Shown: positions 1 to 64,000 of the stretch, piece by piece
Layout of the letters: the number at the start of each line of letters is the position of its first letter
Numbering within the stretch: the first letter of the stretch is position 1
Virus record (IMG/VR): IMGVR_UViG_3300036853_000446
Span: 62,001 to 126,000 of that record
Strand: one strand, 5' to 3'
Length of the DNA: 64,000 nt
Notes under the pieces: model-generated
The model's input: only the letters and a program-made list of their open reading frames with translations
Database searches by the model: none
What the model was told of the DNA's origin: nothing
Made by a program: the position numbers and the translations under genes

Positions 1-128
1 GCGCCACCGCCAGCGTTCGTAGGCGCCGTCGTATACGCAGCGAGGTAAACTGCTGCCGGGGCGGCGAACGAAGTAGCTCTCAACACGTGGTTGAGTAGAT
101 TGACCGCTAGGTAGTCGGACTTTGCCAT
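1..128 (-). CDS. Phage tail/minor structural protein, 3'-truncated by the window edge
   Basis: Not in the ORF track. Manual translation from ATG at 128 gives MAKSDYLAVNLLNHVLRATSFAAPAAVYLAAYTTAPTNAGGG, matching the widespread phage structural family pattern SDYLExxLLNHxLRxxxYxAPxxVYxALxTxxP..GGG. Confidence 0.65.
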   Translation of the reverse strand, partial: MAKSDYLAVNLLNHVLRATSFAAPAAVYLAAYTTAPTNAGGG

Positions 129-151
129 GATGCCTCAACATCAGGCGGTTG

Positions 152-166
152 ATAAAAGCTGTCTCA
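152..166 (-). promoter_or_regulatory. CTTTT-core motif copy (putative late promoter)
   Basis: TGAGACAGCTTTTAT, intergenic, upstream of the ATG at 128. Confidence 0.35.
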
Positions 167-183
167 GCCTTCATCGAACGGGA

Positions 184-570
184 TCAGCGGTTGTTGAACG
201 ACGCAGTCAATCCTCCCGATGTCTGAATGGGCTCCGACACGTCGTAATCTTGAGCCACAATCTGCTGACCGGCCGCGTACGTGAGACGGACTCTCCAAAA
301 GCCCGCGGCATTGGGCCGAAATCGAAGGCTGTAACTACCTGGCGCTCCGGGGATTTCGTGGAAATAGAGACTGCCTGCGTTCACTTGGCTGTCAGAGACC
401 GGAGCCCCGTTCATGACGGGCCAAGGCTGCGGCACGTTGTTGCAAAACGTGTGTGACGTCAGGTCGACGAGCGTCAGCCCTTTAATGGGCGTGAACCCAT
501 CGACCTCAAAGAAATCCGCCTGATCAATCACCGTCTGATTGATCCGACCGACGCGACCTACCGACGCCAA
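184..570 (-). CDS. Hypothetical virion structural protein (128 aa)
   Basis: Beta-rich composition; TTG start preceded by GAAAGGG; fits the co-oriented gene series. Confidence 0.6.
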   Translation of the reverse strand: MASVGRVGRINQTVIDQADFFEVDGFTPIKGLTLVDLTSHTFCNNVPQPWPVMNGAPVSDSQVNAGSLYFHEIPGAPGSYSLRFRPNAAGFWRVRLTYAAGQQIVAQDYDVSEPIQTSGGLTASFNNR

Positions 571-601
571 ACGCTAACCCTTTCTCGCATGTGGTTCTTG
601 C

Positions 602-850
602 TCAAGGCATGTGGCAGAGGTGCTTCAGATTCTTGACCGTGTTGGCATAGAGAAGCGCGGGCACCTTGCCCGTTTGGTTGAACCACGCGGTCCGCAGCTC
701 CCCAATGTTCACGACCGTGCAATCGAAGACGAAGCTGATTCTCGTGCCATTCTTCGACGTGTTCTGCATCGGCGCCCCCGCGACCTGCAGGTAGGCAGCA
801 AAATACAGATCCGTGGTTTCGAATACGCTATCTCTTGTCTCGTCATTCAT
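602..850 (-). CDS. DUF5659-like small phage protein (82 aa)
   Basis: ETTDLYFAAYL...G...ISFVFD pattern typical of DUF5659. Confidence 0.6.
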   Translation of the reverse strand: MNDETRDSVFETTDLYFAAYLQVAGAPMQNTSKNGTRISFVFDCTVVNIGELRTAWFNQTGKVPALLYANTVKNLKHLCHMP

Positions 851-932
851 ATGGGGTCTCGTCTTCAGAGGACTTCATCTTCGGTCTGGGGCTGATTTTT
901 CAGGGTCTGGGTCTGGGTCTGAATCTGGATCT

Positions 933-959
933 AAAATCGAGGGGCTGGCGAAACCCCTC
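933..959 (-). terminator. Possible intrinsic terminator
   Basis: GAGGGGTT-TCGCC-AGCCCCTC hairpin followed by GATTTT, 9 nt after the stop at 968. Confidence 0.45.
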
Positions 960-967
960 CCAAGGCT

Positions 968-2092
968 TTACGAAAGCGCGACAGCGTTCGACACGCGATG
1001 CCGGACTTGGACCCGCACGCTGGTCGTGGACACGGCGACACCGGGAATGAGTGCCGCGGGGATCACGATGGCGGTCGGAAGGACGCTCCCGCCAGCTCTG
1101 ATGATCGCTTGCTGTTCCAACCGCGCGGCACCCACCCCGGTGAATTTGACGACGATGCCATAATCCCCCGTCCCGCCCCCGCTCTCGGTGCCGAGGCCAG
1201 TGCCGCTGAGCGTTACCATCCCCTCTGCAGGTGTCCCGCGAACCCCGGTCGCAATCGTTGGCAGGGTGTTCGCCGTGGCAAATGGCGTAGACCCATCGTC
1301 CTCGAAAACCGCCACAGCCGCCCCGGTGGGCACCGATGGCCGGCGCGGGTCCGGGTCATAAGTCGCGCCGCTGTATTTGGCGATATTGCCGACGAGAAAG
1401 CTTTCGACGGCTACGTCGGTGTCCGCGAGCAGAGGCGCCACGGCATCGGCCACCACGAATGCACGAGCGTCGCCCGCGTCGTAGAACGGCTCGAGCGCCC
1501 TCGCGTTGGTCGTGTCGCCAACGGCCTCCAGTTGCGCCTGGCCGATGGTGAGGGGGCCATTCGGGAGGCCCACTGAGGCGTAGAAGGCCGAAGCGGCAGG
1601 AAAGGTCCGCACACCATCGGTGAGATTTAGGTTGGCATTGGCCGTCGACCCATTGCCGGTGGTGTCGAGTTCGAGGAAGCTACTCGAGCCGTGCGTCCGA
1701 GACTCGAGCGACACGGCCGAGCCCGCTTTGAAAGCGCGGATGCCAGAGCTTCCGAAGGCCGTATTGATGGCAGCCACGAGCGCCTCAGTCGAGGCGTAGG
1801 CTGCCTCGCCAATCGTATAGACGCCGAACGAGGCCGTCGACGACGTCCTCAGGCGGAGCACCTTGTTGGCAGCCCCAATCGTGAGACTCGTCGGGGCGGC
1901 AGAGCCCGTGACCGTTGCGCCCACGCCCGTGCTCGAGTCCGCCAATGCCGCCGCGAGGAAAGCGACGGTGGGAGGCCCCAGGTATCTCTCTTGGCCAGGC
2001 GAATCGACAGGGTCATTCCTGCGGCTCACCTGCTCCAGGTCGGTCAAGCGGATCGAGGCCGGCAAATCGGCACGAATGACTGCTACGCGCAT
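968..2092 (-). CDS. Virion structural protein with C-terminal IPT/TIG-like beta domain (374 aa)
   Basis: Ala/Thr/Gly-rich; C-terminal VTLSGTGLG...AIVIP...VRVQV..RVSN resembles the C-terminus of 2493..3119. Confidence 0.6.
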   Translation of the reverse strand: MRVAVIRADLPASIRLTDLEQVSRRNDPVDSPGQERYLGPPTVAFLAAALADSSTGVGATVTGSAAPTSLTIGAANKVLRLRTSSTASFGVYTIGEAAYASTEALVAAINTAFGSSGIRAFKAGSAVSLESRTHGSSSFLELDTTGNGSTANANLNLTDGVRTFPAASAFYASVGLPNGPLTIGQAQLEAVGDTTNARALEPFYDAGDARAFVVADAVAPLLADTDVAVESFLVGNIAKYSGATYDPDPRRPSVPTGAAVAVFEDDGSTPFATANTLPTIATGVRGTPAEGMVTLSGTGLGTESGGGTGDYGIVVKFTGVGAARLEQQAIIRAGGSVLPTAIVIPAALIPGVAVSTTSVRVQVRHRVSNAVALS

Positions 2093-2104
2093 GGCTGAAC
2101 TCCT

Positions 2105-2473
2105 TTAACTTTCTGCATTATCGAGACGACCTCGGGCTCTGTCGTATCTGAGGTACCTCAGCACGGTCCCGTAGTCGGTGAAGAAACTAGAGATGGATTC
2201 CAAGAACTTGAGGTCGTCAAACCTCCAAGCGAACTGCGCGGCCCGGACCGTGAAGCGCATCCTCCGGAGGATCTGCATGTAGAGCGGGGCGCGATCGAGA
2301 GCCTTGAGTTCGTCTTCCGCTTCCGAGAGGGTCTTGAAGCGCCTCTGGGCGTCCTTGAGCAGGCTTCGTCGATAAGGATCCGGAATGAGGCTCTTCGGCT
2401 GCCACTTCTGCGTGACATTGTAGAACTGCGCGCCCTCGTGCTCGAGGATGCTGGGAAGGAGCCGATACTGCAC
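2105..2473 (-). CDS. Hypothetical protein (about 122 aa)
   Basis: ORF track extends to 2554 but overlaps the upstream gene; GTG at 2473 (MQYRLLPSILEH) removes the overlap. Confidence 0.5.
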   Translation of the reverse strand: MQYRLLPSILEHEGAQFYNVTQKWQPKSLIPDPYRRSLLKDAQRRFKTLSEAEDELKALDRAPLYMQILRRMRFTVRAAQFAWRFDDLKFLESISSFFTDYGTVLRYLRYDRARGRLDNAES

Positions 2474-2492
2474 GTCACGACTTGGGTATCGA

Positions 2493-3119
2493 TCAAGCCG
2501 TGATCGTGAACGTGTTGCTGTTGCGACCGTCGGCGATGACCACGACGAAATCACCTGCGGCGAGCGCCCCGTTGACGAGGGTGTCGATCACGATCGACGT
2601 GTTCGATACCGCGCCTGGCGCTGTCGCGATGATCTGGGCCGTCGTCAGGGTCAGCGCCGGGGCGTTCACCGAACCACCCACACCGACTCCGAAGAGCTTG
2701 ACCACGGTCACGTCGGGGGCAACGCTGAGAAACCCCGTGCCCGTGATGGTCACGTCGCCCGCTGCCGGGACGGCGATCTGGGCGGCCGTGATGACCGGCG
2801 TCACCAGGTCGGAAGCGACGAGTGACACGACCGAGATGAGGCCAGCCATCTGGAGGCCTTTGATTTTGCCGCTGTGGGCCGACAACGTGACCCGCTGCGT
2901 CTCGTCGAGGTCGATGAATCCCGCCACCGCAGGGTTTCCCCGCCGGGTGCGAGGGATGTAGCACGGCTGCTTGGGAGCGCTGGCATAGCCGTCTCGCGCG
3001 TAGGCCATCGGATCTGCGGTCGATCCGAGGCGCTTCGCCGTCTTGTTTGGCAGCCCGTCGTCGATGTCGTCGACACGAAGGGGCCCCAAAGTGGTCTGGG
3101 CGTGAACTAGTCTCAGCAT
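2493..3119 (-). CDS. Virion structural protein with C-terminal IPT/TIG-like domain (208 aa)
   Basis: AGGAG SD before ATG; VTITGTGF...SIVI...VVVIADGRNSNTFTIT; paralogous to the C-terminus of 968..2092. Confidence 0.6.
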   Translation of the reverse strand: MLRLVHAQTTLGPLRVDDIDDGLPNKTAKRLGSTADPMAYARDGYASAPKQPCYIPRTRRGNPAVAGFIDLDETQRVTLSAHSGKIKGLQMAGLISVVSLVASDLVTPVITAAQIAVPAAGDVTITGTGFLSVAPDVTVVKLFGVGVGGSVNAPALTLTTAQIIATAPGAVSNTSIVIDTLVNGALAAGDFVVVIADGRNSNTFTITA

Positions 3120-3170
3120 GTTGACTCCTGAAGAGGGCGAGAAGGAGATGTCCTACCCAATTGCGGAGCC

Positions 3171-3185
3171 ATAAAAGGAACTTCA
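3171..3185 (-). promoter_or_regulatory. CTTTT-core motif copy
   Basis: TGAAGTTCCTTTTAT; the TGA is also the patatin stop codon. Confidence 0.35.
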
Positions 3186-4037
3186 GCTCATTTGACCCAC
3201 GGCGTCGGCATATCCTTGCGCCCGCATCTGCCGAACGCCCACTGGACCAAAGTCCAGAGAATCAACGGCCAGGTGCGTGCTCGGCTGCAAGAGACGAATT
3301 TTCACGTCCTTATACTCTCCTGTCAGCTTTGCCAGATCGTTCTTGAGTCCCGCCTCTTTGAGATCGCCCCGCGTCACCTCGTCGAGGGCGAGATCGATGG
3401 CCCGGAGCAGGCGCCAAAGGGTTGTCTTTCCCTTTGGGTCCCAATTGCCCCGGTCATCCGGATTGCTCGTCATGATGACGTCGATCTCAGTTGCGCCAGC
3501 CCGAATCGCCTCTCCGATGGGCGTCACGTTTCGCAGACCGCCATCCGTCCATTCTTCACCGTCAATCTTCAATGCCTTGAAGAAGCCCGGGAAACTCGAA
3601 GACGCCAGCACCCACGACACGAAATCCGGCGACTTCTCGGTAGCCACGAAGTAGTTCCCCGTGACCCAGCTCACTGCACCAAGCCTCACCAACCGGCCCG
3701 AAGCCGCGATCGCGTTCGTGTCTAGTTCTTGCTGAACCCATTTTTGCAGAGGGCCTGAGTCGTAGACGGAGCACTTCCAAAGTGCCGCGACGTACCAGAG
3801 AAACCAGAATTTCCGAATATTCGATGTCGCGACGCGATCCCACATCGAGGAGACCTTGGCATAAGCCGCCGCTGGATCCCCGAGCGGCGCTTGACTCAAA
3901 ACTGCTGCATTGAGAGCCCCTACCGACACACCGCAGACGATCTCATAATCTCGCTTCTGATCGAGCAAAAGATAGCGCAAACCGCCTTCCTGAAACGCGC
4001 CTTTACTCCCTCCACCGCTGAGCACGAGGGCTCTCAT
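3183..4037 (-). CDS. Patatin-like phospholipase (284 aa)
   Basis: Oxyanion loop LVLSGGGSKG, nucleophile elbow GVSVG, SSSFPGFF, catalytic DGG. Confidence 0.92.
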   Translation of the reverse strand: MRALVLSGGGSKGAFQEGGLRYLLLDQKRDYEIVCGVSVGALNAAVLSQAPLGDPAAAYAKVSSMWDRVATSNIRKFWFLWYVAALWKCSVYDSGPLQKWVQQELDTNAIAASGRLVRLGAVSWVTGNYFVATEKSPDFVSWVLASSSFPGFFKALKIDGEEWTDGGLRNVTPIGEAIRAGATEIDVIMTSNPDDRGNWDPKGKTTLWRLLRAIDLALDEVTRGDLKEAGLKNDLAKLTGEYKDVKIRLLQPSTHLAVDSLDFGPVGVRQMRAQGYADAVGQMS

Positions 4038-4052
4038 TTCACATCCACCCTG

Positions 4053-4811
4053 TTACGTTTGAAAACGCCACCATCGAATGTTGCCCCTCACCAGGAGTGG
4101 AGAAACCGGAGACACTTCGTGGGCAAAATAGCTCAGGCGCAAAACCAACGGCGGCGCGATCGTTTGAGTGCCGTCTGCAATGACGGGGGCAAGCCCACCC
4201 GGCGGAACGTAGACATTGTCCGCGAAGGACTTCAGCTTGACGTCCATGGGCGATGTCGGTGACGGTGCAAAGGGCCAAGGAGGAGCCCCCTTGAGGGCTT
4301 CCCAATCTGCTTGGGCCGCGCCCGTCGGAAAGACGACGGCAAATTGGACGTAGTCGTCTGCGTGCTGCTTGTCACCGATGACCCAGAGAGCCTGCACGCC
4401 CTGAATGTCGTAAGGCACATCGGGGGCAAGGTCACAGAAGCTCTCTGTCGGAGCCTCTTCCCCGTCCGTGGGCGACGTCACCGTAAACGCGAACCCCTTG
4501 ACCTGCAGAAGGTTCGCCTTGTTCGAGGGCTCCTGAACGATACGGAGAGCCCCGTCCGAGCGGACGTCAATGAGCGGCTTTCGCAACAGAGGTACGCCAT
4601 CATGAGCGCCGACGACGTCGTCGAGGGCCGCCTCTTGATCTGCATCAACGTCCGCCTTGAAATCGATCTTGATCGAGTCTCCCTGCGTCGTCACCCCCAC
4701 CAGCTCGATCCTGATACCGAGAGCGGCTCGAATCTCCTTGTCGAGCTTAGCTGCAGAGACGGCCCCGTTGAGCGTGTCTTCAGACGTCCTGTACGCAAAT
4801 GTTTGAGCCAT
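4053..4811 (-). CDS. Virion structural protein (about 252 aa)
   Basis: Probable start ATG 4811 overlapping the upstream TGA (TGATG); N-terminal domain paralogous to 4811..5419. Confidence 0.6.
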   Translation of the reverse strand: MAQTFAYRTSEDTLNGAVSAAKLDKEIRAALGIRIELVGVTTQGDSIKIDFKADVDADQEAALDDVVGAHDGVPLLRKPLIDVRSDGALRIVQEPSNKANLLQVKGFAFTVTSPTDGEEAPTESFCDLAPDVPYDIQGVQALWVIGDKQHADDYVQFAVVFPTGAAQADWEALKGAPPWPFAPSPTSPMDVKLKSFADNVYVPPGGLAPVIADGTQTIAPPLVLRLSYFAHEVSPVSPLLVRGNIRWWRFQT

Positions 4812-5419
4812 CAGTTCTCGGTAATATTTGCCGGCACTGGTACGATGCTCAATCGAATCCTTCGTACCCGAGCCGTATTCGCCGTGCCCACACGCCTGAA
4901 CTGGACCGTAAAGACCGGCGCGGTCAGATCGGCCACGGTAACCGTCACGGCACCACTCGCAGGAACATAAAACGCGAGAGGATTTGCCCCAGACGCTCGC
5001 TCGGTGCCATCCCAAGAGAGGCTCCCGACACAAAGCGAGGTGTTGTCTTGAGTCGCGACCGACAACTCACAATACCAGTTGATGGTATAGTCGCCCGCGG
5101 CAAGTAAGCCAGATGTGAGGGTCGCCGCCGTCACAAACGCCGTTGCCGTGCTCGTTTGTTCCGCTTCCGAGAACAGCCTCTGCACGCCCGACGTGAACCC
5201 AGCGCCCGTATGGGCCACGATGATCGCGGCGAGGGCGGTCACCTGCGGGCCACTGAGGTCCGTCGTCGTAAAGACCGCGAGGTCATCGCCGGCCACGTCG
5301 ATGTGGTCCAACAACGTTGGTCCGCCCGGCAAAGTCTTGATCTGCGCCGTCAAGACCGCGAGATTGACCGTGTGATTGGGGAAACTCGTGCTGATCGAAT
5401 AATGAAATTCAGTTGCCAC
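4811..5419 (-). CDS. Virion structural / fibre-associated protein (202 aa)
   Basis: N-terminus YSISTSFPN..VNL..L..QI..L..I...GDD...L...AL..II.AHTG shared with 4053..4811; beta-sandwich-like C-terminus. Confidence 0.6.
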   Translation of the reverse strand: MATEFHYSISTSFPNHTVNLAVLTAQIKTLPGGPTLLDHIDVAGDDLAVFTTTDLSGPQVTALAAIIVAHTGAGFTSGVQRLFSEAEQTSTATAFVTAATLTSGLLAAGDYTINWYCELSVATQDNTSLCVGSLSWDGTERASGANPLAFYVPASGAVTVTVADLTAPVFTVQFRRVGTANTARVRRIRLSIVPVPANITEN

Positions 5420-5597
5420 TTGCAGGGCCCCTTCTCTTCAACCACCGCCGCATGAGCGTCACCAGCGAAACATTATACGGGTCATGGTCACAAGGCTGAA
5501 TGCTGTTCAGTTGTTGTTCTGCCAGAACGACACTCTGCTGCGCTTGCGTCACAATCTCCGAAGGATATTCCGCCCACACGTCATCAGCGTCTGTCAT
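5409..5597 (-). CDS. Hypothetical protein (62 aa)
   Basis: Overlaps both neighbours by 4-11 nt as expected for translational coupling. Confidence 0.45.
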   Translation of the reverse strand: MTDADDVWAEYPSEIVTQAQQSVVLAEQQLNSIQPCDHDPYNVSLVTLMRRWLKRRGPASGN

Positions 5598-6559
5598 GCT
5601 ATCGCCTCAACTCGAATGAGAGTCTCCCAGAGAGACGCCGCAATAGTGGATTCTGCACGGAACTGGATGCGCCACGAATAGGTGTTGGCACTGAGCGCGC
5701 GCGTGAACACCCGGGACGTGTAAAAGCGCTGATCCGATCCCGTGATGCCGAAGGTTCCGGCATTTTCCGACGGCTCTTGCTTGTGGATCTCTCCCAAGTC
5801 GGCATAAGCGCCGGCTCCGACCTTTTCCTGCAATTTCACTTCGATGTCGAAAGAAACGGAATCTAAATTCCAACCGTACGAGGTCGTGAACTTATAGACG
5901 CCCGCGGCGATCACGGCGTTCAATATTTCGACCTTGGTCTGAAATGTCGTGCTCGTCGTCGTGCTCACACTCGTGTCATAGACGTGGACCCCCGTCCCTA
6001 CCACGGCACCCGAAGCCAAGGCGAGCACACCCTCCGCGGTCACGCCCGGATCGGATGACGCGAATGGCGCATAGTTCAAGAAGACGGCCTCAATGAGGGG
6101 CACGGTCGCGGCTGCACCCACCGAAACAAAGGTCACGTTGAGCGCCGCACGAATGCTCTGGTACCAAGCAAAGTAGCCGTCCAAGAACGCCTTTTGCGCT
6201 CCTGTAACCGTCGCACGCAGATTCGAAAGTTCCTGCTGAGTGGCCAACGAATACAATGACAGGATGAAGTTGTCCGTATCCGTCTGAAGTTCGATTTTCT
6301 TGCTGGCGCGCGACCTCGCAAGATTTGTCGCGTTAGCGTCCGCCGCCGTTTTCTCCGTAGCATCCATCTCCCGAAGATTTTGGGAGGTAGGTAGGTCGAC
6401 GATCCAGTAGCGCTTGGGAATCTGCGGATTAGTGTCGTTTCCAGTCCCCACGAGAGTGTCGAGGTTGGGAGAGTTGATGACCCAAGTCGATAAAGGAAAA
6501 TCCGGGGCGTTGATAGACCGGCGGACGTCGAAGGTGGTTTTGTTGACTGCACTGGCCAT
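5594..6559 (-). CDS. Tail fibre-associated protein (321 aa)
   Basis: Directly downstream of the LamG gene; helical middle segment and beta-rich C-terminus. Confidence 0.55.
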   Translation of the reverse strand: MASAVNKTTFDVRRSINAPDFPLSTWVINSPNLDTLVGTGNDTNPQIPKRYWIVDLPTSQNLREMDATEKTAADANATNLARSRASKKIELQTDTDNFILSLYSLATQQELSNLRATVTGAQKAFLDGYFAWYQSIRAALNVTFVSVGAAATVPLIEAVFLNYAPFASSDPGVTAEGVLALASGAVVGTGVHVYDTSVSTTTSTTFQTKVEILNAVIAAGVYKFTTSYGWNLDSVSFDIEVKLQEKVGAGAYADLGEIHKQEPSENAGTFGITGSDQRFYTSRVFTRALSANTYSWRIQFRAESTIAASLWETLIRVEAIA

Positions 6560-6563
6560 ATCT

Positions 6564-7871
6564 TTACCCGACGTTGTCTACTACAATGTTCTCTGCGTAG
6601 ATGGGACCCAAGACCGTTCCCGTAATCCCGCCCCCACTGAGGTCGGGCACAGTGATGGAATTGAGATTGAGTGCAATCCCAGAAATGGAACTACGGGAGG
6701 GCCCGGCGCCAAACGTAAACCCATAGCCGGAATACGTCGTGGCCGCCGCAGCGACGAATATGAGGACGCGGCATCCCGTGCCAGTACCCGCGGTGATGAC
6801 TTCCCCGATCCCGACAGCGGCGGCGCCTGACACACCGGTCTTAGCGTTGATGTCACCCGTCTGCTGAAAGATAATGCCCAGCTTATCCGCGGCGCTCGTG
6901 GTGAAGCCAGTCGTCGCATTACCGACGTTGTTGAACGTGAACCCGCTGGTGTTGACCGTAGCAAGGGCTCCAGTGACGACAAACGCAATCAAGGTCCGTG
7001 ATTCGCAGCTCCCCGTATAGTTGACGGTGATAGTCCCGGAATCGCCCGGAGCGACGGCCAGAGTGAAGATTCCCGTCGAGCACCCTGCCGTCGTTGTCGT
7101 GTTCGAGCTGGCCCGAAGGGTCATGCCCGACGCTCCGAACATGACCGTCGTCAACACCGCGTTGCCGATCGGCGAGGGCACCGATTCGGCGCCGCCACAA
7201 ACGACGAGTACGGCGCTGTCCACGGTGGAAGGCACCGTGTATGCCAACGTGAGAGAGCTTCCTGCGACAATGGAACTCGCCGTCTGAACGTTGAAGACCG
7301 TAGCGCCCCCCGTGTTGGGGGCACCTTCATTCATCACCCACCGACCCACCAGGCCAGAGACGATTCTGTCGCGCCCCCGCGACGCATAAATGGTCTGGAC
7401 CTCATCGGCGGTCAGAGCCCGATTGTAAACGCGGACATCTTCCATCAGGCCGTTGAAGACCCGTAACGGCCATGGGCCGTTACCGATTACCAAGCTTTGG
7501 GTGTTCACGCTGCCTGTGGCGCCCGTGGCCGTGGTGGCCTCTTGAACCCCGTCGATATACATCCGCAGCAAGGCCGCGGTCGTGTCGTAGACACCACAGA
7601 CGTGGTGGAGCGTGTTACTCGCGAGGGTCGTCGTACTCTGCACGACGGGGAAGGATCCATTGAAGTTTCCGAACTCCGCACCGTCCCAGACTTGGATTGA
7701 CAGTTCCCAACCGGTCCCGCCAGCCTGCGGCTCTTTGGAAAGAATTTCGTGCCTCACGCCCGTGGCAGAGCGCTTGACCCAAGCCATCGCTGTAAAGGCC
7801 ACACCCGTTCCGAAGTCTAGGTTGTCCCCGCAGTCGATGTAGTTCGTCAAACCGTCAAAAGCGAAGGCCAT
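6564..7871 (-). CDS. LamG/concanavalin A-like lectin domain tail protein (435 aa)
   Basis: FDG..NYI, FT..AWVK, HHVCGVYD, RMYIDG, LVIG, FNGLMEDVRVYNRALTADEV are LamG-3 hallmarks. Confidence 0.85.
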   Translation of the reverse strand: MAFAFDGLTNYIDCGDNLDFGTGVAFTAMAWVKRSATGVRHEILSKEPQAGGTGWELSIQVWDGAEFGNFNGSFPVVQSTTTLASNTLHHVCGVYDTTAALLRMYIDGVQEATTATGATGSVNTQSLVIGNGPWPLRVFNGLMEDVRVYNRALTADEVQTIYASRGRDRIVSGLVGRWVMNEGAPNTGGATVFNVQTASSIVAGSSLTLAYTVPSTVDSAVLVVCGGAESVPSPIGNAVLTTVMFGASGMTLRASSNTTTTAGCSTGIFTLAVAPGDSGTITVNYTGSCESRTLIAFVVTGALATVNTSGFTFNNVGNATTGFTTSAADKLGIIFQQTGDINAKTGVSGAAAVGIGEVITAGTGTGCRVLIFVAAAATTYSGYGFTFGAGPSRSSISGIALNLNSITVPDLSGGGITGTVLGPIYAENIVVDNVG

Positions 7872-7872
7872 T

Positions 7873-10800
7873 TCAGGTGTACTCCACGCCCAGCTCGAGG
7901 AGCACCCAGTCCCCCGCCAACGTGTCGCTGACGTTCGTACCGACGCGGGTGAGTTCGTATTGAACGAACGTGCCCGCGCTCAAGCTCAAACTGGAGAGCG
8001 TAATGGTCTGCGAGTCATATTGAAAGTTTGTATTGGTCGGGATGCTGATCGCGGTGAGATTAGTTACCGAACTCCAGGCACCCACCGCAGCGTTGTCGGG
8101 AATCGTTCGACGGTAGAGAGCGGGGACCACGGCGACCGTCCCGCCGGGTGCCGTCTGCGCTCTGGATTTGAAATAGAGGGTGACGTTCGTTGCTCCAGGC
8201 GGAATGGTCTCGGACCAGCTGACACCCTCCTGAGTGGTATCGTCGAAGCGTCGCACCGAGAGCCCAATGTTCACTAGGTCCGCCGACAACGGCGCAAAGG
8301 CGTTGACGGTCCAGTTCGCGTTGACGGGGGAGGTGAGGTCCGCAGCCTGATACCACCGGCGCTGCAACGGAATGCTGTCGAGCTTCGTCTTGTCCGTAGC
8401 GACCATGAATCCGTTCACGGAAGTCGTCACCGCCGCATGCAAGGTGCCACTCGTCTGTGCCCCGTGATCGTGGACGTGGTCAGACCGGACAAAGGTCGTC
8501 GCCGCCCCGGCTGCGTTCGCCGTGCCGATGGCTACGGGGGCAGCTGCAGCGACCGTGTGTTGATGATCCGATCGAGCAAGTGTTGTGGCCGTCCCTTCAA
8601 CAGCCGAGTTGCCAACAGCCACAGCACCCGCGGCGGGAGTGGCTGTGGTGACGTCGTGCTTATGGTCGCTTCGCGCGGCATCCGTTGCGACACCCGCCAC
8701 AGCCGCCGCCTTGGTGACGTCGGCTGGGGCATTCGACGTCAGACCCACGACCTGAGTGACGGAGAAGGTCAGAGCCGTCGTACCGACGGTAATGGGGTCG
8801 TTTGTCGTGAGAATCGCGACATGGTCACCATTGGCGGCGCCTTCCGAGATTCGGATGATGACTGCAGCGCGGACCTCTGCATCGGCATCGAAGTCTACAG
8901 CACGGGACCAGGCGCCTGCAGCCACGGCATAGATGCCGTTCTGAGACCCGGTTGACTGATCTTTAGCCAGGACCCGATCTCCAGCAACGGCCGAAACTCC
9001 ATCAATAGTCTGCGTGCCGGACAGCGTCAGATTTGCCGTCGAAGCCAATCGCACTGGCTGCTTGATGGCCGTGACGGTGCTGTCTAGGTTTACCTTGTCA
9101 GCGGCGAGCATGAAGCCATTGGCAGAACTCGTGACGACGGCGTGCAGGGTGCCGCTCGTTTGAGCCCCATGATCGTGAACGTGGTCGGAACGGATAAAGG
9201 TCGTTGCTACTCCGGCTGCGTTTGCCGTTCCAATGGCGACCGGGACCGCTACTGCCACCGAGTGAGTATGGTCCGAGCGGGCTAGGGTGATTGCCGTGCC
9301 TTCCGCCGCCGAAGCTGCTGCCGTGATCGCGCCCACTACTGCCGTGGACACGTCGTGCTTGTGATCCGCTCGCGCAGCCGTCGCGCCCACCCCAACCGCT
9401 GCTGCAGCTTTGGTAACGTCACTAGGAGCTGTCGAGGCGAGCGCCGCAGCCCCCGTAGCCATTCCGTCGAGTCTGGTCTTGTCTGTCGCCGAAAGGAAAC
9501 CCGATACTGATGTCGTCGCAGCTGCATGCAGAGTGCCACTCGACTGTGTACCGTGATCGTGAACATGATCTGACCGAGCGAACGTAGTGGCCACCCCGGC
9601 CGAGTTGGCTATTCCAACGGCTACTGGAATACCGGCGGCTATCGAATGGGTATGATCAGAACGCGCCATCGTAACGGCGGAGCCCTCGGTTGCCAAATCG
9701 CCGATGGCCGCGACCCCAGCCGCCGCGGTAGCTATGTCGTGCTTGTGGTCGACTCGCGCAGCCGTCGTGCCTATCCCAACGGTTGCCGCAGCCTTGGTAA
9801 TGTCCACGGGTGCACTCGACGCCAGTGCCGCGGCAGCCGCCGAAACCCCATCGAGTTTGGTCTTGTCAGCGGCCAACATAAAGCCGTTGGCAGCACCCGT
9901 CACCACCGCATGCAACGTGGCAACGGTTTGAGCCCCGTGATCGTGTACGTGATCGGATCGAACAAAGGTCGCGGCAGATCCGGCCGAGTTGACTGTTCCA
10001 ATGGTCGAGGGGGCAACCACCGCAATCGTGTGTTGGTGGTCACTACGGGCTAGAGTCGTTGCCGTGCCCTCAGCAGCCGTGTTGCCAGCAGCAACGGCCC
10101 CAGCAACCGGCACCGCCGTCGTGACGTCGTGTTTATGATCGGCTCTTGCTGCGTCGGCAGCCGTCCCAACGACCGCTGTGCTCTTGGTAATGTCGACAGG
10201 AGCCGTCGAGGCAAGAGCGGCGGCACTGACCGCAACCCCGTCGAGTTTTGTCTTGTCAGCGGCCAGCATGAAGCCGTTGGTCAATCCCGTCACTGCCGAA
10301 TGAAGTGTCCCGCTCGTCTGGGCACCGTGGTCATGGACGTGGTCGGACCGGACAAAAGTCGTTGCCGTTCCAGCTGCGTTCGCAGTCCCGATGGCCACGG
10401 GCGTGGCTGCAGTGACCGTGTGCTGGTGATCTGAACGAGCTAGGGTGGTGGCAGTGCCTTCGGCTTCCGAGTTGCCGACCGCCACCGCACCGGTTACCGG
10501 CGTGGCCGTCGTGACGTCATGTTTATGGTCGGCTCTGGCTGCATCCGTCGCGACCCCGACCGCGGCCGCTGCCTTCGTCACATCTGCGGGGGCCGTCGAT
10601 GTCAGGGGCGCAGCGCCCGCCGAGACCCCGTCGAGTTTGGTCTTGTCCGAAGCCGACAGGAAACCAGCAACGGAGGTTGTCGCCGCGGCGTGGAGCGTCC
10701 CACTCGTCTGGGCACCATGGTCATGGACGTGATCAGACCGAACCAGCGTCGTGGCCGACCCGGTGGAGTTGGCCGTACCGATCGCTACAGGAACGGCTGC

Positions 10801-13101
10801 GGTAACCGTATGAGTGTGGTCCGAGCGCGCGAGCGAGGTAGCCGTCCCTTCTGCAGCGACGTTGCCGACGGCAACGGCTCCCGCCGCCGGGGTCGCTGTA
10901 GAGACGTCGTGTTTATGGTCGGCCTTGGCCGCATCCGTCGCGACCCCGACCGCGGCCGCTGCCTTCGTCACATCTGCGGGCGGAGCGGCGGTCAAGGTCA
11001 GAGCAACCGGAGTTGCAAACGCGAGACCCGTCACCGCTAAAGTGATCGGATCGTCCGTCGTCAGCTGGAAAAGCTTGTTTCCGTTGGCGGTGCCCTCAGA
11101 AACGGGGACGACCGTGCCGCCGCGAACCTCGCTGCTCGCGTCGAAATCCACAGCCCGAACCCAGGCACCAGCGGCGACTACATAGATGCCGTTTTGAGAC
11201 CCCGTCGACTGGTCCTTGACGAGCACACGCTGCGTCGCGATGACCGAGACGCCGTCGATCGTCTGAGGTGCAGAAAGGGTGATGTTGGCCGTCGTGGCCG
11301 CTCGGACCGGCTGCTTGATCGCCGTCGTGATGCTGTCAAAGTTGACTTTGTCAGCGGCGGACATGAAACCCGCAATCGCAGTCGTCGCCACCGCGTGCAG
11401 GGTGCCACTGGTTTGGGCACCGTGATCGTGAACGTGGTCACTCCGGGTGAATGTCGTTGCTGCTCCACCCGAGTTGGCTATACCAATAGCAACCGGAGTG
11501 CCCCCCGCCACCGAGTGGGTGTGGTCGCTCCGAGCTAGAGATACAGCCGTACCCTCGGTTGCGGCACCTCCGATGGCTACAGCGCCGGTCGCGGCCGTCG
11601 TGATGTCGTGCTTATGATCAGACCGGGCAAGCGACGTAGCCGTACCCTCGGCGGCGGCCGCCTTCGTAACGTTGACGGGGATGGCCGTTGAAATGTCATG
11701 CTTGTGATCTGCCCGGGCTGCGTCTGTAGCGACGCCCACGGCAGCGGCGGCCTTCGTGACGTCGACGGGTGCCGCGGCCGTCAAAGTTAGGGCGACGGGA
11801 GTTGCAAAGACGAGAGCTGTCGAGCCCAACGCGATCGGGTCGTCCGAGATGAGCTGGAAAATCCGATTCGCGTTCGTCGTACCTTCCGAGACGGCGACGA
11901 TGAGCCCACCTCGAACTTCGGCGCTATTGTCGAAATCTACAGAGCGAGTCCAGGCGCCCGTTGCAGCAACGTAAATGCCGTTGTTGGCTCCCGTGATCTG
12001 GTCCTTGACCAGGACCCGGTCAGCTGCGACGACGGACACGCCGTCGATCGTCTGAGTACCCGACAACGTGATGTTTGCGGTCGTGGCCGCCCGCACTGGC
12101 TGCTTGATCGCCGTGACCGTACTGTCGAAATCCGCCTTGTCAGCGGCAGACATGAACCCAGCCACGGAAGTAGTGACCACCGCGTGCAGGGTGCCGCTCG
12201 TCTGGGCACCATGATCGTGGACATGGTCACTTCGGGTGAACGTCGTTGCCGAGCCGGCGGCATTCGCCGTTCCAATCGCCACCGGGATCCCCCCAGCAAT
12301 CGAGTGGGTGTGGTCCGAGCGCGCGAGCGACGTCGCGCTACCTTCCGTAGCCGAATCCCCGATGGCGGCAGCTCCAACCGTAGCCGTTGTGATATCGTGC
12401 TGGTGGTCTGCCCGGGCCGCGTCGGTGGCCACCCCGACGGCAGCCGCTGCCTTCGTGACGTTGACCGGAGCCGACAGAGTGAGGGCTGCAGATCCCTCGG
12501 AGACCCCGTCGAGCTTGGTCTTGTCCGGAGCCGATAGGAAGCCTGCAACAGAGGTCGTGGCCACCGCATGAAGAGTGCCACTCGTCTGGGCTCCGTGGTC
12601 GTGGACGTGGTCGCTTCGGACAAAGGTCGCCGCAGAGCCTGCGGCATTCGCGGTGCCAACTGTGACCGGGTTGCCCCCTGCCACCGAGTGGGTATGATCC
12701 GAACGGGCTAAAGAAGTGGCCGATCCTTCGGCAGCAACGCCTCCAATGGACACGGCACCCGGGGTTGCCGTCGAGACATCGTGCTTGTGGTCTGCGCGTG
12801 CCGCATCCGTTGCAACACCGATGGCAGCTGCAGTCGTCGTAACATCGACGGGGGGCGTAGTAGTGAGCCCCGTGCTCCCCCCGACTCCGTCCCAAGTGGG
12901 CGTAATCGAGGTGAGGACCCAGAGCGTACTGTCGTCCTCTTGAAGTGCCAGTCGATCTAGGTCATCTACCGTCAGATTTCCAAGAATGGCGGGCACACCA
13001 ACGGTCGGCGTGAAGGCAACTCGACTCGCCGCGTTGGCAAACCTCCACGCAATAGGAGTGTGAGGTCCCTTAGCGATTGTAACTTTTCGATGCTCGCCCA
13101 T
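7873..13101 (-). CDS. Long tail fibre with nine His-x-His repeat modules (1742 aa)
   Basis: Nine ~125-155-aa units with ARADHKHD / ARSDHxH / RSDHVHDH, three copies of the QTIDGV..DRVLVKDQ..NGIY..GAW.R..D fibre domain, distinct C-terminal domain. Confidence 0.85.
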   Translation of the reverse strand: MGEHRKVTIAKGPHTPIAWRFANAASRVAFTPTVGVPAILGNLTVDDLDRLALQEDDSTLWVLTSITPTWDGVGGSTGLTTTPPVDVTTTAAAIGVATDAARADHKHDVSTATPGAVSIGGVAAEGSATSLARSDHTHSVAGGNPVTVGTANAAGSAATFVRSDHVHDHGAQTSGTLHAVATTSVAGFLSAPDKTKLDGVSEGSAALTLSAPVNVTKAAAAVGVATDAARADHQHDITTATVGAAAIGDSATEGSATSLARSDHTHSIAGGIPVAIGTANAAGSATTFTRSDHVHDHGAQTSGTLHAVVTTSVAGFMSAADKADFDSTVTAIKQPVRAATTANITLSGTQTIDGVSVVAADRVLVKDQITGANNGIYVAATGAWTRSVDFDNSAEVRGGLIVAVSEGTTNANRIFQLISDDPIALGSTALVFATPVALTLTAAAPVDVTKAAAAVGVATDAARADHKHDISTAIPVNVTKAAAAEGTATSLARSDHKHDITTAATGAVAIGGAATEGTAVSLARSDHTHSVAGGTPVAIGIANSGGAATTFTRSDHVHDHGAQTSGTLHAVATTAIAGFMSAADKVNFDSITTAIKQPVRAATTANITLSAPQTIDGVSVIATQRVLVKDQSTGSQNGIYVVAAGAWVRAVDFDASSEVRGGTVVPVSEGTANGNKLFQLTTDDPITLAVTGLAFATPVALTLTAAPPADVTKAAAAVGVATDAAKADHKHDVSTATPAAGAVAVGNVAAEGTATSLARSDHTHTVTAAVPVAIGTANSTGSATTLVRSDHVHDHGAQTSGTLHAAATTSVAGFLSASDKTKLDGVSAGAAPLTSTAPADVTKAAAAVGVATDAARADHKHDVTTATPVTGAVAVGNSEAEGTATTLARSDHQHTVTAATPVAIGTANAAGTATTFVRSDHVHDHGAQTSGTLHSAVTGLTNGFMLAADKTKLDGVAVSAAALASTAPVDITKSTAVVGTAADAARADHKHDVTTAVPVAGAVAAGNTAAEGTATTLARSDHQHTIAVVAPSTIGTVNSAGSAATFVRSDHVHDHGAQTVATLHAVVTGAANGFMLAADKTKLDGVSAAAAALASSAPVDITKAAATVGIGTTAARVDHKHDIATAAAGVAAIGDLATEGSAVTMARSDHTHSIAAGIPVAVGIANSAGVATTFARSDHVHDHGTQSSGTLHAAATTSVSGFLSATDKTRLDGMATGAAALASTAPSDVTKAAAAVGVGATAARADHKHDVSTAVVGAITAAASAAEGTAITLARSDHTHSVAVAVPVAIGTANAAGVATTFIRSDHVHDHGAQTSGTLHAVVTSSANGFMLAADKVNLDSTVTAIKQPVRLASTANLTLSGTQTIDGVSAVAGDRVLAKDQSTGSQNGIYAVAAGAWSRAVDFDADAEVRAAVIIRISEGAANGDHVAILTTNDPITVGTTALTFSVTQVVGLTSNAPADVTKAAAVAGVATDAARSDHKHDVTTATPAAGAVAVGNSAVEGTATTLARSDHQHTVAAAAPVAIGTANAAGAATTFVRSDHVHDHGAQTSGTLHAAVTTSVNGFMVATDKTKLDSIPLQRRWYQAADLTSPVNANWTVNAFAPLSADLVNIGLSVRRFDDTTQEGVSWSETIPPGATNVTLYFKSRAQTAPGGTVAVVPALYRRTIPDNAAVGAWSSVTNLTAISIPTNTNFQYDSQTITLSSLSLSAGTFVQYELTRVGTNVSDTLAGDWVLLELGVEYT
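8368..12864 (-). repeat. Intragenic tandem repeat array of the fibre gene
   Basis: About 390-nt period; exact 50-nt duplicate at 10541..10590 and 10931..10980. Confidence 0.9.
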
Positions 13102-13114
13102 CTCACAAGAGCAA

Positions 13115-13130
13115 GCTCAAAAGAGGACTA
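13115..13130 (-). promoter_or_regulatory. CTTTT-core motif copy
   Basis: TAGTCCTCTTTTGAGC, identical 16-mer to 20680..20695, 14 nt upstream of the fibre ATG. Confidence 0.55.
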
Positions 13131-13158
13131 AGCTTTCTGCGACGGATGGCCCCCCAGC

Positions 13159-13611
13159 TCAGCCGTACAATAACAATTCGTCTTCATCGGCGAGCCACCC
13201 ATCCACGCCCACCGTTGGGCTCACAGCTTCAAACGTGGTCCCGTCGGCCGAAAGAAGCACCTGCCCCGCCAACGTTGGCGTGAACGTGGCAATCCCCGTC
13301 CAAACCGCCGCCTCAGCCGTATCGTCGACACAAATGAACACGGCTCCCGTAGATGCAATAACCCACCACATGCCAGTCGAACAGCCGGCGCTGGTGTCGT
13401 CGGTTGCTGTCGGGCTCCGTGTCGGGTGCACGAAGACAGGGCGGCCATTGAAGACCCCGAGGGCATCCAGGAACTTGAATCGATCTGTGACATAGCGTAC
13501 ACCCCCCGCGCCGGTCGGGTCGCCACCAGCAAGGCCGCCAGGGCCCTGGTCGTAGAGAATGATGCCCTCATCCTCACGCTCGCCTGGGAAGCGGTCCGCA
13601 GTCCTCGGCAC
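13159..13611 (-). CDS. Tail fibre-associated protein (150 aa)
   Basis: PTATDD.SAG.STG.WW....G.VFICVD.T..AAVW motif typical of phage fibre segments. Confidence 0.55.
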   Translation of the reverse strand: MPRTADRFPGEREDEGIILYDQGPGGLAGGDPTGAGGVRYVTDRFKFLDALGVFNGRPVFVHPTRSPTATDDTSAGCSTGMWWVIASTGAVFICVDDTAEAAVWTGIATFTPTLAGQVLLSADGTTFEAVSPTVGVDGWLADEDELLLYG

Positions 13612-14259
13612 TCAGTCCCTGGCTTCTTTGCTCTGTCCCTTGGCCTTGGGAGGCCGGCCCCGCCGGGCTCCATTGACAGGAGCGGCAGAGGCTACGATCG
13701 ACGGCGGGGGCGGCTCTTCGGCGGTGGGCGGCTCTTCAGAGCCGGGCACGGGGGCAACAAGGGCCTCTTTGGTGGCCCGGGCCACCGCACGACGTTGGTC
13801 CAAATCCTCGACCGCCGACATTTGGGCATCTGGACGTACTTCCTGAACCGCTCCTTCCAACGCTTCAGCCATCTGACCTTCCACTGCCTGAAGTTTGGCC
13901 TTCTCCGCGTCCATCACCTTCGCTGCGAAGGCAATGGCTTCTCGGAGTCCGACGACGCGGCCCTCTGCGATCAGACGATGCTTCTCGTTCATGATGCGCA
14001 GATTGTCGATGGCCGCATGCACCTTCAGCACATAATCCTTGCAATGCGCTGCAGCCTCGAGGTCGATCTTGCCCCCGTCCCGATCGGCATCGATCCGTTC
14101 GAAGACACTCTTGAGTGTCGACTGTTGAAGCTCGTTCAGAGCAACGTGATAGCCCTCTTTACGCAGGATGTCCTTCTCGGCGGACTCCCGCATGTCGTCG
14201 TACTTGAGGCCAAGTTCGTTGATCGTGCCGATCTTGACTTGAGACTTCAGAGGGCTCAC
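13612..14259 (-). CDS. Coiled-coil hypothetical protein (215 aa)
   Basis: Charged heptad-like helices, Pro-rich C-terminus; stop abuts the next ATG. Confidence 0.6.
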   Translation of the reverse strand: MSPLKSQVKIGTINELGLKYDDMRESAEKDILRKEGYHVALNELQQSTLKSVFERIDADRDGGKIDLEAAAHCKDYVLKVHAAIDNLRIMNEKHRLIAEGRVVGLREAIAFAAKVMDAEKAKLQAVEGQMAEALEGAVQEVRPDAQMSAVEDLDQRRAVARATKEALVAPVPGSEEPPTAEEPPPPSIVASAAPVNGARRGRPPKAKGQSKEARD

Positions 14260-14272
14260 TCACGGACTCCTA

Positions 14273-15841
14273 TCAGGCCCAGCCGATGACCGTCAGCTGA
14301 TCGGGCTTCGAACCTGCACCCCGCAACGCAAACTCGAATTTCAGCTGACCATTGGCGAGCGAAGTCCCCGGGTACACGTCGTGGTTCGCGGCAGAGTCAG
14401 CCCCATTTCTGAGGAGCACACCGTTGAGGTAAACGTCAAAATCACTCACGAACGTGCCGCCAGACAGGTCTCCCAAATCAACGTCCAGGTTGGCGTCATG
14501 CGTTGGACCGGAGACGTTGCTATCAGCCCCGACATTGGCCGAGACTACGGCAACCGTCTTCGCACGGCCGGCCCGAGAATACGCCTGCAGGATGGCATTC
14601 AAAAGCGAGACTTCACCGAAGGTCGTCTCGAAGGTGTTCCACTCCCCCGTCGTTTCCGAAAGCTTGATACCGCTCGTCTGAGCCCAGGTAGAGCCCGCTT
14701 GGTTGCCGTCGTCGAGGTAGTACTCGCCCGCAGCGAAGACCCGAAGGTCACCCATGGTCGTCTCGACGACGCCGTCGTTCTTGCCGATATCGATGGGCCG
14801 CGTTCCGCCCGCACGGATCGTCGCGCCGTTGTTGAATTCGACGTCGATGGCGTTATTGACGTAGCTGTCGACGTCCAACCCAATCGCCAGCGTCGTAGTG
14901 CCGCCGAGAGAATCGTCCGTGACACTGAAAAGGTCCGCGTTGGCGTTGTCACGGATACGCCATCGGATGGCAGCGGCCAGATCCAAATCCGAGTTGCTGG
15001 CAAGCTCGACCGGTGTCGTGCCCTGGTTGGCATATGCACGCTGCCGCGTGACGTCCACGCTCGCCGACTGGTCGACGAAATCCGTGTTAGAGAGGAATGC
15101 CGTCTCTGGGAACGCATCGAAATTGATACGAAAGACGTAGTTATAGTTGATCGTCTTACCCGCGATATCCGCCACAGGGCAGGCTTCGAGGTCGTCGAAC
15201 CCTGCATTCAGACGTACGAAGCTCAACTTGACGCGGTTGCCACCCGAAGTGTCGTTAACCGCACCCCCGTCTGCGCCCGTCGATTCGTACTGGAGAAGGG
15301 CGAAAACATCGCGCCCCGCGGACTGAATGAACTGACCCGTCGCGGCATCTCGAATGACCGCCAAGTTTCTCGGATTGATGGCGTCGGGACCCGCAATCTC
15401 GACCAACTCGTGAACGTCGAACGCACCGCCGGACAACGCCGACTGGGCGACAACCGCGCCATTCTGAGTGAGGGCAACGGCTGCGGCCTGCGTTGGGGTC
15501 TCGGTGCTCGCGACGCTGAGAAGCTCCCAGTTTTGGGCCGCCGATACCGTCACGTCCGTGAGGACGTTGGCACGACCGAGGAACTTCTTTTCCTCGAGAT
15601 CATTCAGGTCGGTGTTGAGGTCGAAGACGGCTCTCTTCTTGCCGTTGACCGTGGGAATGTCATCGTACCAGTTGCCCGCGCCATCATCCCAGATCAAACG
15701 CTTGACCTGTGAACGTAGGCCGTTCAAATCATCTTCGATGTTGGCAGTAGCGGTCTCTAGTGTCGTGCCCGCCGCGATTGCATCATCGTAGAGAAACGAC
15801 TGCGCGATCTGAGCGTCTTGACGAATAAATGTACGGGCCAT
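14273..15841 (-). CDS. Virion structural protein (522 aa)
   Basis: GAGGA SD; C-terminal DFDVYLNGVLL...DVY domain related to 15891..16217. Confidence 0.65.
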   Translation of the reverse strand: MARTFIRQDAQIAQSFLYDDAIAAGTTLETATANIEDDLNGLRSQVKRLIWDDGAGNWYDDIPTVNGKKRAVFDLNTDLNDLEEKKFLGRANVLTDVTVSAAQNWELLSVASTETPTQAAAVALTQNGAVVAQSALSGGAFDVHELVEIAGPDAINPRNLAVIRDAATGQFIQSAGRDVFALLQYESTGADGGAVNDTSGGNRVKLSFVRLNAGFDDLEACPVADIAGKTINYNYVFRINFDAFPETAFLSNTDFVDQSASVDVTRQRAYANQGTTPVELASNSDLDLAAAIRWRIRDNANADLFSVTDDSLGGTTTLAIGLDVDSYVNNAIDVEFNNGATIRAGGTRPIDIGKNDGVVETTMGDLRVFAAGEYYLDDGNQAGSTWAQTSGIKLSETTGEWNTFETTFGEVSLLNAILQAYSRAGRAKTVAVVSANVGADSNVSGPTHDANLDVDLGDLSGGTFVSDFDVYLNGVLLRNGADSAANHDVYPGTSLANGQLKFEFALRGAGSKPDQLTVIGWA

Positions 15842-15866
15842 GGTTCTTGTTTCCTCAACTTGCGAT

Positions 15867-15882
15867 GCTCACAAGAACTCTA
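15867..15882 (-). promoter_or_regulatory. CTTTT-core motif variant
   Basis: TAGAGTTCTTGTGAGC, 12/16 identical to the 13115 and 20680 copies. Confidence 0.5.
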
Positions 15883-15890
15883 TTGGCACT

Positions 15891-16217
15891 TCAAGGCTCA
15901 TCGAGGGCCAAATAGTCGGCGAGAATCTTGTCGGCCGCACGGGGCGCCACCTCGAGTACGATAATGTCGTAGCCTGTACCGGAGCCCCCGCTCTCGAGGA
16001 TGACGTAGTCATCTATGAGCTTGAGACGCTGCCCGTTGAAGTACACGCTGACGGTCAGGAACGGGAGGTTATGGGCGAACTTATCACCGTCCGGCGCCGT
16101 GAACACCAAATTGGCGCCATCCCGGGAACCACTTAAGTCCTGACCCGTACGGAAGCGCCCGCCCGCGACAAAGAGCTGCGACGCCGTCTGTAGCGAGAGG
16201 AAGTTGACGAGGTGCAC
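15891..16217 (-). CDS. Small virion structural protein (108 aa)
   Basis: GSRDGANLVF...VSVYFNGQRL..IDDY...AP.AADKI motif; GAGG SD 7 nt before GTG. Confidence 0.6.
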   Translation of the reverse strand: MHLVNFLSLQTASQLFVAGGRFRTGQDLSGSRDGANLVFTAPDGDKFAHNLPFLTVSVYFNGQRLKLIDDYVILESGGSGTGYDIIVLEVAPRAADKILADYLALDEP

Positions 16218-16267
16218 GCCACTGCCTCAGTAGCCATTCTGGAGCGAGCCTGACGTACCGACGACAC

Positions 16268-16666
16268 TCATTCGAGGGCCGGGGTATAGTCGTATGGGTA
16301 CGAGCCCCTCACCAACGCCGCCGGAGAGTCGACTCCCGGTACGCCGCCCGAGACCGGCTGCACCACCAGCCAGAACTGCTCCGTGTCGACCAGGCCGGCA
16401 TCGATCGCCCCGCCCGCCGCGTAGGTTGAAGGGTTGAACACGACACGCACTCGATTGGTCCCCGGCATGGTGTGCAGCCGGTTGCGGTCGATCGACGGGT
16501 CGAGGTAGCCCACGCCGATTCCGACCGTCAGTAGAGTGACCAACACGGGCGGACCGGCAGTCTTCGACGACGCCTTGATCACATAACTCTCGACCCCCTC
16601 TTGCTTGGGGATCAGGAGGTCCACGATGCCGGGCGCCCGATAGCCTACCGTAAAGTTGGGGATCAT
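16268..16666 (-). CDS. Hypothetical structural protein (132 aa)
   Basis: Coupled to the upstream gene by a 4-nt overlap; beta-rich. Confidence 0.55.
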   Translation of the reverse strand: MIPNFTVGYRAPGIVDLLIPKQEGVESYVIKASSKTAGPPVLVTLLTVGIGVGYLDPSIDRNRLHTMPGTNRVRVVFNPSTYAAGGAIDAGLVDTEQFWLVVQPVSGGVPGVDSPAALVRGSYPYDYTPALE

Positions 16667-17076
16667 CGGATCAGTTTCTCCTCATGGACGTGCTGGTCAT
16701 AAGTGCTTGCGGCGAGCTGTCCCGACCGTTGACGCGCCTCCTCACGAACGTCTCTCCAGGAGTCCGCCTCTTGCCCCTGGTAGTTCGGGATGAGGCGCGT
16801 CTTGAACACGTGATCCTGCTGCCTGCGGGCCATCACGGAGCCCCGCGTTGCCCTATAGCCATTCTCTTTCTGGGCTTTGCTGACCCAACCCCCCGACGGT
16901 CCGTCCTTCAAGACGAACGCCATGCCCGCAGGATTGAATACGAGTTCGAGAGGCTTGCCTTCGTCGTCAACGACCTGGAAAGCCCCCGATTGAATGAGGT
17001 CGTACTCTTCAAACGACAGCTTGCGCTGGGTGGTGGCGCCATCCTCGCGCCTGACGAACGTATAGCTCGGCATCAC
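16663..17076 (-). CDS. FmdB-like N-terminus protein lacking the zinc-ribbon cysteines (137 aa)
   Basis: MPSYTF...DG start and GMAFVLKD..GGW segment resemble FmdB/Zn-ribbon regulators; no Cys in the sequence. Confidence 0.45.
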   Translation of the reverse strand: MMPSYTFVRREDGATTQRKLSFEEYDLIQSGAFQVVDDEGKPLELVFNPAGMAFVLKDGPSGGWVSKAQKENGYRATRGSVMARRQQDHVFKTRLIPNYQGQEADSWRDVREEARQRSGQLAASTYDQHVHEEKLIR

Positions 17077-17086
17077 ATCTCCATTT

Positions 17087-17932
17087 TCATTTGACTGGGA
17101 TATCCCAGCTCTTTGTAGCCGCCAGAACGGCCGCCATGTGTTTGCACACGAAATTCTGACGCTCGGGGTCTCGAATGTCGGGCGGCGACGCGGTGCCCAT
17201 CAGAGGTCCGAGTTGATAGTCCTCGGGCCCGGTTGCATGATACTCTGGCCCCTGCCACTGCCACGCCGGACACGAGCACGAGAGTTCGAGGTCCATCTTC
17301 GCAAACTTTGTCGTATTGGCGCGTGGACGGACCGCGCGGATCTTGACCGCGTAGACGTGCTTGCCCTTCACGCTGAAGATCCAGCGCAGATTTTTACGAT
17401 CGGCGCGCTTCAAGGTGACCTTGACCTTGCGAGAACGACTGACAAACTTTGGATTCAGCCCCTCGAGAATGTGCTCGGCCGTCGCCGCGACCCGGGCCGC
17501 CGTGCAGTCCTGATATCGAAGCCGCAGGATCGGGGCGCGCTCGAGCAAGTGAAGCGCCGCAACGAACGCCGGATCTGCGCCCGCGTTGTGGGTGTTCGGC
17601 TTGTCGTCCCGATACGGGTATTTCGTCTTGGACGAGTCGTCGTCCTTGTCGCCCAGGCCCATGAACGACGGGGACGTGCCTCCCTGCTCGACCCAGCGTG
17701 TCTCCGCAGGCAGGTCTTCTTCCTTTGCCCAGCTGTCAGGACCGTCGATCCGATGGGGAGACCCCGGCGCCGTGTCGGGCTCGCGGATGTCTTCCTCCGG
17801 CTTTGAGAACGTCTTGTAACCCACCTCGTCGCCGTCAAGAGAGATACCCTTCCCCGCAGGGCTGCCGCTCGGCAGCTGAGCCGTCGCCCTGGGGTTGAGA
17901 TCCGCTGGACGAGAGACGAGGGGCTCTCTCAC
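17087..17932 (-). CDS. SWIM-type zinc finger protein (281 aa)
   Basis: CSCPAWQWQG...CKH in the C-terminal half, preceded by ARVAA. Confidence 0.65.
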   Translation of the reverse strand: MREPLVSRPADLNPRATAQLPSGSPAGKGISLDGDEVGYKTFSKPEEDIREPDTAPGSPHRIDGPDSWAKEEDLPAETRWVEQGGTSPSFMGLGDKDDDSSKTKYPYRDDKPNTHNAGADPAFVAALHLLERAPILRLRYQDCTAARVAATAEHILEGLNPKFVSRSRKVKVTLKRADRKNLRWIFSVKGKHVYAVKIRAVRPRANTTKFAKMDLELSCSCPAWQWQGPEYHATGPEDYQLGPLMGTASPPDIRDPERQNFVCKHMAAVLAATKSWDIPVK

Positions 17933-20685
17933 GCAGCTTTCCAGGCGTCAACAGACGCGCTCGGGGTTCGGCGACGACCGGCGACCTTGACCCCGTGCTG
18001 GCTCAAATGGTCTTCGAATGCTTCGAGCGCTTCATGGTCCGCGTGCTTGCGCTTCAGCTCGTCGTAGGCCTCCTCAGCGTCGTCGGCGTCAACGTCACGG
18101 CCCGAGTTCCACATCGAGCCCACGGAATAGAGGTTCGTCCCCTGCCCGCCGTGCCACGACATGATCTCTTCGATGATGCTGCCGTCATCGGGAGCTGGGA
18201 TCTTTCTGGCGACCTTCCAGGTGCCCGATTCCTCAGGGGCTGCCGCCGTCTTGCTTTCTCCCCAAGACTTCACCTTCGGAGGAAGACTGCTTTCTTCAAT
18301 CTTCTTCCACTGGCGCGTGTGAGACTTCGGAACGGAGTTCTTCGTGGCCTTCATTCTGTTCTCGGGGTCGACGAGGATGCCCGCCCAACCGCCATTTTTC
18401 TGCTCCGTCTGCGCCAAAAAATACATATCGCCTCGGGAGTCAAACTTCTGAACGTACCACTCGCCAGCACTCATAGAGTCCACAGCCCAGCGCGCTCCCG
18501 CCGCCTTGAAGTTGTCCTTGTGCTCCTCCGTGTTGGCCTTCCATTCCTTCGCGTCCTCGGGAGACATCTTCTTCGTGGGATCGGCAGACTTGCCTTCTTC
18601 GAACCGTGAGAGCTTCTCGTCGTCGCTCGCGACCTCGAGCCTCGCCGCAAAGTTCATCATCGGGCGCGCCCCGCCGTACGGCATGATCGCCTTGACCACC
18701 CGGACCAGGAACCCCGTTCCAGGGATACCGAAGATGTTGGTTACGTTATAGACGTCACCGAGAACCTTCATCAGGTTGAAAAACATCTTCTTGTAGTTGC
18801 CCTGGCTCCCGGTCATCTTCGTCATTCGCGCGTGCTGCATGAGTTCCTCGAGGGCACCATCCAGCTCTTCGAGGTCACGCGGCTCCGCGTCGATATTCGC
18901 CTTCTTTTCGACCGCGCCGTCATTACCTGACTCGTTGTCGCCGTTGCCATCGTCAGCATCGCCCGCGTTCTTGACCCGCAGGGTGAGCGTCGCCTTATTG
19001 AGAAGAGCCGAGACCGACGGAAGATTTAAGTTCCAAGCCGTGCTCCCCAACTCGGTGAGTACTTCCTTGAACGTGCGGGTGATGCCACCAGGGCTTGCGG
19101 AACCGTTCAGCATCCGTTGCAGACGCTTGAGGCCAAAAATAGCCTCCTCCACGAATACCGCGGCATCAACGGGAGAAAGTGTGGGGAGAGCGGTAGGCAA
19201 CATCAGCTCCGTCAGGTCGCCTTTTGCGTCTTTCTTAAACTTGTCCCCGTGCTCCTCGGTGTTGGCCTTCCACTCTTTGGCGTCTGCCTCGCTCATGTTC
19301 TTCGTGGGATCGGCGGATTTGCCTTCCTCGTAGCGCGAGAGCTTCTCATCGTCGCCCGAAGCGTTCTTATTGGCGGCTTCAGCCCCCGCGTCGTCGTCTT
19401 TCCATTTCGCCTTTACGACGGCAGCGGTCCGCTCGAGGAGGTTTATGATTGCCTCGTCCTGATTCATCTTCTCGGAGGCGTCGCGCAAACTCCTGAGCGC
19501 CGCGTAAACGACGCGCTTCTGACTGCCCGTCCCCCGGACGAGCTTCTTCAGTGACTCAATGGCTTCCTGGATGCTCTCCACTGCTTCATCAGAGGGCTTC
19601 GCCGCTAGCCTGACGGTCCAGTCCCCTGCCTGCTTCAGGTTGGATTCGTCGTAGTCATTCATGTCGGCTGCGGACCAGAGGCTCACCACTTTATGGACGG
19701 CCTTGATGAGTACCTCGGACAAGTCTTGCTGACCCATCAAGGCCAAGCCCTGGGCCAAACACCCTAAGACGACCTGCGTGTGGCGCCTTGGATTGCCCTG
19801 GCCGTCCATGATCTTCTTGATCATCATGCGACTGGCTTCAAACTCGTTCCGAATCTCCTTCGGAAGCTTGCCAGCAGCCGTCACGTCGACATGTTCTGCG
19901 TACGTCTTCCTGAGAACCTGAGCCAAACGCACCCGGCTCGGCATCTCGCCCGCGGGCGGATTCTCGAGGGCGTGCGCCATCGCCTCGAGCTGGGAGGCCA
20001 CCTTGTCCCCCGCGTCGGTGGCCACCTTCGGGGCCCCTCTCTCGAGCGACGCGATCAACATCGAAAGACCGTCGGTATCGAGACGACCGTCGGCGCGGGC
20101 GCGCTTGGCCAAGCCCTTGAGTTGCTCGACGACTTTTCCTGGATTCAGCATGCCTTGACCTTCCGACGCTGCGGACCTTGTGGTTGATTCGTTGGTTCTT
20201 GTCGGCGCCGAGCCACTCGACATGGGTGCGCCCCGTCGGTGGACTTGGCGTATCCGAACGTCTTTCAGGACGCGCTCGAGTTCCTCGGTCTTCTCGGGAC
20301 GGAGGTCCTGCTTGATTTCTTCGTAATCGATGCGATTGGCGGCGAGCGCGACCGCCTGGAGAGCCTTGTGCAGCTTGAACGACGTCTCGGGAATCCCTTG
20401 AATGAGATCCCCGGCAACCTCGAAGAGGTGATCCTTGTGCTGCGACTTTTGGACGAGCTTCGCTGCCTTGTCGACGTACCGGAGGAGCTGATCGCAGCGT
20501 ACTCGCGCATCCGTCAGCTCTTCTTGCAAATACGTGATTATATTCGCCTGTTTGGCGCGTGCATCGGCGATTGTCGCTGCCGTCACAGCGGTTCCAACCC
20601 TACCGAGACGTTCAGGGGGCCCCTCATTGCGTGCTGCCCCCTCCCGTTGATCCTTCAGTGCGCCCATCGCCATGAGCGCGCTCAA
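17929..20685 (-). CDS. Modular repeat protein, probable internal head polyprotein (up to 918 aa)
   Basis: Two near-identical 40-aa modules and four diverged helical modules separated by K-x-A linkers; start may be ATG 20673. Confidence 0.7.
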   Translation of the reverse strand: MSALMAMGALKDQREGAARNEGPPERLGRVGTAVTAATIADARAKQANIITYLQEELTDARVRCDQLLRYVDKAAKLVQKSQHKDHLFEVAGDLIQGIPETSFKLHKALQAVALAANRIDYEEIKQDLRPEKTEELERVLKDVRIRQVHRRGAPMSSGSAPTRTNESTTRSAASEGQGMLNPGKVVEQLKGLAKRARADGRLDTDGLSMLIASLERGAPKVATDAGDKVASQLEAMAHALENPPAGEMPSRVRLAQVLRKTYAEHVDVTAAGKLPKEIRNEFEASRMMIKKIMDGQGNPRRHTQVVLGCLAQGLALMGQQDLSEVLIKAVHKVVSLWSAADMNDYDESNLKQAGDWTVRLAAKPSDEAVESIQEAIESLKKLVRGTGSQKRVVYAALRSLRDASEKMNQDEAIINLLERTAAVVKAKWKDDDAGAEAANKNASGDDEKLSRYEEGKSADPTKNMSEADAKEWKANTEEHGDKFKKDAKGDLTELMLPTALPTLSPVDAAVFVEEAIFGLKRLQRMLNGSASPGGITRTFKEVLTELGSTAWNLNLPSVSALLNKATLTLRVKNAGDADDGNGDNESGNDGAVEKKANIDAEPRDLEELDGALEELMQHARMTKMTGSQGNYKKMFFNLMKVLGDVYNVTNIFGIPGTGFLVRVVKAIMPYGGARPMMNFAARLEVASDDEKLSRFEEGKSADPTKKMSPEDAKEWKANTEEHKDNFKAAGARWAVDSMSAGEWYVQKFDSRGDMYFLAQTEQKNGGWAGILVDPENRMKATKNSVPKSHTRQWKKIEESSLPPKVKSWGESKTAAAPEESGTWKVARKIPAPDDGSIIEEIMSWHGGQGTNLYSVGSMWNSGRDVDADDAEEAYDELKRKHADHEALEAFEDHLSQHGVKVAGRRRTPSASVDAWKAA

Positions 20686-20695
20686 AAGAGGACTA
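20680..20695 (-). promoter_or_regulatory. CTTTT-core motif copy
   Basis: TAGTCCTCTTTTGAGC, identical to 13115..13130; the TAG is the upstream gene's stop. Confidence 0.55.
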
Positions 20696-21820
20696 GGGCG
20701 CTGTCGCCTGGAAAGCTTCGGGAAACTCCGACACGAGGAGCATCCGCATCTCGGCGTCGGTCTCCGCCGCCGCCACCGCCCGGATCACGTCGGGACGGTC
20801 CTCAAAGTCGGCCTGGAGCCGCGCGAGCTTCTTACGAAGGGGGAGATCGAAATTGTAAAGGTCCGGGAAGTCCCGACAGATGGCTCGAGCGATAACTCGC
20901 CGCGGGTCGATATCCTCAAATGAGGTCACGGCCGGGGCCGTCTGCGGAGACGCGGCCCTTTTTGACTCGAGCGTCCCAGGCGCCTTCTTGGGCCCATTCG
21001 TTGTCGTGAAGCGCATGCCCTCATACTCCATGACGTGCATTTCGGCCGGAGCGCCGTCGAGGCCGCTCAAATCGACGGTACCGATGCCCCCACCGACCGT
21101 CGTCGAGACGTGCATGCCCATCGTATCGACGTCCTTGGGCGCCGGGATCATCGCTACGACATGACCCTGAGTCTCCGGGCCTTCAATCGCCGTCGGGGCG
21201 TCCGGAAGGTGGGCTGCGCGGCGCGAATCGATGTCAGCAAGATAGGCGTCACGCTGTTCGGGCGCCATGCGCTGCAACAATTCCTCCCGAGTCATGCCTC
21301 TACCCGGCTCGATCTGGACGCTGTTGGCCGCGGCAATGACCTGCTGCGAGTTGGAGCCATCCAACGTGGTGCGCACGCCCCCGCGTGTGTTAGCCAGGGT
21401 TTGCAACGTCCGCACCGGGACGCCGTCCTGAGACTCGACCTCGAGGTACTGCCGCTTCTGATTTGATTCGCGAACGCTCTCGGCGTGGTCGCGATAGTTC
21501 CCCACGATCTGCTCTTCAGCCTGAGCTGTCGCGATCAAAGACGCAGCGGCTCGAGGTGCGCTTGGGTTGCCCGTGTCCGCCGGACGCACGTGGATATTCG
21601 CCGATTGAGGCCGAGCGAGCGGCGCTGACGGATCATACGACGCCTCGGGCACGGCCCATCCCGTCTTGATGGCACCTTTGAAGGTGGGCAGAGGCTGCGG
21701 GGGACGGCCGCCCAACACGACGTTGTACCCGTCGAACTCGATGAGCATACCGCGTTGAACAGCAACCCCCGCCATTCCAAAATCGCGCGTCGCCCGGTAT
21801 TTATCCATCTGAGTCTGCAT
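20693..21820 (-). CDS. Hypothetical protein (about 375 aa)
   Basis: ATG 21820 (MQTQMDKY) has AGGAG SD at 7 nt; low-complexity middle, helical C-terminal domain. Confidence 0.65.
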   Translation of the reverse strand: MQTQMDKYRATRDFGMAGVAVQRGMLIEFDGYNVVLGGRPPQPLPTFKGAIKTGWAVPEASYDPSAPLARPQSANIHVRPADTGNPSAPRAAASLIATAQAEEQIVGNYRDHAESVRESNQKRQYLEVESQDGVPVRTLQTLANTRGGVRTTLDGSNSQQVIAAANSVQIEPGRGMTREELLQRMAPEQRDAYLADIDSRRAAHLPDAPTAIEGPETQGHVVAMIPAPKDVDTMGMHVSTTVGGGIGTVDLSGLDGAPAEMHVMEYEGMRFTTTNGPKKAPGTLESKRAASPQTAPAVTSFEDIDPRRVIARAICRDFPDLYNFDLPLRKKLARLQADFEDRPDVIRAVAAAETDAEMRMLLVSEFPEAFQATAP

Positions 21821-21838
21821 CGTTCGTCTCCTATTAGA

Positions 21839-21854
21839 GAGCCAAAAGTGGCCC
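21839..21854 (-). promoter_or_regulatory. CTTTT-core motif, partial
   Basis: GGGCCACTTTTGGCTC shares CCACTTTT with the 37091 copy. Confidence 0.3.
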
Positions 21855-21906
21855 CCAAGGAGACGAAGCAACAAATGGAATATTACCCAGCGAAGCGCCT
21901 TTCGCC

Positions 21907-22296
21907 CTAGGGGGCGCCGCTCTCGTCGGCGGGCGACTCGTCATCGTCTCCGGCGAATTCACCGCCTTCTTCTTCCCCCTCCTCGTCGCCCGCTTCCTCC
22001 CCTTCTTCGTCAAACTCGTCGTCGTGCTCCACGACTGTCAAGATCTCCTCGTTGACGAGACTCTCTAGTCGCCCCACAGGACCATCCACTCCAATGTGGT
22101 GAGTGTCGGCGTAGACTTCTAGGTCAGGCACCTCAGCCGCGACGCCGGCCATGCGTCGACATAGCCGAGCGGCTTCGTTGTAGTTGCAGGCTTGTTGCTC
22201 GAAAGCGGCCCGCAGATCGCCAGGGTTTTGGGTGATGCAATGATGAAGATCATCGCCCTGCTTGAAGACCGGAAGATTGAGTTCGTAGGATTTCAT
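21907..22296 (-). CDS. Hypothetical protein with acidic tail (129 aa)
   Basis: GAGAGGA SD; globular N-terminus, Asp/Glu-rich C-terminus. Confidence 0.65.
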   Translation of the reverse strand: MKSYELNLPVFKQGDDLHHCITQNPGDLRAAFEQQACNYNEAARLCRRMAGVAAEVPDLEVYADTHHIGVDGPVGRLESLVNEEILTVVEHDDEFDEEGEEAGDEEGEEEGGEFAGDDDESPADESGAP

Positions 22297-22405
22297 AGCG
22301 TTTGATTCCTCTCTCGAGCGTCACCGTACACCGCTCAGCCAAGCTTCTGGGATCAACCCCACGCATCGTGTCAGCGCCAAGTCGAGCCGGGCGACAGAGC
22401 GCCGC

Positions 22406-22733
22406 TCAGGCGACGTCGACCGAGCCTGAGCCCGTGCACACGGCAATGCCGGTGGTGCCGGTGGTCGAGAGCTGGAGGATCGTCGTGCCGGTGATATTCA
22501 AGTTTGGGTACACGGTTTGGGTTTGGGGACCTGCGGGCAGCGGATAATCATAGATACGTGTCCCGGTCGCGTCCGTGCCGAGCGAAAGCCGCACGGTCGT
22601 TGCCGCCGCTCCGGCGGGCGTGGTCATGCTGAACGACTCGAGCTTTTGCGACCGTGTTGATCAGGTTAGTGAACACCGTTGCGGCCGTCGTGCTGGCGAG
22701 GGTCGGGCCAAATAATGAGATGCGCTTTGCCAT
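22406..22733 (-). pseudogene. Small phage structural gene interrupted by a +1 frameshift
   Basis: ORFs 22548..22733 and 22406..22627 join into one 108-aa protein (LFGP....AATVFT..NTVAKLESFSMTTP...VRLSLGTDATGTRIYDY) if one base is removed from the A4 run at 22644..22647. Confidence 0.6.
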
Positions 22734-22808
22734 GAGGTCTTCCTTTCAAACTGATCTTGTCTACGGGTGATGCGTGCACCGATCATCTCGGCCGATCGTC
22801 GCCTCTTG

Positions 22809-22844
22809 GAAAAGCGAAAGCCGCCCGGTTTCCCGAGCGGCTTT
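22809..22844 (-). terminator. Intrinsic terminator after the major capsid gene
   Basis: AAAGCCGCTCGG-GAAA-CCGGGCGGCTTT, 12-bp stem with GAAA tetraloop, then CGCTTTTCC. Confidence 0.85.
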
Positions 22845-22873
22845 CTCCTTCAGCGACTAAGGAACGGGATGCC

Positions 22874-23752
22874 TCAGAAGCGCGTCACGATGATGCGCAC
22901 CAACCCTCTAGGGTTGTGGGCCCCCAGGCCGAGGTTCTCAAATACAGAAAATCCAATCGTCCGTGCTTTCGGATCATCCGCTGAAAGTACGGTGAGTTCC
23001 GTGCGCACGGGCACTCGACCGAACATCTCTGGCTCGGTCGCCAGATAAATGAATCCGGCGGGAACCAAACGACTCGTGATGATCTGCGCGCCCCACAGAG
23101 TTGCCTGGAGACCCGTCTTCAGCAACGTGGCTTGCGACTCGATATCCAAGATGTCGCGACCAAACTTGCGGATGTCCGCGTAGTCGACCGCATTCATGAA
23201 AATGCGCGCGACCCTCAAGTCGTGGCGTTCGATCTCCGCAAATCCGTCCGCGAGGACGCTCGGCGAGACCGGGGCCACCACGGCCAAGTCTGGGTTCGTA
23301 CCGCCCGCGAGGGTATCGAAGCCGCTGACGGCGATCGAATCGAGTACGGCAAAGACGCGCTCGTCTTCCGCCGCCTGAATCTGGGCCTTCGCGAGGTCCT
23401 GAGCGCGCTCGATGAGGTCGAAGCGACGCTCTTTGATCTGCGTGAGCGGGATCTCGGGGTTCGAGGCGATCTCGAACAGCGGGAAGATCACCCGCCGAGG
23501 CTTTTGAATCGAGACGATGTTCTGGCCTTCCTCGCCGACCACGAACGCTGTGACTTCCGGGTCTTTGTCGTAGATCGGCAAAGCACCGTCAGGCAGCTGC
23601 TCGACGAGGAAGGTCTTTCGACCCACCGCCGTGTAGTCGCGACGAAGGCGTAGGGGTTGAACCATCGAGGCGGCCAACTTGGCGCGCCCTGCCGCAGTCT
23701 TGATGTACTCACTGATGAGTTGCTGCTTGGCTTGGTTTGAAACTTGTTGCAT
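22874..23752 (-). CDS. Major capsid protein, HK97-like (292 aa)
   Basis: Position after protease, scaffold and decoration genes; followed by a strong terminator; FEIASNPEIP...DLIERAQ..AKAQIQAAED..F and terminal GFSVFENLG pattern. Confidence 0.8.
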   Translation of the reverse strand: MQQVSNQAKQQLISEYIKTAAGRAKLAASMVQPLRLRRDYTAVGRKTFLVEQLPDGALPIYDKDPEVTAFVVGEEGQNIVSIQKPRRVIFPLFEIASNPEIPLTQIKERRFDLIERAQDLAKAQIQAAEDERVFAVLDSIAVSGFDTLAGGTNPDLAVVAPVSPSVLADGFAEIERHDLRVARIFMNAVDYADIRKFGRDILDIESQATLLKTGLQATLWGAQIITSRLVPAGFIYLATEPEMFGRVPVRTELTVLSADDPKARTIGFSVFENLGLGAHNPRGLVRIIVTRF

Positions 23753-23768
23753 GGCGTTCTTCTCCTGA

Positions 23769-23784
23769 GCGGAAAAAGTCCTGG
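23769..23784 (-). promoter_or_regulatory. CTTTT-core motif variant
   Basis: CCAGGACTTTTTCCGC upstream of the capsid gene; shares ACTTTT(T)CCGCT with the 37091 copy. Confidence 0.35.
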
Positions 23785-23808
23785 TTTTTGCCTGGGTTTT
23801 CGTGCTGC

Positions 23809-24405
23809 TCAGACGCGGAGGTCGAACACCATGAGAGAGTTGTCGGCGTCAGGGGCGACCTTGACGACACCGAGGAGAGTGGCCGTGGCGCCTTCGACGA
23901 GGTTATCGCCGGAGCCGTCTGACTTGTTGGTGAGCAACCCGTTCAGCGAGGCGTAAAGAAGGTCGCCCACTGCGTACGTGAGGGTTGCGCCACCCGTGAG
24001 GTCCTCGGTTTCCCAGATCGAAGTGCCGAAGCAGCCCAAACCAGAAAAATACGGACCACGACCCGACGCTACGCCTGGGGTGTTTTCGAAGGCGTTGCCG
24101 TTGGCGTCGTTGATGAAGATGCCGAGGGGCCTCCGACCCGTAAACGGGGTCAGCGCGGGACCACCGATGAAGCCGTTCCCTGCGTCGGGACGGGTAAAGG
24201 CGACCGAGCCGCCGAGGACGCCCAGCTGGGAAAGTCCAGCAAGGGTCGCCGAGATTGTGCCTGCCGTGGTGATCAGTGGATTGGGCTGCATGAACGCATC
24301 GGGAGCGAGAAGCCCCACCGTGTTCCGAAAGCCGATGTGGAACGCTTGAATGCGACCACTTGTTTCCCTGAAGTCACCCGAGCCTTGGCCTAGAGATAGG
24401 GGCAT
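23809..24405 (-). CDS. Head decoration/cement-like protein (198 aa)
   Basis: Between scaffold and capsid genes; RPLGIF.ND...YAVGDLLYAS.NGLLT...LLGVV..AP beta-tulip-like pattern; AAGGAG SD. Confidence 0.6.
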   Translation of the reverse strand: MPLSLGQGSGDFRETSGRIQAFHIGFRNTVGLLAPDAFMQPNPLITTAGTISATLAGLSQLGVLGGSVAFTRPDAGNGFIGGPALTPFTGRRPLGIFINDANGNAFENTPGVASGRGPYFSGLGCFGTSIWETEDLTGGATLTYAVGDLLYASLNGLLTNKSDGSGDNLVEGATATLLGVVKVAPDADNSLMVFDLRV

Positions 24406-24519
24406 TGGTTTACTCCTTGAGTCATTGTCTGCTGGGGTGTCTGATCTTCATCGTCACATATGGGTGGCCGGGCTCTTCACTCGTGAGAGTGCGGAGGCCG
24501 GCCCTGACCTGAGACAACC

Positions 24520-26238
24520 TCAGGAGCCGAACACGCCGCTCACGTCTGGAGCCGAAGACCACATCCCCGAGAGGCGGTTGATCTCTTCTGCGCCCGACGA
24601 CGGCATACCCGTCATTGCACCACCGAGTTGGCTCACGCCCGAGGAGGGACGAGTCCCAACCGTTCGAGTCGAAGCCGTTCTCGTGGCGGCGACCGGTCCG
24701 CGTCCGGACTGGAGCGCCTTTGCCTCGAGAGCCCGCTGCACCTCACCGTCGGAGGCGAAGATCTGCTGGAGAGCCTGATCGTCACCCTCGAACCCGAGAT
24801 CCATCTCCGGGGCGTCCATCTGAATGGATTCTTCAGTGAAATCGCCCTGGTCTTGCAGCATCTGGTCAACGAGATCATCATCCGCCATCAGCTGTTGCTG
24901 CTGGCCGAGCTGCTGCTGTTGACCGAGCCCGATCTGCAGACCCTGCTGCTGACCAATCTGCTGTTGATCCTGTTGCTGGCCAACCTGCTGTTGCTGCTGG
25001 CCAACCTGCTGCTGGTCCTGCTGCTCCTGGGACATCTGCTGCATGGCGTTCTGCACGAGCTGCTGAACCTGCGACTGCACCTGATCCTGAGCCATCGGGG
25101 CGAGCTGCTCGCTTGCGGCCTTGGCCAACCCGGGCAGGGCGACCTTGAAGGCTGCCGGACGGGACTTCACGGGAAGCGCGAGGAGTGCTGCAGCGGCCTG
25201 CTTGATGAGAGCGTAGGCCTCCTTACCCACCTGCTTCTCCTCCTGGCCCTCCTTCTTCTCATCGTCCTCGTCTTCGGCGAACTTGGACCGAGCTTTCAAC
25301 TTGGATTTGGACTTGGCCTGTTTTGATTGGCCCTCGTCGTCATCATCGTCGTCGTCCTGCTGCGCCTTGCGGGCACGAGCCTCTTTGGACTGACCGTCGT
25401 CGTCATCATCGTCGTCGTCCTGCTGCGCCTTCAGACGACGGCGGGCTTCCTTGGACTGACCCTCGTCGTCCTCGTCATCATCATCCTGAGCCTTGCGGGC
25501 CCGGGCTTCCTTGGACTGACCCTCGTCGTCCTCGTCATCATCGTCCTGCTGCGCCTTCAGACGACGGCGGGCTTCCTTGGACTGACTCTTGTCATCATCC
25601 TTGTCCTTGTCTTTCGCCTCGTCCTTCTTCTTCTGAATGTTCTTCAAGAACTCCGGCGGCAGATCTTTGGCCTGCTTGGCCTGACCCTCCTCGTCGTCCT
25701 CATCATCATCCTCGGACGCTTCCTTCTGCTGCCCGTCGTCATCATCGTCATCGTCGTCGTCCTGTTGCTCTTGGGCGAGACGCGCGAGGGTGGTGCGTAG
25801 GTTCGACAGCGGAAGATCCATGAGATTCAGCGCCTGGTCCTCGACGACCTGCTCCAAGGCTGTCCGTGGCAGCATCCGTCGAGCGACTTTGGTGGCGATA
25901 TCGGCCTTGGCGTGAACCTCGGCAATATCCGGGCGGCGCCCCGCTTGGCGGGACGGCGACACGCCGGGGGCCTTGTCGGGGTTGCCGAAGGTGTCCTTGC
26001 GGTACTCCGGCATCCCGATCTGATCCCGTTTGGTATTTCCATCCGGGCCCAGATCTGCCTTCCAACCTTTACCGGGGGGACTCTGGTCCTCGGCGAACTC
26101 GCTCGGGCCCCCGATCACGTAAGCATCTGCTGCCGGTTGTTGCTGAAGATGTTCCTGATTCATCGCTCGAGGATCTTCAGCGACTCTCCTCAACTGGCTT
26201 GCGATTCTCTGACGGCTCCAAGTAGTGCGTTCGCGCAT
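24520..26238 (-). CDS. Capsid scaffolding protein (about 572 aa)
   Basis: Between protease and decoration/capsid genes; acidic tandem repeats and Gln tract; ATG 26238 favoured over 26277. Confidence 0.7.
   Translation of the reverse strand: MRERTTWSRQRIASQLRRVAEDPRAMNQEHLQQQPAADAYVIGGPSEFAEDQSPPGKGWKADLGPDGNTKRDQIGMPEYRKDTFGNPDKAPGVSPSRQAGRRPDIAEVHAKADIATKVARRMLPRTALEQVVEDQALNLMDLPLSNLRTTLARLAQEQQDDDDDDDDDGQQKEASEDDDEDDEEGQAKQAKDLPPEFLKNIQKKKDEAKDKDKDDDKSQSKEARRRLKAQQDDDDEDDEGQSKEARARKAQDDDDEDDEGQSKEARRRLKAQQDDDDDDDDGQSKEARARKAQQDDDDDDDEGQSKQAKSKSKLKARSKFAEDEDDEKKEGQEEKQVGKEAYALIKQAAAALLALPVKSRPAAFKVALPGLAKAASEQLAPMAQDQVQSQVQQLVQNAMQQMSQEQQDQQQVGQQQQQVGQQQDQQQIGQQQGLQIGLGQQQQLGQQQQLMADDDLVDQMLQDQGDFTEESIQMDAPEMDLGFEGDDQALQQIFASDGEVQRALEAKALQSGRGPVAATRTASTRTVGTRPSSGVSQLGGAMTGMPSSGAEEINRLSGMWSSAPDVSGVFGS
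25330..25760 (-). repeat. Acidic tandem repeats in the scaffold gene
   Basis: (QQ)DDDDDDDGQSKEAR(RRLKA or ARKA) units, four SKEAR copies. Confidence 0.85.
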
Positions 26239-26273
26239 GGGAAAAATGCCCTTTCTCTGCACCGGTAGCGGGC

Positions 26274-26289
26274 GCATAAAAGGATTTCA
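26274..26289 (-). promoter_or_regulatory. CTTTT-core motif copy
   Basis: TGAAATCCTTTTATGC upstream of the scaffold; TGA is the protease stop; TCCTTTTATG shared with the 3171 copy. Confidence 0.4.
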
Positions 26290-27822
26290 GATCCCCAAAT
26301 CAAAAAGTCGTCCTTTGGTGATGAGGGCGAGCTTCTCGCTTTGCGTGGGCTCACGCCCGAGGACCCGACCACACGCGGTCAGGTAGGTCGCCACATCTAC
26401 ATAGGAGGCTGCGCCGCCCACCGCGAGCACGGTCCGATAGATCCGAGCCTCCCCAGCGACCGTCGGAGTCTTGTGAAGTAGATCCAAAACCCTAGATATT
26501 GCGAGAACATCGCGTCCCGAGAACCCTCGAGAGGCCTCTACGGCGCGCCACCCGCCGGCTCTGTGCAGGAGCACGCCCTCGGTGACTCGCGCCGCGTTCT
26601 GACGGTCCCCGATGAGGCGCCCCACGGCATGGGCGAGCCGCTGACGCAGGGGGCTCGCGCTCGCCGGGATCAAATTATTGTTGGAATGATCCTCTTCGAC
26701 CTCGTTCCCCGGACTCTTTCCCCCCATGTCCTGACGGATCTTCTGAACCGCGCGGTCGGTGAGCGCCTTGGCGAGATCTTTGACGACCGAGTCGAGTGGA
26801 TCCTTCTCCACTTTAGGACTCGGCTTCTTCCCAGCCCCCTCACCACTCTGATCGGTGTCATCACCGCCACCATCACCGTCATTACCAGCGCCGCCCGGGA
26901 ACTGCTCCTTCTCGTCACCGAAGTCGAGTGCGGTTCGAGCTGCCTTTGCGCGGGCGTTGCGATCAACACGACGGGGCGGCGCACTCAAGGCCACCTGCAG
27001 GCGATCGGTATGGAGATGATTGTAGAGTGAAGCCTCTTCGGGCGAGAGGATGTTTCGGACGACGGCGCCTTTGAAGGCGGGATTGCCAACCCAGGAGGCC
27101 TCTATAAATTTGTTAGAGTTCGGCTCGCTAACATTTCCACACAGCTCTGCAATCTTGCGTTGCGTCCCAAGGATATCGAGAAACGTGTTTCCCTTCTCAT
27201 ATTTTATGTGGGCACAAAGTTCGGTTTCGTCAGCGGCGACGTTGCCGCACTTAGTGCAGGCCGTGAAACTTACATTACAGCCCATCGAGAGCGTCTGGAG
27301 TTGCTTCGAGTTGATCGCCGCGATGAGCGGTCGATGCTTCCGAGCGGTTGCGACGAGAATGTCGATATAGACGCTGTCGCCGATATCGCGGGCGCAAGCG
27401 TCCACGATCTTGCCCTTGCTCATCTCGGGCAGCTGCAAGTGTTCGACGTAGTTTTCCCCGCCTACGAACGTGCGGAACGACGCGAGAAGTAGCTTCCTTT
27501 CCCATGCGTCGTGGTTCGAATTTATATAAGCGCTCGTCTTCGCGGTGATGTAGTAGTCCTGGAACCGTCGATCAACTGTGAACCCGTCCTCGAGGTGACG
27601 CCCGAGAGCCTTCGGACCATTCTCGGTGTCGACCGACGCCACGATAGTGCAATGGGTCAGGAGGTAGTCTTTGGGGGTAAACTCACCGAGGGTAACTTTG
27701 GAGGCACCTCGCCTAGCAAACGCCGACCCTAAAGCTTGCGCGCTGTCGCGCACTCGATCCCAAACCGGCATGTTGATGTCCGGCTTGATGATGTTGGCGT
27801 AGGCGTATTTGGCAAAAGCCAC
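26287..27822 (-). CDS. Prohead (capsid maturation) protease with C-terminal extension (about 511 aa)
   Basis: YVEH, LSMGC, FIEASWVGNPAF fit HK97/assemblin-type proteases; CxxC...C insertion; GTG 27822 has AAAGAAAGGT SD. Confidence 0.65.
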   Translation of the reverse strand: MAFAKYAYANIIKPDINMPVWDRVRDSAQALGSAFARRGASKVTLGEFTPKDYLLTHCTIVASVDTENGPKALGRHLEDGFTVDRRFQDYYITAKTSAYINSNHDAWERKLLLASFRTFVGGENYVEHLQLPEMSKGKIVDACARDIGDSVYIDILVATARKHRPLIAAINSKQLQTLSMGCNVSFTACTKCGNVAADETELCAHIKYEKGNTFLDILGTQRKIAELCGNVSEPNSNKFIEASWVGNPAFKGAVVRNILSPEEASLYNHLHTDRLQVALSAPPRRVDRNARAKAARTALDFGDEKEQFPGGAGNDGDGGGDDTDQSGEGAGKKPSPKVEKDPLDSVVKDLAKALTDRAVQKIRQDMGGKSPGNEVEEDHSNNNLIPASASPLRQRLAHAVGRLIGDRQNAARVTEGVLLHRAGGWRAVEASRGFSGRDVLAISRVLDLLHKTPTVAGEARIYRTVLAVGGAASYVDVATYLTACGRVLGREPTQSEKLALITKGRLFDLGI

Positions 27823-27826
27823 GACG

Positions 27827-28183
27827 TCAGACCTTTCTTTGGACAGGATATTTCGGCGCCTTGCCAGTCCGCACAAACTCGTCGATGGCTTTGAACACCT
27901 TGGTCACGTAGGGCGCCGCGTGCAGCCGACGATTGATCGCTGCCTTCAGCTTCTCGAGGTCAGCGGGATCCGAGCTGTCTTTCGACGCGCCCATGTCGCC
28001 CTCGATATCTTCCAGTGCCTTCAGCAAGTGCCCAAGACCATAGATGTTGTGTTGGCGATTCTTTTTTCTGGCCGCAGCCTCCTGCTGCTGATCCCACTGG
28101 ATCAGTAGACCCTGCAGAATCAAGAGGAAGCCCTTCACCGTTGCAGGTACACCAGCAATCACTCTGCGGTCGTAGTCGTACAT
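27827..28183 (-). CDS. Hypothetical protein (118 aa), possible head-internal protein
   Basis: Abuts the upstream stop; N-terminus MYDYDRRVIAG. Confidence 0.55.
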   Translation of the reverse strand: MYDYDRRVIAGVPATVKGFLLILQGLLIQWDQQQEAAARKKNRQHNIYGLGHLLKALEDIEGDMGASKDSSDPADLEKLKAAINRRLHAAPYVTKVFKAIDEFVRTGKAPKYPVQRKV

Positions 28184-28909
28184 TCACCACTCCGTGGGTT
28201 TGCCGTCGGGCCCTAAAATGTCGGACGTCTTGACGAGGTGCATGCACGACGTGCACGCGAGCAGCTTGACGCGCTCCCCACCCTTCATCTTGTAGGTGGC
28301 TCGACGCATCGGCCCTTCTTTGCAATTCGGGCAGGCCAGTCTCTTCGACGCGAGTTCCGTCTTCGTCGCTCGGTATTTACGGTCAGACCCTGCCCAATAC
28401 GCGGCGTCTTTCCTCCGCGCCTCCTCGAGAACGATCGCGGTCACTAGGTTGTACGCGACGCGGTAGAACTTCGAGACCTCGTCTCGCATCGCTTCATCAT
28501 TGGCATTCCGAAAACGGTGCCAAAGCTCGTCGTAAGCTCGAATCGAGTTCGCCCCCGTGTGGAAGACACGCGCGAGGTGTTTGTGAAAGTCCGGTGGAAC
28601 CTCGATGGTCCGCCAGAGCTTGCCCTTCGCGGTCCTGAGAGCATCGGGCTGCCTGGCGTCCCAACCCGGGTAGTACCCGCTGTTCAGCGTCGGCGGGAGA
28701 AAGCGGACGAACTCCGGGTTCACCCGGAGCACGTCTTCAGGGGATACACGCTCGGCGCCGAAGGGCCATTGGACGTCCAGAAACCCGATGCCGTGCAGGA
28801 CCGCGATGACACGGCCCGTATACGGAGAGACCTCCGACCGACCCGGCATGAATTTCTGGACAAAGTCACCCGATCGGAAATCGCGGGCGAGAGACCAATA
28901 ATCAATCAA
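28184..28909 (-). CDS. Hypothetical protein with C-terminal zinc ribbon (241 aa)
   Basis: CPNC...CTSC; SH3-like N-terminus (GDFVQK..GRVIAV..LDVQWP). Confidence 0.65.
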   Translation of the reverse strand: MIDYWSLARDFRSGDFVQKFMPGRSEVSPYTGRVIAVLHGIGFLDVQWPFGAERVSPEDVLRVNPEFVRFLPPTLNSGYYPGWDARQPDALRTAKGKLWRTIEVPPDFHKHLARVFHTGANSIRAYDELWHRFRNANDEAMRDEVSKFYRVAYNLVTAIVLEEARRKDAAYWAGSDRKYRATKTELASKRLACPNCKEGPMRRATYKMKGGERVKLLACTSCMHLVKTSDILGPDGKPTEW

Positions 28910-28951
28910 GACCCCTCCGATTCGTGAACCTCAAGCGAAGCCATTTCAGGC

Positions 28952-31672
28952 TTAGGGAGCCAGTTCCCGCCCGGTGTCGTCCTCGGCTTCGATGACCGCC
29001 GACGACTGATCATCGCCGTACGCAGCCATATAGGGCTCGTCCGAGTCGGTCTCGATGGGCGACATGGGATTTTTGAACGTGTCCATGTAGGGCTCGTCCG
29101 AGTCGCGCTGAAGGACCTGGGCGGCCTTCGCCATCTGCGCGCGCGAGAGGAGGCCCTCGCTCAGTACGCCCCGAGTGAAGCTCTCACTCTCGAGAGCGAC
29201 CTCGGCCTGACGCGCTCGCAGGCTACCCTGGCCATAGACGAGGGACTCGACCGAGTCCGCGATGCGGTCGAGGTGATTGACGAGATGCTTTGCCGCCGTG
29301 AAAGACATCCCCAGCTTCTTGTGGCCGTCCTGGACCCAGCGCGCGAGCTGGTCGATGTTCTGCAGGGTCTGATTCGCGGCCGTCTTTTGTTCACTTGAGA
29401 GTCGCAGCATTTGCCTTACTCCGTTGTCGGTTCTCTTGAAGAGGTTGGTATCTTGTGCCGGGGCAATAGAAGAACTGTCAGCAGTTCGACCGGTCATGGG
29501 GACCTTCACCGTCGTTGCCAGCGTGACGAGTTGGGCGTCGGACAGCTCGTCGAGCGCGACCATCGAGAACGGAGGCTGCTCCAATTGCGCGGCCGTCTCC
29601 CCCGTGAGCAAGACCGTGAGCAGTCCTCTCGCTTTACGTCGTCCGTCGGATGGAAACCTGGCGTACACGGATCTTTCCAGGGCGCCGCGTCCTCGCGCAT
29701 CCTCCGGGAGGCCTATTGGCCTTGATCGACGGTCGAGGGTCGAGGGCATCGGTAATGCGGCGAGATAAGAGGAAACGAGCGTCTTTGCCGCGACCCGGGC
29801 GGCGATTTTCGTGTTCTTCTTCTTGGTCGTCGGCTTCTTCTTCTTCTTTTTGGTGGTTGGCTTCTTCTTCCGCTTGGTTTTCTTCTTCGTCGTTTTCTTC
29901 TTGGTCTTCCTGGTCTTCTTTGCAGGTTTATTTCGATCCTGCAGGTCCTCCCAGAGCCGACGCGCGGCGGCTTTCAGTGCGTCTTCACCCTGAGCATTGG
30001 CGTAGCCAGCTGGCTTCACCGGGGGTATGGGGCGCTTCGGTCTCTTCCCGACCGGGTTCGCCTTCCAAACCTTCCGTGCGTCGTCGTACTCGACCACAAG
30101 CTTCTGGTGCTCGGCAAAGGCCTTGTCGTAGACAGCGGCTTCCTCCACGTCGAGGGTATGACGGACCTTCTTGTATTTCGCTGGCTCGAGACTCTTGAGC
30201 CGCTCGAGCGTCTTGACCTGGAAGCGCTTGGCCCCTTCGTGCCCGTCCTTGTCCCCGTAGGCGCTCGCGCGAACCTTGAAGAAATCGCGCGCCTCCTTCA
30301 TCCCGTCGAGAATGTCGGAGGGATTGTCCGTTTCAGAGATCGCCCCGCGACCCAGATACAACTCTTTGGCATGCTTATAATCGTTTGCCTCCAGGAAGGA
30401 CCGCATGATGGCCTCGCCGCCCTTATGGCCCGAGACCGAGGCCATCATCTTCTTGACGGCCCCCTCCGGAATCCTCTTGAAGCCGCTCGCCGCAGCGGTG
30501 GTCTCGAACACGGAAGTCGCCGTCTTCGAGATCTCTTCCTCCCCGACCTTGCCAAGTAGGGCCCGCGCGACCTGCTGGGCCGCGAGGGGGGAGACCGATC
30601 CGTCAAATGAGAGCTTCTGTTCGAGCTGGTGCTGCACCGCGTAACTCATCGCCACGACCTGCATCTGGTGCTGGTGGTAGGCGTCCGCCTTCTCCTGCCG
30701 GGGGAGTGAATCGAATGCGACCGTTTTGCCCTTCGCGTTGCGCCAGCTCTTCGGAGGCTCGACGCGATCCGGATCCGTTTGGTAGACCGTCGCCACCTTG
30801 GCCGCGAACTCCGCCGGGTTGCCCACCGGCTGGGTCATCGTGGCCCGATAGTTCTCGATGAACGCCTTGGCGTCGTCCGGATGGATCTCGTCCGCGATCA
30901 GCTGGGCCGCGAGTTTAGACGGAACGCTGTCGACCAGGAGAAGGGTCGTTTCCACGCGCTCCGCCGCCGACACCTCGCGTTGCTTCGGAGCCCCAATGCG
31001 CAGCTTCTTGGCGACCGACGGCGGAGGCGGAGGCTTCTTCTCTTCTTCCTCCTCGTCACTATCATCATCGTCATCGTCGCTATCATCATCGTCATCGTCA
31101 TCGTCGCTATCATCATCGTCGTCTTCCGACGGATCCGACTGCTTCTGTGGCGTGACTTTAGCCGCAGGATCAGGGCCCTTCCCAGCCGCAGGATCGGGAG
31201 TCTTGCCGGGTGCAGCGCCGGGCTTTGGAGCTTGGCTTTGGGGTTTCGACGGAGGGGGCGCGACGTAGTCCGGATCCCCCTTTTTCGGCGGCGGATCCCC
31301 CTTTTTCGTCTTCCATTTCTCGTACTTGCTCGGCTCGGCCTTCAGGGTCTCCTCAGTAATGAAGACCTTCTTGCCCGTATCCCTGCTTCGCGCCGGGATC
31401 TTCTTTCCTCTCGTTCCGGGCGAACTTGCCTCGTGGTGCAAGAAGCGCAGGGCCAGCCGATCCCGCATCGAACCGCCAATGTTCTTGTAATTGAGCGAGG
31501 TGTCCTTTCCCTGGAGGTCCGGATCGGAGTCCGTGTCAGGATCGCGATCGACCTCCATACGCTCTCGACGTCGATCCCGACGGGGCGGCTTCTTCTCCGG
31601 CGCGGGCCGAACGAGGCGCTCCGCCTCCTCGTCTTCCCTCTCGACCGGTGGGAGTGTCGCGAGCCTCAGCAT
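28952..31672 (-). CDS. Large low-complexity head-associated protein (906 aa)
   Basis: Immediately downstream of portal; acidic tract, Lys tract, RLALRFL and ARVAAK motifs, DSDEPYM x2. Confidence 0.7.
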   Translation of the reverse strand: MLRLATLPPVEREDEEAERLVRPAPEKKPPRRDRRRERMEVDRDPDTDSDPDLQGKDTSLNYKNIGGSMRDRLALRFLHHEASSPGTRGKKIPARSRDTGKKVFITEETLKAEPSKYEKWKTKKGDPPPKKGDPDYVAPPPSKPQSQAPKPGAAPGKTPDPAAGKGPDPAAKVTPQKQSDPSEDDDDDSDDDDDDDDSDDDDDDSDEEEEEKKPPPPPSVAKKLRIGAPKQREVSAAERVETTLLLVDSVPSKLAAQLIADEIHPDDAKAFIENYRATMTQPVGNPAEFAAKVATVYQTDPDRVEPPKSWRNAKGKTVAFDSLPRQEKADAYHQHQMQVVAMSYAVQHQLEQKLSFDGSVSPLAAQQVARALLGKVGEEEISKTATSVFETTAAASGFKRIPEGAVKKMMASVSGHKGGEAIMRSFLEANDYKHAKELYLGRGAISETDNPSDILDGMKEARDFFKVRASAYGDKDGHEGAKRFQVKTLERLKSLEPAKYKKVRHTLDVEEAAVYDKAFAEHQKLVVEYDDARKVWKANPVGKRPKRPIPPVKPAGYANAQGEDALKAAARRLWEDLQDRNKPAKKTRKTKKKTTKKKTKRKKKPTTKKKKKKPTTKKKNTKIAARVAAKTLVSSYLAALPMPSTLDRRSRPIGLPEDARGRGALERSVYARFPSDGRRKARGLLTVLLTGETAAQLEQPPFSMVALDELSDAQLVTLATTVKVPMTGRTADSSSIAPAQDTNLFKRTDNGVRQMLRLSSEQKTAANQTLQNIDQLARWVQDGHKKLGMSFTAAKHLVNHLDRIADSVESLVYGQGSLRARQAEVALESESFTRGVLSEGLLSRAQMAKAAQVLQRDSDEPYMDTFKNPMSPIETDSDEPYMAAYGDDQSSAVIEAEDDTGRELAP

Positions 31673-33525
31673 CAGAAGCGCCCACCACCGCCGCCGCCCT
31701 CATCGGGCTCCGCAGGGGCGGGTTTCACAGTGAGCTTGAGATACTGCGCGACGCGCTCCGTCACGTCCGTTTTTTCGGCGAGCAAACGACCGACCTCGTT
31801 GCCGACCGAACGGATGATCTCGTTGAACATCGCGTCGTTGACCGTAAAGAGATCCCGCTCGAGCTTGGATTTCGTCTCGTCCGGATCGATGTTCAGCATC
31901 TCCAGGATGAGGTCGACGCTGATCGAGCCCTTTTGATAGAGGTTAAAGAGAGCGTCGAACGTGTCCTGGCTATCCCGTAGCGGAAGGCGCGTGAAGCTGA
32001 GCCGCGGGAACAGGACGACTTCCTGACCCCACTGGTCCTTCTCGACGAAGCCCATCCGGCGGGCGACGGGCTTGAACAGCGACTCTTCGACGTAGTCCTG
32101 GAGGATCTCCCGCAGGTGGAGATACCGCGTGTTGATGACCTCGAGCTTGAGTCGATCGCCCGAGTAGAGAGACTCGCCGCTCATCAGGCTCTCGGTGACG
32201 CCGAGCCCGGAAAGGAGCCGGCGCTCCGTCTGCTCGTACTCGGCGCTCAAGTCGAGTAGGCGGTCTCGAGACCCCATCTCCTCCCAACGTATCTCGTAGT
32301 TCGCGACGATCGAGTAATCGGGGTCGACGAGCGCGAGATCGACTTGCTGCCGGAGAGCCTCCGTGTCGGCATCGGACAAGCCTTCCGCCCAAATGATGCG
32401 CTTGGGCGTCATCGCGCGCGACGCGATCGAAGTCTGCGCTTGCCGGAGCTTCTCCCTAAAGTACAAGGTTCTCAAGCATCTATCGAGAATGCTCTGTCCG
32501 ATATCGGCGTCAGCATGCTTTCTCGCCATCAACAAATGAACGAAGCTTCCTTCGTCGGGGTCCGAGCCCATCGGAATGAGCTGTCCCTGCTCCATGTATT
32601 GACGGACTTCGGCCGGAATTTCCTCGGCCATCTCCTGCGCTATCGGATCCCCTTGCTTGGCCTTATCGAGCAGAGCGCGGTCGCGATCGCTCGGAATGAG
32701 TTCGCATTTGACCTTGTCCGTAAAGCTGAAGGTCGTGATCTTGACCTTGTCGATCGGCAGGATGATGAGCTGCTGCCAACCCTGATAGTTCTTCTGATAA
32801 TGGGTCAGCTCTTGCGCCTCGCCGTCGTCCTTCGGAGTCCAGACTTCCTCCTCGAACTCCCGCGGCTCCCCCCCATCCGTCAGCTCGGCGCGCTTCTCGA
32901 CATGCCGCGTGTGGCCAACGTCCATCGGGGTCTCGACCGCGCTATCTTCAGCAAATACGGCCACATTGCCGTCGAGCCAAAAATGATGAACCATCGTGAT
33001 GAGGCGCTGAAACAGCTTCACCCGCTGGCACATCCGCTCGAACCGACTGAGGATGTACTGGCCGTAGTCATGGGCGTCTTTGAAGCCCTCCGGACATGTC
33101 CTCGGCTTCGGCGGGGCGAGCCTCACTTTCGAGAGGGGCAGCTCCGTATGCAGGTCGATCGCCTGCCCGACGAGTTCGTCGGTGTTGTAAAAATGCCGGT
33201 AGATCTCCCGCTTCTCTCGAAGCGACTGCGGCAACTCCAAAAAATCCGTCGACAGCTGGGGACTAAAGAAATTGTCCCCGCTGCTCATCATCGTGTTGCC
33301 CATGGCGGACGACGACCCGAAGCCGCTCATCCCCATGCCGCCCATGCCGCCACCCAGGCCGCCACTCATGCCCGAGGCCTTCTTGGAGAGCTGGCGCGCG
33401 AGACGCTCCTTGGGCGTCAAGGTCGACTGAAAGCCGCCGGACACGTACGGTCGCGTAAGCCGCTGCTCGGTCCGAGCGATGGTCCGCCCCCCTGGCTGAT
33501 TTGAGAGCCACCCGTCACGAGCCAT
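31672..33525 (-). CDS. Portal protein (617 aa)
   Basis: Near terminase and upstream of protease; large-phage portal-like segments (FY.TD.LV..AIDLH, SILDRC.R.L..REKLR.AQ, LLSGLGV..SL.SG). Confidence 0.75.
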   Translation of the reverse strand: MARDGWLSNQPGGRTIARTEQRLTRPYVSGGFQSTLTPKERLARQLSKKASGMSGGLGGGMGGMGMSGFGSSSAMGNTMMSSGDNFFSPQLSTDFLELPQSLREKREIYRHFYNTDELVGQAIDLHTELPLSKVRLAPPKPRTCPEGFKDAHDYGQYILSRFERMCQRVKLFQRLITMVHHFWLDGNVAVFAEDSAVETPMDVGHTRHVEKRAELTDGGEPREFEEEVWTPKDDGEAQELTHYQKNYQGWQQLIILPIDKVKITTFSFTDKVKCELIPSDRDRALLDKAKQGDPIAQEMAEEIPAEVRQYMEQGQLIPMGSDPDEGSFVHLLMARKHADADIGQSILDRCLRTLYFREKLRQAQTSIASRAMTPKRIIWAEGLSDADTEALRQQVDLALVDPDYSIVANYEIRWEEMGSRDRLLDLSAEYEQTERRLLSGLGVTESLMSGESLYSGDRLKLEVINTRYLHLREILQDYVEESLFKPVARRMGFVEKDQWGQEVVLFPRLSFTRLPLRDSQDTFDALFNLYQKGSISVDLILEMLNIDPDETKSKLERDLFTVNDAMFNEIIRSVGNEVGRLLAEKTDVTERVAQYLKLTVKPAPAEPDEGGGGGGRF

Positions 33526-33979
33526 CCGCTGTCTCCTCTCCGAAGAGCTGTTCGAAGTCGTTGTCCTTGGGCAGCTGCAGGTTGAAGACGTCCTGCACGA
33601 CCGTCTTCACTCGCGCTCGGGCGGCTTCTTCACGCTCGTTCCGCTCCCGCTCCTGCTGCTCGACCCGGCTGGTTTCGAGCAGCCGATCCGTCGCCTGCGC
33701 GCGTTTCAGCGCCTGGCCCATGGCGCCGACCATCCGGGTCTGTGCCGTGTGGTAGATGCGGTAGCGGGGGTCTTCGCCATCGCCCCGAACCCGGCGTGTC
33801 GCCTGCTGGAGGCGATCACAGTGCCCTTGAAGCTCCACGAGCTTGGCCTCGAGGTCCCTTCTCGCCGTCTTGATGGCCGCGACGTGCTCCCCGACGGCCC
33901 GATCGCGCTGACGGCGGATCTCCGCGAGCCTCAGGCGTTCGACCTGGATTCGTTCGTTTTGAGTGTCTGAGGGGGGCAT
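33515..33979 (-). CDS. Coiled-coil hypothetical protein (154 aa)
   Basis: Overlaps the portal start by 11 nt; helical and charged. Confidence 0.6.
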   Translation of the reverse strand: MPPSDTQNERIQVERLRLAEIRRQRDRAVGEHVAAIKTARRDLEAKLVELQGHCDRLQQATRRVRGDGEDPRYRIYHTAQTRMVGAMGQALKRAQATDRLLETSRVEQQERERNEREEAARARVKTVVQDVFNLQLPKDNDFEQLFGEETADGS

Positions 33980-34006
33980 CGATCAAACCCGTCGGCAACA
34001 GGCGAG

Positions 34007-34022
34007 ATCGAAAAGAGCTTTA
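34007..34022 (-). promoter_or_regulatory. CTTTT-core motif copy
   Basis: TAAAGCTCTTTTCGAT; preceded by CCAA as in the 15867 copy. Confidence 0.45.
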
Positions 34023-34049
34023 TTGGCGTTCAGGGTTCCGAATTCACCC

Positions 34050-35357
34050 TCAGACTGACCGCCGACCTCGACGAGACCTGACAGGCTCCTCCTCAAAGAG
34101 GTTCGGATGGTCCCCCAAATACTCGTCCCAATCGAGCCCGCCGCTCAGCGGTGTCAATGAAGATTGCTCCGCCTTCGCGGGTTGAACCGCGTTCTCTAGG
34201 CCCAACGGGCCCAGGCGGAAATATCGAAAACCTCCGCCGCCCGTCCAAGCTACGGCCTTGCTGATCCCGCCCTGGTCCGTGCCGTCAACAACGGCCTTCA
34301 TCCGAGGCACAATGTGCGTGTGACAGTGCTCGCCCTGCTCAATCATTATCCAACGCCGACCCATCTTGTGAGCAACGGCCCCCGTGGTTCCGGAGCCCGC
34401 AAAGGCGTCGAGGACGAGGTCGCCGGGTTTGGTGGCGATGTGCACGATGCGCTGTAGAAGACGCTCAGGCTTCGGTGTGTCAAACACGTGCCGAGCACCG
34501 AAAAGTTCAATCATTTCCTTCTTGGCCTCGTCCGTGTGCCCCACGTCCGCATGCGGCCACCAATTGTGGGGCGTCATGCCGTCACGGACCTCTGAAAGAA
34601 AGAGCTTCACACGTGGCGCAGTGTTGGTTCCATCGCTGCCCCACCAGATGCGGTTCTCCGTGACGTGCCGCTCATGAGCCGCCCGGCTATACTTCCACGC
34701 CTTATTGGGGTTCTTGACGACTGCACCGGTGTTGGGGTTGGTAATGTCGTAACAAAGGTTACGTCGGATATGTGGAGCTGCTTGGTTGAGGTAATCGACT
34801 GACTTCCACGGTCCACGCGAATCATTATCTGGATTCGAATAGCGGGCTCGAGCCTCGTCGGTTCTAGGCAAGAGGCCGCTCTCGAACCGATTTGATTTCG
34901 AATAGACGAGCGCGAAATCCGTGATGGATGCAATGCCGCGACAATTGTTGCTGGCACTGTATTTCTTTTGCCAGGCGATGGTTGCTTGATACCCCGCTCG
35001 CCCGAAGATCTCGTCACACGTGACCTTCACGTAATGGACTCCATGATCGTCCAGCGTTACCCACAGCGATCCATCCTCCGAGAGAAACTGTCGAAGGAGT
35101 CGGATACGATCACGAAGGAATGCCAGCCAAACTCGATGCTCGACGTCGTCATCGTAATGCGCAAACTTGTTCCCCGTGTTATACGGCGGATCGATGTAGA
35201 TGCATTTCACCTGACCAGCGAACTCACGCTCCAGCAGCTTCAGCGCCGGCAGATTGTCCCCGTGGATCAGCCGATTCTCGAAAGTGCCTTCTACAACAGG
35301 CTGAGCAGGATACGAATGCTCGGGGTCTTCGACCAGCGTGAGCGGCGGATATTCCAC
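34050..35357 (-). CDS. Beta-class amino DNA methyltransferase, type III Mod-like, orphan (435 aa)
   Basis: IHGDNL, YIDPPYNTG, TPKPERLLQRI, VLDAFAGSGTTG, GGISK..W.GGGGFRY; no Res subunit adjacent. Confidence 0.92.
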   Translation of the reverse strand: MEYPPLTLVEDPEHSYPAQPVVEGTFENRLIHGDNLPALKLLEREFAGQVKCIYIDPPYNTGNKFAHYDDDVEHRVWLAFLRDRIRLLRQFLSEDGSLWVTLDDHGVHYVKVTCDEIFGRAGYQATIAWQKKYSASNNCRGIASITDFALVYSKSNRFESGLLPRTDEARARYSNPDNDSRGPWKSVDYLNQAAPHIRRNLCYDITNPNTGAVVKNPNKAWKYSRAAHERHVTENRIWWGSDGTNTAPRVKLFLSEVRDGMTPHNWWPHADVGHTDEAKKEMIELFGARHVFDTPKPERLLQRIVHIATKPGDLVLDAFAGSGTTGAVAHKMGRRWIMIEQGEHCHTHIVPRMKAVVDGTDQGGISKAVAWTGGGGFRYFRLGPLGLENAVQPAKAEQSSLTPLSGGLDWDEYLGDHPNLFEEEPVRSRRGRRSV

Positions 35358-35413
35358 ATCCTGCAGCTACACCGGTTGACCTCTATGACTTTCGGAAGTT
35401 ACGGTTTTCGCAG

Positions 35414-35653
35414 CTAATTGGATGAGGACTTGCGAGCGCCCCAGGCCTTGACCGATTCGATCAGCAGATTGATGTGCTCGGGGCTGCCCTGGCAAACTTC
35501 GAACCAGGATCCGCCGAGCTTTCGAAAGACGACCCGCACCGTCAAATACGCGCGGCGATTCATCTTCACCGAGTCCCCCAGGATGTTGTCAGCGAGCATC
35601 CCGATCACCTGGTTGGCAAAGACCAACGGGGGCGGCTTGGATTCGTCGTCCAT
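35414..35653 (-). CDS. Hypothetical protein (79 aa)
   Basis: Co-oriented, fills the gap, protein-like composition. Confidence 0.5.
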   Translation of the reverse strand: MDDESKPPPLVFANQVIGMLADNILGDSVKMNRRAYLTVRVVFRKLGGSWFEVCQGSPEHINLLIESVKAWGARKSSSN

Positions 35654-35829
35654 GCATTACCGGGCGAAACGAAGGACTCCGCGACTGTCTGCACCCTCTC
35701 GAGCCGATTTTCGTGAACAAGACCGACGAATTCCTTCAGATCGCGCTCGACGACACATGCATCTACTTCACCGTTTACGCGAACGGTGGCGAGCAGGCCA
35801 TTCTGCGCGCTCACAAGTGACAGATTCAC
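35605..35829 (-). CDS. Hypothetical protein (74 aa)
   Basis: Co-oriented; 49-nt overlap with the next gene lowers confidence. Confidence 0.35.
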   Translation of the reverse strand: MNLSLVSAQNGLLATVRVNGEVDACVVERDLKEFVGLVHENRLERVQTVAESFVSPGNAWTTNPSRPRWSLPTR

Positions 35830-35849
35830 CTCAAACCGAGTGCGGTTCC

Positions 35850-37079
35850 TCAGCTATAAAACTTGAGAACCTGACGGATTGCAGCCGGTGGGACCCGGTA
35901 CTCGCGCTCGCCTCCGTGGAGCGATATACCCGGGTACTCCATGTCGACCTCCACCGAGACAACGCCGATGTCCTTGGGATCTGCATCCTTTAGGTAGGCG
36001 ATGAGCTTATGCCGATTCATGTGTACGGGATTCAGGCGACTCGTTTGGACGTACAAAAAGGCATCGTACACGTTGAACACATCGATCGGGTCGCTCAGTA
36101 CCTCGTCTATGTCCCGCTCCTCGGACGCATGACCGATGGCTTTTACCGTCAGGACCCACCGACGTCCGTTGTGCGTGAGGTCCTGATATTGCTTCTTAGC
36201 CTGGCTACCGAGCCAAAGCAGAAACTCTTCGATGTTGCCTTCTCGAAGGCCCCAATCGAGAATCTGTGACGCTTTGATTTGCCCGGTGGCGATCAAGGCG
36301 GCCTCTTTGAATGAGCGGGCGATATCCAAGGCTGCCTTCAGGTCGTACGTGAACGAAATCCCATTGCCACCGGACTTCAAACTCTGCGAGCCTCCGAGGC
36401 CGATCTGGTCCTTGGGCATCTCGGCGGAGAAACCCCGTTGGTAGATTTCCCGTGCCTTGACCGATGCGTGATAGAGTGTCTCGACTTTGCCTGGCTTGGC
36501 GTCACCGGTCTCGAAGGCCTCGAGCTGAGCCAACTTGCCATCTAAGAACATTACGAGCTTGCGAGTCTCTTCGGCGAACTCCTCGAGAATTTTCAGGGGC
36601 TCCGGCATCAGGCCAACCTCATCCATTTCATTCCAGGCGAATCTATCCAGGTTCGTCAGCGCCGTCCCGAGGCCGCGAAGAGTAGCGCCATACTTATATT
36701 GATCCTTGTCGAGAACATTCGCAACGGCCTCCACCAACGGCCGCGCAAACCTATCCAACATGTGGGGATTCTTAGGCGCCAATTGGTTGAGGTAATGAAA
36801 CGCGGAGTCGAGGTCATTCTGGTGGCGGTTCAGTGCCTCGCGAATCTTCGACCACGTGGGCAGCCCGACCTTGGCCAACACCTCTTCTTTCAATGACTGC
36901 CAGTTAGCCTTCTCAGCAAGCTCGGTTGCCAACGCCATGAGCTGTATGAGGCCCTTCTTCGTGTCCTTCTCGAGGGCTTTCAGAAAAACGAGGATTCTGC
37001 GAGGCGGCAGGATGAGGGCACGTCTCGAAAATCCCCCGAGCGTGAGGTAACGTTGGGCAACGCGGGCAGAGAGATTCAT
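35850..37079 (-). CDS. ADP-ribosyltransferase-fold protein with N-terminal RVA motif (409 aa)
   Basis: TLYHAS...RGF...GNGISFT.D...A..IA and C-terminal GGEREYRVPP; N-terminus MNLSARVAQRYL. Confidence 0.6.
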   Translation of the reverse strand: MNLSARVAQRYLTLGGFSRRALILPPRRILVFLKALEKDTKKGLIQLMALATELAEKANWQSLKEEVLAKVGLPTWSKIREALNRHQNDLDSAFHYLNQLAPKNPHMLDRFARPLVEAVANVLDKDQYKYGATLRGLGTALTNLDRFAWNEMDEVGLMPEPLKILEEFAEETRKLVMFLDGKLAQLEAFETGDAKPGKVETLYHASVKAREIYQRGFSAEMPKDQIGLGGSQSLKSGGNGISFTYDLKAALDIARSFKEAALIATGQIKASQILDWGLREGNIEEFLLWLGSQAKKQYQDLTHNGRRWVLTVKAIGHASEERDIDEVLSDPIDVFNVYDAFLYVQTSRLNPVHMNRHKLIAYLKDADPKDIGVVSVEVDMEYPGISLHGGEREYRVPPAAIRQVLKFYS

Positions 37080-37090
37080 GCCCCTAATCA

Positions 37091-37106
37091 GCGGAAAAGT
37101 GGATTA
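37091..37106 (-). promoter_or_regulatory. CTTTT-core motif copy
   Basis: TAATCCACTTTTCCGC, 12/16 identical to the 13115 copy. Confidence 0.5.
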
Positions 37107-37142
37107 TATCTCACGTCACGTGGCAGGGCATTCACCCTATGC

Positions 37143-39152
37143 TTACCTTGCGAAACGAAGAGATCCTCGGCGACCGCCCCCCGGCGCTTGCCGCGGGGGC
37201 AGACCGTGCTGGCGGGCTCGAAGGGCACGGAAATTGGTCATCGTGGCCGCGGAGGCGGCAAAGGGCCGGTTGTCACTGTACCCGTGCGAGATGAATTTCT
37301 CCGAACTCATCTCGAGGAAGCAGAGCCAGACCGAACGAACGTAGGCGTCGGCAAAATCGTCATGAGCGCCCTTCTTCTTGGGAGCTGAGACAATGACGAC
37401 GTCCTTCGCCACGCTCTTCGCGCGTAGACTCAAAAGCTCGTCGATGTGCGGCGAATGCCTGGCGGCCCCTACCTCGATCGAGTGTTTCGGGAGCGGGAAA
37501 TCGTAGATGAGGAGCGTCTCGTTGTACATCATCGATTTCGTCGCCTGGTACATCTTCGAGGTCTGGTCTCGCGTAAAATGCTCAGACGTAAACTGTTTGA
37601 GGCCTTTCTTCGTCAGCGACTGTTCGAGCGGAATGCCGTTCCAGCGATCGAAGAGGCCCTGCTTGATGTGAAAGCGCCTCGTGATCAGGTGGATCCAATC
37701 GGCGATCTGGTCGAAATCGAGCCGTTGCACGTCTTTCAACGTCTTCGAATACTCGGTCGAATACTGCCCGAGCAAATGCGGATTCGTCTCCCGCCAGTCT
37801 TCACCCGCGCGCCAGCCCTCGTGGTAGTCGAGAACGATCCTGTCCTGCTCGATATGGTTGACGACGATGAACGTCCCGTCGTCGACCAATCCGACATCGA
37901 TTCCCATGTTGTGGGGGCGCCGCGGGGGACCCCTCGTGATGGGCCGCGATTCGGGCTCGATGCAGGCCTGGAGGTCCTCTTCCCGCTCGATCCAGCCCGA
38001 CAGTTGGTCGCTGAACTGAGCCCCGTACTCGACGTTGAACGACGTCGCGTCCGAATAGTAAGCCTGCTGGAGGTCAGAGAGCGGAACCGTCGGGTTGACC
38101 TCCCAGGTCGGAGCTTGGATCCCGAGCATGTTCGTCGCGCCTTTGCCCCCTCGCATGGCCTGGTCGAACAGCTCGAAGAAGCGCCCCGATTTTCCCAACG
38201 GAGACGAGATGCAGACGACCCTCGATTCCTTGCCTCCTACGGGCAACATGGGGTTGGTCGGGTCCTTCGGGGAGAAGGCCGCGGCGGACGGCGTGACGGA
38301 GGTATAGATCTCTTCGGCGCTCCCGGGGCCCGTATCCAGAAAGTGCGCGAACTCGTCGAGAATGATGACGATGTTGCCCGCGCCACGGAGTCCTTTGCCG
38401 GTAGCGCCCTTGAAGGTCAGCCGAACGCTCGCCTTGCCGCTGAACGAGGTGTATTTCCCGTTCTCTCGATAGATCGCGCCGTATTTGTCGATGTCGAATG
38501 GCGTCCGAAAGTTGACCTGGCTCTGCGTGTTGTTCGCCTGGTACGGTCGAAAGTAATCGCATTTGGCGAGATGGCCCGCCACCTCGTTGAACAGAATGCC
38601 GGCCTGATCCTTGTCCGTGGCGACCGAGATGATCTGGATCCGGTTGCCGTCGGGCAAGCCGTAGTAGGCTTGCGGGTTATAAAGATTGAGGAGACGATAG
38701 ACCTCGTAGCTAGCAAAGACCGCAGAAAGCGCCGTCTTCCCAGCGCGCCGACCGAGCGCGAGGAATAGATCGCGCCGCTCGTGGTCCTGCGCGCCGATGT
38801 TGCAGCGCCCCTGGTTGAAAAGGTACTCGAGGTATTGCTTCTCCGTGAACGTGTACCGGGTATTGCCCGTGAGCACGTCGCGGACCTTGATCCGGAGGTA
38901 ATCCTCCTCCGGCAACGTGTCGTCGAGTTCGAGGAAATAGTAGAGCTTGACGATGAATCGCTGCACCGGAAATAGGGTCATGTGCAGACCCCAGTCCGAT
39001 TCGATGTATTCGAGGATGTTGAAAACGTTGTCAGCGGACGTGACGCGCTGACCGTCGACCGCCGGGGCCTTCCTCAAGGCATCGCGCTTCGCGTCTTGAC
39101 CCGCCTGGCGAATGAGCCCGGCCAGACCGGGCTTTGGAGGAAGCGCCGCCAT
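37143..39152 (-). CDS. terL: Terminase large subunit (669 aa)
   Basis: Walker A LGRRAGKT, Walker B IILDEFAH, CISSP coupling motif, nuclease IDVG and HDDFADA. Confidence 0.9.
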   Translation of the reverse strand: MAALPPKPGLAGLIRQAGQDAKRDALRKAPAVDGQRVTSADNVFNILEYIESDWGLHMTLFPVQRFIVKLYYFLELDDTLPEEDYLRIKVRDVLTGNTRYTFTEKQYLEYLFNQGRCNIGAQDHERRDLFLALGRRAGKTALSAVFASYEVYRLLNLYNPQAYYGLPDGNRIQIISVATDKDQAGILFNEVAGHLAKCDYFRPYQANNTQSQVNFRTPFDIDKYGAIYRENGKYTSFSGKASVRLTFKGATGKGLRGAGNIVIILDEFAHFLDTGPGSAEEIYTSVTPSAAAFSPKDPTNPMLPVGGKESRVVCISSPLGKSGRFFELFDQAMRGGKGATNMLGIQAPTWEVNPTVPLSDLQQAYYSDATSFNVEYGAQFSDQLSGWIEREEDLQACIEPESRPITRGPPRRPHNMGIDVGLVDDGTFIVVNHIEQDRIVLDYHEGWRAGEDWRETNPHLLGQYSTEYSKTLKDVQRLDFDQIADWIHLITRRFHIKQGLFDRWNGIPLEQSLTKKGLKQFTSEHFTRDQTSKMYQATKSMMYNETLLIYDFPLPKHSIEVGAARHSPHIDELLSLRAKSVAKDVVIVSAPKKKGAHDDFADAYVRSVWLCFLEMSSEKFISHGYSDNRPFAASAATMTNFRALRARQHGLPPRQAPGGGRRGSLRFAR

Positions 39153-39155
39153 CGC

Positions 39156-39740
39156 CTACTCTCGGAGGTGCAGGCGGTCCTCCCAGCCCTCCATGGCGAA
39201 CGAGAACTTGTTGAAAAAGAGATCGAGGACTTCAGCGGCGAGAACGCCCTCAGTGACCATTTCCGTCATGACGTCTCTCAAAATGTCGACCCACATCTTG
39301 TGGACTCGCTGCATCTCTTCGCTGTTCGGATCGATGACGGTCACACCGATCTTCTTGATGCTCAACTCGATCGTCGACGCCTGCTTCCAAGCGGACACGA
39401 TCTTCGACGAAAGCTGGCTCGTCTCGAGGCCACGACGGTCTCGGTCGATGCGGTCAAATTCGAGAGCGGCAGCCTCCCGCACCAATTGGTGCTTGATCTG
39501 GTTCAGGTTGTCGACGGTCGAGTTGCCCGTGCTCCGCGGCTCGTGTCCCCGGACCAGCGGGTGGCCGAGCACGTACTCCTGGCGCTCGACCGTGCGCCGG
39601 TCACGGTCTTCCTGCTGCCGCCCGGCGAGTTGCTCAGCCATAATCTCTCGAACGGCGCTTCTCGTCGGAAGTCTTCGATTCGGAGCGGGAATGTGGTGCA
39701 CGGGGTAGACGGGTACGATCCCGAACTTGCTGGGTGGCAT
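39156..39740 (-). CDS. Possible terminase small subunit (194 aa)
   Basis: Directly upstream of terL, helical; position-based only. Confidence 0.4.
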   Translation of the reverse strand: MPPSKFGIVPVYPVHHIPAPNRRLPTRSAVREIMAEQLAGRQQEDRDRRTVERQEYVLGHPLVRGHEPRSTGNSTVDNLNQIKHQLVREAAALEFDRIDRDRRGLETSQLSSKIVSAWKQASTIELSIKKIGVTVIDPNSEEMQRVHKMWVDILRDVMTEMVTEGVLAAEVLDLFFNKFSFAMEGWEDRLHLRE

Positions 39741-39752
39741 AAGATCTCACAA

Positions 39753-41702
39753 TCAAACCAGGTTGATGGCGTTATTCCCAAACTGAACCGAGGCATCGAA
39801 CGACACGCCCGGGGGGTTCAATTCCAAAGTTCCGGCGCCCTTCAGCTCGAACTCCTGCAGCATCGTCATCCCGTTGTTGACCAGGCTCGCGTAGTCCGAC
39901 GTCGCCGTAGCGAGCCCGCTCGCGAGGATGGCGCGCTGCTGAGCGAGCTTGTCTTGATAGGGCGGTTCGTTCGCGAGCCGCTTGTTCAGCACCGAGCACA
40001 CCCCGATCTCGGTCTGGTGGATGCACGACGCGCATTTGTCGCCGACCTTCGCGTAGCGTACGGCGTTCCGGGACCGGTGAAGGCGCTGGGCTTCCTTGCA
40101 GCCCTTGCCGTAGTCGTCGTAGACCGTTGGGTCGACGAAATAGATGCCCTGGAGGCCCTGGTTATTGGCGACGGCGCGGCGCAATTCACTCCCGGCCGCC
40201 ACGAGATCACGGGGGTCGAATTTGGACTGCATGACCGTCTGCAGCTCGGAGCCATAAAGACCCTCGTTCATGAGTCTCGAGGCCGTTTTGAGAATTTCCC
40301 GCCGCGTGAGAGTGCCCGTTGCGTGCTCCTGTCGGAGGCCACGGAAGGCCCTCTGTACGGTCGCACGTGCCGCGTCTACCGCCGTCGGTAACGGGGAAGA
40401 GGCCACCTTGTGAATGTTCTGCAGGGCGCTACGCGGGGTCGCGCCCCAATCCACGCGATGGGCGGAAGCGGGGATCGTGCCGGCGATCTTATGCTCGTCG
40501 AGCACGGCCGAGACGGTCTCCGGCGTATAGATCTCGTCGACGCTGGCGACGAGCTTCCGACCGTACATCAAGCAACGGCCGACCTTCGAAAAGATGCACG
40601 AAGGGCATTTGTCACCGGCAACGATGGCTCGAATCTTGGACCCGTGCTTGCTCAGGAAATCCGCCCCTTCGCGGCAGTCATCGAAGCTATCCTGAGTCGA
40701 ATAGACAACCCCGTAGAGGCCCGCCTCTCTGATGAGCGGTGCCCAATGGTCCTTCGTTGCCTCGAGGTCCCGCACATCGAAAGCGAGCCGCATTCCGTGG
40801 CGGATCTCGTCAACGTTTCGACCCTTGAGCAGCTCCCGTCGCAGGGTCTCCACGATGGGCCGCGCCCTTGCCGCCTCGACGGATCTGGCCTCCTTCGCGA
40901 GGTCCACGGGTTTACGAAGCAGCCGGGACGCCGGGATGAGCGCGCCATCGTTCTTTTGACCGGAAAAGACGGAAGGCTTGAGCGCCCGCCGGCCCAGATA
41001 CGCCGCCTTGACGCGCGCTTTCGGATCGGAAACGCCGCTCGGGGATACGCCGGACGCGGCGCGCGTCGACTCGACGTTCGAGGCAAGCTCTTCCGAGTAT
41101 TCGACGGCCGGAACCAATTCCTTGTGGAAGATGCCGCAGCGGCTCCCGCCCGACGGCCCCTGCTGCTTGTGACAGCAATCGCCGCACGCCTTTTTCATGG
41201 CCACGAAGCGGGCACTCGACGCATAGCGACGAACGAAGGCTTCGGCGGCAGGGTCCTCCGCGCACGCCGGGAAATCGCTCGCCGCGACATACACGCGCCC
41301 GAGAAGACCCCGTTCGGCGAGGATCTCCGTCAACCCCTGCTTGTTTCTCGCAATCTCTTCTCGCGAGAATTTCGAAAGCAATGTCTCTTGCCAGCGCCGA
41401 GTGTCGTCCGACTGCATGAGGCTGAGGCGCGCGAGTCGCATGAGCGGGCCGTCCTGATGAATAGGCGACACGTCCACCCTGCGCAGAGCGTTGGGATATC
41501 CCGCCGTATCGCGATTGGGCACGAAATAAACGACCGGGTCGTATGCCTCGTGAGACCACTGCGCCTTCAACTCGGGGACGATGTCGTGATTCTGCCTGGG
41601 CAGCGTCTCGAGCGCCCTGTACTGCGCCTCGTCAACGTCCAGCCAGTCGTAGTTGCACGGGCTTTCATCTGCAAGGATATGCGTGAGATCGAAATCGGAC
41701 AT
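39753..41702 (-). CDS. Protein with three Cys4 repeat domains (649 aa)
   Basis: Three C...CxxC...C-x4-K-x-L units. Confidence 0.7.
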   Translation of the reverse strand: MSDFDLTHILADESPCNYDWLDVDEAQYRALETLPRQNHDIVPELKAQWSHEAYDPVVYFVPNRDTAGYPNALRRVDVSPIHQDGPLMRLARLSLMQSDDTRRWQETLLSKFSREEIARNKQGLTEILAERGLLGRVYVAASDFPACAEDPAAEAFVRRYASSARFVAMKKACGDCCHKQQGPSGGSRCGIFHKELVPAVEYSEELASNVESTRAASGVSPSGVSDPKARVKAAYLGRRALKPSVFSGQKNDGALIPASRLLRKPVDLAKEARSVEAARARPIVETLRRELLKGRNVDEIRHGMRLAFDVRDLEATKDHWAPLIREAGLYGVVYSTQDSFDDCREGADFLSKHGSKIRAIVAGDKCPSCIFSKVGRCLMYGRKLVASVDEIYTPETVSAVLDEHKIAGTIPASAHRVDWGATPRSALQNIHKVASSPLPTAVDAARATVQRAFRGLRQEHATGTLTRREILKTASRLMNEGLYGSELQTVMQSKFDPRDLVAAGSELRRAVANNQGLQGIYFVDPTVYDDYGKGCKEAQRLHRSRNAVRYAKVGDKCASCIHQTEIGVCSVLNKRLANEPPYQDKLAQQRAILASGLATATSDYASLVNNGMTMLQEFELKGAGTLELNPPGVSFDASVQFGNNAINLV

Positions 41703-41704
41703 TC

Positions 41705-43489
41705 TTACCTCGTAGCCTCGCCGTCGGGAGCAAAGGGCTCTTGATTTGATTGACCCGGGGAAAGGCCATCTGGTTGCCTGATGGTGTGCGTCGTAAAATC
41801 GTAGCGCTCGTATCCCGTGTCCACGTCATCGAGCGTGTAGTAGGTGTTGAGCAGGTCCTGACCGCTCTCACTATGGGTGTCTTCGGGCGTCGGCATCTCG
41901 GACGTGCCAATCGACACCAAGTTGTCTTTGGGCCCCGAGTAATAGTCGGACCGCGCCACGTCACCGGCGACGTCCTGTGGCAGTCGCCCGTAGAGAGCGT
42001 CCTGAGCCTGCCGGTGGAGCGCGCCGATCTCCGGCGTCGAGTCCCCCGCTGAGTCCCCCGCTGACTGCGGCACTGTGCCGGGTAGCCCGCTCTGGGGGCC
42101 CCAAACACCCTTCGTTCCGTTGCCTTCACCGGAAGGGTTTGCGTAGCCGCCGGCACCTTCCCCGCGCGCGCCGTAGCCGATGCCGAAATCCCACGCTTCG
42201 GTGGGCGTGTCGTCCGAGTTGGAATCCGGAATACCCGCCGAAGCTTCGGGAGCCTTCCACATCGCGCTGAGGTTGCGCCAACGCTGGTATCCGCGGTGGT
42301 CACCCTCCTCGACACGAACATAGTAGTCCATGACCTTCTCCCAATCCTGGGCGTTCCAACGCCCGAACTGGTGGGTCGTCAACTTCAGCGCTCTGGCAAT
42401 GCCCTTCGTCTCCCCCGGACTCGTGTGTTCCCACCAGTCCTCGATCTCGTCTGCAGTAGGTGCCCTGGCCGCGGCCGCGGCTGCCCGGGACAGGTCATTC
42501 TCAGCCGGACTCTCGGACTCGTTAAAGTCGCCGTAATCGCCCGTCCCTGTCCCCGGGCCCAGGTGATTGACGCGCGGACCGCCCGGAAGCTCCGCCACGG
42601 GCTCCGACGAGTTCGCTTTCTCGAGGCTACGAGAGGCCTTCTTTGGCGGGACGACGTAGATGGCTTGAGCCAGTTGCTCTGCCAACGGCGTCTCTACTGA
42701 CGCGATGCAGCCAGGGCGCGTAGGGTCCGTGTAAAACTCGTGGACCCAGGCCCGGTCAGACATACCTGACGATCGAGACTTCCAGGAGGCTTCCTTCGTC
42801 CGACCGGGAACGTCGTCACCATGCACCTCGCCCTCCGCCTGCGAGGCATCGGCGGTGGGTAAGCCGGACGCCCCCTCGCCCTCGGCGTCGTCGGTCTTCG
42901 GCTTCTTCTTCTTTCTCTTCTTTGACTTCGGCTCTTCAGGCTCGTCCTCCGACTCGCTCTCGCCCTCGATTTCGTCGATCTCGTCCTCAGCCTCGCCCTC
43001 GGGATTCTCCATGACGTCTTGCGCCTCTTCGACGAAGCGGGTCACGTCCTCCTGGTCACTCGGATCGAGCTGAGCGAGTTTCGGCTTCCAATGCGGCGCG
43101 TTGATCTCGTCGAACATGGTGTCGGAGATCGCCGACAAGGCTTCCGAGGCCTCGAAGAGCTTTTGCCGCATGTCGGCAAGCTTCATCACGTACCCGCGCC
43201 CACCCATCAGGCCATCAGGACTCACCGTCGTGCTCTTGAGACGGCTCAAATGCCGGTACGCCGTGAGCGTGTGGCCGAGCGCGACGGTCGAGGCCCAGAA
43301 CGCCTTCGACAGCGGTTTGAGCGCCCTCGCTTGGAACTCGTGATCCTTGGGAATGTTGCGCTTCCCCGCCGACGTCAGATCCTCCGAGCCCGATCCGTTC
43401 TGAGAAGACGGCGGAAACGCCGCGGTCTTCCGCCGCTCAGGCGACGACAGATGCCGAGCCGCGACTCGGGCGCTAGAGGGATCACTCAT
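41705..43489 (-). CDS. Large low-complexity protein, probable internal head protein (594 aa)
   Basis: N-terminal SARVAARHL and RKTAA; helical domain followed by acidic/Gly-rich segments bounded by KEAS, KKAS, KANS. Confidence 0.65.
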   Translation of the reverse strand: MSDPSSARVAARHLSSPERRKTAAFPPSSQNGSGSEDLTSAGKRNIPKDHEFQARALKPLSKAFWASTVALGHTLTAYRHLSRLKSTTVSPDGLMGGRGYVMKLADMRQKLFEASEALSAISDTMFDEINAPHWKPKLAQLDPSDQEDVTRFVEEAQDVMENPEGEAEDEIDEIEGESESEDEPEEPKSKKRKKKKPKTDDAEGEGASGLPTADASQAEGEVHGDDVPGRTKEASWKSRSSGMSDRAWVHEFYTDPTRPGCIASVETPLAEQLAQAIYVVPPKKASRSLEKANSSEPVAELPGGPRVNHLGPGTGTGDYGDFNESESPAENDLSRAAAAAARAPTADEIEDWWEHTSPGETKGIARALKLTTHQFGRWNAQDWEKVMDYYVRVEEGDHRGYQRWRNLSAMWKAPEASAGIPDSNSDDTPTEAWDFGIGYGARGEGAGGYANPSGEGNGTKGVWGPQSGLPGTVPQSAGDSAGDSTPEIGALHRQAQDALYGRLPQDVAGDVARSDYYSGPKDNLVSIGTSEMPTPEDTHSESGQDLLNTYYTLDDVDTGYERYDFTTHTIRQPDGLSPGQSNQEPFAPDGEATR

Positions 43490-43491
43490 TT

Positions 43492-43833
43492 TCAGCCTTT
43501 CAACGGGGAGCCCGAGTCATCGAACATGCGCTCGATATAAAATTCCCCGTGGCCGTCCTTACGAAGGGACCAGAGGTCCCGATCGCTCTTGTGGATCAAC
43601 GTATCCTCCGCAGTCCGGATGAAGCCCGCTAGTTGAGTGAGCGAAGCCACCTTGACTCGTCGAGGGCGGGGCTTGGCGAGCGTTTGCCTGGAGACTGCAT
43701 GCGTCGAGCATGCCTGTTTAGAGGCGGCGCCGAGAGGGGTAACCAACTCGGTGTTATCACCCAAGAACGAGTCGAGCCCGCCGTTGGTGACCTGCATGCT
43801 GCCCAAATCAAAGTCGTTCATTCGTCCCTTCAT
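43492..43833 (-). CDS. Small hypothetical protein (about 113 aa)
   Basis: ATG 43833 in an ATGA overlap with the upstream stop; C-terminal TLIHKS..DLWSL...IERMFDD.G.PLKG. Confidence 0.6.
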   Translation of the reverse strand: MKGRMNDFDLGSMQVTNGGLDSFLGDNTELVTPLGAASKQACSTHAVSRQTLAKPRPRRVKVASLTQLAGFIRTAEDTLIHKSDRDLWSLRKDGHGEFYIERMFDDSGSPLKG

Positions 43834-44732
43834 GTGACAGTCAACTGAAGGTTGACATCCACGGCCTGGTTGGTGGAGAACCCGGTGATTTTCAGCGTCT
43901 CGAAATACGTACCCGTGAGGGTCGTCCTCGGTGGGGCGGCGACGACCGTAATCGTTTCGGTCTCGCCCGACCCGAGTGAACCATAGACCGGGCCAAAGCT
44001 CGCAAGCCAAGGCGCGCAGCTCACCTTCTGGATCTGCCAATCGAGCACGGAGCCCGCTGGCCCCGTGTTCTCAATGATGAACGTCCGTGAGGCAATAACC
44101 GGGAACGCGCCGAGCAGCGGCTTGGCGATGATGAAAGACAGTTCCGTCGATTCGGCGGAGATCGTCGCCCGCGGCCGGACGTCGATGTTGACCGGCAAGA
44201 CCTGAGGCGCATTGACCGCCGCGGGGTCCTGGATCGTGATGACCACCGAGTATGGGCTGTTGATGGCCAAGAGGCCTACGCTGTTGACGGCCACGTCGAA
44301 CGTGCTCCGCTGGTTCGAGGTCAGATTCCCGATCTGGGCCGGTGACACCGTCACGTGCCCCGAGGACGACGTCAGGCTGACGGCGAGCAAAGATCCGAAC
44401 ACGCCGTTGTTCGTGAGACTGACCTCCTGCGGAAGGCTGAAGCCCTGGCCCTCGTTGACGCTGAACGAGAGCGCCGTCGGCGGCCCCAGCAGGATCGCGG
44501 GCGGAAATTGCGTCCTGACCTCGGTAATCGAGTCGGCCATCGCCTCGACGACCTCCCCCGGGAAGGGAACCGAGTCCCGCAGGACTCCGAACGGCGAGAG
44601 GATCCCCGTCACCAAGAACCGCGGAGCCGAGCCCGAGACGTCCATGACGGTGCTCCAGCGCCAGCGCCCCACCGAGGTGTCGAGCTGGAAGTCGTAAGAC
44701 TGTCGCCGGAGATTTGCTGCGCTGATTGCCAA
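43830..44732 (-). CDS. Virion protein with two Ig-like/BACON-like domains (about 300 aa)
   Basis: LSF....LTNNG..GSLL and IENTG..GS.L.W.....PWL...P..G.L..G...ITV; TTG 44732 with AAGGAG SD. Confidence 0.6.
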   Translation of the reverse strand: MAISAANLRRQSYDFQLDTSVGRWRWSTVMDVSGSAPRFLVTGILSPFGVLRDSVPFPGEVVEAMADSITEVRTQFPPAILLGPPTALSFSVNEGQGFSLPQEVSLTNNGVFGSLLAVSLTSSSGHVTVSPAQIGNLTSNQRSTFDVAVNSVGLLAINSPYSVVITIQDPAAVNAPQVLPVNIDVRPRATISAESTELSFIIAKPLLGAFPVIASRTFIIENTGPAGSVLDWQIQKVSCAPWLASFGPVYGSLGSGETETITVVAAPPRTTLTGTYFETLKITGFSTNQAVDVNLQLTVT

Positions 44733-44737
44733 AGAGA

Positions 44738-44755
44738 CCCTCTCCTTAGAGAGGG
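44738..44755 (-). promoter_or_regulatory. Hairpin occluding the SD of the first morphogenesis gene
   Basis: CCCTCTC-TAAG-GAGAGGG perfect 7-bp stem covering AAGGAG, followed by TCTCTTT. Confidence 0.55.
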
Positions 44756-44769
44756 CTATCAATGAAAGT

Positions 44770-45798
44770 TCAGGCCCCGACTCCCGATCCGCAAAATCGA
44801 CCGTCCGGGCCTTGGGAGGTTACCTCCCACCGCTTCCGAGTCTGATTGCGCACTAGCAAACTGAGCCACGCGCAATTGCAATGCCAATTCTGGGCCTCGC
44901 ATTCGGCGCATTGCCCGCAGGAATAATGCCCTTCCGTGTTCATCCGCGCCATCACGTAGGCGGACGAAGGGCGCTCGCCCATGTCTCGAAAGAACTCCTC
45001 GAAGGAATTCCGCCACCTCGAGCACACCGTGATCCCGATCCCGCCGTAGCGAGGATACCTATCGCTCCTAGAGTTAAAGCATCGCGTGTGAATGCCCACC
45101 CATGCTCGATACTCCGGAGTCTTGGTCATTCCGTGTCTGGTATTTGCGTGCGAAGGACCTGACCTGCACGGCCGACGATTCGTGTTCTGCTCAGCCCTCG
45201 TAGCCCACCGGACGTTGCCCGGCTCGTAATTCCCATCGTTATTGATTCGATCAAGTGAATGCTGGGGACTCGGCCGAGGCCCAACGTAGTTGTAAAAAGC
45301 CTGAAAGTCGTGGATCCACGCGGAGTGCATCCGAATGCCACGCCCGCCGTAATCGTCATAGGCGTGATGGTTGACATCGAAACAGCGCGACTTGATCGCA
45401 CCCCAGCATCTATGCTCCGGCTTATAGCTCATTCCGTGTCTGAAATTAGTGAGGCCTCCATTTCGCTCAACACCACTGACGACGGGCCACTGTGGCCGTC
45501 TTCCAGGTCTCCTCGGCCGGCAATTAGCTGCCTGTTCGACCCAAGTTGCCCAGCGCACGTTGCCTGGCTCGTAGTTACCCTCGTTGTTGATACGATCAAG
45601 CGAATGATCCGGAGACGGCTTCGGGCCCACGTGCTCATAGAACGCCTTGAAATCGTGCACCCATTCAGGATGCACCGTTATTCCGCGTCCGCCATAGTCA
45701 GGGTACCTTTGACTATTGCAATTCAAACACCGAGCTTTGATTTGACTCCAACAGTGGTATTCGGGGGTCTTACTCAACCCGTGTGATTTGACGGCCAT
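44770..45798 (-). CDS. HNH-like homing endonuclease-family protein with three tandem domains (342 aa)
   Basis: Three HG..K.PE...W..I..RC......Y..YGG.GI.....W...F..F....G..PS units; first two carry SLDRINN.GNYEPGNVRWAT. Confidence 0.8.
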   Translation of the reverse strand: MAVKSHGLSKTPEYHCWSQIKARCLNCNSQRYPDYGGRGITVHPEWVHDFKAFYEHVGPKPSPDHSLDRINNEGNYEPGNVRWATWVEQAANCRPRRPGRRPQWPVVSGVERNGGLTNFRHGMSYKPEHRCWGAIKSRCFDVNHHAYDDYGGRGIRMHSAWIHDFQAFYNYVGPRPSPQHSLDRINNDGNYEPGNVRWATRAEQNTNRRPCRSGPSHANTRHGMTKTPEYRAWVGIHTRCFNSRSDRYPRYGGIGITVCSRWRNSFEEFFRDMGERPSSAYVMARMNTEGHYSCGQCAECEAQNWHCNCAWLSLLVRNQTRKRWEVTSQGPDGRFCGSGVGA

Positions 45799-45860
45799 CC
45801 ATTCATGTACACCGTCCAGATCTCACAACGGATCTCGCCCCCACTTTGGATCTCGCCAAT

Positions 45861-46577
45861 TCAAGTGATCTCGTCGCCGCCCCGTCCTTGCCACTGTGGC
45901 AATTTCACTTCGTGCAAAAGATTGAAGCCACGTTGCGCTATTTTACAGAAGATTGCTCGGTACGGCTCGTACTTTGAGTTTTGAGCAGCGATGTCTTCGA
46001 GCCGCGCCACCGCCTTGAAGAACCGGTGCCGCACCCTGCCTTGGGTCAAGTTCAGCTGCTGCGCGACGACGGACTGGCACGTGGTTTCCCACATATGAAT
46101 CAGGATCTGGACGTCGATGTGAATGCCATCGATCGTGCGCTGATCGCCCTCCTGGGATGCCTTCCCACCCGTCCGAGCTACGAAAACCTCAGACAAATCT
46201 ATCAGCATCTGCTCGCGCGACACGTCGGGGATCTCGAGCAAGAACTTGATTCGTTTGATGCCTCGCGCCAAACGATACGAGACCGCGGCCTGTGTCATGC
46301 CGAAGATCGTGGCAATGTCGGCCTGACGCTTGTCCATGAGGAAATACAACTCGATGATATCCGCCTCGCGCACGGGTATCCGCTCGAGGAGCGGGTGCAG
46401 CTTTACCTTGTATTCCTGAGTCTCGAGGAGGGCTCGCATCTCCGCGAGCTGCTCATTCTCCTCGATATCGGCCCGTTCATCCTCATCATTATCCGCCCAG
46501 CCATCATACCGCGGGTCGCAGAAAACGAAGCGGTTCAACTCATTGGGATCGATTGGAACGACGTAACCATTACTCAT
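45861..46577 (-). CDS. Sigma-70 region 4-like protein with two HTHs (238 aa)
   Basis: EADIIELYFL...QADIATIFGMTQAAVSYRL.R and QSVVAQQLNLTQGRVRHRF; no recognisable region 2. Confidence 0.7.
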   Translation of the reverse strand: MSNGYVVPIDPNELNRFVFCDPRYDGWADNDEDERADIEENEQLAEMRALLETQEYKVKLHPLLERIPVREADIIELYFLMDKRQADIATIFGMTQAAVSYRLARGIKRIKFLLEIPDVSREQMLIDLSEVFVARTGGKASQEGDQRTIDGIHIDVQILIHMWETTCQSVVAQQLNLTQGRVRHRFFKAVARLEDIAAQNSKYEPYRAIFCKIAQRGFNLLHEVKLPQWQGRGGDEIT

Positions 46578-46589
46578 GGAATCGACTCT

Positions 46590-48434
46590 CTAGGTAGACA
46601 CAGACGACCTGCCCAAAAGTGCCTGCATTATCGGCAGCGCCTTGATATCCAGGTCGTGTAGCTTCGCCGCAGCCGCGGCTTCATCTTCATCGGGTTCAAT
46701 CCTAGAGATGTTCACGTCGACGAGCGTCATGAGTTCCAGGTTGATTTTGACTTGGGCAGATGCCCCCATGACGCGCTCGTACTGTCCCTTGTTCAACGAC
46801 GCGAGGCCCGAAGCGTAGACCCGCTCGACGGAGCCGTGCTCCTGGATGAGGGTTCGCAATACCTTCTTCGGCACGCGCGGGACGCCCGGCAGATTGTCAG
46901 ACTTGTCTCCGAACAACGAACGTAGATGGATCACCTTTTCCGGAGGCACCCCTAACTGATAGACCACTCCCTGCACATCGTACAGCACTTCCTTCCGACT
47001 ACCAACGGCGGGAAAGAGGAACATCGTAGATGCGGTGACCAGTTGCAGGAAATCTCTGTCCGTCGAGCAGATCAAATTCGTCTGACCCTCGAGGTCGTGA
47101 CGCACCAACGTGGCCAACACATCGTCAGCTTCTTCCTCGGGGTTCCAAGCCTGTCTCACACCGAGCAACGGCAGCAGCTCACGCAGGAACCATAACGGGT
47201 TAAACGCGACGTCACCCACAACGACAGTCAGTTCCTTACGTGGCCGGTTGCCCTTGTAATCGCCATATTGCGCACGTCGCCGTCCCGAAGATCCATCCCA
47301 TGCAACCCAGAAGCAGGCCTCCGGATAACGCTTCCTCAGCGCACCGAGGCTCCGAAGGAAGCCCAGGATCATGCCCGTCGGACGCCCCTTCGCATCGGTC
47401 AGACGTGCGATACCGGGCGCAAACGCGCAGCGGAACGCCAGGTTGTGTCCATCGATCAACACGTTCTGAATCACCGCTTCATCCCCCTTGTCGCCGCGCG
47501 CCAAGTCGCGGACTAGATCTTCGACGCTCTGACTCATGGCGCGAATGCGATCCTCGATTTCACAGAGCCGCCGATACGTCTCGAACCTCGATCGCATCCG
47601 ACTCTGTGCCTCCGCCAGGCTGGCAAAATGCACCACGTTGAAAAGGCGCTGCCCTTGAACGTGCCAGTGCACGAGCGTCTTCAGCATTCCGAAGCGCTCG
47701 ACGATCCGAGCGTGTAAGGCGCGAAGCTCTCCGCCGCGTGGCGGGTAGCCGTAGAGAAACGAGTAGAGCAGGCGACCCGACCACAGCGAGCGAGACACGA
47801 AGACGTATGCGGTGAGGATTCTGAGCACGTCGTCGATGTCGCCACGATAGCCCAGCGTCGCCTTGGCCATCTTGAACCAAGCACGCAGGTACCCGAGTCG
47901 CGCGAAATACAAACTCAAGGGCGCGCGGTCCACGACCTTCAGGGCGCTCCGGGGAAGAGTGACGATGCTCTGCTTGCTCCGCAGCTCGATGTGAACCTGG
48001 ACTTTACGGTCCTCCAGGATCTCCGTAATGACCGTCGCTTCGATGTTCTTGTACGGGCCCGAGCAAATCAGCACGCTGTCGCCCACGCCAATGTCTTGAT
48101 TGACCTCAGCCCGGAGCTTCTCTTTTAGATCCTCGATGTAGGATCCGGTAACGGTCGCTATCTGACCACCGCGTCTCAAGACAGACTGAAAGAGCCGAGT
48201 CTCTTCGAGCCGGCGGTAATCTCGATCGGTACGTTCCCGCCGGACGAAGGCGTAGCCCGGCATGAGGTAGTGGACGTCCTTGTCCTCACCGACCTGTGTC
48301 TCGATTGCCGGGAGGTAGACATCACACTTGCCCAAGATCTTCGACGCCGCGGCGAAAACGACGGCCGGCGTCTCTTTCTCTCCCGACGGCGTCAACTCGA
48401 CGACGATCCACTGCGCGCCTTGGTCAGTTGCCAT
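46590..48434 (-). CDS. NusG-family (NGN+KOW) protein fused to a PolA/FEN-type 5'-3' exonuclease (614 aa)
   Basis: WIVV..., MPGYAFV, VGDSVLICSGPY; then LIDGHNLAFR, AWDG, YKGNR, EADDVLAT, STDRDFLQL, LFGDKSDNLPGV. Confidence 0.85.
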   Translation of the reverse strand: MATDQGAQWIVVELTPSGEKETPAVVFAAASKILGKCDVYLPAIETQVGEDKDVHYLMPGYAFVRRERTDRDYRRLEETRLFQSVLRRGGQIATVTGSYIEDLKEKLRAEVNQDIGVGDSVLICSGPYKNIEATVITEILEDRKVQVHIELRSKQSIVTLPRSALKVVDRAPLSLYFARLGYLRAWFKMAKATLGYRGDIDDVLRILTAYVFVSRSLWSGRLLYSFLYGYPPRGGELRALHARIVERFGMLKTLVHWHVQGQRLFNVVHFASLAEAQSRMRSRFETYRRLCEIEDRIRAMSQSVEDLVRDLARGDKGDEAVIQNVLIDGHNLAFRCAFAPGIARLTDAKGRPTGMILGFLRSLGALRKRYPEACFWVAWDGSSGRRRAQYGDYKGNRPRKELTVVVGDVAFNPLWFLRELLPLLGVRQAWNPEEEADDVLATLVRHDLEGQTNLICSTDRDFLQLVTASTMFLFPAVGSRKEVLYDVQGVVYQLGVPPEKVIHLRSLFGDKSDNLPGVPRVPKKVLRTLIQEHGSVERVYASGLASLNKGQYERVMGASAQVKINLELMTLVDVNISRIEPDEDEAAAAAKLHDLDIKALPIMQALLGRSSVST

Positions 48435-49824
48435 GATGCGCCCGCCGAAGAGCCTCTTTGAGAGTCGCCGTAAAATCCGACGCAGTCAGCCCGTTCGGGT
48501 GGTCATCGACGGGGGCGAACGTCAGCTCCACTTTCGGCTTGTGAACGGTTTTGGCCGAGCCCACCCCCTTCCCACGGGGCGCCAGCATACCCGCCTCGTC
48601 GATCGGAGTTCTGGGCGTGTTGCCGTCTCCGTAATTCTTGAGAGGCGTGGGGACAGGGGCTAAGTGAACGACGCTTGCCGCTCGGGGCGCGACCGGTGTG
48701 ATTGCCGCGACGGGCGGCGGTCCCGTCGGCAATGCAGGGGCTGCGATGGTGACGGGGAGTTGGACGACTCGCGAACTCGACGCCGCGGGGGGCACGCCGT
48801 CAGCGCCCAAGGCCACCGCCGCGCAGATCAAGTCGAGCCTGGAAACGTGAGCGCCCAAACTCAGGAAATACTTGGCGACGCCGACGGTGGCAGCGCCGTA
48901 CCGGGCGAACACTTGCGCGGCTCGGTCTCGATCCAACGCCGAGTAGTCCGTGAAGATCTTGCTCGCCTGCCGGTAGGCATTCATCGCCGCCTCCGCGATG
49001 CCCGTCGCGACTTGAAAGGGCCCCACCCGGTCACAAGCCCCCTCGAGCAGCTCGATCGCCCGGGAAGCGTCCCCCAGCGCCAAAAGGATATCGTAGTAGA
49101 GAGAGACCACGGTAAGGTCGAGTCTCTCCCGGACGGAGTCCATCGTGATGGCGCCGAGTTGCGCGATGGTCTCGAGCCGATTCAAGACGTCTCGCACATG
49201 CCCGCGCGCGTAGTCGATGACCGTCAGGATGGCGTCGTCCTCGTACTCGACGCCTTCCTGGGTAAGGATCTTTTGAACCCTTCCGAGGATGTCCTCCTTC
49301 TGAATCTTCCGGATCTCGTAGACTTCGCAGCGCGACTTGATCGTGTCCCGCAGCTTGGCGTACTCGGTCGTGCAGAACAGGACGACGACGCGGTTGTCTT
49401 CGATCGGCTTCAACAGGACGTCTTGGGCGTCGCGACTCATCCGATGCGCCTCGTCCAGGAGGTAGATGCGCTTGCGCACCCCCGGAACGTCGTACGCCAA
49501 ATGGTCAACGAGCCGCCGCATGTCGGCCGTCGTGCCCTGACTCGCGGCATCCAGCTCGGTGAGTGCCACCATCGTTTCGTTCAAACACGCCAGGCAGTGT
49601 TCGCACGCATTACAAGGGTCGCCGTCCTCCCGCGGCTGCAGGCAAAGGAGGGCTCTCGCCAAGATCCTTGCGAGGGTGGTCTTACCGGACCCATAAGGTC
49701 CCGAAAAGATGTAGGACGTGTTGAAGCCCTCACCTTTGAGCAGGCGCGCGCGAAGGACCCTGACAGAGCCCTCCTGACCCAGCACGTCGGCAAAGACGAG
49801 CGGTCTATAGCGTGTATCCCACAA
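48424..49824 (-). CDS. dnaX: DNA polymerase III gamma/tau-like clamp loader (466 aa)
   Basis: RYRP..F.DVLGQ, GPYGSGKTT, CxxC zinc module, ELDAAS, LLDEAH, LLKPIED, TIKSRC. Confidence 0.92.
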   Translation of the reverse strand: MWDTRYRPLVFADVLGQEGSVRVLRARLLKGEGFNTSYIFSGPYGSGKTTLARILARALLCLQPREDGDPCNACEHCLACLNETMVALTELDAASQGTTADMRRLVDHLAYDVPGVRKRIYLLDEAHRMSRDAQDVLLKPIEDNRVVVLFCTTEYAKLRDTIKSRCEVYEIRKIQKEDILGRVQKILTQEGVEYEDDAILTVIDYARGHVRDVLNRLETIAQLGAITMDSVRERLDLTVVSLYYDILLALGDASRAIELLEGACDRVGPFQVATGIAEAAMNAYRQASKIFTDYSALDRDRAAQVFARYGAATVGVAKYFLSLGAHVSRLDLICAAVALGADGVPPAASSSRVVQLPVTIAAPALPTGPPPVAAITPVAPRAASVVHLAPVPTPLKNYGDGNTPRTPIDEAGMLAPRGKGVGSAKTVHKPKVELTFAPVDDHPNGLTASDFTATLKEALRRAHHGN

Positions 49825-49842
49825 GGTTAGGCCGACCCCCTC

Positions 49843-50352
49843 TCAATTATCTTCATTCAGGTCGACTTCGACGTTCTCCGTTTCTTCGACGGACGCACCC
49901 GTCTCCTGCCGCACGATCTCGGCGATATTCAGGCTCTGGGCGACCTGGACAAAACTCGTGAGCGACTCGTTCCAGTTGCCGTGCCGCTGCAGGATGGTCG
50001 AGAATTCCTGCACGTCGGGCTCGCGCAGCGTCCATCGATACGATCCATCCTCCTCGTCCTCCTCCCCCGAGCAGCGCTCGAGCAGGTGGTCGACGAGCGC
50101 CGTCTTCTGGTCGTCGGTCAATACCAGCCACTTCGGCTCGGCGACTTCGATGCAGAAATCGAGTTCCGTCAGGCTTTCCCATCGTCCCGAGACCTTGACG
50201 GCTTTGCCGAGCAACTCGCGGCCCCCCTTCTTGGGCACGCGATCGATGAACACGTACGCGATTCGCGCGGTCGCGAGTTCAGGGTGATAGGTCGCCATGA
50301 GGCTCTGGGCTACGGCTTGAACGGACTCTGCCGGCGAGTACTCTGCGGACAT
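49843..50352 (-). CDS. Putative phage metallopeptidase-like protein, degenerate active site (about 169 aa)
   Basis: HPEL..ARIAY...GKA.KV...DF.IE....W..L...Q..ALVDH pattern; HLLERC where HExxH is expected. Confidence 0.55.
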   Translation of the reverse strand: MSAEYSPAESVQAVAQSLMATYHPELATARIAYVFIDRVPKKGGRELLGKAVKVSGRWESLTELDFCIEVAEPKWLVLTDDQKTALVDHLLERCSGEEDEEDGSYRWTLREPDVQEFSTILQRHGNWNESLTSFVQVAQSLNIAEIVRQETGASVEETENVEVDLNEDN

Positions 50353-50398
50353 ATGAGCTTCATCTCCATTTGGGTCGAATATGCATTCCCACGCCTCT

Positions 50399-51103
50399 TT
50401 AGGCGCAACAACGCTTGATGAGGGCGCCCAAACGTTGGTCGCCCCAAACACTCCACAGCTCGTTCGGGTCCTTCGTATTGTGGCCCGAAGGCATGGGAAC
50501 CCGAGGGAACCTGACGATCTTGATCTTGAATTGGTCGCTCAATTCGCGCGCGATATCGTGAGCAACTTTATAGCCTGTCGTATCCATGTCATAAGCAACG
50601 AAGATGGTTCGTGCGACCCTGCGTAGGACTCGCCGCAGCTGGCTTGATACACCGGCGTGAAGCGTCGAGATGACATTCGGCACGTGACGTTGAATCGGGC
50701 ACAAATCGAAAACGCCCTCGACGAGCCAAACCTCTTCGGTCTCCCAAACGCTCGCCATGGCTTGGGCCAAGCCAAAGAATGCGGGCTCTTCTTTCGACTC
50801 GAAATAGTCGAGGTACCCTTTGATCTTCGGCTCGCGATCCCTAAACTGGAGCCCCAACACGACGCCGAGCGTGCTCGTCAGGGGGAAAACCAAGGGATCT
50901 TTGAACTGCTTTCTGTGGGCCGACCACCACGTGACAAATCGAGGATCACAACCAAGCCCCGTCGGAAGGCGGGCCCCCGGCAGGATCCCTATGTCGAAGG
51001 CGTCGATTTGTTCGTCGCTCACCCCGCGGCGCCAGAGCGCTTCTCGACTCTCGGCGACCATTTGCGCGTGCGCCGTCCCGACCATTTCCGTCATCCAGCT
51101 CAC
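50399..51103 (-). CDS. dnaG: DnaG-type primase catalytic core (TOPRIM), no zinc-binding domain (234 aa)
   Basis: FFGL, VWLVEGVFDL, AYDMDTTG. Confidence 0.75.
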   Translation of the reverse strand: MSWMTEMVGTAHAQMVAESREALWRRGVSDEQIDAFDIGILPGARLPTGLGCDPRFVTWWSAHRKQFKDPLVFPLTSTLGVVLGLQFRDREPKIKGYLDYFESKEEPAFFGLAQAMASVWETEEVWLVEGVFDLCPIQRHVPNVISTLHAGVSSQLRRVLRRVARTIFVAYDMDTTGYKVAHDIARELSDQFKIKIVRFPRVPMPSGHNTKDPNELWSVWGDQRLGALIKRCCA

Positions 51104-51711
51104 GAAGCGCCTCGGATCAGGAAGACCGCCTGATCGACTCGAGTCATCAGGACACCGACCGAGTCGTCGATGCGCGTATAGAATCCCAAGACGGACGGAG
51201 ACGCCGCCAGCAACGCATCGCCCTTGGCCAAATCAGCCACCAGGATTTGCTGGTCGCCCTTAGAGATGTACCCCTGGAGGCCCATCAGGCGATCCGCTTC
51301 CTCGCGCGTCATTGCGCTGACCTCTTCGACCAAACCATAGGGCACCACGATGCTGCGAGGCGGGAGCTGCATTCTGGCCGACGCCTCAGACAGCGAGTTA
51401 CACCGGTTCTGCCAACCATTCGTCCGGGACATCTCCCAGAGGGCATCGAAGAACTTCGGAAGGAGCGCGCCTTCATTTTCTGTCGAGCACTCGAAGAACC
51501 CGCAGCGCGCGACGCCTCGCTCGCGAGACACCCGAGTGGGCACGAGCCGACCCCGGGCATCCGTCGCGGCCAAAGGCTCAAAGCCCGCGTCGATGGGTCG
51601 CTCCGTAAACGCGGGAACGGCGAACCCTACTTTCAACGTTTCGTCGCTACGCCGCCGGTGACGCTCCGTAACCAATAGGCACTCGAGCGCGGTCTTCTTC
51701 GGGAAGGGCAT
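51100..51711 (-). CDS. Hypothetical protein (203 aa)
   Basis: Coupled to the primase gene by a 4-nt overlap. Confidence 0.6.
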   Translation of the reverse strand: MPFPKKTALECLLVTERHRRRSDETLKVGFAVPAFTERPIDAGFEPLAATDARGRLVPTRVSRERGVARCGFFECSTENEGALLPKFFDALWEMSRTNGWQNRCNSLSEASARMQLPPRSIVVPYGLVEEVSAMTREEADRLMGLQGYISKGDQQILVADLAKGDALLAASPSVLGFYTRIDDSVGVLMTRVDQAVFLIRGAS

Positions 51712-52258
51712 CTAGGGGTGGTAAGTACACCACCGCGTCTGGAGTATTTTCAGGCGAGGCCGGCGAGAGGAATCGAACAATCCTCCGCCACAGGCGTTCG
51801 AACACCGAGATCCCCTCGACCACCTCCAACCGGCCGCCCCTGACCCACAGCAGAATATGAGCTGCGGGCAAATGTGCCTCGATCCACCTCGGATCGCCCA
51901 AGTTCGCAACGAACTCCGCGTAAACGTCCGCCCTCGTCTGCTTGTACGTGAAATAGGGGCAACGTTGAGCGTCGAGCGGCTCCTCGCAGACGTTCCCGTT
52001 CCAAGTCTCCGGGTCTTCCGAGCCCAACATGCACAGGCCAATGGTTTGCGCCACGGGCAGCGCCACATCATCCTCGACCCCCACCGAGATCCGGTTGTAA
52101 GAGTCGTTCGGTTCTCCGTAGATGGTGCGCCGGTGATCCAGCGGGTGTCGACGATTGTGTATGCACAGGTGCGGCAGTATCTCCCGCGTCAGCCGCTTCC
52201 GCAGTTCGGCAACCACGATGGCGCGCAGTCGATCCTCGATTTCCGCGTCCGACCTCAC
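51647..52258 (-). CDS. Hypothetical protein with conserved-looking Cys residues (203 aa)
   Basis: 4-nt overlap with the upstream gene; C.HN, LC, VC, RCPYF. Confidence 0.6.
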   Translation of the reverse strand: MRSDAEIEDRLRAIVVAELRKRLTREILPHLCIHNRRHPLDHRRTIYGEPNDSYNRISVGVEDDVALPVAQTIGLCMLGSEDPETWNGNVCEEPLDAQRCPYFTYKQTRADVYAEFVANLGDPRWIEAHLPAAHILLWVRGGRLEVVEGISVFERLWRRIVRFLSPASPENTPDAVVYLPPLDALPEEDRARVPIGYGASPAA

Positions 52259-52956
52259 GGTCTCACCTTGCTCTTACGGTCGGCCGCGACCTGTTTGACG
52301 CGCAGCGCGCGCTGACCGCCGACGGCCTCTTCGTGACTCTCGTAGGCAAGGTCGGAATGGTCGCAGTACGCGGACTTATGGGTGATCAACAAGAAATGAA
52401 GATTCATACTTTGGGCCAATGCCTTGAGGAACTTCCCGGTCGGCGCGATGTACTCGTCCGAGACCGCCAACAGCGTCTCGTCCAGGACGAGGAAAGGGAG
52501 GCGCTCGAGCTTCAACAGAGTCAAAACACGAAGGAGCAGCGCGATGACACTCGACGCGCCCCCGCCGAAGCTCTCGAGCGGTCGACCCCGAACCGCCAGG
52601 GGGTCATCCGTGCCCCCCTGCCGCAGCTGAAACTCGATCGCGACCTTGTTGTATTTCGTCTCGATGTCCGACTCGAAATGCAAATCCTGGTCGAAGAATA
52701 TGGTTTGCAGTCCGTCCGTCACGATCGACTCCAGCGTTCTGACCTGCTTGACCACCAGCTGATCCATCAGGGCTCTAAAGAGTTCCTCGACTTTGAGTAG
52801 TTTCTCGACATCGCTCGTCAGCTTCTCGATCTCCGACGCCTTTTGCGTCCTATCCGCCAGCAGATGGTCTCGAAGAACCTCCACCTTCGCGGTTCGACGG
52901 CACAGCACGGCGAGCCGATCTATTGCTTCGACGGGACGTACCGCATTGCTCGACAT
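52255..52956 (-). CDS. sbcC: SbcC/Rad50 ATPase, C-terminal half (233 aa)
   Basis: Short coiled coil, signature-like SFGGG, Walker B FLVLDE, H-loop LLITH; no Walker A. Confidence 0.8.
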   Translation of the reverse strand: MSSNAVRPVEAIDRLAVLCRRTAKVEVLRDHLLADRTQKASEIEKLTSDVEKLLKVEELFRALMDQLVVKQVRTLESIVTDGLQTIFFDQDLHFESDIETKYNKVAIEFQLRQGGTDDPLAVRGRPLESFGGGASSVIALLLRVLTLLKLERLPFLVLDETLLAVSDEYIAPTGKFLKALAQSMNLHFLLITHKSAYCDHSDLAYESHEEAVGGQRALRVKQVAADRKSKVRP

Positions 52957-54179
52957 GCGTAGCCCTTTTGATCGACCGCGGGTTTCTCTACGTATTTCCC
53001 GCTCTCGTCGATGAAATAGTCCTCAATCACGCGAAACAAATGCTGCTTCGACTTTTTGACCTGAGCGATGCCCAGCATGACGTCGCGAGGATGCTTCGTC
53101 GCCTCGACGAGCTGGATCATCCAGTCGAGGTTGATGTGGAATTGGACGTCCTCCGTCTTGCTGAGGCTCCCAGAGCCCCAACAGCCCGGTTCACCCTCGA
53201 CGAGCGGCGTGACCGCCAACGGCAAAGACTCAATCTCGCCCCCCAAGGTGTTGCTCGCGACGACCGTCAGCAGGCACGTCGTGTGGTCGTAACGAACGAA
53301 CGCCTTGTTTTTATCCGCAGGCAAGGTGCTGCGAACGTATTTGAGTTCCTTCTCGAGGCTCGCCCGGCCGATCCTAAAGATATGATTGTCGAGCGCGAGA
53401 CCGTAATATCCGTATTTACTTCCGGCGTAGTCTTGGTTCGACCAACCGAGCACCTGCTCGGTCGAATTCATGAAATACGTCGAATTCTCGCTATTGTAGA
53501 CGTCGATGGTACCCGGCGATTTAGACAAGAACGACAGCAGCAGCGGGATCCGCGTACCGTAAACGAAGAGCGGCTTTCCCTCCAGCTCGGGACTGTAGAA
53601 ATAGCTCGTTCGACTCGTCGAGTGCCCCAGCATGTATCCGTTCCCATCGGCCTCGTCCGCGCCGAATAGCTGAACGTTGAGAAACTCTGGCTTCGCTAGC
53701 GCATCCTTCGGTTCCGCCAAGTAGGGTCGCGTCATGTTCAGAGCTTCCTTCAAGAGGACGCTGGGGAACGTGGCGACTTTCTTGGCGTTGCTGAAATCTG
53801 CGTCGAGCGCCTTGAGCGCCTTCGCGGTGAACGTGATGATCTTGTGAACACCCCCCTTGGCGCCGCCGGTGTCTCGTCGACACCAAACGACGTCAGCGCC
53901 GCCCTCCTCTCCGGACTCGAATTCGACCCATCCCTCGACGTAGCGCAGGTCCCCTTGTGGTCCCGTCGGAAAGACGAAGGCCCCTTCGCCCTCGACGTCA
54001 AACACGGGAATTGGCACGCGAAAGCGCTGGTGGCCGTCTTCGGAATACAGGTAGCAATGCTCGCCGCGCACGACGCAGAGATAGCCCGAGCTGCCTCGTG
54101 CATCGATGGAGGTCGGCGTGATCGACGAAACCAGGGCCAGCGCCGTGGTCCAGTCCTGTGTCAAAACTTTAAACTTCAT
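52920..54179 (-). CDS. dnaN: DNA polymerase III beta sliding clamp-like protein (419 aa)
   Basis: MKFKV....W..AL..V N-terminus, three-domain length, FHINLDWM near the clamp F-N motif; context with dnaX. Confidence 0.65.
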   Translation of the reverse strand: MKFKVLTQDWTTALALVSSITPTSIDARGSSGYLCVVRGEHCYLYSEDGHQRFRVPIPVFDVEGEGAFVFPTGPQGDLRYVEGWVEFESGEEGGADVVWCRRDTGGAKGGVHKIITFTAKALKALDADFSNAKKVATFPSVLLKEALNMTRPYLAEPKDALAKPEFLNVQLFGADEADGNGYMLGHSTSRTSYFYSPELEGKPLFVYGTRIPLLLSFLSKSPGTIDVYNSENSTYFMNSTEQVLGWSNQDYAGSKYGYYGLALDNHIFRIGRASLEKELKYVRSTLPADKNKAFVRYDHTTCLLTVVASNTLGGEIESLPLAVTPLVEGEPGCWGSGSLSKTEDVQFHINLDWMIQLVEATKHPRDVMLGIAQVKKSKQHLFRVIEDYFIDESGKYVEKPAVDQKGYACRAMRYVPSKQ

Positions 54180-54188
54180 GACAGTGCC

Positions 54189-54461
54189 TCACTTTTCGTA
54201 TTCGTCTTGGGCCCGCTCGACCACGGCCAACTCGGTGTCGAATTTCGTGATGAGTTCTTCCAACTCTTTCTCCAGACGAGCGCGCTCCTCGCGGAGAGTT
54301 TTCGGATCGAACCCCGCGGCTTCGATCTCTTGTTTCAACCGCAGCAGTTCCTGCTTTTTCTCCTCCATGACCCCTTGGAGCTTGGACTGCTTGGTCGAGG
54401 CTGCGGTGTGGCGACGAGTGAGGTCCTCCACGCGCGCTTGGATCTGTTCTAAGGTTGCCAT
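54189..54461 (-). CDS. Small coiled-coil protein (90 aa)
   Basis: Two long heptad helices separated by AGFDP. Confidence 0.7.
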   Translation of the reverse strand: MATLEQIQARVEDLTRRHTAASTKQSKLQGVMEEKKQELLRLKQEIEAAGFDPKTLREERARLEKELEELITKFDTELAVVERAQDEYEK

Positions 54462-55364
54462 CTATTTTTTGGTCCTTTGACTCTCTTTGAGGACAACGGC
54501 GAGGCCCTCGGGGCAAGCCTCTTGCGTCGCATACGGGCAAAACCGGCAGTTCGCGATCCGAGCCGAAGGTTCAAACACGGATTTGATGAGCGGGAGATGC
54601 TTTTGCTCCCCCACCCTTTTCGAATCCGCCTCGAGTTCATGCATGAATTGGACAACGTTGGTCTTCAGCTCGTCGATGTCGGTCTGGTTGCACGTACACC
54701 AGTCGATGTTGGACGGCGGATCGAAATGCCAATAAACGAAGGCCGTCCGATCCGGCAGGCGGCCTTGCTTCTCGCGATACAGCATCGAGTACCACTGCAG
54801 CTGAAGCTCGTCGGTGTAGCGGTCACGCTTTCGGGAGCCCTTTCCGTCGATGATGACGAGGTCACGGTCCGGCGGGATGCGAAGCATGACGAAATCAGCG
54901 CGTCCCCCAACGCGATGACCCGAGATGTCGGAGTCGAGCTTCAGCTCGGCCTGGACGTTCCTTCCGATGAGCCGATGGGTCTTGATCGTCGCGAGGCCGC
55001 GAGGCACTGCGGCGTGAACGTCCGAGACGAGTTCGTCTCGCGAAGCGTACAGGTTTTCCCGCCAGACGATGGTTCCTGCAGCGCGGAGCCTTCCCGGCTT
55101 CTGCTCCTCGTCGAGGACGGTGTCGACCATGGTCTCGACCATCGCCGTCATGATGGCGCTCGCGCCGGGATGCCTCCAGAGTCGATCCCGGTAGAACGCC
55201 TCGAATAGACGGCCGACGACCGTACCGTAGACCGAGCCCAAGCGGTCTTCCGGCTTTTCGGGCGGCGTCCTGTTGATGTACGAGTTCCAATATTTGTAGC
55301 GGCAGCCTTTGGCGCACTGATAGCCCGAGTATGAAAGGTACACGCGAGCACATACACCTCTCAA
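54462..55364 (-). CDS. PD-(D/E)XK nuclease, Cas4/AddB-like (300 aa)
   Basis: LSYS...C..KY, GRADF, IIDGKG, QL.WY, C-terminal CRFCPY...C Fe-S pattern. Confidence 0.85.
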   Translation of the reverse strand: MRGVCARVYLSYSGYQCAKGCRYKYWNSYINRTPPEKPEDRLGSVYGTVVGRLFEAFYRDRLWRHPGASAIMTAMVETMVDTVLDEEQKPGRLRAAGTIVWRENLYASRDELVSDVHAAVPRGLATIKTHRLIGRNVQAELKLDSDISGHRVGGRADFVMLRIPPDRDLVIIDGKGSRKRDRYTDELQLQWYSMLYREKQGRLPDRTAFVYWHFDPPSNIDWCTCNQTDIDELKTNVVQFMHELEADSKRVGEQKHLPLIKSVFEPSARIANCRFCPYATQEACPEGLAVVLKESQRTKK

Positions 55365-56338
55365 ACCTTCCGCAGACGCGCTTGCTGCAAATAGAAGAGC
55401 GCCAGATCGTGAATCTCTCGCGCGAAGTCCAGGCTGCCGATCGTCTCTTCGATGGACACGCCTTGCTTCGCCATGAGATCCGCCTGGATCCGCGCGACAT
55501 ACTGCTCGATGTTCGCGCTTTCCCGGTCCTGGCGAGTCTTGCGTTCGATGTCGAAAACCTCAGCGGGAGGCGCCACTTTCAAAAGGTGCGGCGTGATCGT
55601 AATGCCTTCGCTCGTCACTTCGATGAGGGCGACCTTCGGTGTCCTCGTCAGGTTCTCCTTTGAGAGTGCGCCGCGGGAGACCGCGCCCTGGTTCACGAAC
55701 CAGCGGTCGCGAATCTTGACGATGCCCTGATCCTGATGCCAATGCCCCCAACAGAAGATGTCCGGACCTCCGTCGACGATCAGCTGCTCGTACCGAAAGA
55801 CGGGCTCGCCATAAAACTCCTCGACGCTGCTCGGCGGGTTTTCGCCGGCAAGGGCGTGCACGATGGCGATGAGGACCTCTTTACCTCGCTTCCGAATGCC
55901 CTGCAGATCCTCGACCGTTCGGAACGGGCTGTAAGGCATTCCCACGACGCGAACCTCGAGATCGCCGTCTTTGAAGGTCTGATCCCGCAAATGTTCGAAG
56001 ACCCGGGCGTTGTACAGAACGCCCAACGGTTGATCCGACAACGTCTCGAGGTTGTTGTGTTTTATGTCGTGATTGCCTTCGACGCAGAAGACCTTGCAAG
56101 GGTACGCCTGATGCAGGGCCGCCACCTTGGCTACGAGACGATGCGAGTTTTGCGTCGGGGCTTTGATATGAAAGAAATCTCCCCCATCGAGAACGGCACA
56201 AGCCGAATGCGCGCGCGCCAACTCCCCGATCTGCTCGAGATTCGACCATATCTCCGCCGGGTAGTCCCCCTTCCACGACTCGGGAGAGTGCTCTGACACA
56301 TGCACGTCCGTCCGGAAGACGAAGGCTAATCTGGACAT
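55361..56338 (-). CDS. sbcD: SbcD/Mre11 metallophosphoesterase nuclease (about 325 aa)
   Basis: TDVH, GGDFFH, GNHD, GHWH, NQG. Confidence 0.9.
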   Translation of the reverse strand: MSRLAFVFRTDVHVSEHSPESWKGDYPAEIWSNLEQIGELARAHSACAVLDGGDFFHIKAPTQNSHRLVAKVAALHQAYPCKVFCVEGNHDIKHNNLETLSDQPLGVLYNARVFEHLRDQTFKDGDLEVRVVGMPYSPFRTVEDLQGIRKRGKEVLIAIVHALAGENPPSSVEEFYGEPVFRYEQLIVDGGPDIFCWGHWHQDQGIVKIRDRWFVNQGAVSRGALSKENLTRTPKVALIEVTSEGITITPHLLKVAPPAEVFDIERKTRQDRESANIEQYVARIQADLMAKQGVSIEETIGSLDFAREIHDLALFYLQQARLRKV

Positions 56339-57699
56339 GCCGCCGCGTGCTCGGGACTGATGTCTTGATGGCACGTCGGGCAAATCCCAAGGGCCGCAAA
56401 CTCAGCCAAGACAGCCCGCCCCTCCTCGACGCTCTCCGCGAGAAGCCGCTCGGCGCGTTCGAGTTCGTGCTCCAATCGGTCCTGGTGCGCGAACAGTCGA
56501 TCCGCCTTGCCGACTTTCTTGGCGAGGCTCGTCAAAGCCGCAGTGTCCGGCACCGTGAGCTTCTGGAGACGGCCCGCTCTCTCGAATACGACCTTGAGCT
56601 TTGCAAAGGCGCTCGACCAAGCCGCCAATCTCTTCAGATCATCGAACGGCTTTCGAAGACGGGCCGCAGACGGCGGAGTGACCTGGTCGACCTTCCCCAA
56701 ACGCTCGACCCAGCGCTCGCGGTCGACCACCGCCGCCTGCCATGAGCCGACCTTCCGCCACCGCTCCGCGGTCGTGGTGAGTCGACGGGAGTCAGGCAGC
56801 TCGGGCCGCAAGACGCGCTCGAGCGCCGTCACGACCCCCACGCGGGCCTGCCAATCCTCCTCCAGCCCGCACACCTGGTTGAGCCTTTCCGAGGTGGCCC
56901 GGAGAGGCTTTGCGCCGGGTATCGCGGGGGCGAGCGCGGTCCTCAGTCGGATCGCCGCCTTGGTGCCTTCCGCGGCCTCCGAAAGGAGACGGTCGGCAAG
57001 GCTGAGCCGTGCCGAAACCTCCCGTACTTTGGCGCCCTGATCCTGGAGCGCCCGCACTTTAACGAGGTGACCGTCTAGGGTGGCGTACGTCTCGAGTTGG
57101 CGTCCCAGGGTCACGACGTCAGACTCCCGCACCTTTCTCGTCGCGATGGCGGATCGACGGTCCTTCGAAACGGCCGTCATGGCCTGGTTGATGTCGTCGA
57201 GTTGACCGATGTCGCTCAGGATATCCGCGACGACGCTCCCCGAAAGATCGAGCAGGAACGGGGTCTCGAATTGACTCGAAACCTGAAGAAGCGATTGGGT
57301 CGGCCCGAGCTTGACCGGCGAGAATTGGGCACCGAGAAACTCCGGCAGTTCCATGCTCTGGCCGACCCGGTCGTAAACGGACTCGACTCCGTCCTTCCAG
57401 ACCGTGTACCGGTTGACGCCCTTGCTTCCCTTCTCCCAAAGGAACCCTTGGCCTTCGGCGAACATGAGCTTGACCGACGAGAAGCACTTGCAACTCTTGG
57501 TTCCGTTGAGGATTCTAGCGCACGAGCGCGCGTCGTGCCGTACGAAATCGGAGCCCGAACCGCCAGACAAGGCGCTCTTGAGTGCCCGCACGATCGACGA
57601 CTTACCGATGTTGGTTCTGCCAACCAACGCCGTGAAGCCCTCGATGTTGAGCTTCAAGTGGTCAATGGCCTGGAAGTTCTTGATCTCTACATCGATCAC
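56326..57699 (-). CDS. sbcC: SbcC/Rad50 ATPase, N-terminal half with coiled coil and zinc hook (457 aa)
   Basis: IKNFQ, Walker A GRTNIGKS, Q-loop region SSQF, long coiled coil ending in CPTCHQ; no Walker B. Confidence 0.85.
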   Translation of the reverse strand: MIDVEIKNFQAIDHLKLNIEGFTALVGRTNIGKSSIVRALKSALSGGSGSDFVRHDARSCARILNGTKSCKCFSSVKLMFAEGQGFLWEKGSKGVNRYTVWKDGVESVYDRVGQSMELPEFLGAQFSPVKLGPTQSLLQVSSQFETPFLLDLSGSVVADILSDIGQLDDINQAMTAVSKDRRSAIATRKVRESDVVTLGRQLETYATLDGHLVKVRALQDQGAKVREVSARLSLADRLLSEAAEGTKAAIRLRTALAPAIPGAKPLRATSERLNQVCGLEEDWQARVGVVTALERVLRPELPDSRRLTTTAERWRKVGSWQAAVVDRERWVERLGKVDQVTPPSAARLRKPFDDLKRLAAWSSAFAKLKVVFERAGRLQKLTVPDTAALTSLAKKVGKADRLFAHQDRLEHELERAERLLAESVEEGRAVLAEFAALGICPTCHQDISPEHAAACPD

Positions 57700-59126
57700 T
57701 CCCCTGCCTCGGAATCTGCCTCGGAATCTGCCTCGGAATCTGCCTCGGAATCTGCTTCAGAGTCAGTGTCAGTGTCGGACTCGATGTCGACTTCCTCGGG
57801 CATGTCTACGGTGAAATCATCGTCATCAGTTCCCATCGAACTCGAGATGAGGGCATCAACCTCGTCATCCTCGCTGACGGCCATCTCGGCCTGCGTCTCG
57901 GGGTCCACCTCTGCTTGCAGCCGAATAGACTTGAGCACGGTGACCTGCAGGGTGTCCAAGGCCGCCTTGTCACCCATCAGGAAGGCCCGGAGCTTCTCTC
58001 GACCTTGAAACTTCTGACCGGCAACCTCGAAAAAAGCCCCGGTCTTCTTGATGAGCTTGTGAGCCACGCCCGATTCGATGACCGTATAGAGATCGTCAAT
58101 CCCTTGTCCGAAACGGATGAAGATGTCCGCGGTCTGGCCCTGCTTGGCGTCGACCTTGGATTTGACCACCTTGACCTGGGTGTGGCTTCCGAAAGGAGCC
58201 TTCTTCTCCTTCCGCGTGACCGGGTCCTTGAAAACGATCCGCTCTGTCCGGATGCAGGTCGTCTGGAGCCGCAGGTACGCGAAAAACTTGAGCGCCTTGC
58301 CGCCCGCCGTCGAGTCGCCGCTCCCGCCGCCACCGTAACCCGACGTGCTGATCTGCGCCCGCGTCTGATTGATGAAGATCACGGCCGTCCCGAGCGGGTT
58401 CTTCTCGTTTGGCTTCAGCAGCCGAACGAGCTTCGGCAGCGATTGGGCGAGCTTGAGGGCGAGAACGCCGATCTTGATCGGGTCCTCGAAGCTCTTTTCC
58501 ATCTCGGCTTTTGGGACCATTGCCGCGACCGAGTCGACGACGATGAGATCAACTCCCGTCAGGAGCCCCACCCGCAACATCTCGAGCCCCTGCTCCATGT
58601 TGTCGGGCTGGTAGAGCATGAGACGTCGATGGTCGAAATTGACGCCGAGGTCTTTCGCGTACTTGTGGCTCAGGGCATGCTCGAAATCGAGGAACATGGC
58701 ACTGCCGCCCCGGCGCTGGACCTCGACGATGGCCTCGAGAGACAAAGTGGTCTTACCACTCGCCTCCGGACCATATATCTCAGTGATTCGCCCGCGCGGA
58801 TAGCCGGGACACAGAGGTCCAGACTTGTCCGGCGCAAGCACGCCGCCGATCACATGATCGATATTCATCGAGCCTGACGAGACGCAGGGCAACGGGTGTT
58901 GGTTGAGTCCGATAGGCTTCTGCCCCGTCAATTTCTCGATGGCCTTGATCGCGAGTTCGGCGTTCTTGATCGACTTCGTCGCGTCAGCCTCGCCGCCCCC
59001 GCCTCTCAACTTGGCAACCTTCTTCAGACCGGGCTTCGTCGGCTTCGCTACGGGGCCCGTACGAGATTTCCCTTTCGGAAGGGACACGGGCTCGGCCACT
59101 ACGGCATTATCGGCGCTTTCAGACAT
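57696..59126 (-). CDS. recA: RecA recombinase (476 aa)
   Basis: GRITEIYGPEASGKTT, FLDFEHA, IVVDSVAA, IFINQ.R, GGKALKF; basic N-terminal and acidic C-terminal tails. Confidence 0.95.
   Translation of the reverse strand: MSESADNAVVAEPVSLPKGKSRTGPVAKPTKPGLKKVAKLRGGGGEADATKSIKNAELAIKAIEKLTGQKPIGLNQHPLPCVSSGSMNIDHVIGGVLAPDKSGPLCPGYPRGRITEIYGPEASGKTTLSLEAIVEVQRRGGSAMFLDFEHALSHKYAKDLGVNFDHRRLMLYQPDNMEQGLEMLRVGLLTGVDLIVVDSVAAMVPKAEMEKSFEDPIKIGVLALKLAQSLPKLVRLLKPNEKNPLGTAVIFINQTRAQISTSGYGGGGSGDSTAGGKALKFFAYLRLQTTCIRTERIVFKDPVTRKEKKAPFGSHTQVKVVKSKVDAKQGQTADIFIRFGQGIDDLYTVIESGVAHKLIKKTGAFFEVAGQKFQGREKLRAFLMGDKAALDTLQVTVLKSIRLQAEVDPETQAEMAVSEDDEVDALISSSMGTDDDDFTVDMPEEVDIESDTDTDSEADSEADSEADSEADSEAGE
57704..57763 (+). 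repeat. 12-bp tandem repeat encoding the RecA acidic tail
   Basis: ctgcctcggaat x4 plus one imperfect copy; encodes (DSEA)n. Confidence 0.9.
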
Positions 59127-59817
59127 GGGACTTACCCTTTCGAGGGTGCAGATTGATCTCGATCTCGAGGTCCTCGGGCTTCAGCGCCGAGAACCGATAG
59201 AAGCGATCCCCCTCTTTGAAGAGGATGCCTCGTTCGACCGTCTTGCCGGCGTTCTTGCCCCGGCTAAAGACGTGGATGCTGCGGAACACGTGCTCCTCAG
59301 CCGGCGTCAGATCGGGCGGCGCGATATTGCCCGCGAGCAGGTCAAAGAATCGCGCCGCCGACCTTGCGATGATGTAGGCGTCCGCCTCGTCGTTGTTCCA
59401 ACTCTTCACTCCCGTGTCCTGCCGAGCGATGTCGACCATGTCGTTTTTGTCCATGGTCCCCTGACGAACTTCAGGGTCCATCTTGGCCATCAGCTTCACG
59501 CGCAAGGGATCGAAATAGACGACGTCCTTACGGCGCAGCATCACGGCTTCATTGACGTAGAGGAACAACCCAAACAGACCCTCGGAGAATGACTCACCGA
59601 AGGGCGGAGACTCGACTCCAACGGCCTCGATCATCGGGTATTTATCGAGCACGGCGCGGACCGCCTCCCGGAGATACATGTATCGCCAGTAGAAGACGCG
59701 GGTAGCCGGCGTCGAGATCCGCCCCTTGGCAACGACCCTCTCTTTTCCCGAGACGGAACCGTCGTGAACGCACCAACCGAGCCCTCTCAGTGAGGGGTCA
59801 ATGCCAAGGGTGATCAA
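59119..59817 (-). CDS. ruvC: RuvC-like Holliday junction resolvase (232 aa)
   Basis: LGIDPS...G, GVESP, NDEADAY.IA. Confidence 0.8.
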   Translation of the reverse strand: MITLGIDPSLRGLGWCVHDGSVSGKERVVAKGRISTPATRVFYWRYMYLREAVRAVLDKYPMIEAVGVESPPFGESFSEGLFGLFLYVNEAVMLRRKDVVYFDPLRVKLMAKMDPEVRQGTMDKNDMVDIARQDTGVKSWNNDEADAYIIARSAARFFDLLAGNIAPPDLTPAEEHVFRSIHVFSRGKNAGKTVERGILFKEGDRFYRFSALKPEDLEIEINLHPRKGKSHV

Positions 59818-59827
59818 GACGCGCCCT

Positions 59828-60691
59828 TCAGACGTTCTGCAGCAGGTCTGCGATCTCGTCCTCTGGTATGTCGGAGCCGCTGTCGCCGCCGCCAGTCGCC
59901 GAAACGAGCTTATCCCTCAACTCCGCGGTCGACATCTCGCGAGCATCGATCAGCTTGTTGTACAACTCGTACGCCTGAGGCAGGAACTTGTCCCGAATGG
60001 TCGGTGACTTTAGCCAGAGCGCCGTGCCCGCCGGATCGATATCGAACGTCTGATACTGCGCCGCCTTGCAAGTCAGCTTCAGATCCGAATTCGCCAGGCT
60101 CTGGTTATACGACCCGAGCATCTCGTTCTTCGAGATGAGGGCGCCGAACGTCCCCTTGCTGAAGCGCCAGAGCTTCACGTAAGCGTCTCGAGCGATGTTC
60201 TTTGCATCGACGTTCTGCTGGGCATCCAATGGGTAAAAGAGCCCGACCGTGCTGTAGTACTCGCGCGCGTCCCCGGCTTGCTTCCAGATCTTGTCTGCCT
60301 CGGGCCCGTCTTTACCGAGCCGCGAGAGCACCGTGCCCACGTCGGCGTGGTAGTGCGAATTGTATTTCTTGAACTGCGCGTTCGACCAATCGAGCTTCTG
60401 CCACTCCTCGAGTGCGCCAACGGTCGTCTCGAGATCGGCAGCTCTCTTCGCAAGAGCCTTGGCGAGGGTCTCTTTGAAGCTGTTCGTGTCGAAAGGTGTA
60501 CCGTCGCGCACGGCTTTTCGATCGAACGACTTCTTGATCGTCACTTGGAGCGGGTGAAAATACAGCAGCGCGACACGATACGTCTTGCCGGTCTCTCCCT
60601 TGAACCGCTCGATTCGATTGGATGACGGCCTGTTCGTCGGATCGAGATCGACGTCGCTGTTGTAGTCGTCGTAGTTGAAATCATCACTCAT
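59828..60691 (-). CDS. Possible single-stranded DNA-binding protein, gp32-like (287 aa)
   Basis: IERFKG..G..YRV, aromatic-rich, acidic C-terminus; position beside recA/ruvC. Confidence 0.45.
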   Translation of the reverse strand: MSDDFNYDDYNSDVDLDPTNRPSSNRIERFKGETGKTYRVALLYFHPLQVTIKKSFDRKAVRDGTPFDTNSFKETLAKALAKRAADLETTVGALEEWQKLDWSNAQFKKYNSHYHADVGTVLSRLGKDGPEADKIWKQAGDAREYYSTVGLFYPLDAQQNVDAKNIARDAYVKLWRFSKGTFGALISKNEMLGSYNQSLANSDLKLTCKAAQYQTFDIDPAGTALWLKSPTIRDKFLPQAYELYNKLIDAREMSTAELRDKLVSATGGGDSGSDIPEDEIADLLQNV

Positions 60692-60807
60692 GGTGCAGGT
60701 GTCCTTTTCTTTTCCGGGTCACCGCCAGCCAAGAATCTGTTTCGTTGGATGGCCGGCATTGGTGACGGTGCTGTCGCTTGGGCAGTACACCGGACAGAAG
60801 AGGTCCC

Positions 60808-61737
60808 TCACAGGTTGGCTATCAGAGATTCGATGTCGTCGTCGGGCTCCTCCAAGAATCGGATGATCGCCTCGTCCTCCGTTTCATCCGTTGCATCCAC
60901 TTTATCGACCGTCTCCGCCTTGTCGGCTTTGATCGCCGTGGGCTTCTCGGCTTTGATCGTCTCCGCCTTTTCGGCTTTGATCGCCGTGGGCTTCTCGGCT
61001 TTGATCGCCGTGGGCTTCTCGACGTCGACAATGCCCCTGATGAGCGCCTCGAGCGTCGTCGCATCCAAACCATCGGCGGGGTCCATGACAACCGAGGGCC
61101 GTGGCGGCTGTGGCGCTCTCTTGCTTGCCGCGCGTAAGGTTGCCCTGTCGGCTCGCTCACTTTCTATCTCCTCTTCCGACGAGGTGATCAGCGCCTCGAG
61201 GTCGAAGGCGCCAATCTCGTCCGCCGGGTCCATAGAGCGTCCCCTCGAGTGCTCGGACTCGTCGCCATAGAAGGAGCCCGTTTTCAGCTGGTCCCGAAGA
61301 AGCGAACGCTGGAGCCGAATGGCGCTCATCGTATTGTCGAGTTCGCCCTTCCGATAGCGAATGACGGCCTTGACGTGGGAGAGGCTCCGGATCTGACTTT
61401 CGAGACGTATGATCCGTTGCTTCTCGTCCTTGAGGATCACGTCGATCATCGCCTGTCTGTCCGTGATGTTCGGACGCGCGGCGACACTCGGGTCGGTCGC
61501 CAACAGTTCACTCGAGCGGATCCCGTAGACGGCCTCCACGGCATCGAGATCCGTTGCCAGCCGTGCCTCTTGCACGAGGACGTCCTGAAAATAGTGAGAG
61601 ACCTCGTTGAGGTAGTTACGGCACAGCGAGATTTGCTCCCGCAGAAACTCGGGACCCAGGCTCGAAGGGTCCGTGGGCATGTTGAGAACGAGCGCGTTCA
61701 TGCGCTCATAGATCTTGTCGCTCTGCTCGGGTGTCAC
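60808..61737 (-). CDS. Coiled-coil protein, possibly UvsY-like recombination mediator (309 aa)
   Basis: Helical hairpin N-terminal 150 aa, low-complexity tail; context only. Confidence 0.4.
   Translation of the reverse strand: MTPEQSDKIYERMNALVLNMPTDPSSLGPEFLREQISLCRNYLNEVSHYFQDVLVQEARLATDLDAVEAVYGIRSSELLATDPSVAARPNITDRQAMIDVILKDEKQRIIRLESQIRSLSHVKAVIRYRKGELDNTMSAIRLQRSLLRDQLKTGSFYGDESEHSRGRSMDPADEIGAFDLEALITSSEEEIESERADRATLRAASKRAPQPPRPSVVMDPADGLDATTLEALIRGIVDVEKPTAIKAEKPTAIKAEKAETIKAEKPTAIKADKAETVDKVDATDETEDEAIIRFLEEPDDDIESLIANL
60910..61022 (-). repeat. 24-bp tandem repeat encoding (EKPTAIKA)n
   Basis: EKPTAIKA x3 interleaved with EKAETIKA / DKAETV variants. Confidence 0.85.
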
Positions 61738-63892
61738 TGGTCATGCCTCTCGTGGTTTGGCGCTGACATACACCGCTGACCGCACGACCGAGCACGGTGT
61801 TGCGATGGATCACCTTGTTGTTGTCAATCGCCCGCTGGAGCGCGGATTTCTGCCCGAGAAGCCAGACCTGCTTCCGAGCGCGCGTGACCGCCGTATACAA
61901 GAGGTTCCGCTGCAGCATTCCCCCCTGCTCGGACACGATCGGCATGATGATCGTGTCGAACTCGTTTCCCTGGCTCTTGTGCACGGTAACCGCGTACGCG
62001 AGGCGCAAACTCATTTCGGCTTCTGCATCCGTGAATGAAACCCTCGCGTCGTCGTCCACGCCGTAGATGCACACGCTCAGACAGTTTTCACGGATCGAGA
62101 GAAGCTTCCCGACGTCGCCGTTGTAGATGCCCTTCTTGTAATCGTTCTTGATCACCATGAGGCGGTCCCCCACTCGAAAGTGCTGCTTCTCCCCTCGCCA
62201 CTCGGCGGCGCCCGGTGGATTCAGCACCTGGCGCAGCGCAGCGTTGAGGGCGTCGACGCCGACGACGCCGCCGTATTTTGCCGAAAGGACCTGAAAGTTC
62301 TCGTCCCGTCCCTTCAATTTCTCCGCCATGCGGACGATGCAGTTCTGAATCTGCTTGGCGTCGTTCATCGCGACGAATTTAAATTCGGAATCGCCCTTGG
62401 GATCCCCGAGTTCGGGCATCTCGCCGTTATTGATTCGGTGGGAGTTGCTGACGATGCCCCCCTCGCTCGACTGCCTAAAGATCCGAGTCAGGTTGACTCG
62501 CGGAAGGGAGTCGCACGCGGCCAGCTCTTTGAGGACGTTGCCCGGGCCAACGGACGGCAGCTGCGCGGAATCTCCCACGAGAACGAGGATGGTGTCGGGA
62601 CGCAGCGACTCGAGGAGGCGGTAAATCAATTCCTGGTCGACCATGGAAACCTCGTCGACGATGACGGCGTCGATCACGAATCGGTTGTGGAAATCGAATT
62701 TCCAAACCGATCCATCGTATCCGAGCGCCCTATGGATGGTGGACGCGGGGTAGCCCGTGATGCGTGAGAGGCGTTTCGAAGCGATGCCCGTGGGGGCCAT
62801 GAGAACGAACGAGATACGGGACTCTTCGAAAAGTCGAACGAGCGCCCGCACGGAGGTCGACTTGCCGGTGCCGGGCAAGCCGGTGATGACGAGGACCCTC
62901 GATTTCGACAGGCCTTGAACGACTCCCTTTTGAGCCTCGGACAATTCGAGCTGCGTCGTTCGCTGAAACTCTACCAGGAACGGACTCAGATCGACCGCCA
63001 ACGTGGCAGGACTGAGGAGTTCGGCGATTCGCTTTGCGGAGACCCGCTCGTATTCAAAATACTCCGGCAAGTAAACTCGAGACGCGCCGTCGACGATGAC
63101 AGCCCCCTGTTCTGCGAGCGCCTCGAGCGCTAACGAATAGTTTCCCAGGACCGGCTCCTCGCACGGAATGTCTGCAGCGACCTTCGGGATATCGCCGGGC
63201 CTGAGGAACAAGTGCCCACTCCGAGTCGCATGATCGAGACTCCACAGGACAGCCCCGCCCACTCGCCGCGGATCCGACGCGCTGACGCCCACGCTCAGAG
63301 CGAATTCGTCCGCCTTTACAAAGCTGAAGCCCGGAAGCTGCATCAGCCGGTAGGGATTGTCCTTCAGGAGGCTCCCCGCGTCCGACCCGAATTTCTGCAC
63401 GGCAGCTTCGATGTCTGACGCCGGTATGCCTCTCAACAGATGCGAGAGCCCACATGTGGCGATCGCCTGCTCCCAGCCCAGCAGCGTCGCCTGGAGATCT
63501 GCCCGATTGCCCGCGCTGACCTCGGCCAGTACCGTTGCCGGCGTTTTCAAGGCTTCGATGACTTTAGTCTCGTAGCGCATGCAGATCGCGTGCACCGAGG
63601 CGCTGTCGGCACCTCGGATACAATTACTAAAGAAGATCTGGAAACCCGGTCGATGATTGAACCATGGCTCCCAGGTGTGGATCTTGAACTGTCGCCCGAA
63701 TTTCTTGTGCTGAGTCCAATCGCCCCAGAGATGAATCGGCGCGCCCGACATCAACCGGGTAATACCAAACAAGTGGCCACGCGCCGTCCACGACATCTTT
63801 CCTTCCACCATCTCGTCGAGGACGAGAACGACCACGAAGAAGGAACCGCTCTGAAAGATGACCTTTGCGACGGCGCCGCAGAGTTCCGTCAC
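61706..63892 (-). CDS. recD: RecD2-like SF1B helicase (728 aa)
   Basis: NPY.L...GF...D, TGLPGTGKS, APTG, VDEVSMVD, GD..QLPSVGPG, IFRQ, YAVTVHKSQG.EF, YTAVTRA. Confidence 0.93.
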   Translation of the reverse strand: MTELCGAVAKVIFQSGSFFVVVLVLDEMVEGKMSWTARGHLFGITRLMSGAPIHLWGDWTQHKKFGRQFKIHTWEPWFNHRPGFQIFFSNCIRGADSASVHAICMRYETKVIEALKTPATVLAEVSAGNRADLQATLLGWEQAIATCGLSHLLRGIPASDIEAAVQKFGSDAGSLLKDNPYRLMQLPGFSFVKADEFALSVGVSASDPRRVGGAVLWSLDHATRSGHLFLRPGDIPKVAADIPCEEPVLGNYSLALEALAEQGAVIVDGASRVYLPEYFEYERVSAKRIAELLSPATLAVDLSPFLVEFQRTTQLELSEAQKGVVQGLSKSRVLVITGLPGTGKSTSVRALVRLFEESRISFVLMAPTGIASKRLSRITGYPASTIHRALGYDGSVWKFDFHNRFVIDAVIVDEVSMVDQELIYRLLESLRPDTILVLVGDSAQLPSVGPGNVLKELAACDSLPRVNLTRIFRQSSEGGIVSNSHRINNGEMPELGDPKGDSEFKFVAMNDAKQIQNCIVRMAEKLKGRDENFQVLSAKYGGVVGVDALNAALRQVLNPPGAAEWRGEKQHFRVGDRLMVIKNDYKKGIYNGDVGKLLSIRENCLSVCIYGVDDDARVSFTDAEAEMSLRLAYAVTVHKSQGNEFDTIIMPIVSEQGGMLQRNLLYTAVTRARKQVWLLGQKSALQRAIDNNKVIHRNTVLGRAVSGVCQRQTTRGMTSDTRAERQDL

Positions 63893-64000
63893 GCGAGCAT
63901 GTCCAGGAATTGGTTCTCGGAGATGCAGGCAGTCCCATTCTTACGAGCGGCCAAAGCCTTGCCGGAGGTCGACTCGGGGTCGGACGTGACGAGGAAAGTC
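63889..64000 (-). CDS. ligA: C-terminal BRCT end of an NAD-dependent DNA ligase (5'-truncated)
   Basis: Not in the ORF track. Manual translation TFLVTSDPESTSGKALAARKNGTACISENQFLDMLA-stop matches the LigA BRCT end; stop overlaps the helicase GTG. Confidence 0.65.
   Translation of the reverse strand, partial: TFLVTSDPESTSGKALAARKNGTACISENQFLDMLA

What the first reader, a model, noticed from the sequence alone, without database searches (positions are those of the whole stretch)
17929..20685. 918-aa protein built like a polyprotein: two module types strung between K-x-A linkers
Seen: a 40-aa module occurs twice almost identically (DDEKLSRYEEGKSADPTKNMSEADAKEWKANTEEHGDKFK at 19234..19353; DDEKLSRFEEGKSADPTKKMSPEDAKEWKANTEEHKDNFK at 18505..18624). 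Four diverged ~60-aa helical modules align by eye (EFEASRMMIKKIMDGQGN.., SIQEAIESLKKLVRGTGS.., FVEEAIFGLKRLQRMLNGSAS.., ALEELMQHARMTKMTGSQGN..). Module edges coincide with KQA, KNA, KDA, KKA, KAA, KTA and KVA; I count about 18 K-x-A tripeptides and the protein ends in WKAA. Inference: a head-packaged precursor cut into many small proteins that may be ejected with the DNA, with modules gained and lost by recombination.
Basis: partly seen in the sequence, partly recalled or inferred. Interest (0 to 1): 0.75.

Follow-up and report, generated by a model that had tools for sequence, protein, structure and literature searches.

The report
Modular head-cluster protein, huge phage
A 407-kb phage encodes, among its head genes, a 918-residue string of small helical modules and two copies of a very conserved 47-residue motif; the floppy linkers carry a Lys-x-Ala signature that is probably the cutting site of the phage's capsid protease, but cutting has not been shown.

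Summary
The ORF (17929-20685, minus strand) has two copies of one motif, which I call MOT (85% identical). It has 18 K-x-A tripeptides.

The window comes from a 407,634-bp phage contig. The gene lies in the head cluster, in a conserved block: p393, this gene, a SWIM-finger protein, p137.

Relatives share a conserved N-terminal domain (Ndom). Behind it, the number and order of modules vary: 0 to 4 MOT copies and 244 to about 1050 residues. In three lineages the modules are separate genes.

MOT also occurs in giant proteins that lack Ndom and are fused or adjacent to a C39-like peptidase.

K-x-A is not chance:
- In the target it is enriched only in linkers (12 sites against 4.1 expected).
- Across the family it is the top gapped dipeptide, and only at this spacing.
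- It is threefold enriched in the acidic scaffold-like protein.
- It forms conserved islands before Ndom, after MOT, before the C-terminal WK[VA] tail, and at the border of the protease domain.

Best reading: a head-internal precursor trimmed or cut at [K/R]-x-A by the prohead protease. Cleavage, packaging and ejection remain inferred. No known family matches.

The parts
17929..20685 (-). Whole ORF, 918 aa. The start is uncertain: TTG at 20685, or ATG at 20673 or 20667. It has no Pfam, PHROG or NCBIfam match.
20545..20685 (-). Variable, disordered N-terminal leader (aa 1-47) ending in K45-Q-A47. 90 of 105 relatives have K-x-A-[G/S] 5-6 residues before the first helix of Ndom.
20251..20544 (-). 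Ndom (aa 48-145). This is the most conserved part of the family, a predicted long helical hairpin. It is the only part kept in minimal relatives of 136-278 aa.
19882..20148 (-). N2 (aa 180-268), a second conserved helical segment. Conserved K-x-A sites at K220 and K228 lie in its internal loop.
19651..19872 (-). Helical module H1 (aa 272-345), homologous to H2 and H3.
19390..19602 (-). Helical module H2 (aa 362-432), a three-helix bundle with pLDDT about 90.
19219..19359 (-). MOT copy 1 (aa 443-489). Invariant residues are E-E-G, D-P-T and W; M, D-x-F-K and others are nearly invariant. It is preceded by K440-N-A and followed by K485-D-A.
18961..19188 (-). Helical module H3 (aa 500-575), followed by a disordered acidic linker that holds K572-N-A and K594-K-A.
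18631..18885 (-). Module H4 (aa 601-685), a different type from H1-H3. Its end carries the conserved PYGGARPxxNFA stretch.
18490..18630 (-). MOT copy 2 (aa 686-732), followed by K727-A-A.
18346..18483 (-). Small beta-strand unit Cb (aa 735-780). In relatives it occurs in other positions.
17971..18222 (-). C-terminal helical domain Cdom (aa 822-905, pLDDT about 92), preceded by T-W-K-V-A. Only some relatives have it.
17932..17979 (-). C-terminal tail (aa 903-918): K900-V-A, then 16 residues ending in W-K-A-A. 56 of 114 class 1 relatives end in a WK[VA]-type tail, usually preceded by K-x-A-S.
20693..21874 (-). p393, the conserved upstream neighbour of the family. Function unknown.
17087..17932 (-). 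281-aa protein with a C-terminal SWIM zinc finger, the conserved downstream neighbour. Its listed start overlaps the target's stop codon.
26287..27876 (-). Prohead protease (PHROG 'head maturation protease'). H146 and S197 are invariant. Conserved K-x-A islands lie at the N-terminus (MAFxKYA) and at the border between the protease domain and the variable linker (K311-A-A-R).
24520..26277 (-). Acidic, Q-rich scaffold-like protein. Each acidic repeat starts with GQSKEA. It has 13 K-x-A against 4.7 expected, and its orthologues have 220 against 70.
22874..23752 (-). Major capsid protein (HK97 fold, 40% identical to phage G gp27, PDB 6WKK).

Best explanation
The gene encodes a member of an uncharacterised family that I call class 1. 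The family is specific to one clade of huge phages, related to uncultured phage LR745208 and, more distantly, to Tunturi_5 and Bacillus phage G.

A conserved N-terminal helical domain (Ndom) acts as the constant part, probably an anchor inside the prohead. It carries a variable train of small passenger modules: helical bundles, the 47-residue MOT mini-domain, and small C-terminal domains. The modules are joined by disordered linkers.

The linkers, the short N-terminal leader and the C-terminal WK tail carry the motif [K/R]-x-A, often followed by S, A or G. The same motif is over-represented in the scaffold-like protein, and it marks the border of the catalytic domain of the prohead protease.

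I infer that [K/R]-x-A is the recognition site of that protease. By analogy with herpesvirus assemblin sites, cutting would fall after the Ala. On this reading, during head maturation the precursor is trimmed and probably cut into modules. These include free MOT peptides of about 45-50 residues, which would stay in the head.

Shown: the anatomy, the variability, the synteny, and the statistics and conservation of the motif.
Inferred: packaging into the head, cleavage, and the fate of the products.
For: Head context:
- Portal, protease and major head protein were identified by PHROGs.
- The block p393 / family member / SWIM protein / p137 is kept in all of the roughly 45 class 1 loci, and most of them also show protease, scaffold-like, decoration and MCP genes upstream.

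Modularity:
- AlphaFold gives confident modules and disordered linkers, with pTM 0.28.
- Architectures differ in almost every relative.
- Minimal relatives have Ndom only.
- Ndom and MOT parts are separate genes in three lineages.

MOT:
- It hits 526 representative clusters at E <= 0.001.
- The two copies in the target have diverged synonymously but are held at protein level.

K-x-A:
- In the target it is enriched in linkers only.
- It ranks first among gapped dipeptides in class 1 tails (464 observed, 307 expected) and in class 2 (654 observed, 346 expected).
- The scaffold-like orthologues have 220 against 70. There is no enrichment in the SWIM protein, p137, p132 or p522.
- Only the i, i+2 spacing and only this orientation are enriched. 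R-x-A and K-x-x-S rise with it.
- Conserved islands: before Ndom in 90 of 105 relatives; after MOT in 117 of 125 instances; and at the protease N-terminus and the end of its catalytic domain.
- Related phages with the same protease family show the same bias in proteins of the head gene cluster: Tunturi_5 gp332 has 16 against 5.6 and gp328 has 19 against 8.8. Phage G gp19 and gp21 show it more weakly.

Precedent:
- Giant-phage head proteins are cut at a three-residue motif, A-X-E with a Ser preference at P1', by the prohead protease. Propeptides are cut at several sites (PMC10052503).
Against: - There is no experimental evidence of cleavage or of presence in virions, and no cultured phage carries the family.
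- The protease could not be assigned to a peptidase family: Pfam S78 does not match, no solved relative was found, and the AlphaFold model of the catalytic part is poor.
- Homologous sequences are not independent, so the family-level z-scores are inflated.
- K-x-A also occurs inside MOT (G-K-P-A) and inside predicted helices, where cutting is unlikely.
- MOT copy 2 of the target has no K-x-A directly upstream.
- The complex prediction of MOT with the MCP and the protease gave no answer.
- The phage G capsid protein was deposited from residue 1, so heavy MCP processing is not a feature of this lineage.
Confidence: 0.5

Rival explanations
1. An uncut, or only end-trimmed, multivalent tether or auxiliary scaffold. 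MOT copies and the WK[VA] tail would be repeated binding motifs for a very conserved partner such as the inner face of the capsid protein. The protein would work as one long flexible chain, and K-x-A would be a structural or binding feature, or be cut only at the leader and the tail.
For: - MOT and the MCP are both unusually conserved in this clade. The MCP is 79-91% identical while neighbours are 31-72%.
- MOT copy number varies from 1 to 5, as expected for avidity.
- Half of class 1 proteins end in the same WK[VA] tail, which looks like a terminal docking peptide.
- The strongest K-x-A islands are at the two ends.
Against: - K-x-A is enriched throughout the internal linkers, and also in the scaffold-like and protease proteins, which binding to one partner does not explain.
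- Modules exist as separate genes in some phages.
- The complex prediction gave no answer either way.
Confidence: 0.3
2. A polyvalent, host-directed effector train. The modules would be anti-defence or takeover factors delivered with the DNA and released by a dedicated peptidase, such as the C39-like cysteine peptidase found with class 2 proteins, rather than by the prohead protease.
For: - MOT is shared with giant class 2 proteins, up to 1773 aa. In 18 loci these are fused to, or directly follow, a C39-like peptidase.
- Some class 2 proteins carry DUF2958 or DUF7007.
- The polyvalent-protein concept includes processing into individual units by an embedded peptidase (PMC5512222).
Against: - The window's genome has no C39-like peptidase and no class 2 protein, although the record is only 86% complete.
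- No module matches any known effector or polyvalent-protein domain.
- K-x-A enrichment in the scaffold-like protein points to the head protease.
Confidence: 0.1
3. An external or neck-associated structural protein, such as a head fibre, collar or whisker, encoded between the capsid gene and the neck and tail genes. The modules would be spacers.
For: - The gene lies between the MCP and genes that lead to a probable tail module.
- The predicted Ndom is a long helical hairpin that could oligomerise.
Against: - It is all-helical with long disordered linkers, and I detected no Ig-like or beta-helix domains, which fibres usually have.
- The tail length varies from 0 to about 800 residues.
- A shared motif with the scaffold-like and protease proteins is not expected for an external fibre.
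Confidence: 0.05

Closest known systems
T4 prohead core proteins (IPI-III, Alt, gp22, gp67, gp68) processed by gp21
   Same: Head-internal proteins are targeted by a short terminal peptide. The prohead protease cuts them at a three-residue motif that is shared with the scaffold and the protease itself, and some products stay in the head and are injected (own knowledge; summarised in PMC10052503). Here a short leader ends in the candidate motif, and the same motif is found in the scaffold-like and protease proteins.
   Different: There is no sequence relationship. The candidate motif is [K/R]-x-A, not (L/I)-x-E. The protein is a train of many modules rather than one domain behind a leader. Nothing has been tested experimentally.
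Ejection and inner-body proteins of phiKZ-like giant phages (SPN3US gp53/gp54, cut by gp245 after A-X-E)
   Same: These are giant-phage head proteins with propeptides cut at several sites with a three-residue motif and a Ser preference at P1'. The protease removes its own C-terminal part (PMC10052503). Compare the K-A-A-R island after the catalytic domain here and the K-x-x-S enrichment.
   Different: It is a different phage lineage, a different protein family and a different motif. In SPN3US one mature domain remains after propeptide removal, whereas here many small modules would be separated.
Herpesvirus assemblin and its scaffold sites
   Same: From my own knowledge, assemblin cuts scaffold proteins and itself at (V/L/I)-x-A, before Ser. 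That means Ala at P1 and Ser at P1', in an enzyme whose fold is shared with phage prohead proteases. The candidate motif here also has Ala at the same position and frequently S, A or G after it.
   Different: The P3 position is basic here, not aliphatic. The fold of this protease could not be established.
Polyvalent proteins of phages and conjugative elements (Iyer et al. 2017, PMC5512222)
   Same: Many domains sit in one polypeptide, architectures vary, the genes lie near virion genes, and processing into units is proposed. Class 2 MOT proteins with a C39-like peptidase fit this pattern.
   Different: None of the defining enzymatic or LPD domains, and no metallopeptidase, is present in the target. 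Its modules are small helical units of unknown activity.
Phage scaffolding proteins with a C-terminal coat-binding peptide, and encapsulin cargo-loading peptides
   Same: A short conserved terminal peptide could dock cargo to an HK97-fold shell (own knowledge). Compare the WK[VA] tail on half of class 1 proteins.
   Different: Binding is untested, and the one prediction attempted gave no answer. A separate acidic scaffold-like protein is encoded next to the protease.

Membership tests
Prohead-protease substrates of the head interior (T4 IP or phiKZ ejection-protein type) | Encoded in the head-gene cluster of a tailed phage that has a prohead protease. | tested here: met
   Portal, protease and major head protein were found by PHROGs. 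The synteny is conserved in about 45 loci.
Prohead-protease substrates of the head interior (T4 IP or phiKZ ejection-protein type) | Carries the same short cleavage motif as the scaffold and the protease, at domain borders. | tested here: met
   [K/R]-x-A is enriched and conserved in class 1 linkers, in the scaffold-like orthologues and at the border of the protease domain. This is a sequence pattern only.
Prohead-protease substrates of the head interior (T4 IP or phiKZ ejection-protein type) | Actually cleaved by the protease and present in mature heads. | not testable with these tools
   No cultured member exists and no proteomics is available.
Prohead-protease substrates of the head interior (T4 IP or phiKZ ejection-protein type) | Sequence or fold homology to known internal or ejection proteins. 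| tested here: not met
   There are no Pfam, PHROG or NCBIfam hits. Foldseek against the PDB found nothing at E <= 0.001. Atlas scores were at most 0.56.
Polyvalent proteins (Iyer et al. 2017) | Several recognisable effector or enzymatic domains (methylase, helicase, ParB, ART, LPD and others) in one polypeptide. | tested here: not met
   The target has no such domain. Only class 2 relatives carry C39, DUF2958 or DUF7007.
Polyvalent proteins (Iyer et al. 2017) | An embedded or adjacent processing peptidase. | tested here: not met
   No C39-like peptidase was found in the window's genome, which is 86% complete. The feature is met for class 2 relatives in other phages.
Viral polyprotein in the strict sense | Products are separate functional proteins released by site-specific cleavage. 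| tested here: inconclusive
   Modules are independent folding units, and in three lineages they are separate genes. Cleavage itself is untested.
HK97-type (S78) or T4-type (S77) prohead protease, for the neighbouring enzyme | A match to the family profile or fold, with a His/Ser catalytic pair. | tested here: inconclusive
   It matches PHROG 18299 'head maturation protease' at E = 1.3e-9. H146 and S197 are invariant, 51 residues apart. But there is no Pfam S78 match, no PDB relative, and the model is poor.

The most novel reading that the evidence does not exclude
This clade of huge phages builds true head-packaged polyproteins. A prohead protease with an assemblin-like Ala-P1 specificity ([K/R]-x-A) would chop a modular precursor into many small proteins. 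It would also release the near-invariant 47-residue MOT mini-domain as free peptides, 1-5 per chain. The same cargo train can ride on either of two vehicles, the Ndom anchor or a C39-peptidase giant protein. The products would travel with the DNA into the host.
Probability: 0.2. Interest if true: 0.8.

Novelty: new variant of a known kind. Interest (0 to 1): 0.6.

Why it matters
Very little is known about what huge phages outside the phiKZ group pack into their heads besides DNA. This family gives three things:
- A concrete, testable candidate for the cleavage specificity of the prohead protease of the phage G / Tunturi_5 / LR745208 lineage.
- A widespread, near-invariant 47-residue motif (526 representative clusters) with no annotation.
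- An example of passenger modules that swap between two different carrier proteins.

If cleavage is confirmed, [K/R]-x-A would allow mature virion proteins to be predicted across hundreds of uncultured huge-phage genomes. MOT would become a candidate packaged or injected peptide.

Tried and rejected
- Family searches: Pfam, PHROGs and NCBIfam on the target and its neighbours gave nothing for the target.
- PF10421 (OAS1_C) hits in some homologues fall on the 32-residue MOT helix. Weak HMG_box and DUF2280 hits fall on the same helix. I judged all of these spurious.
- Fold searches: Foldseek of the whole model against the PDB had no match at E <= 0.001, as expected for a beads-on-a-string model. 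ESM Atlas searches with Ndom, Cdom and MOT scored at most 0.56, so they are leads only.
- MOT as a general targeting signal on many proteins of this genome: rejected, because only this ORF has it.
- Paralogues of the protein in its own genome: none.
- A C39-like peptidase or an S78 protease profile in its own genome: none.
It was repeated with window sequences only, and the result was 'no answer'.
- AlphaFold of the protease with 17 orthologues: the catalytic part has pLDDT under 50, so no fold search was made. Profile search of the PDB found nothing.
- Literature: no paper holds the motif string, and none was found on processing in phage G or Tunturi_5.
- Recent duplication or gene conversion as the reason the two MOT copies are alike: rejected because of the synonymous divergence.
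Full report
WHERE WE ARE. The window is bases 62001-126000 of a single 407,634-bp virus contig, estimated 86% complete. PHROGs identify a portal (31672-33525), a head maturation protease (26287-27876) and a major head protein (22874-23752), all on the minus strand. The capsid protein is 83% identical to that of the 485-kb uncultured phage LR745208. It is 49% identical to Tunturiibacter phage Tunturi_5 (309 kb) and 40% identical to Bacillus phage G gp27, whose structure is solved as 6WKK. The finding is therefore a gene of the head cluster of a huge phage of the wider phage G lineage.

THE OBSERVATION. The ORF at 17929-20685 (minus strand) gives 918 residues from TTG. Gene callers start it at M5, and no clear ribosome-binding site decides between the starts. 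The two 40-residue copies are 85% identical. At DNA level they differ by about 11 synonymous changes, and the similarity ends abruptly at both edges. They are therefore old copies kept by selection on the protein, not a recent duplication. There are 18 K-x-A tripeptides against 9.7 expected. Taken alone this is weak: P is about 0.004 before correction, and L-x-R is more enriched.

ANATOMY. An AlphaFold2 model built with 26 homologues has pTM 0.28, with confident pieces separated by segments below pLDDT 50. In order, the pieces are:
- a disordered leader (aa 1-47);
- a helical hairpin, Ndom (48-145);
- a second helical segment, N2 (180-268);
- three-helix modules at 276-339, 366-427 (pLDDT about 90), 505-571 and 605-670;
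- the two motif helices (460-487 and 703-736);
- three short strands (743-772);
- a helical C-terminal domain (830-900, pLDDT about 92).
An iterative profile search within the homologue set shows that modules H1, H2 and H3 find each other, with domain E-values from 7e-6 to 4e-23. H4 finds only itself. So there is one helical repeat type present three times, plus a different fourth module.

THE FAMILY. A word-indexed search found 68 relatives, all from metagenomes and many on contigs of 100-440 kb. They share the N-terminal 220 residues. Behind that they differ in the number and order of modules.

The repeated motif, which I call MOT, is really about 47 residues long. E-E-G, D-P-T and W are invariant, and M, D-x-F-K and other positions are nearly so. 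A profile of MOT run against 1.84 billion representative proteins finds 526 clusters at E <= 0.001 and 472 at E <= 1e-10, with up to five copies per protein.

Classifying 181 proteins and 76 viral loci gives two classes.
- Class 1 has Ndom plus a variable train of 0-4 MOT copies with or without H1-3-type, H4-type, Cb and Cdom modules. Lengths run from 244 to about 1050 residues. It always sits in the same slot: protease, acidic scaffold-like protein, decoration protein, MCP, a variable insert, p393, class 1, SWIM-finger protein, p137, p132.
- Class 2 lacks Ndom, reaches 1773 residues, and lies elsewhere in the genome. In 18 loci it is fused to, or directly follows, a C39-like cysteine peptidase. 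Some members also hold DUF2958, DUF7007 or an intein.

The two classes overlap in distribution.
- Four contigs carry MOT at two separate loci; in three of them one locus is class 1 and the other class 2.
- In the sub-clade of LR745208, and in five further records, the class 1 slot holds only a minimal Ndom protein of 136-278 residues, and the MOT copies are in class 2.
- All five of those records share the same capsid protein.
- The window's genome has a single MOT protein and no C39-like peptidase.
- In three lineages the slot holds separate genes, an Ndom protein followed by a MOT or MOT-helical protein. One boundary reads stop, one base, ATG.
Module order is thus far from invariant, and module borders coincide with natural gene borders.

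THE K-x-A MOTIF. Several independent lines show that it is real.

(1) In the target, 12 of 18 sites touch low-confidence linkers, where 4.1 are expected (P = 0.0006). Structured parts have 6 against 5.7.

(2) Across the genome's 438 ORFs, K-x-A is at expectation (495 observed, 494 expected). The most enriched ORFs include the scaffold-like protein (13 against 4.7), the target, the portal and p393.

(3) In non-redundant sets of homologues, K-x-A is the first-ranked gapped dipeptide in class 1 tails outside MOT and Ndom (464 against 307). It is also first in class 2 outside MOT (654 against 346), and second in the scaffold-like orthologues (220 against 70). It is not enriched in the SWIM protein, p137, p132 or p522.

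(4) Only the i, i+2 spacing and only this orientation are enriched: 1.5-fold, 1.9-fold and 3.1-fold in the three sets. Other spacings and A-x-K stay between about 0.7 and 1.25. R-x-A and K-x-x-S rise in parallel, which gives [K/R]-x-A-S. The residue after Ala is S, A or G in about half of the sites.

(5) The motif forms conserved islands in otherwise variable sequence.
- K-x-A-[G/S] lies 5-6 residues before Ndom in 90 of 105 class 1 proteins.
- K-x-A directly follows MOT in 117 of 125 instances, whether the sequence is F-K-x-A or F-K-K-x-A.
- [K/R]-x-A lies upstream of MOT in 83 of 125 instances.
- K-x-A-S commonly precedes the C-terminal tail that ends in W-K-[V/A]. Such a tail closes 56 of 114 class 1 proteins.
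- In the protease orthologues there is an N-terminal M-A-F-x-K-Y-A, and a K-A-A-R exactly where the conserved catalytic part meets a hypervariable linker.

(6) Relatives with the same protease family but without class 1 proteins show the same bias in proteins of the head gene cluster. Tunturi_5 gp332 has 16 against 5.6 and gp328 has 19 against 8.8. Phage G gp19 and gp21 show it more weakly.

Homologues are not independent, so the z-scores overstate significance. The specificity of the spacing, and the contrast between protein families in the same loci, do not depend on that.

INTERPRETATION. The most economical reading is that [K/R]-x-A is the recognition site of the prohead protease. It is a short motif shared by the scaffold-like protein, the protease itself and a head-cluster protein, and it is concentrated in disordered linkers and at the two ends.

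The behaviour has a precedent in giant phages. In SPN3US the protease gp245 cuts nine head proteins after A-X-E with a Ser preference at P1'. It cuts long propeptides at several sites and removes its own C-terminal part (PMC10052503). From my own knowledge, T4 gp21 uses (L/I)-x-E, and herpesvirus assemblin uses (V/L/I)-x-A before Ser. The latter has the same Ala/Ser pair as seen here.

If the conserved linker sites of the target were all used, the products would be:
- a 47-residue leader;
- an Ndom piece of about 175 residues;
- helical modules of about 90-210 residues;
- a 45-residue MOT peptide;
- H4 together with MOT2;
- the Cb and Cdom units;
- a 16-residue C-terminal tail.
This map is a prediction, not a result.

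The protease has invariant H146 and S197 in an L-S-M-G context. It could not be placed in a peptidase family.

WHAT REMAINS OPEN.
- Nothing shows that the protein is in the capsid, that it is cut, or that anything is ejected.
- An alternative with real weight is that the chain stays whole, or is trimmed only at its ends, and acts as a multivalent tether. MOT and the capsid protein are both exceptionally conserved: the MCP is 79-91% identical, where the protease is 36-65% and p393 is 31-72%. The WK[VA] tail looks like a docking peptide.
- A prediction of MOT together with the MCP and the protease gave no answer.
- The link of class 2 proteins to a C39-like peptidase fits the polyvalent-protein idea of embedded processing enzymes (PMC5512222). 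That enzyme is absent from this genome.
- No module resembles any known domain.

VERDICT. Cleavage into many products, and ejection, remain inferences. The family and MOT are undescribed. The principle of head proteins processed at a short motif is known, so this is a new variant of a known kind.

Noticed in passing
window 22874-23752 (-) and MCP genes in loci L001-L082: The major capsid protein is 79-91% identical across this clade. In the same loci its neighbours are only 31-72% identical: protease 36-65%, decoration protein about 43-71%, p393 31-72%. This is an unusually strong constraint on the shell protein.
   Followed up: partly
window 24520-26277 (-): The 585-aa scaffold-like protein has tandem acidic repeats (GQSKEA, a basic stretch, then a run of D/E) followed by long Q-rich repeats. 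Each acidic repeat starts with K-E-A.
   Followed up: partly
L076:152-4684, L077, L060, L070; L004:9106-9993 and 13 other loci: Giant MOT-bearing proteins without Ndom are fused to, or preceded by, a C39-like cysteine peptidase. One (L076) also contains an intein with a LAGLIDADG domain. L011 and L033 carry DUF2958.
   Followed up: partly
L032:8987-10999, L053:8535-10360, L066:8151-10393: In three lineages the class 1 slot is split into two or three genes. In L032 the second product starts with M-R-D-P-W-K-V followed at once by MOT.
   Followed up: yes
N-termini of class 1 homologues (e.g. P0014, P0016, P0020, P0033, P0048): Many leaders carry a conserved D-G-C-[LIM]-x-R motif with an invariant Cys about 10 residues before the K-x-A site. 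The window's protein lacks it.
   Followed up: no
window 26287-27876 (-), aa 207-246: The protease has four invariant cysteines (C207, C210, C221, C246) between the putative catalytic Ser and the end of the domain, which suggests a zinc-ribbon insertion. Its C-terminal 120 residues form a confident helical domain (pLDDT about 90).
   Followed up: no
window 17087-17932 (-): The conserved downstream neighbour has a C-terminal SWIM zinc finger and a disordered N-terminal half. Its listed GTG start overlaps the target's stop codon. In LR745208 the homologue is 571 aa.
   Followed up: no
window 7873-13101 (-): A 1742-aa ORF has three stretches that match PHROGs annotated as tail fibre, head decoration or virion structural protein (E down to 3e-85).
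   Followed up: no
window 39753-41702 (-): A 649-aa ORF without any PHROG match is the second most K-x-A-enriched ORF of the genome (10 against 3.6 expected). It could be another protease substrate.
   Followed up: no
L083 (Tunturi_5) 11593-13179 and 6761-9244: Cultured phage Tunturi_5 lacks Ndom and MOT. Its scaffold-slot protein gp332 and its annotated 'DNA ejection protein' gp328 are both K-x-A-rich, which makes it a practical system for testing the motif.
   Followed up: partly

What the first reader, a model, noticed from the sequence alone, without database searches (positions are those of the whole stretch)
46590..48434. NusG-family transcription factor fused to a 5'-3' flap exonuclease, with a possible internal start
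Seen: one ORF holds an NGN domain and KOW (first ~175 aa), a ~140-aa helical linker, then a complete PolA/FEN-type nuclease. The nuclease begins at an in-frame GTG (47474; MIQNVLIDGH) with AAGGGGG 8 nt upstream, so it may also be made alone. Known: specialised NusG paralogues (RfaH, LoaP, UpxY) give processive antitermination on long operons; FEN/PolA exonucleases remove RNA primers and R-loop flaps. Inference: an RNAP-tethered nuclease linking transcription to replication or R-loop processing, or an antiterminator for this very long one-strand gene array. I do not know of this fusion.
Basis: partly seen in the sequence, partly recalled or inferred. Interest (0 to 1): 0.68.

Follow-up and report, generated by a model that had tools for sequence, protein, structure and literature searches.

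The report
Huge-phage NusG factor fused to flap nuclease
A 407-kb uncultivated phage, and well over a hundred of its relatives, join a NusG-type RNA-polymerase elongation factor to the phage's only primer/flap-removing nuclease in one protein, which points to an undescribed physical link between transcription and DNA replication.

Summary
Window 46590-48434 (-) is one 614-aa ORF. It holds a NusG-type NGN domain, a KOW domain, a four-helix domain with no detectable relatives, and a complete Pol I-type 5' nuclease (FEN) with all its acidic metal ligands.

The window lies in a 407,634-bp virus record. The fusion is not an artefact: at least 120 full-length homologues, down to 43% identity, share it. 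About 49 clusters at 50% identity are of fused length. The gene always lies between a DnaX-like clamp loader and a sigma-factor gene.

About ten related clusters appear split. Trees show the fused/split state changed at least twice.

The in-frame GTG at 47474 has one of the strongest Shine-Dalgarno matches in the window, but that signal is not conserved across the family.

Within the record, this is the only FEN and the only NusG-like gene. I found no phage RNA polymerase and no RNase HI. A related NGN-KOW module is fused to a sigma factor elsewhere.

Best reading, which is inferred: the NGN docks on host RNA polymerase and carries the nuclease to RNA:DNA hybrids and flaps. I found no paper describing this.

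The parts
46590..48434 (-). Whole ORF, 614 aa (P0001): NusG-like module, helical domain and FEN nuclease
48111..48419 (-). NGN domain (residues 6-108). Hallmark strand LMPGYAFV; L57, G60, Y61 and F63 are invariant in 35 homologues
   Evidence: Pfam NusG; PDB profile hit to 2lq8 at E 1.7e-8; 8pen_P RfaH NGN Z 10.1; alignment A1
47925..48098 (-). KOW domain (residues 113-170), predicted as a beta-barrel
   Evidence: Pfam KOW at about 20 bits; 2mi6 Z 9.7, rmsd 2.2 over 62 aa; model
47484..47921 (-). Four-helix domain (residues 172-317). It belongs to the NusG-like half in split relatives. No detectable relative of known function
   Evidence: models; split N-proteins of 312-386 aa contain it; no family, PDB or Atlas match
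47483..47489 (-). Shine-Dalgarno-like AAGGGGG, 8 nt upstream of the in-frame GTG
   Evidence: sequence; duplex -10.5 kcal/mol, top 0.3% of in-frame sites in the gene
47472..47474 (-). In-frame GTG (V321), candidate internal start of a 294-aa stand-alone FEN
   Evidence: this column is Met in 36 of 118 homologues and Met lies within -4..-2 in 69 of 118; split relatives start their FEN gene at this junction
46959..47462 (-). FEN catalytic (resolvase-like) domain, residues 325-492. D328, D380, E435, D437, D438, D459 and D461 are invariant
   Evidence: Pfam PF02739 E 5e-25; alignment A1; aligned to M. smegmatis Pol I 6vde (1e-44) and Taq (5e-37)
46716..46949 (-). FEN H3TH/SAM-fold domain, residues 496-573, with the invariant GDxSDNxPG motif (D510, D513)
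   Evidence: Pfam PF01367 E 5e-13
46593..46652 (-). C-terminal tail, residues 595-614 (LPIMQALLG; family consensus P-I-L-x-A-F-F-G). Possible sliding-clamp-binding peptide; this is inference only
   Evidence: conserved in A1 and in cluster representatives; one stand-alone relative carries AFF followed by QLSLL; not tested
48424..49824 (-). Upstream gene: DnaX-like clamp loader. Its end overlaps the ORF's ATG by 11 nt. The neighbourhood is conserved
   Evidence: synteny in L088-L095 and L097
45861..46577 (-). Downstream gene: sigma-70-family protein (region 4). It starts 12 nt after the ORF's stop, is a conserved neighbour, and is the only clear sigma in the record
   Evidence: synteny

Best explanation
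The gene encodes a two-part protein of a huge phage that depends on the host's RNA polymerase.

Shown:
- The N-terminal 170 residues are a NusG-superfamily module (NGN plus a beta-barrel KOW).
- The C-terminal 290 residues are a Pol I-type 5' flap endo/exonuclease with a complete active site.
- A 145-residue helical domain joins the two.
- The arrangement is conserved across a large phage clade. It alternates in evolution with two overlapping genes cut at the same junction.
- Within the 407-kb record this is the only FEN and the only NusG-like gene. It sits in one co-oriented gene string between a clamp loader and a sigma factor.

Inferred:
- The NGN docks on the beta' clamp helices of the host elongation complex, at the upstream fork of the bubble, as NusG-family NGN domains studied so far do.
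- The helical domain holds the nuclease near the upstream DNA and the emerging RNA.
- There the nuclease can remove RNA:DNA hybrids and 5' flaps that arise where heavy co-directional transcription meets phage replication. Candidates are R-loops, transcripts used as primers and RNA left after fork-RNAP encounters.
- The same catalytic domain also does ordinary Okazaki primer removal, since the phage's Pol A lacks a 5' nuclease. For this it would act either as the fusion, through its C-terminal clamp-like tail, or as a free 33-kDa product started at GTG 47474.
For: Architecture.

Conservation:
- The word search gave 372 hits. The best 120 are all 557-640 aa and cover 90-100% of the query.
- The exhaustive profile search gave about 49 clusters of fused length and about 10 that appear split, at 50% identity. 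At least one of the 13 short representatives counted at first (P0274) is a truncated fused form.

Catalytic competence: the acidic residues and the YK..R motif are invariant.

Selection for association:
- The order clamp loader, NusG/FEN, sigma is conserved in every relative whose context was read.
- Split forms keep the two genes overlapping: a GTGA overlap in L094, 44 nt in L093 and 26 nt in L097.
- The fused/split state changed at least twice on the trees.

Transcription role of the module:
- The sigma gene is always adjacent.
- The same NGN-KOW type is fused to a sigma-70 r2+r4 protein in P0305.
- The closest stand-alone relatives are 160-200-aa NusG-like proteins.
- PHROG 6386 'transcription antiterminator' matches.

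Dependence on host RNAP: no RNAP beta or T7-type RNAP was found in the record.

Replication role of the nuclease: it is the sole PF02739 hit. Pol A is present without a 5' nuclease. No RNase HI was found. Primase, RecA, Mre11/Rad50-like and RecD2 genes lie nearby.

Position of the NGN on the elongation complex: 10.1101/324400.

Precedent: Spt5 bridges the 5'-to-3' nucleases Xrn2 and FttA to elongation complexes (PMC11695829; PMC11616081).

Internal start.
Against: - No binding or nuclease activity was tested, and the host is unknown.
- The NGN-KOW scores far below the NCBIfam cut-offs for NusG, RfaH, LoaP and UpxY. Its RNAP contacts may therefore differ.
- Split relatives show that covalent linkage is not required. 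My one complex prediction for a split pair gave no answer.
- A FEN needs a free 5' end, which an R-loop does not offer by itself.
- Absences (RNAP, RNase H, clamp, a second FEN) hold only for a record estimated at 86% complete.
- The SD at the internal GTG is not conserved family-wide.
- Adjacent, translationally coupled genes can fuse without any mechanistic coupling.
Confidence: 0.4

Rival explanations
1. Two independent jobs on one chain. The NusG-like half is a phage processivity or antitermination factor for host RNAP on the long one-strand gene arrays. The FEN half is simply the replisome's primer-removal nuclease. They are fused only because they were adjacent, translationally coupled genes, so that fusing them costs nothing or fixes a 1:1 ratio. 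The nuclease never acts at RNAP.
For: - Split relatives with overlapping genes exist, and the state flips repeatedly.
- All long ORFs of the window are on one strand.
- PHROG 6386 'transcription antiterminator' matches.
- The FEN is closest to Pol I 5' nucleases and lies in a replication module.
- The possible internal start would free the nuclease.
Against: - The pairing of these two genes is kept in all relatives whose context was read, from 43 to 79% identity. The fused state dominates, about 49 against about 10 clusters.
- More distant stand-alone FENs in other phages have no NusG-like neighbour, so the pairing is specific to this lineage.
- The 145-aa helical domain is conserved in length in both states, although it has no role in this model.
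Confidence: 0.3
2. Covalent 'torpedo' or nascent-RNA nuclease. The NGN-KOW places the 5' nuclease at the RNA exit so that it degrades nascent RNA 5' to 3'. This would terminate or clear host or phage transcription complexes, as Spt5-Xrn2 and Spt5-FttA do.
For: - Spt5 bridges 5'-to-3' nucleases to elongation complexes in eukaryotes and archaea.
- The KOW domain lies directly before the spacer and the nuclease.
- No Rho-like or other terminator function was looked for or seen in the operon.
Against: - The nuclease is a Pol I-type FEN: 150 bits to the Pol I N-terminus, 6vde at 1e-44. From general knowledge, its known substrates are 5' flaps and RNA in hybrids, not free single-stranded RNA.
- It is the phage's only FEN, so replication needs it.
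- It carries a clamp-like C-terminal tail.
Confidence: 0.12
3. Replication-coupled transcription switch. The FEN half binds sliding clamps left at nicks and flaps on newly replicated DNA, and the NGN half recruits or holds RNAP there. This would couple late transcription, with the neighbouring sigma, to replication. The known analogue, from general knowledge and not tested here, is T4 gp45 clamp with gp33 and gp55.
For: - The operon order clamp loader, NusG/FEN, sigma is conserved.
- The C-terminal hydrophobic tail ending in FFG is conserved.
- A sigma::NGN-KOW fusion exists in a relative.
Against: - No sliding clamp was detected in the record.
- Clamp binding by the tail is untested.
- The nuclease active site is fully conserved, which a mere adaptor would not need.
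- From general knowledge, NGN domains bind elongating RNAP, not initiating RNAP.
Confidence: 0.1
4. Artefact: a lost stop codon or a frameshift in this one assembly joined two genes.
For: Some relatives do have two genes.
Against: At least 120 independent full-length homologues come from JGI, ENA, NCBI and Logan assemblies. The same open junction is seen in 13 other DNA loci.
Confidence: 0.01

Closest known systems
Bacterial NusG and its specialised paralogues (RfaH, LoaP, UpxY); PHROG 6386 phage 'transcription antiterminator'
   Same: It has the NGN fold and a beta-barrel KOW domain, the hallmark strand (L/F)xGY(A/V)FV, and the KOW motif G(D)xVxIxxGP(Y/F). The best structural matches are NusG, RfaH and Spt5. 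PHROG 6386 matches at E 6e-9.
   Different: It scores 24-34 bits against equivalog cut-offs of 100-145, so it belongs to none of the named paralogue families. It carries a 145-aa helical domain and a nuclease after the KOW. It is phage-encoded. No ops-type recruitment element or alpha-helical CTD is evident.
5' nuclease domain of bacterial DNA polymerase I and stand-alone FENs (Taq and M. smegmatis Pol I, FenA/ExoIX/Xni, T5 FEN, T4 RNase H)
   Same: Both Pfam domains score above their cut-offs. All the metal-binding acidic residues and the H3TH motif are present. The best matches are Pol I 6vde (1e-44) and Taq (5e-37).
   Different: The nuclease is attached on its N-terminal side to a transcription factor, not on its C-terminal side to a polymerase. 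The phage's Pol A is a separate gene about 265 kb away.
Spt5-Xrn2 (eukaryotes) and Spt4/5-FttA (archaea) pre-termination complexes
   Same: A NusG-family factor bridges a 5'-to-3' nuclease to the elongation complex (PMC11695829; PMC11616081).
   Different: Those complexes are non-covalent, use Xrn or beta-CASP ribonucleases, and act on nascent RNA to terminate transcription. Here the link is covalent or between overlapping genes, and the nuclease is a DNA-replication-type FEN. Function is untested.
T4 replication-coupled late transcription (gp45 clamp, gp44/62 loader, gp33, gp55 sigma); from general knowledge
   Same: A phage operon logic that joins a clamp loader, a sigma factor and a protein that could touch both RNAP and the clamp.
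   Different: There is no homology to gp33 or gp55. No clamp was found. The nuclease is catalytically intact.
Sigma-70::NGN-KOW fusion P0305, found here
   Same: It has the same NGN-KOW subtype (E 3e-39 to the family profile) on a phage-like contig.
   Different: Its partner domain is a sigma factor (r2+r4) on the N-terminal side. There is no helical domain, no FEN in the protein, and no FEN among the called neighbours.

Membership tests
NusG/Spt5 superfamily | NGN alpha/beta fold | tested here: met
   Residues 6-108 match RfaH NGN 8pen_P (Z 10.1, rmsd 3.2 over 97 aa). Top Foldseek hits are NusG 1m1g, 6gov_G and RfaH 8phk.
NusG/Spt5 superfamily | KOW beta-barrel following the NGN | tested here: met
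   Residues 105-168 match 2mi6 (Z 9.7, rmsd 2.2 over 62 aa). Pfam KOW scores 19.7-20.2 bits, just under the 22.3 cut-off.
NusG/Spt5 superfamily | Pfam PF02357 gathering score | tested here: inconclusive
   24.4 bits on the piece 1-190 and 21.4 bits on the whole protein, against a cut-off of 22.2. The family profile against PDB NusG gives E 1.7e-8.
NusG/Spt5 superfamily | Binds the beta' clamp helices and beta gate loop of the elongation complex | not testable with these tools
   This is inferred only, from fold, from the conserved GYxFV strand and from the sigma association. The host is unknown.
NusG, RfaH, LoaP, UpxY (named paralogue families) | NCBIfam equivalog or subfamily cut-off | tested here: not met
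   NusG 33.6 bits against 135.7; RfaH 33.2 against 144.5; LoaP 27.2 against 125; UpxY 24.1 against 100.
RfaH | Autoinhibited alpha-helical CTD and recruitment by an ops element | tested here: inconclusive
   The models predict a beta-barrel KOW, not a helical hairpin. A prediction cannot exclude fold switching. No ops search was made.
Pol I-type 5'-3' exonuclease / FEN | PF02739 and PF01367 above their cut-offs | tested here: met
   88.5 bits against 34.3, and 49.8 bits against 40.
Pol I-type 5'-3' exonuclease / FEN | Two-metal acidic cluster and the YK..R motif | tested here: met
   D328, D380, E435, D437, D438, D459, D461, D510, D513, Y393, K394 and R397 are invariant in 35 sequences. They align to the Taq and M. 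smegmatis Pol I 5' nucleases.
Pol I-type 5'-3' exonuclease / FEN | Structure-specific 5' nuclease activity | not testable with these tools
   This needs an enzyme assay.
DNA polymerase I | Family A polymerase domain on the same chain | tested here: not met
   There is no PF00476 in this ORF. The only Pol A of the record is at G000:C1:374187-375494.
Torpedo-type termination nucleases (Xrn2, FttA/CPSF73, RNase J) | Xrn or beta-CASP/metallo-beta-lactamase catalytic domain | tested here: not met
   Only FEN domains were found.
Clamp-binding replication enzymes | C-terminal clamp-binding peptide that binds a sliding clamp | tested here: inconclusive
   The tail consensus PILxAFFG is conserved. No clamp was found in the record. 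Binding was not tested.

The most novel reading that the evidence does not exclude
The protein is a covalent coupler of transcription and nucleic-acid cleavage in a bacterial virus. A NusG-family factor carries its own 5' nuclease onto the elongation complex. It would be the bacterial-world counterpart of Spt5-Xrn2 and Spt5-FttA. It would act on nascent RNA or RNA:DNA hybrids at RNAP, either to terminate or clear polymerases ahead of phage replication forks, or to convert transcripts into removable replication primers.
Probability: 0.2. Interest if true: 0.85.

Novelty: new variant of a known kind. Interest (0 to 1): 0.66.

Why it matters
From general knowledge, NusG/Spt5 is the only transcription factor conserved in all domains of life. 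Its KOW side is known to recruit Rho, ribosomes, Xrn2 or FttA. A NusG-family protein permanently joined to a replication-type flap nuclease has, as far as I could find, not been described.

This family is kept across a large clade of 300-500-kb phages, next to their clamp loader and sigma factor. If the nuclease acts at RNA polymerase, it would be a direct molecular link between transcription and replication or R-loop processing. How a very large, one-strand-coded genome avoids transcription-replication conflicts would then become testable with a single protein.

The natural fused/split pairs and the sigma::NGN-KOW fusion are ready-made controls for such experiments. Even the ordinary reading has value: it defines a new, large phage branch of the NusG family with an uncharacterised helical domain.

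Tried and rejected
1. Complex prediction on the natural split pair of L094 (312-aa NusG-like protein plus 289-aa FEN, with alignments A3 and A4) returned 'no answer', score 0.00. It counts neither for nor against binding.
No read-level or expression check was made and read laying was not used.
3. The search for related loci with the single protein found nothing. With the alignment it gave 9 full-length loci.
4. Family-wide conservation of the internal SD is not supported. Apart from the window (top 0.3%), L088 (4%) and L009 (6%), the junction start codons have ordinary SD scores.
5. Sliding clamp: PF00712 and PF02768 were absent from the record. The conserved unknown neighbours at 52920-54179 and 51100-51711 gave no PDB or PHROG match.
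6. Helical domain: no Pfam, PHROG, PDB-sequence or Atlas match.
7. A promoter/terminator scan of the operon found nothing above shuffled expectation.
8. Literature: four searches and two full-text look-ups found no paper on a NusG-FEN fusion.
9. A first word search with the N-terminal part alone found no stand-alone homologues. The exhaustive profile search then found them, so the blank was a sensitivity limit.
10. P0130 and P0121 looked like short or split forms. They are fused ORFs for which the gene caller chose a later start.
Full report
WHAT IS THERE

Window 46590-48434 on the minus strand is a single 614-aa open reading frame, starting at ATG 48434. The window is part of a 407,634-bp IMG/VR virus record (G000:C1:62001-126000). 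The record is about 60% G+C and estimated 86% complete. All long ORFs of the window lie on the minus strand.

The C-terminal 290 residues are a Pol I-type 5' nuclease:
- Pfam gives 5_3_exonuc_N at 325-492 (E 5e-25) and 5_3_exonuc at 496-573 (E 5e-13).
- NCBIfam gives its best match to the N-terminus of DNA polymerase I, 150 bits.
- A family profile hits M. smegmatis Pol I (6vde, 1e-44) and Taq polymerase (5e-37).
- Every acidic metal ligand is invariant in 35 homologues: D328, D380, E435, D437, D438, D459, D461, D510 and D513. So are Y393, K394 and R397.

The N-terminal 170 residues are a NusG-superfamily module. By single-sequence Pfam the hit is borderline: NGN 24.4 or 21.4 bits against 22.2, and KOW about 20 bits against 22.3. 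Three lines of evidence make it firm:
- A profile of the family hits T. maritima NusG at E 1.7e-8.
- In an AlphaFold model (pLDDT 82), residues 6-108 superpose on the RfaH NGN in an elongation complex (Z 10.1, rmsd 3.2 over 97 aa). Residues 105-168 superpose on a NusG KOW barrel (Z 9.7, rmsd 2.2 over 62 aa).
- The 30 best Foldseek hits are all NusG, RfaH or Spt5.

Residues 172-317 between the two parts form four long helices. I found no relative for them in Pfam, PHROGs, PDB sequences or the ESM Atlas. I could not fold this part alone, so its fold remains untested.

THE FUSION IS REAL AND OLD

The word-indexed protein search returned 372 hits. The best 120 are all 557-640 aa, cover 90-100% of the query and go down to 43% identity. 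They sit on contigs of up to 475 kb from JGI, ENA, NCBI and Logan assemblies. JGI's pipeline already labels many of them '5'-3' exonuclease/transcription antitermination factor NusG'.

An exhaustive profile search with the N-terminal half found about 49 clusters of fused length (540-690 aa) at 50% identity. It also found 13 clusters of 285-386 aa that cover the NusG-like part and the helical domain only. At least one of those 13 (P0274) is a fused form cut by a contig end, and ten were usable as split forms in the tree.

Three split cases were confirmed in DNA:
- In L094 a 312-aa NGN-KOW-helical gene ends in a GTGA overlap with a 289-aa FEN gene.
- In L093 a 380-aa gene overlaps a 309-aa FEN gene by 44 nt.
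- In L097 a 386-aa gene overlaps a 297-aa FEN gene by 26 nt.

Two other apparent short forms, P0130 and P0121, are fused ORFs with a gene-caller start set too late.

On a FEN-domain tree the main fused group is one clade (SH-aLRT 99), nested among short FENs. The more basal short FENs, P0169 and P0175, lie in unrelated contexts without a NusG-like neighbour. On an NGN-KOW tree the fused and split states are interleaved. Well-supported branches force at least two changes, and the best tree needs six or seven. These are quick trees, so only the qualitative point is safe: the junction has opened and closed more than once.

Relatives are not always two genes. Most are fused.

CONTEXT

In every relative whose neighbourhood I read (L088-L095 and L097; 43-76% identity for those with a full-length match) the gene order is the same. 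It runs: Mre11/Rad50-like, PD-(D/E)XK nuclease, five small unknowns, Toprim primase, phage metallopeptidase, DnaX-like clamp loader, NusG/FEN, sigma-70-family protein.

In the window the clamp-loader gene overlaps the ORF's ATG by 11 nt, and the sigma gene starts 12 nt after its stop. No promoter-like or terminator-like signal above background lies between them.

Within the 407-kb record:
- This is the only 5_3_exonuc gene and the only NusG-like gene.
- The only clear sigma is the neighbouring gene.
- There is a family A DNA polymerase without a 5' nuclease.
- I found no RNase HI, no RNAP beta-like subunit, no T7-like RNAP and no beta clamp.

These absences are limited by the 86% completeness and by what Pfam models can see. 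The T7-like RNAP model (PF00940) in particular matched none of the control genomes, so that search says little.

THE INTERNAL START

Paired with the anti-SD sequence this gives -10.5 kcal/mol. Only 0.3% of in-frame sites in the gene and 0.7% of positions on the strand are as strong. Of 44 candidate ORF starts in the window only one is stronger, and the gene's own ATG scores -5.5.

Across 118 homologues, 69 have Met two to four residues before the conserved QN(V)(L)(V)DG strand, against a background Met frequency of 1.3%. Most of the others have Val there. Among 46 representatives at 50% identity, 12 have Met in that one column. In DNA, 13 of 15 fused loci have an in-frame ATG or GTG within eight codons of the strand. 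The split relatives start their FEN genes at this same junction.

Against this, the SD-like signal is strong only in the window, in L088 and in L009, and is ordinary elsewhere. A Met or Val here could also be a relic of the ancestral FEN start, or simply a hydrophobic strand residue. I put the chance that this phage makes a separate 33-kDa FEN at about 0.4.

HOW IT MOST LIKELY WORKS

Shown:
- The domain architecture.
- An intact nuclease site.
- A long-term and lineage-specific association of the NusG-like gene with the FEN gene, either as one chain or as overlapping genes.
- Placement between a clamp loader and a sigma factor.

Also shown: the same NGN-KOW subtype (E 3e-39 to the family profile) is fused to the C-terminus of a sigma-70 r2+r4 protein on another phage-like contig (P0305). 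The nearest stand-alone relatives are 160-200-aa NusG-like proteins. These two findings tie the module to RNA polymerase rather than to the replisome.

From established knowledge, NGN domains bind the beta' clamp helices and the beta gate loop. [quoted passage not shown]

My inference has four steps:
- The NGN docks on the host elongation complex.
- The helical domain spaces the nuclease towards the upstream DNA and the emerging RNA.
- The nuclease removes RNA:DNA hybrids or 5' flaps created where intense co-directional transcription meets phage replication.
- The same catalytic domain also serves as the phage's Okazaki-primer nuclease. For this it would act through its conserved C-terminal PILxAFFG tail, which looks like a clamp-binding peptide (untested), or as a free product from the internal start.

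Confidence in this mechanism is about 0.4.

The rivals are:
- Independent functions merely co-expressed (0.3).
- A torpedo-like nuclease acting on nascent RNA, for which Spt5-Xrn2 and Spt5-FttA are non-covalent precedents (0.12).
- A T4-like coupling of RNAP to clamps on replicated DNA (0.1).
- An assembly artefact (0.01).

COMPARISON AND NOVELTY

The N-terminal module is a member of the NusG/Spt5 superfamily by fold. It belongs to none of the named paralogue families, scoring 24-34 bits against cut-offs of 100-145. The C-terminal module is a bona fide Pol I-type FEN. The protein is not a Pol I, because it has no polymerase domain.

I found no paper describing a NusG-FEN fusion, nor a mention of NusG in two huge-phage surveys. 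Automatic annotation has noticed the two COG hits. I therefore rate it a new variant of a known kind: a new domain architecture and a new, large phage branch of the NusG family, with an uncharacterised helical domain.

LIMITS

- No binding, activity or expression evidence exists.
- The host is unknown.
- The single complex prediction gave no answer.
- The trees are quick trees.
- Some 'split-length' cluster representatives may be truncated by contig ends, as P0274 clearly is.

Noticed in passing
L098:3612-5237 (protein P0305): A 541-aa protein joins a sigma-70 factor (regions 2 and 4) through a proline/lysine-rich repeat to the same NGN-KOW subtype (residues 326-492). It lies on an 18-kb phage-like contig with Ku and helicase genes. 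From general knowledge, sigma region 2 and NGN domains compete for the beta' clamp helices, so this looks like a built-in hand-over from initiation to elongation.
   Followed up: partly
window 44770-45798 (-): A 342-aa protein made of three tandem HNH-endonuclease repeats (PHROG 374/3377, E 1e-91) lies just downstream of the sigma gene. Relatives have no such gene at this spot. L090 has an Endonuclease_7 gene there instead. It looks like a homing-endonuclease insertion site.
   Followed up: partly
L090:5296-7998; L089:15866-17806: In relatives the DnaX-like clamp loader is 900 aa long, with intein-splicing and LAGLIDADG hits. An MJ0330_N-family protein likewise carries a LAGLIDADG insert. These are inteins in the replication module of the clade; the window's clamp loader (466 aa) has none.
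   Followed up: no
window 48424-49824 (-) and the whole record G000: The phage encodes a DnaX-like clamp loader (TIGR02397, 219 bits), but Pfam finds no beta clamp in the 407-kb record. Either it loads the host clamp, or one of the conserved unknown neighbours (for example the 419-aa protein at 52920-54179) is a divergent clamp.
   Followed up: partly
L093:4902-6041, L097:4866-6023: The split NusG-like proteins of this subclade carry about 60 extra C-terminal residues ending in a strongly basic tail (for example ...ERKRRAAKRRR). The fused forms and the L094-type split form lack this.
   Followed up: no
C-termini of FEN homologues: Many family members end with two short motifs, (A/P)FF and then GFxK(T/E)(S/G), about 8-14 residues apart. 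The window's subclade keeps only the first, as ALLG/AFFG. One stand-alone relative (P0169) has AFF followed by QLSLL, a classic beta-clamp motif.
   Followed up: no
window 45861-46577 (-): The conserved sigma-family neighbour (238 aa) shows only region 4 clearly (residues 60-111), plus a second weak region-4-like stretch near residues 158-195. No region 2 was detected, so it may be a very divergent or partial sigma.
   Followed up: no
window 1-64000: Every ORF of 280 aa or more that is not shadowed by a longer ORF lies on the minus strand. Cumulative GC skew falls almost monotonically across the window. A 1742-aa ORF at 7873-13101 (-) was not examined.
   Followed up: no

What the first reader, a model, noticed from the sequence alone, without database searches (positions are those of the whole stretch)
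52255..57699. Rad50/SbcC naturally split at the zinc hook, halves 3.4 kb apart
Seen: 56326..57699 has Walker A, a long coiled coil and ends just after CPTC; 52255..52956 has only ~70 aa of coil, then signature, Walker B and H-loop. Between them lie sbcD, a Cas4-like nuclease, a 90-aa pure coiled-coil gene and the beta clamp. Both halves have clean starts and stops, so this is not a frameshift. Known: Rad50/SbcC is normally one chain folding back as an antiparallel coil with the CxxC hook at the apex. Inference: a heteromeric Rad50 whose descending arm is much shorter than the ascending arm; the 90-aa protein (54189..54461) may supply part of it.
Basis: partly seen in the sequence, partly recalled or inferred. 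Interest (0 to 1): 0.6.

Follow-up and report, generated by a model that had tools for sequence, protein, structure and literature searches.

The report
Naturally split phage Rad50/SbcC ATPase
A 408-kb phage and more than a hundred relatives encode the DNA-end-processing ATPase Rad50/SbcC as two separate proteins cut just after its zinc hook, always with a conserved 90-residue helical protein, giving a natural test of why this family normally needs one folded-back chain.

Summary
ORF 56326-57699 (457 aa) carries Walker A, a Q-loop and a long helical arm, and ends 14 residues after CPTC. ORF 52255-52956 (233 aa) is one 79-residue helix followed by ABC lobe II: an FGGG signature, Walker B, D-loop and H-loop. 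SbcD, a PD-(D/E)XK nuclease, a 90-aa helical protein (p90) and a divergent beta clamp lie between them.

The order RecA, N-half, SbcD, nuclease, p90, clamp, C-half recurs in almost every one of 80 IMG/VR loci with enough flank. No fused SbcC was found, and the 408-kb record holds no other SMC-type ATPase.

N-half, p90-like protein and C-half also occur together in cultured Bacillus phages (0305phi8-36, phBC6A51, vB_BboS-125). They are annotated there but never interpreted as a split.

New here: the arm is five tandem 41-residue repeats, and the copy number varies between relatives while the C-half and p90 keep their lengths. The arm's partner must therefore come in trans. A fold of N-half, C-half and p90 gave only weak support for p90 binding.

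I found no paper describing this. Verdict: a new variant of a known kind, interest about 0.6.

The parts
56326..57699 (-). N-half of split Rad50/SbcC (457 aa): ABC lobe I, helical arm, terminal zinc hook
   Evidence: AAA_23 7.6e-7, AAA_15 1.4e-7, phrog_16465 2.6e-14. AF2 head matches Rad50/SMC N-segments at Z 9-11. 58 homologues of 262-528 aa, nearly all 400-494 aa; none approaches a fused length.
57598..57621 (-). Walker A, GRTNIGKS (aa 27-34)
   Evidence: G27, N30-S34 invariant in alignment A1. Coordinates.
57271..57285 (-). Q-loop region, QVSSQ (aa 139-143)
   Evidence: Q143 invariant, Q139 at least 90% conserved in A1.
57082..57240 (-). Conserved base of the arm (aa 154-206), the expected partner of the C-half helix
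   Evidence: Helices 154-185 and 192-206 in AF2. Well conserved, mean distance 0.54 against 0.82 for the repeats. The pairing itself is inferred.
56428..57042 (-). Five tandem 41-residue helical repeats (aa 220-424), with Pro breaks at aa 261, 302, 343 and 384
   Evidence: Exact 41-aa Pro spacing. Profile-profile matches in register, probability 73-97%, E 3e-5 to 6.5e-10. Autocorrelation peak at shift 41. Unit consensus.
56329..56427 (-). Hook segment (aa 425-457), with CPTC at 56371-56382 and a short His/Cys tail
   Evidence: C440 and C443 invariant. aa 389-452 match phrog_77 SbcC at 1.1e-7. aa 353-452 align to positions 352-450 of 878 of Rad50 NF003034. PF04423 is hit in 3 of 29 members.
55361..56383 (-). 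SbcD/Mre11-type nuclease (340 aa from TTG; probably 325 aa from the ATG at 56338)
   Evidence: Metallophos 1.2e-9, phrog_100, TIGR00619 4.8e-7, Mre11 models. Homologues are 320-328 aa. Start options.
54462..55364 (-). PD-(D/E)XK (Cas4/RecB-like) nuclease, 300 aa
   Evidence: PDDEXK_1 2.2e-19, phrog_69 6.6e-13, weak cas4. Conserved in synteny.
54189..54461 (-). p90: conserved 90-aa helical protein with a central AGFDPKTL break; candidate third subunit
   Evidence: All close homologues are 90 aa, 76% mean identity. Broad family has L39 and P53 invariant. 664 clusters, nearly all 83-101 aa. Homologues lie between the halves in Bacillus phages. Fold test ipSAE 0.32 against controls 0.00, rated weak.
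52920..54179 (-). Divergent sliding-clamp-like protein, 419 aa
   Evidence: phrog_947 1.2e-3. Atlas features 0.95 to phage DNA pol III beta clusters. No Pfam or PDB sequence hit.
52255..52956 (-). C-half of split Rad50/SbcC (233 aa): short descending helix plus ABC lobe II
   Evidence: phrog_15167 7.8e-19. Profile hits SMC head C-terminal parts at 7e-6. AF2 model matches the C-segments 5h66_B, 3qkr_B, 1ii8_B and 1f2u_B.
52699..52935 (-). Single long helix of the C-half (aa 8-86)
   Evidence: DSSP of the AF2 model, pLDDT 83-95. aa 55-88 are highly conserved.
52549..52569 (-). Signature-motif position, FGGGASS (aa 130-136); the canonical Ser is Gly
   Evidence: F130 and G131-G133 invariant. Aligned to LSGGE of SMC1A.
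52471..52494 (-). Walker B and D-loop, FLVLDETL (aa 155-162)
   Evidence: L156, L158, D159, E160 and L162 invariant.
52375..52386 (-). H-loop, ITHK (aa 191-194)
   Evidence: T192 and K194 at least 90% conserved; His in most members.
57696..59126 (-). RecA/UvsX-type recombinase; its stop overlaps the N-half start (GTGA)
   Evidence: RecA 1.8e-56. Always directly upstream of the N-half in relatives.

Best explanation
This is a functional Rad50/SbcC made from separate polypeptides. It is a fixed trait of a large clade of mostly huge phages and is also present in some smaller cultured phages.

Shown:
- The N-half supplies ABC lobe I (Walker A, Q-loop), a conserved base helix, five 41-residue helical repeats and a terminal CxxC hook.
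- The C-half supplies a single 79-residue helix and lobe II (signature position, Walker B, D-loop, H-loop).
- Neither half can bind and hydrolyse ATP alone.

Inferred:
- The halves join non-covalently into one head. The C-half helix pairs antiparallel with the base of the N-half arm (about aa 154-206).
- Two such heads plus an SbcD dimer form an ATP-driven DNA-end nuclease.
- That nuclease feeds the neighbouring PD-(D/E)XK nuclease and RecA for recombination-dependent replication.
- Beyond the base the arm has no covalently linked return strand. The repeat number changes between relatives while the C-half and p90 keep their lengths, so the arm's partner must come in trans and be indifferent to arm length.
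- The likeliest partners are the conserved 90-aa protein, the arm of the second N-half running in parallel, or both. The CxxC pair would close the tip through a shared zinc.
For: - Complementary motifs with invariant catalytic residues.
- AF2 models match the N- and C-segments of solved Rad50/SMC heads: Z 9-11, and Foldseek 2e-7 to 1e-4.
- The hook region aligns to the middle of SbcC/Rad50 models.
- The operon order is identical in L003, L005 and L006, in LR745208, and in almost every one of the 80 IMG/VR loci with enough flank. No fused gene was found, and no N-half homologue exceeds 528 aa.
- The 408-kb record has no other SMC/Rad50-type ATPase.
- Starts and stops overlap along the operon.
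- The arm is built of 41-residue repeats whose copy number varies.
- N-half, p90 and C-half also occur together in 0305phi8-36, phBC6A51 and vB_BboS-125.
- Fold of N-half + C-half + p90: ipSAE 0.32 (runs 0.18, 0.32, 0.32) against a best control of 0.00, including 0.00 when the N-half was replaced. That mark was reached by 58 of 80 solved complexes and 2 of 110 mismatched pairs. At 0.60 or under it was reached by only 7 of those 80 and by both passing mismatches. The runs agree in at least 89% of contacts and the partner pLDDT is at least 68. The tool rates this weak.
- Experimental precedent: Rad50 heads are solved as two chains (1f2u A/B and others). Human Rad50 expressed as separate N- and C-halves forms a working complex (PMC3642328).
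Against: - No interface between N-half and C-half was folded or measured here.
- The signature Ser is Gly in the whole family (FGGG; RGGG in the Bacillus and Microbacterium phages), so ATP-driven head engagement may differ.
- Support for p90 is weak, and no contacts were reported.
- Distance-matrix correlation of p90 with parts of the halves showed no preferred partner.
- p90-like domains also occur, with extensions, in two loci that lack the halves.
- Microbacterium phage Magritte has a hookless N-half about 39 kb from its C-half and no clear p90.
- The record is only about 86% complete.
Confidence: 0.8

Rival explanations
1. The halves form a Rad50, but p90 is not part of it. The single-helix arms of two N-halves pair with each other as a parallel two-stranded coiled coil clasped by the zinc hook. 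p90 serves another role in the operon, for example as an adaptor to DNA, the clamp or the nuclease.
For: - A parallel homodimer tolerates any repeat number, which fits arms that differ by whole units while other parts stay fixed.
- Support for p90 in the fold is only weak.
- p90 length does not track the repeat period: 41, 44 and 47 aa against 90, 94 and 77-92 aa.
- One p90-like protein carries what looks to me, by eye, like a winged-helix C-terminal extension, and sits away from any SbcC half.
- Magritte appears to lack p90.
Against: - p90 lies between the N-half and C-half in every lineage, whatever other genes are present.
- The fold score fell to 0.00 when the N-half was replaced.
- The Atlas model of p90 alone has pTM 0.34 at pLDDT 0.77. 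The helices are confident but the fold is not settled alone.
Confidence: 0.3
2. The 41-residue units fold back on one another within a single N-half as a compact helical zigzag. No trans partner is then needed, and the CxxC is a cap rather than a distal hook.
For: Pro-bounded helices of 33-50 residues could pack as hairpins. Aromatic core positions (W/F/L at unit position 19) are typical of bundles.
Against: - Close relatives differ by single units: lengths cluster near 367, 405-414, 445-455 and 487-491 aa. This would flip the CxxC end from one side of the bundle to the other.
- The AF2 monomer has pTM 0.33 and shows aa 188-260 as one straight helix.
- No bundle-type structural match to the arm appeared in the top 50.
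Confidence: 0.1
3. The two ORFs are remnants or independent proteins that do not assemble, for example a decayed SbcC or an OLD/RecN-like protein plus an unrelated fragment.
For: The top curated hits of both halves are far below family cut-offs: RecN 27 bits against a cut-off of 408, and SMC_N 19-20 bits against 40. The signature Ser is missing.
Against: - More than 100 unique intact copies of each half, with invariant catalytic residues and conserved lengths.
- Strict co-occurrence with SbcD.
- Neither half has a complete nucleotide-binding domain.
- No TOPRIM or other effector domain is present.
Confidence: 0.03

Closest known systems
Canonical Rad50/SbcC with Mre11/SbcD (E. coli SbcCD, T4 gp46/gp47, P. 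furiosus Rad50)
   Same: ABC head with Walker A and Q-loop at one end and signature, Walker B, D-loop and H-loop at the other. CxxC hook at the far end of a helical arm. Partnered with a calcineurin-like nuclease. The head folds match.
   Different: Two genes instead of one, and the chain stops 5-28 residues after CxxC. There is no covalent return strand. The arm is a 41-residue tandem repeat. The signature Ser is replaced by Gly. A conserved 90-aa protein accompanies the halves.
Engineered two-chain Rad50: the P. furiosus Rad50 catalytic domain crystallised as N and C chains (1F2U, 1II8, 3QKR), and human Rad50 split into halves with FKBP in place of the hook (Lee et al. 2013, PMC3642328)
   Same: N- and C-terminal parts made as separate polypeptides assemble into a working head.
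   Different: Those are laboratory constructs. In the human construct both halves keep full-length coils that pair. Here the split is natural, asymmetric (about 280 against about 50 free helical residues) and conserved.
Mre11-Rad50 fusion protein gp8 of Bacillus phage 0305phi8-36 (Yoshida, Claverie and Ogata 2011, PMC3175470)
   Same: The gp8 Rad50 part is a homologue of the N-half (6e-27) and ends with CPTC. gp7 is a p90 homologue and gp5 is a C-half homologue.
   Different: In 0305phi8-36 SbcD is fused in front of the N-half, and the arm period is 47. The paper noted only that one P-loop NTPase segment 'was not observed'. It did not link gp5.
phBC6A51 BC1852/BC1854/BC1855 and vB_BboS-125 gp32/gp34/gp35
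   Same: The same three-gene set, N-half, small p90-like protein and C-half, with SbcD annotated nearby in phBC6A51. Annotated as 'Exonuclease SbcC', hypothetical, and 'Chromosome segregation ATPases'.
   Different: Temperate or small siphophages of about 60 kb. The three genes are nearly adjacent. p90 is 77-78 aa and the repeat period is 47. There is no clamp or PD-(D/E)XK gene between the halves.
Exonuclease VII, XseA with many copies of the small helical XseB (PMC10835039; an analogy only, partly from my own knowledge)
   Same: A nuclease complex in which a small helical subunit is present in many copies per large subunit (XseA4.XseB24, abstract listed). This is a possible model for p90 coating a repeated arm.
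   Different: No sequence relation: p90 gave no Exonuc_VII_S hit. The binding mode of p90 is unknown.

Membership tests
Rad50/SbcC (SMC-like ABC ATPase of the Mre11/SbcD complex) | N-terminal Walker A and Q-loop in an ABC lobe I fold | tested here: met
   GRTNIGKS and Q143 invariant. The head matches 1f2u_A, 3qf7_A, 6s6v_C and others at Z 7.5-11.
Rad50/SbcC (SMC-like ABC ATPase of the Mre11/SbcD complex) | C-terminal Walker B, D-loop and H-loop in an ABC lobe II fold | tested here: met
   LDE and THK conserved. Foldseek hits to 5h66_B, 3qkr_B, 1ii8_B and 1f2u_B at 2e-7 to 8e-4.
Rad50/SbcC (SMC-like ABC ATPase of the Mre11/SbcD complex) | Signature motif with Ser (LSGG) | tested here: not met
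   The aligned position reads FGGG, and this is invariant across the family. Ser is replaced by Gly. The functional consequence is unknown.
Rad50/SbcC (SMC-like ABC ATPase of the Mre11/SbcD complex) | CxxC zinc hook at the far end of the coiled coil | tested here: met
   112 of 112 N-halves have CxxC near the end, 80 of them CPTC. phrog_77 1.1e-7, NF003034 positions 352-450 of 878, PF04423 in 3 of 29 members. Zinc binding itself cannot be tested here.
Rad50/SbcC (SMC-like ABC ATPase of the Mre11/SbcD complex) | One polypeptide that folds back as an intramolecular antiparallel coiled coil | tested here: not met
   Two ORFs 3.4 kb apart. The N-half stops 14 aa after CPTC, and the C-half has only one 79-residue helix. 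No fused relative was found.
Rad50/SbcC (SMC-like ABC ATPase of the Mre11/SbcD complex) | Associated Mre11/SbcD nuclease | tested here: met
   An SbcD gene overlaps the N-half stop and is conserved in relatives.
Rad50/SbcC (SMC-like ABC ATPase of the Mre11/SbcD complex) | ATP-dependent DNA-end binding and nuclease activation | not testable with these tools
   Needs biochemistry.
RecN | Single chain with both head halves, a short coil, no hook and no SbcD partner; passes TIGR00634 | tested here: not met
   TIGR00634 scores 27 and 22 bits against a cut-off of 408. A hook and SbcD are present.
OLD/AAA_15-type ABC ATPases (OLD, GajA, PtuA) | Complete ABC domain in one chain, usually with a TOPRIM or other nuclease domain or partner, and no zinc hook | tested here: not met
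   AAA_15 matches only aa 3-45. There is no TOPRIM in either half. OLD, GajA and PtuA are lower structural matches than SMC/Rad50.
Mre11-Rad50 fusion proteins (Yoshida et al. 2011) | Mre11/SbcD domain fused N-terminally to the Rad50 part | tested here: not met
   SbcD is a separate ORF in the window. The fused form is seen only in 0305phi8-36 gp8.

The most novel reading that the evidence does not exclude
This would be a tripartite Rad50 with an arm architecture not known in any SMC-family protein. The arm would be a single-chain rod of 41-residue repeats ending in the zinc hook. Its partner strand would be supplied in trans by a dedicated 90-residue subunit (one or several copies), by the sister arm in parallel, or by both. 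Arm length could then change by simple repeat gain or loss.
Probability: 0.4. Interest if true: 0.8.

Novelty: new variant of a known kind. Interest (0 to 1): 0.6.

Why it matters
The intramolecular antiparallel coiled coil, with a hinge or hook at its apex, is treated as the common ground plan of SMC, Rad50, RecN and MukB proteins. How signals travel along it between hook and head is an open question.

This family has dispensed with the covalent return strand. It varies arm length in 41-residue steps and adds a small conserved subunit. That makes it a natural experiment on what the return strand is for.

The family is also tractable. The same three-gene set exists in cultured Bacillus phages, and the proteins are small.

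On the practical side, annotation pipelines currently name the pieces 'exonuclease', 'chromosome segregation ATPase' and 'hypothetical'. Surveys may therefore record SbcC as absent or truncated in these phages.

Tried and rejected
- **p90 as a copy of the arm repeat.** hhalign of the p90 alignment against the stacked units gave probability 0.8%. Rejected.
- **Mirror-tree test.** I correlated p90 distances with N-head, N-base, N-arm, N-distal, C-coil and C-head over 57 loci, controlling for RecA, SbcD and the nuclease. Partial r was 0.17-0.32 for all regions, so no partner was singled out.
- **Natural fusions of p90 to either half.** None appeared among the best 150 of 664 clusters. The two longer proteins, P0316 and P0309, lie in loci without the halves.
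- **A second SMC/Rad50 ATPase in the 408-kb record.** None found. The AAA_23 side hit is a ClpX-like protein, and the other hit has no family.
- **Relatives of the C-half in 185,579 species genomes.** None found by the pattern-limited scan.
- **Reading the arm geometry from the AF2 monomer.** Structure searches were dominated by the head and showed only that aa 188-260 is a straight helix. The tools give no coordinates or PAE.
- **Literature.** Four searches found no description of a natural split.
- Not used. Only genetic code 11 was used.
- **The single complex job.** It went to p90, so N-half with C-half alone, and an N-half homodimer, were not folded.


Full report
**Setting.** The window is bases 62001-126000 of a 407,634-bp IMG/VR virus record, about 60% G+C and about 86% complete by CheckV. 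The finding lies in a minus-strand operon of replication and recombination genes. In order these are:
- RecA (57696-59126)
- N-half (56326-57699)
- SbcD (55361-56383)
- a PD-(D/E)XK nuclease (54462-55364)
- a 90-aa protein, here called p90 (54189-54461)
- a clamp-like protein (52920-54179)
- C-half (52255-52956)
- two unknown genes, a Toprim primase-like gene and a DnaX-like clamp loader

Neighbouring genes overlap or abut. RecA/N-half, SbcD/nuclease and C-half/next gene each overlap by 4 nt. The clamp and C-half overlap by 37 nt.

- *N-half (457 aa).* It has Walker A GRTNIGKS (aa 27-34) and a Q-loop (Q143). Helices run from aa 154 to 436, and CPTC sits at aa 440-443, 14 residues before the stop. 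Pfam sees AAA_23 and AAA_15 at the N-terminus. PHROGs places it in phrog_16465, and its aa 389-452 match the middle of phrog_77 (SbcC-like). NCBIfam aligns aa 353-452 to positions 352-450 of the 878-position Rad50 model.
- *C-half (233 aa).* It belongs to phrog_15167. AF2 (pLDDT 77) predicts one helix, aa 8-86, followed by a beta-rich lobe. That lobe carries FGGGASS (aa 130-136), FLVLDETL (aa 155-162) and ITHK (aa 191-194).
- *Fold matches.* The N-half model matches the N-terminal chains of solved Rad50/SMC/RecF heads at Z 9-11. The C-half model matches the C-terminal chains 5h66_B, 3qkr_B, 1ii8_B and 1f2u_B.
- *A difference from the canon.* The Ser of LSGG is Gly throughout the family.

**The split is a conserved trait, not an accident of this genome.**
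- Word-based searches found 58 N-half relatives (nearly all 400-494 aa, the longest 528 aa) and more than 137 C-half relatives of 178-243 aa, on contigs up to 549 kb.
- Three contigs read through the look-up of encoding contigs, with the N-half at 37-44% identity, show the identical gene order, including a 90-aa gene.
- A scan of IMG/VR with the C-half profile gave 96 relatives. Of the 80 loci kept, almost every one with enough flank has RecA, N-half, SbcD, nuclease, p90, clamp and C-half in that order, and none has a fused gene. p90 fell below threshold in a few divergent loci, and one locus showed no N-half.
- All 112 unique N-halves end 5-28 residues after CxxC. 76 of them have His or Cys eight residues after the second Cys.
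- LR745208, a 485-kb uncultured phage, has the halves about 6.3 kb apart with three extra genes between them.
- The window's own record has no other SMC/Rad50-type ATPase.
- No relative was found in 185,579 species genomes by the pattern-limited scan.

**The same set of genes exists in cultured phages.**
- *Bacillus phage 0305phi8-36.* gp8 (769 aa) is SbcD fused to an N-half and ends with CPTC. gp7 (92 aa) is a p90 homologue with the break MGYDPKDL. gp5 (236 aa) is a C-half.
- *phBC6A51 and vB_BboS-125.* phBC6A51 has BC1852 ('Exonuclease SbcC', 518 aa), BC1854 (77 aa, p90-like) and BC1855 ('Chromosome segregation ATPases', 211 aa). vB_BboS-125 has gp32, gp34 and gp35 in the same roles.
- *Microbacterium phage Magritte.* It has a C-half (gp2) and a hookless 350-aa N-half (gp155, annotated hypothetical) about 39 kb away across the genome ends. 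It has no clear p90.
- *Earlier literature.* Yoshida et al. [quoted passage not shown] Four full-text searches found no description of a naturally split Rad50/SbcC.

**New anatomy: the arm is a tandem repeat.**
- Pro breaks fall at aa 261, 302, 343 and 384, exactly 41 residues apart.
- Profile-profile comparison of the alignment blocks 220-260, 261-301, 302-342, 343-383 and 384-424 matches them in register, with probability 73-97% and E from 3e-5 to 6.5e-10.
- The unit consensus is P-[DE]-x3-L-x5-R-L-x2-[LVA]-x2-[LWF]-x3-L-x2-L-x3-V-x2-L. It has heptad-like spacing and an aromatic core position.
- A 41-residue self-similarity peak is found in 30 of the 38 IMG/VR N-halves with a clear signal. 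LR745208 shows a period of 44 and the three Bacillus phages a period of 47.
- N-half lengths cluster near 367, 401-415, 445-455 and 487-491 aa, about one unit apart. C-halves stay at 210-243 aa and p90 at 87-97 aa.

**What this implies.** In an ordinary folded-back coil, a duplication in one strand needs a matching one in the other. Here only about 50 residues of the C-half helix are free to pair with the arm base (aa 154-206, well conserved). The roughly 230 residues beyond have no covalent partner, and their number changes freely. The partner must therefore be indifferent to arm length. Three options remain:
- The sister arm in parallel.
- One or more copies of a small subunit.
- Folding back within one chain. 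This fits poorly, because changes of a single unit between close relatives would move the hook from one end of the bundle to the other. In addition, AF2 gives pTM 0.33 with a straight helix at aa 188-260.

**p90.**
- It is 90 aa in all close relatives, with 76% mean identity. By comparison, the arm repeats average 82% pairwise distance.
- The broad family keeps L39 and P53 invariant, with G30 and E45 nearly so, around a central [GN]-x-[DNT]-P break.
- A whole-library profile search found 664 clusters, 242 of them at E 1e-10 or better. Nearly all are stand-alone proteins of 83-101 aa.
- p90 always lies between the N-half and the C-half. That matches the order head-N, arm, hook, return strand, head-C of an ancestral gene, and so fits an origin from the return strand. 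I could not show such homology, and p90 is not related to the arm units.
- The Atlas model of p90 alone has confident helices but pTM 0.34.
- *The one complex job* (N-half + C-half + p90, with p90 scored) returned 'weak support'.
  - The score was ipSAE 0.32 (runs 0.18, 0.32, 0.32). The best of three controls was 0.00, including 0.00 with the N-half replaced.
  - That mark was reached by 58 of 80 solved complexes and 2 of 110 mismatched pairs. At 0.60 or under it was reached by only 7 of those 80 and by both passing mismatches.
  - The runs agree in at least 89% of contacts, and the partner pLDDT is at least 68.
  - No contacts were given. The job used my own alignments and three chains, unlike the calibration.
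- A mirror-tree test singled out no partner region.
- Two p90-like proteins with C-terminal extensions sit in loci without the halves.

**Mechanism.** I judge it 0.8 likely that the halves assemble into one ABC head and act with SbcD as an MR-type nuclease in recombination-dependent replication. Experimental precedent makes the assembly step credible. Rad50 heads have been crystallised from separate N and C chains. Human Rad50 made as two halves is active once the tips are dimerised (PMC3642328). I put about 0.5 on p90 being a subunit, and I cannot say where it sits.

**Verdict.** The finding is not unique to this genome, and its parts are already annotated in cultured phages. As far as the held literature shows, the split has not been described. 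It comes with a repeat-built arm and a dedicated small protein that depart from the SMC ground plan. I rate it a new variant of a known kind.

Noticed in passing
window 57484-57537 (N-half aa 55-72): The ATPase head carries a His/Cys cluster, H55-x4-C60-x9-C70-x-C72. It is invariant or nearly so in the huge-phage clade. It is absent from P0057 and from the 0305phi8-36, phBC6A51 and vB_BboS-125 homologues. It looks like an inserted zinc site.
   Followed up: partly
window 57704-57755: A perfect 12-nt tandem repeat, 4.3 copies. It encodes the (DSEA)n acidic tail of RecA and lies directly against the N-half start codon.
   Followed up: no
window 60910-61021: A 24/48-nt tandem repeat inside ORF 60808-61737, encoding repeated KAEKPTAI-like units.
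   Followed up: no
L048:5446-7539, L054:5102-7486 (also L021, L046, L049): In some relatives the SbcD ORF is 688-795 aa and contains a LAGLIDADG_3 domain. This is probably an intein or homing-endonuclease insertion in SbcD.
   Followed up: partly
L106:2339-3391 and L008:284-934 (Microbacterium phage Magritte gp155 and gp2): gp155 is a hookless 350-aa N-half annotated 'hypothetical protein'. It lies about 39 kb from the C-half, which is annotated 'exonuclease', across the ends of the linear record. No clear p90 was found.
   Followed up: partly
L094:3969-4541 (vB_BboS-125 gp33): An AP2-domain gene sits between the N-half and the p90-like gene. It is probably a mobile endonuclease inserted into the split operon.
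   Followed up: no
L095:3389-4165 (P0316) and L097:8001-8516 (P0309): These are p90-like domains with C-terminal extensions. One extension looks like a winged helix by eye. Both sit in loci without SbcC halves, and L095 lies next to Mrr_cat and DUF3800 genes.
   Followed up: partly
L061 ~14493 (621 aa) and L062 ~13904 (380 aa): Two relatives have a second, weaker hit to the N-half profile a few kb downstream of the C-half. This may be another ABC-type ATPase.
   Followed up: no
window 51100-52258: Two conserved 203-aa ORFs directly downstream of the C-half have no Pfam or PHROG match. Genes of similar size (180-207 aa) sit in the same positions in the related contigs.
   Followed up: no
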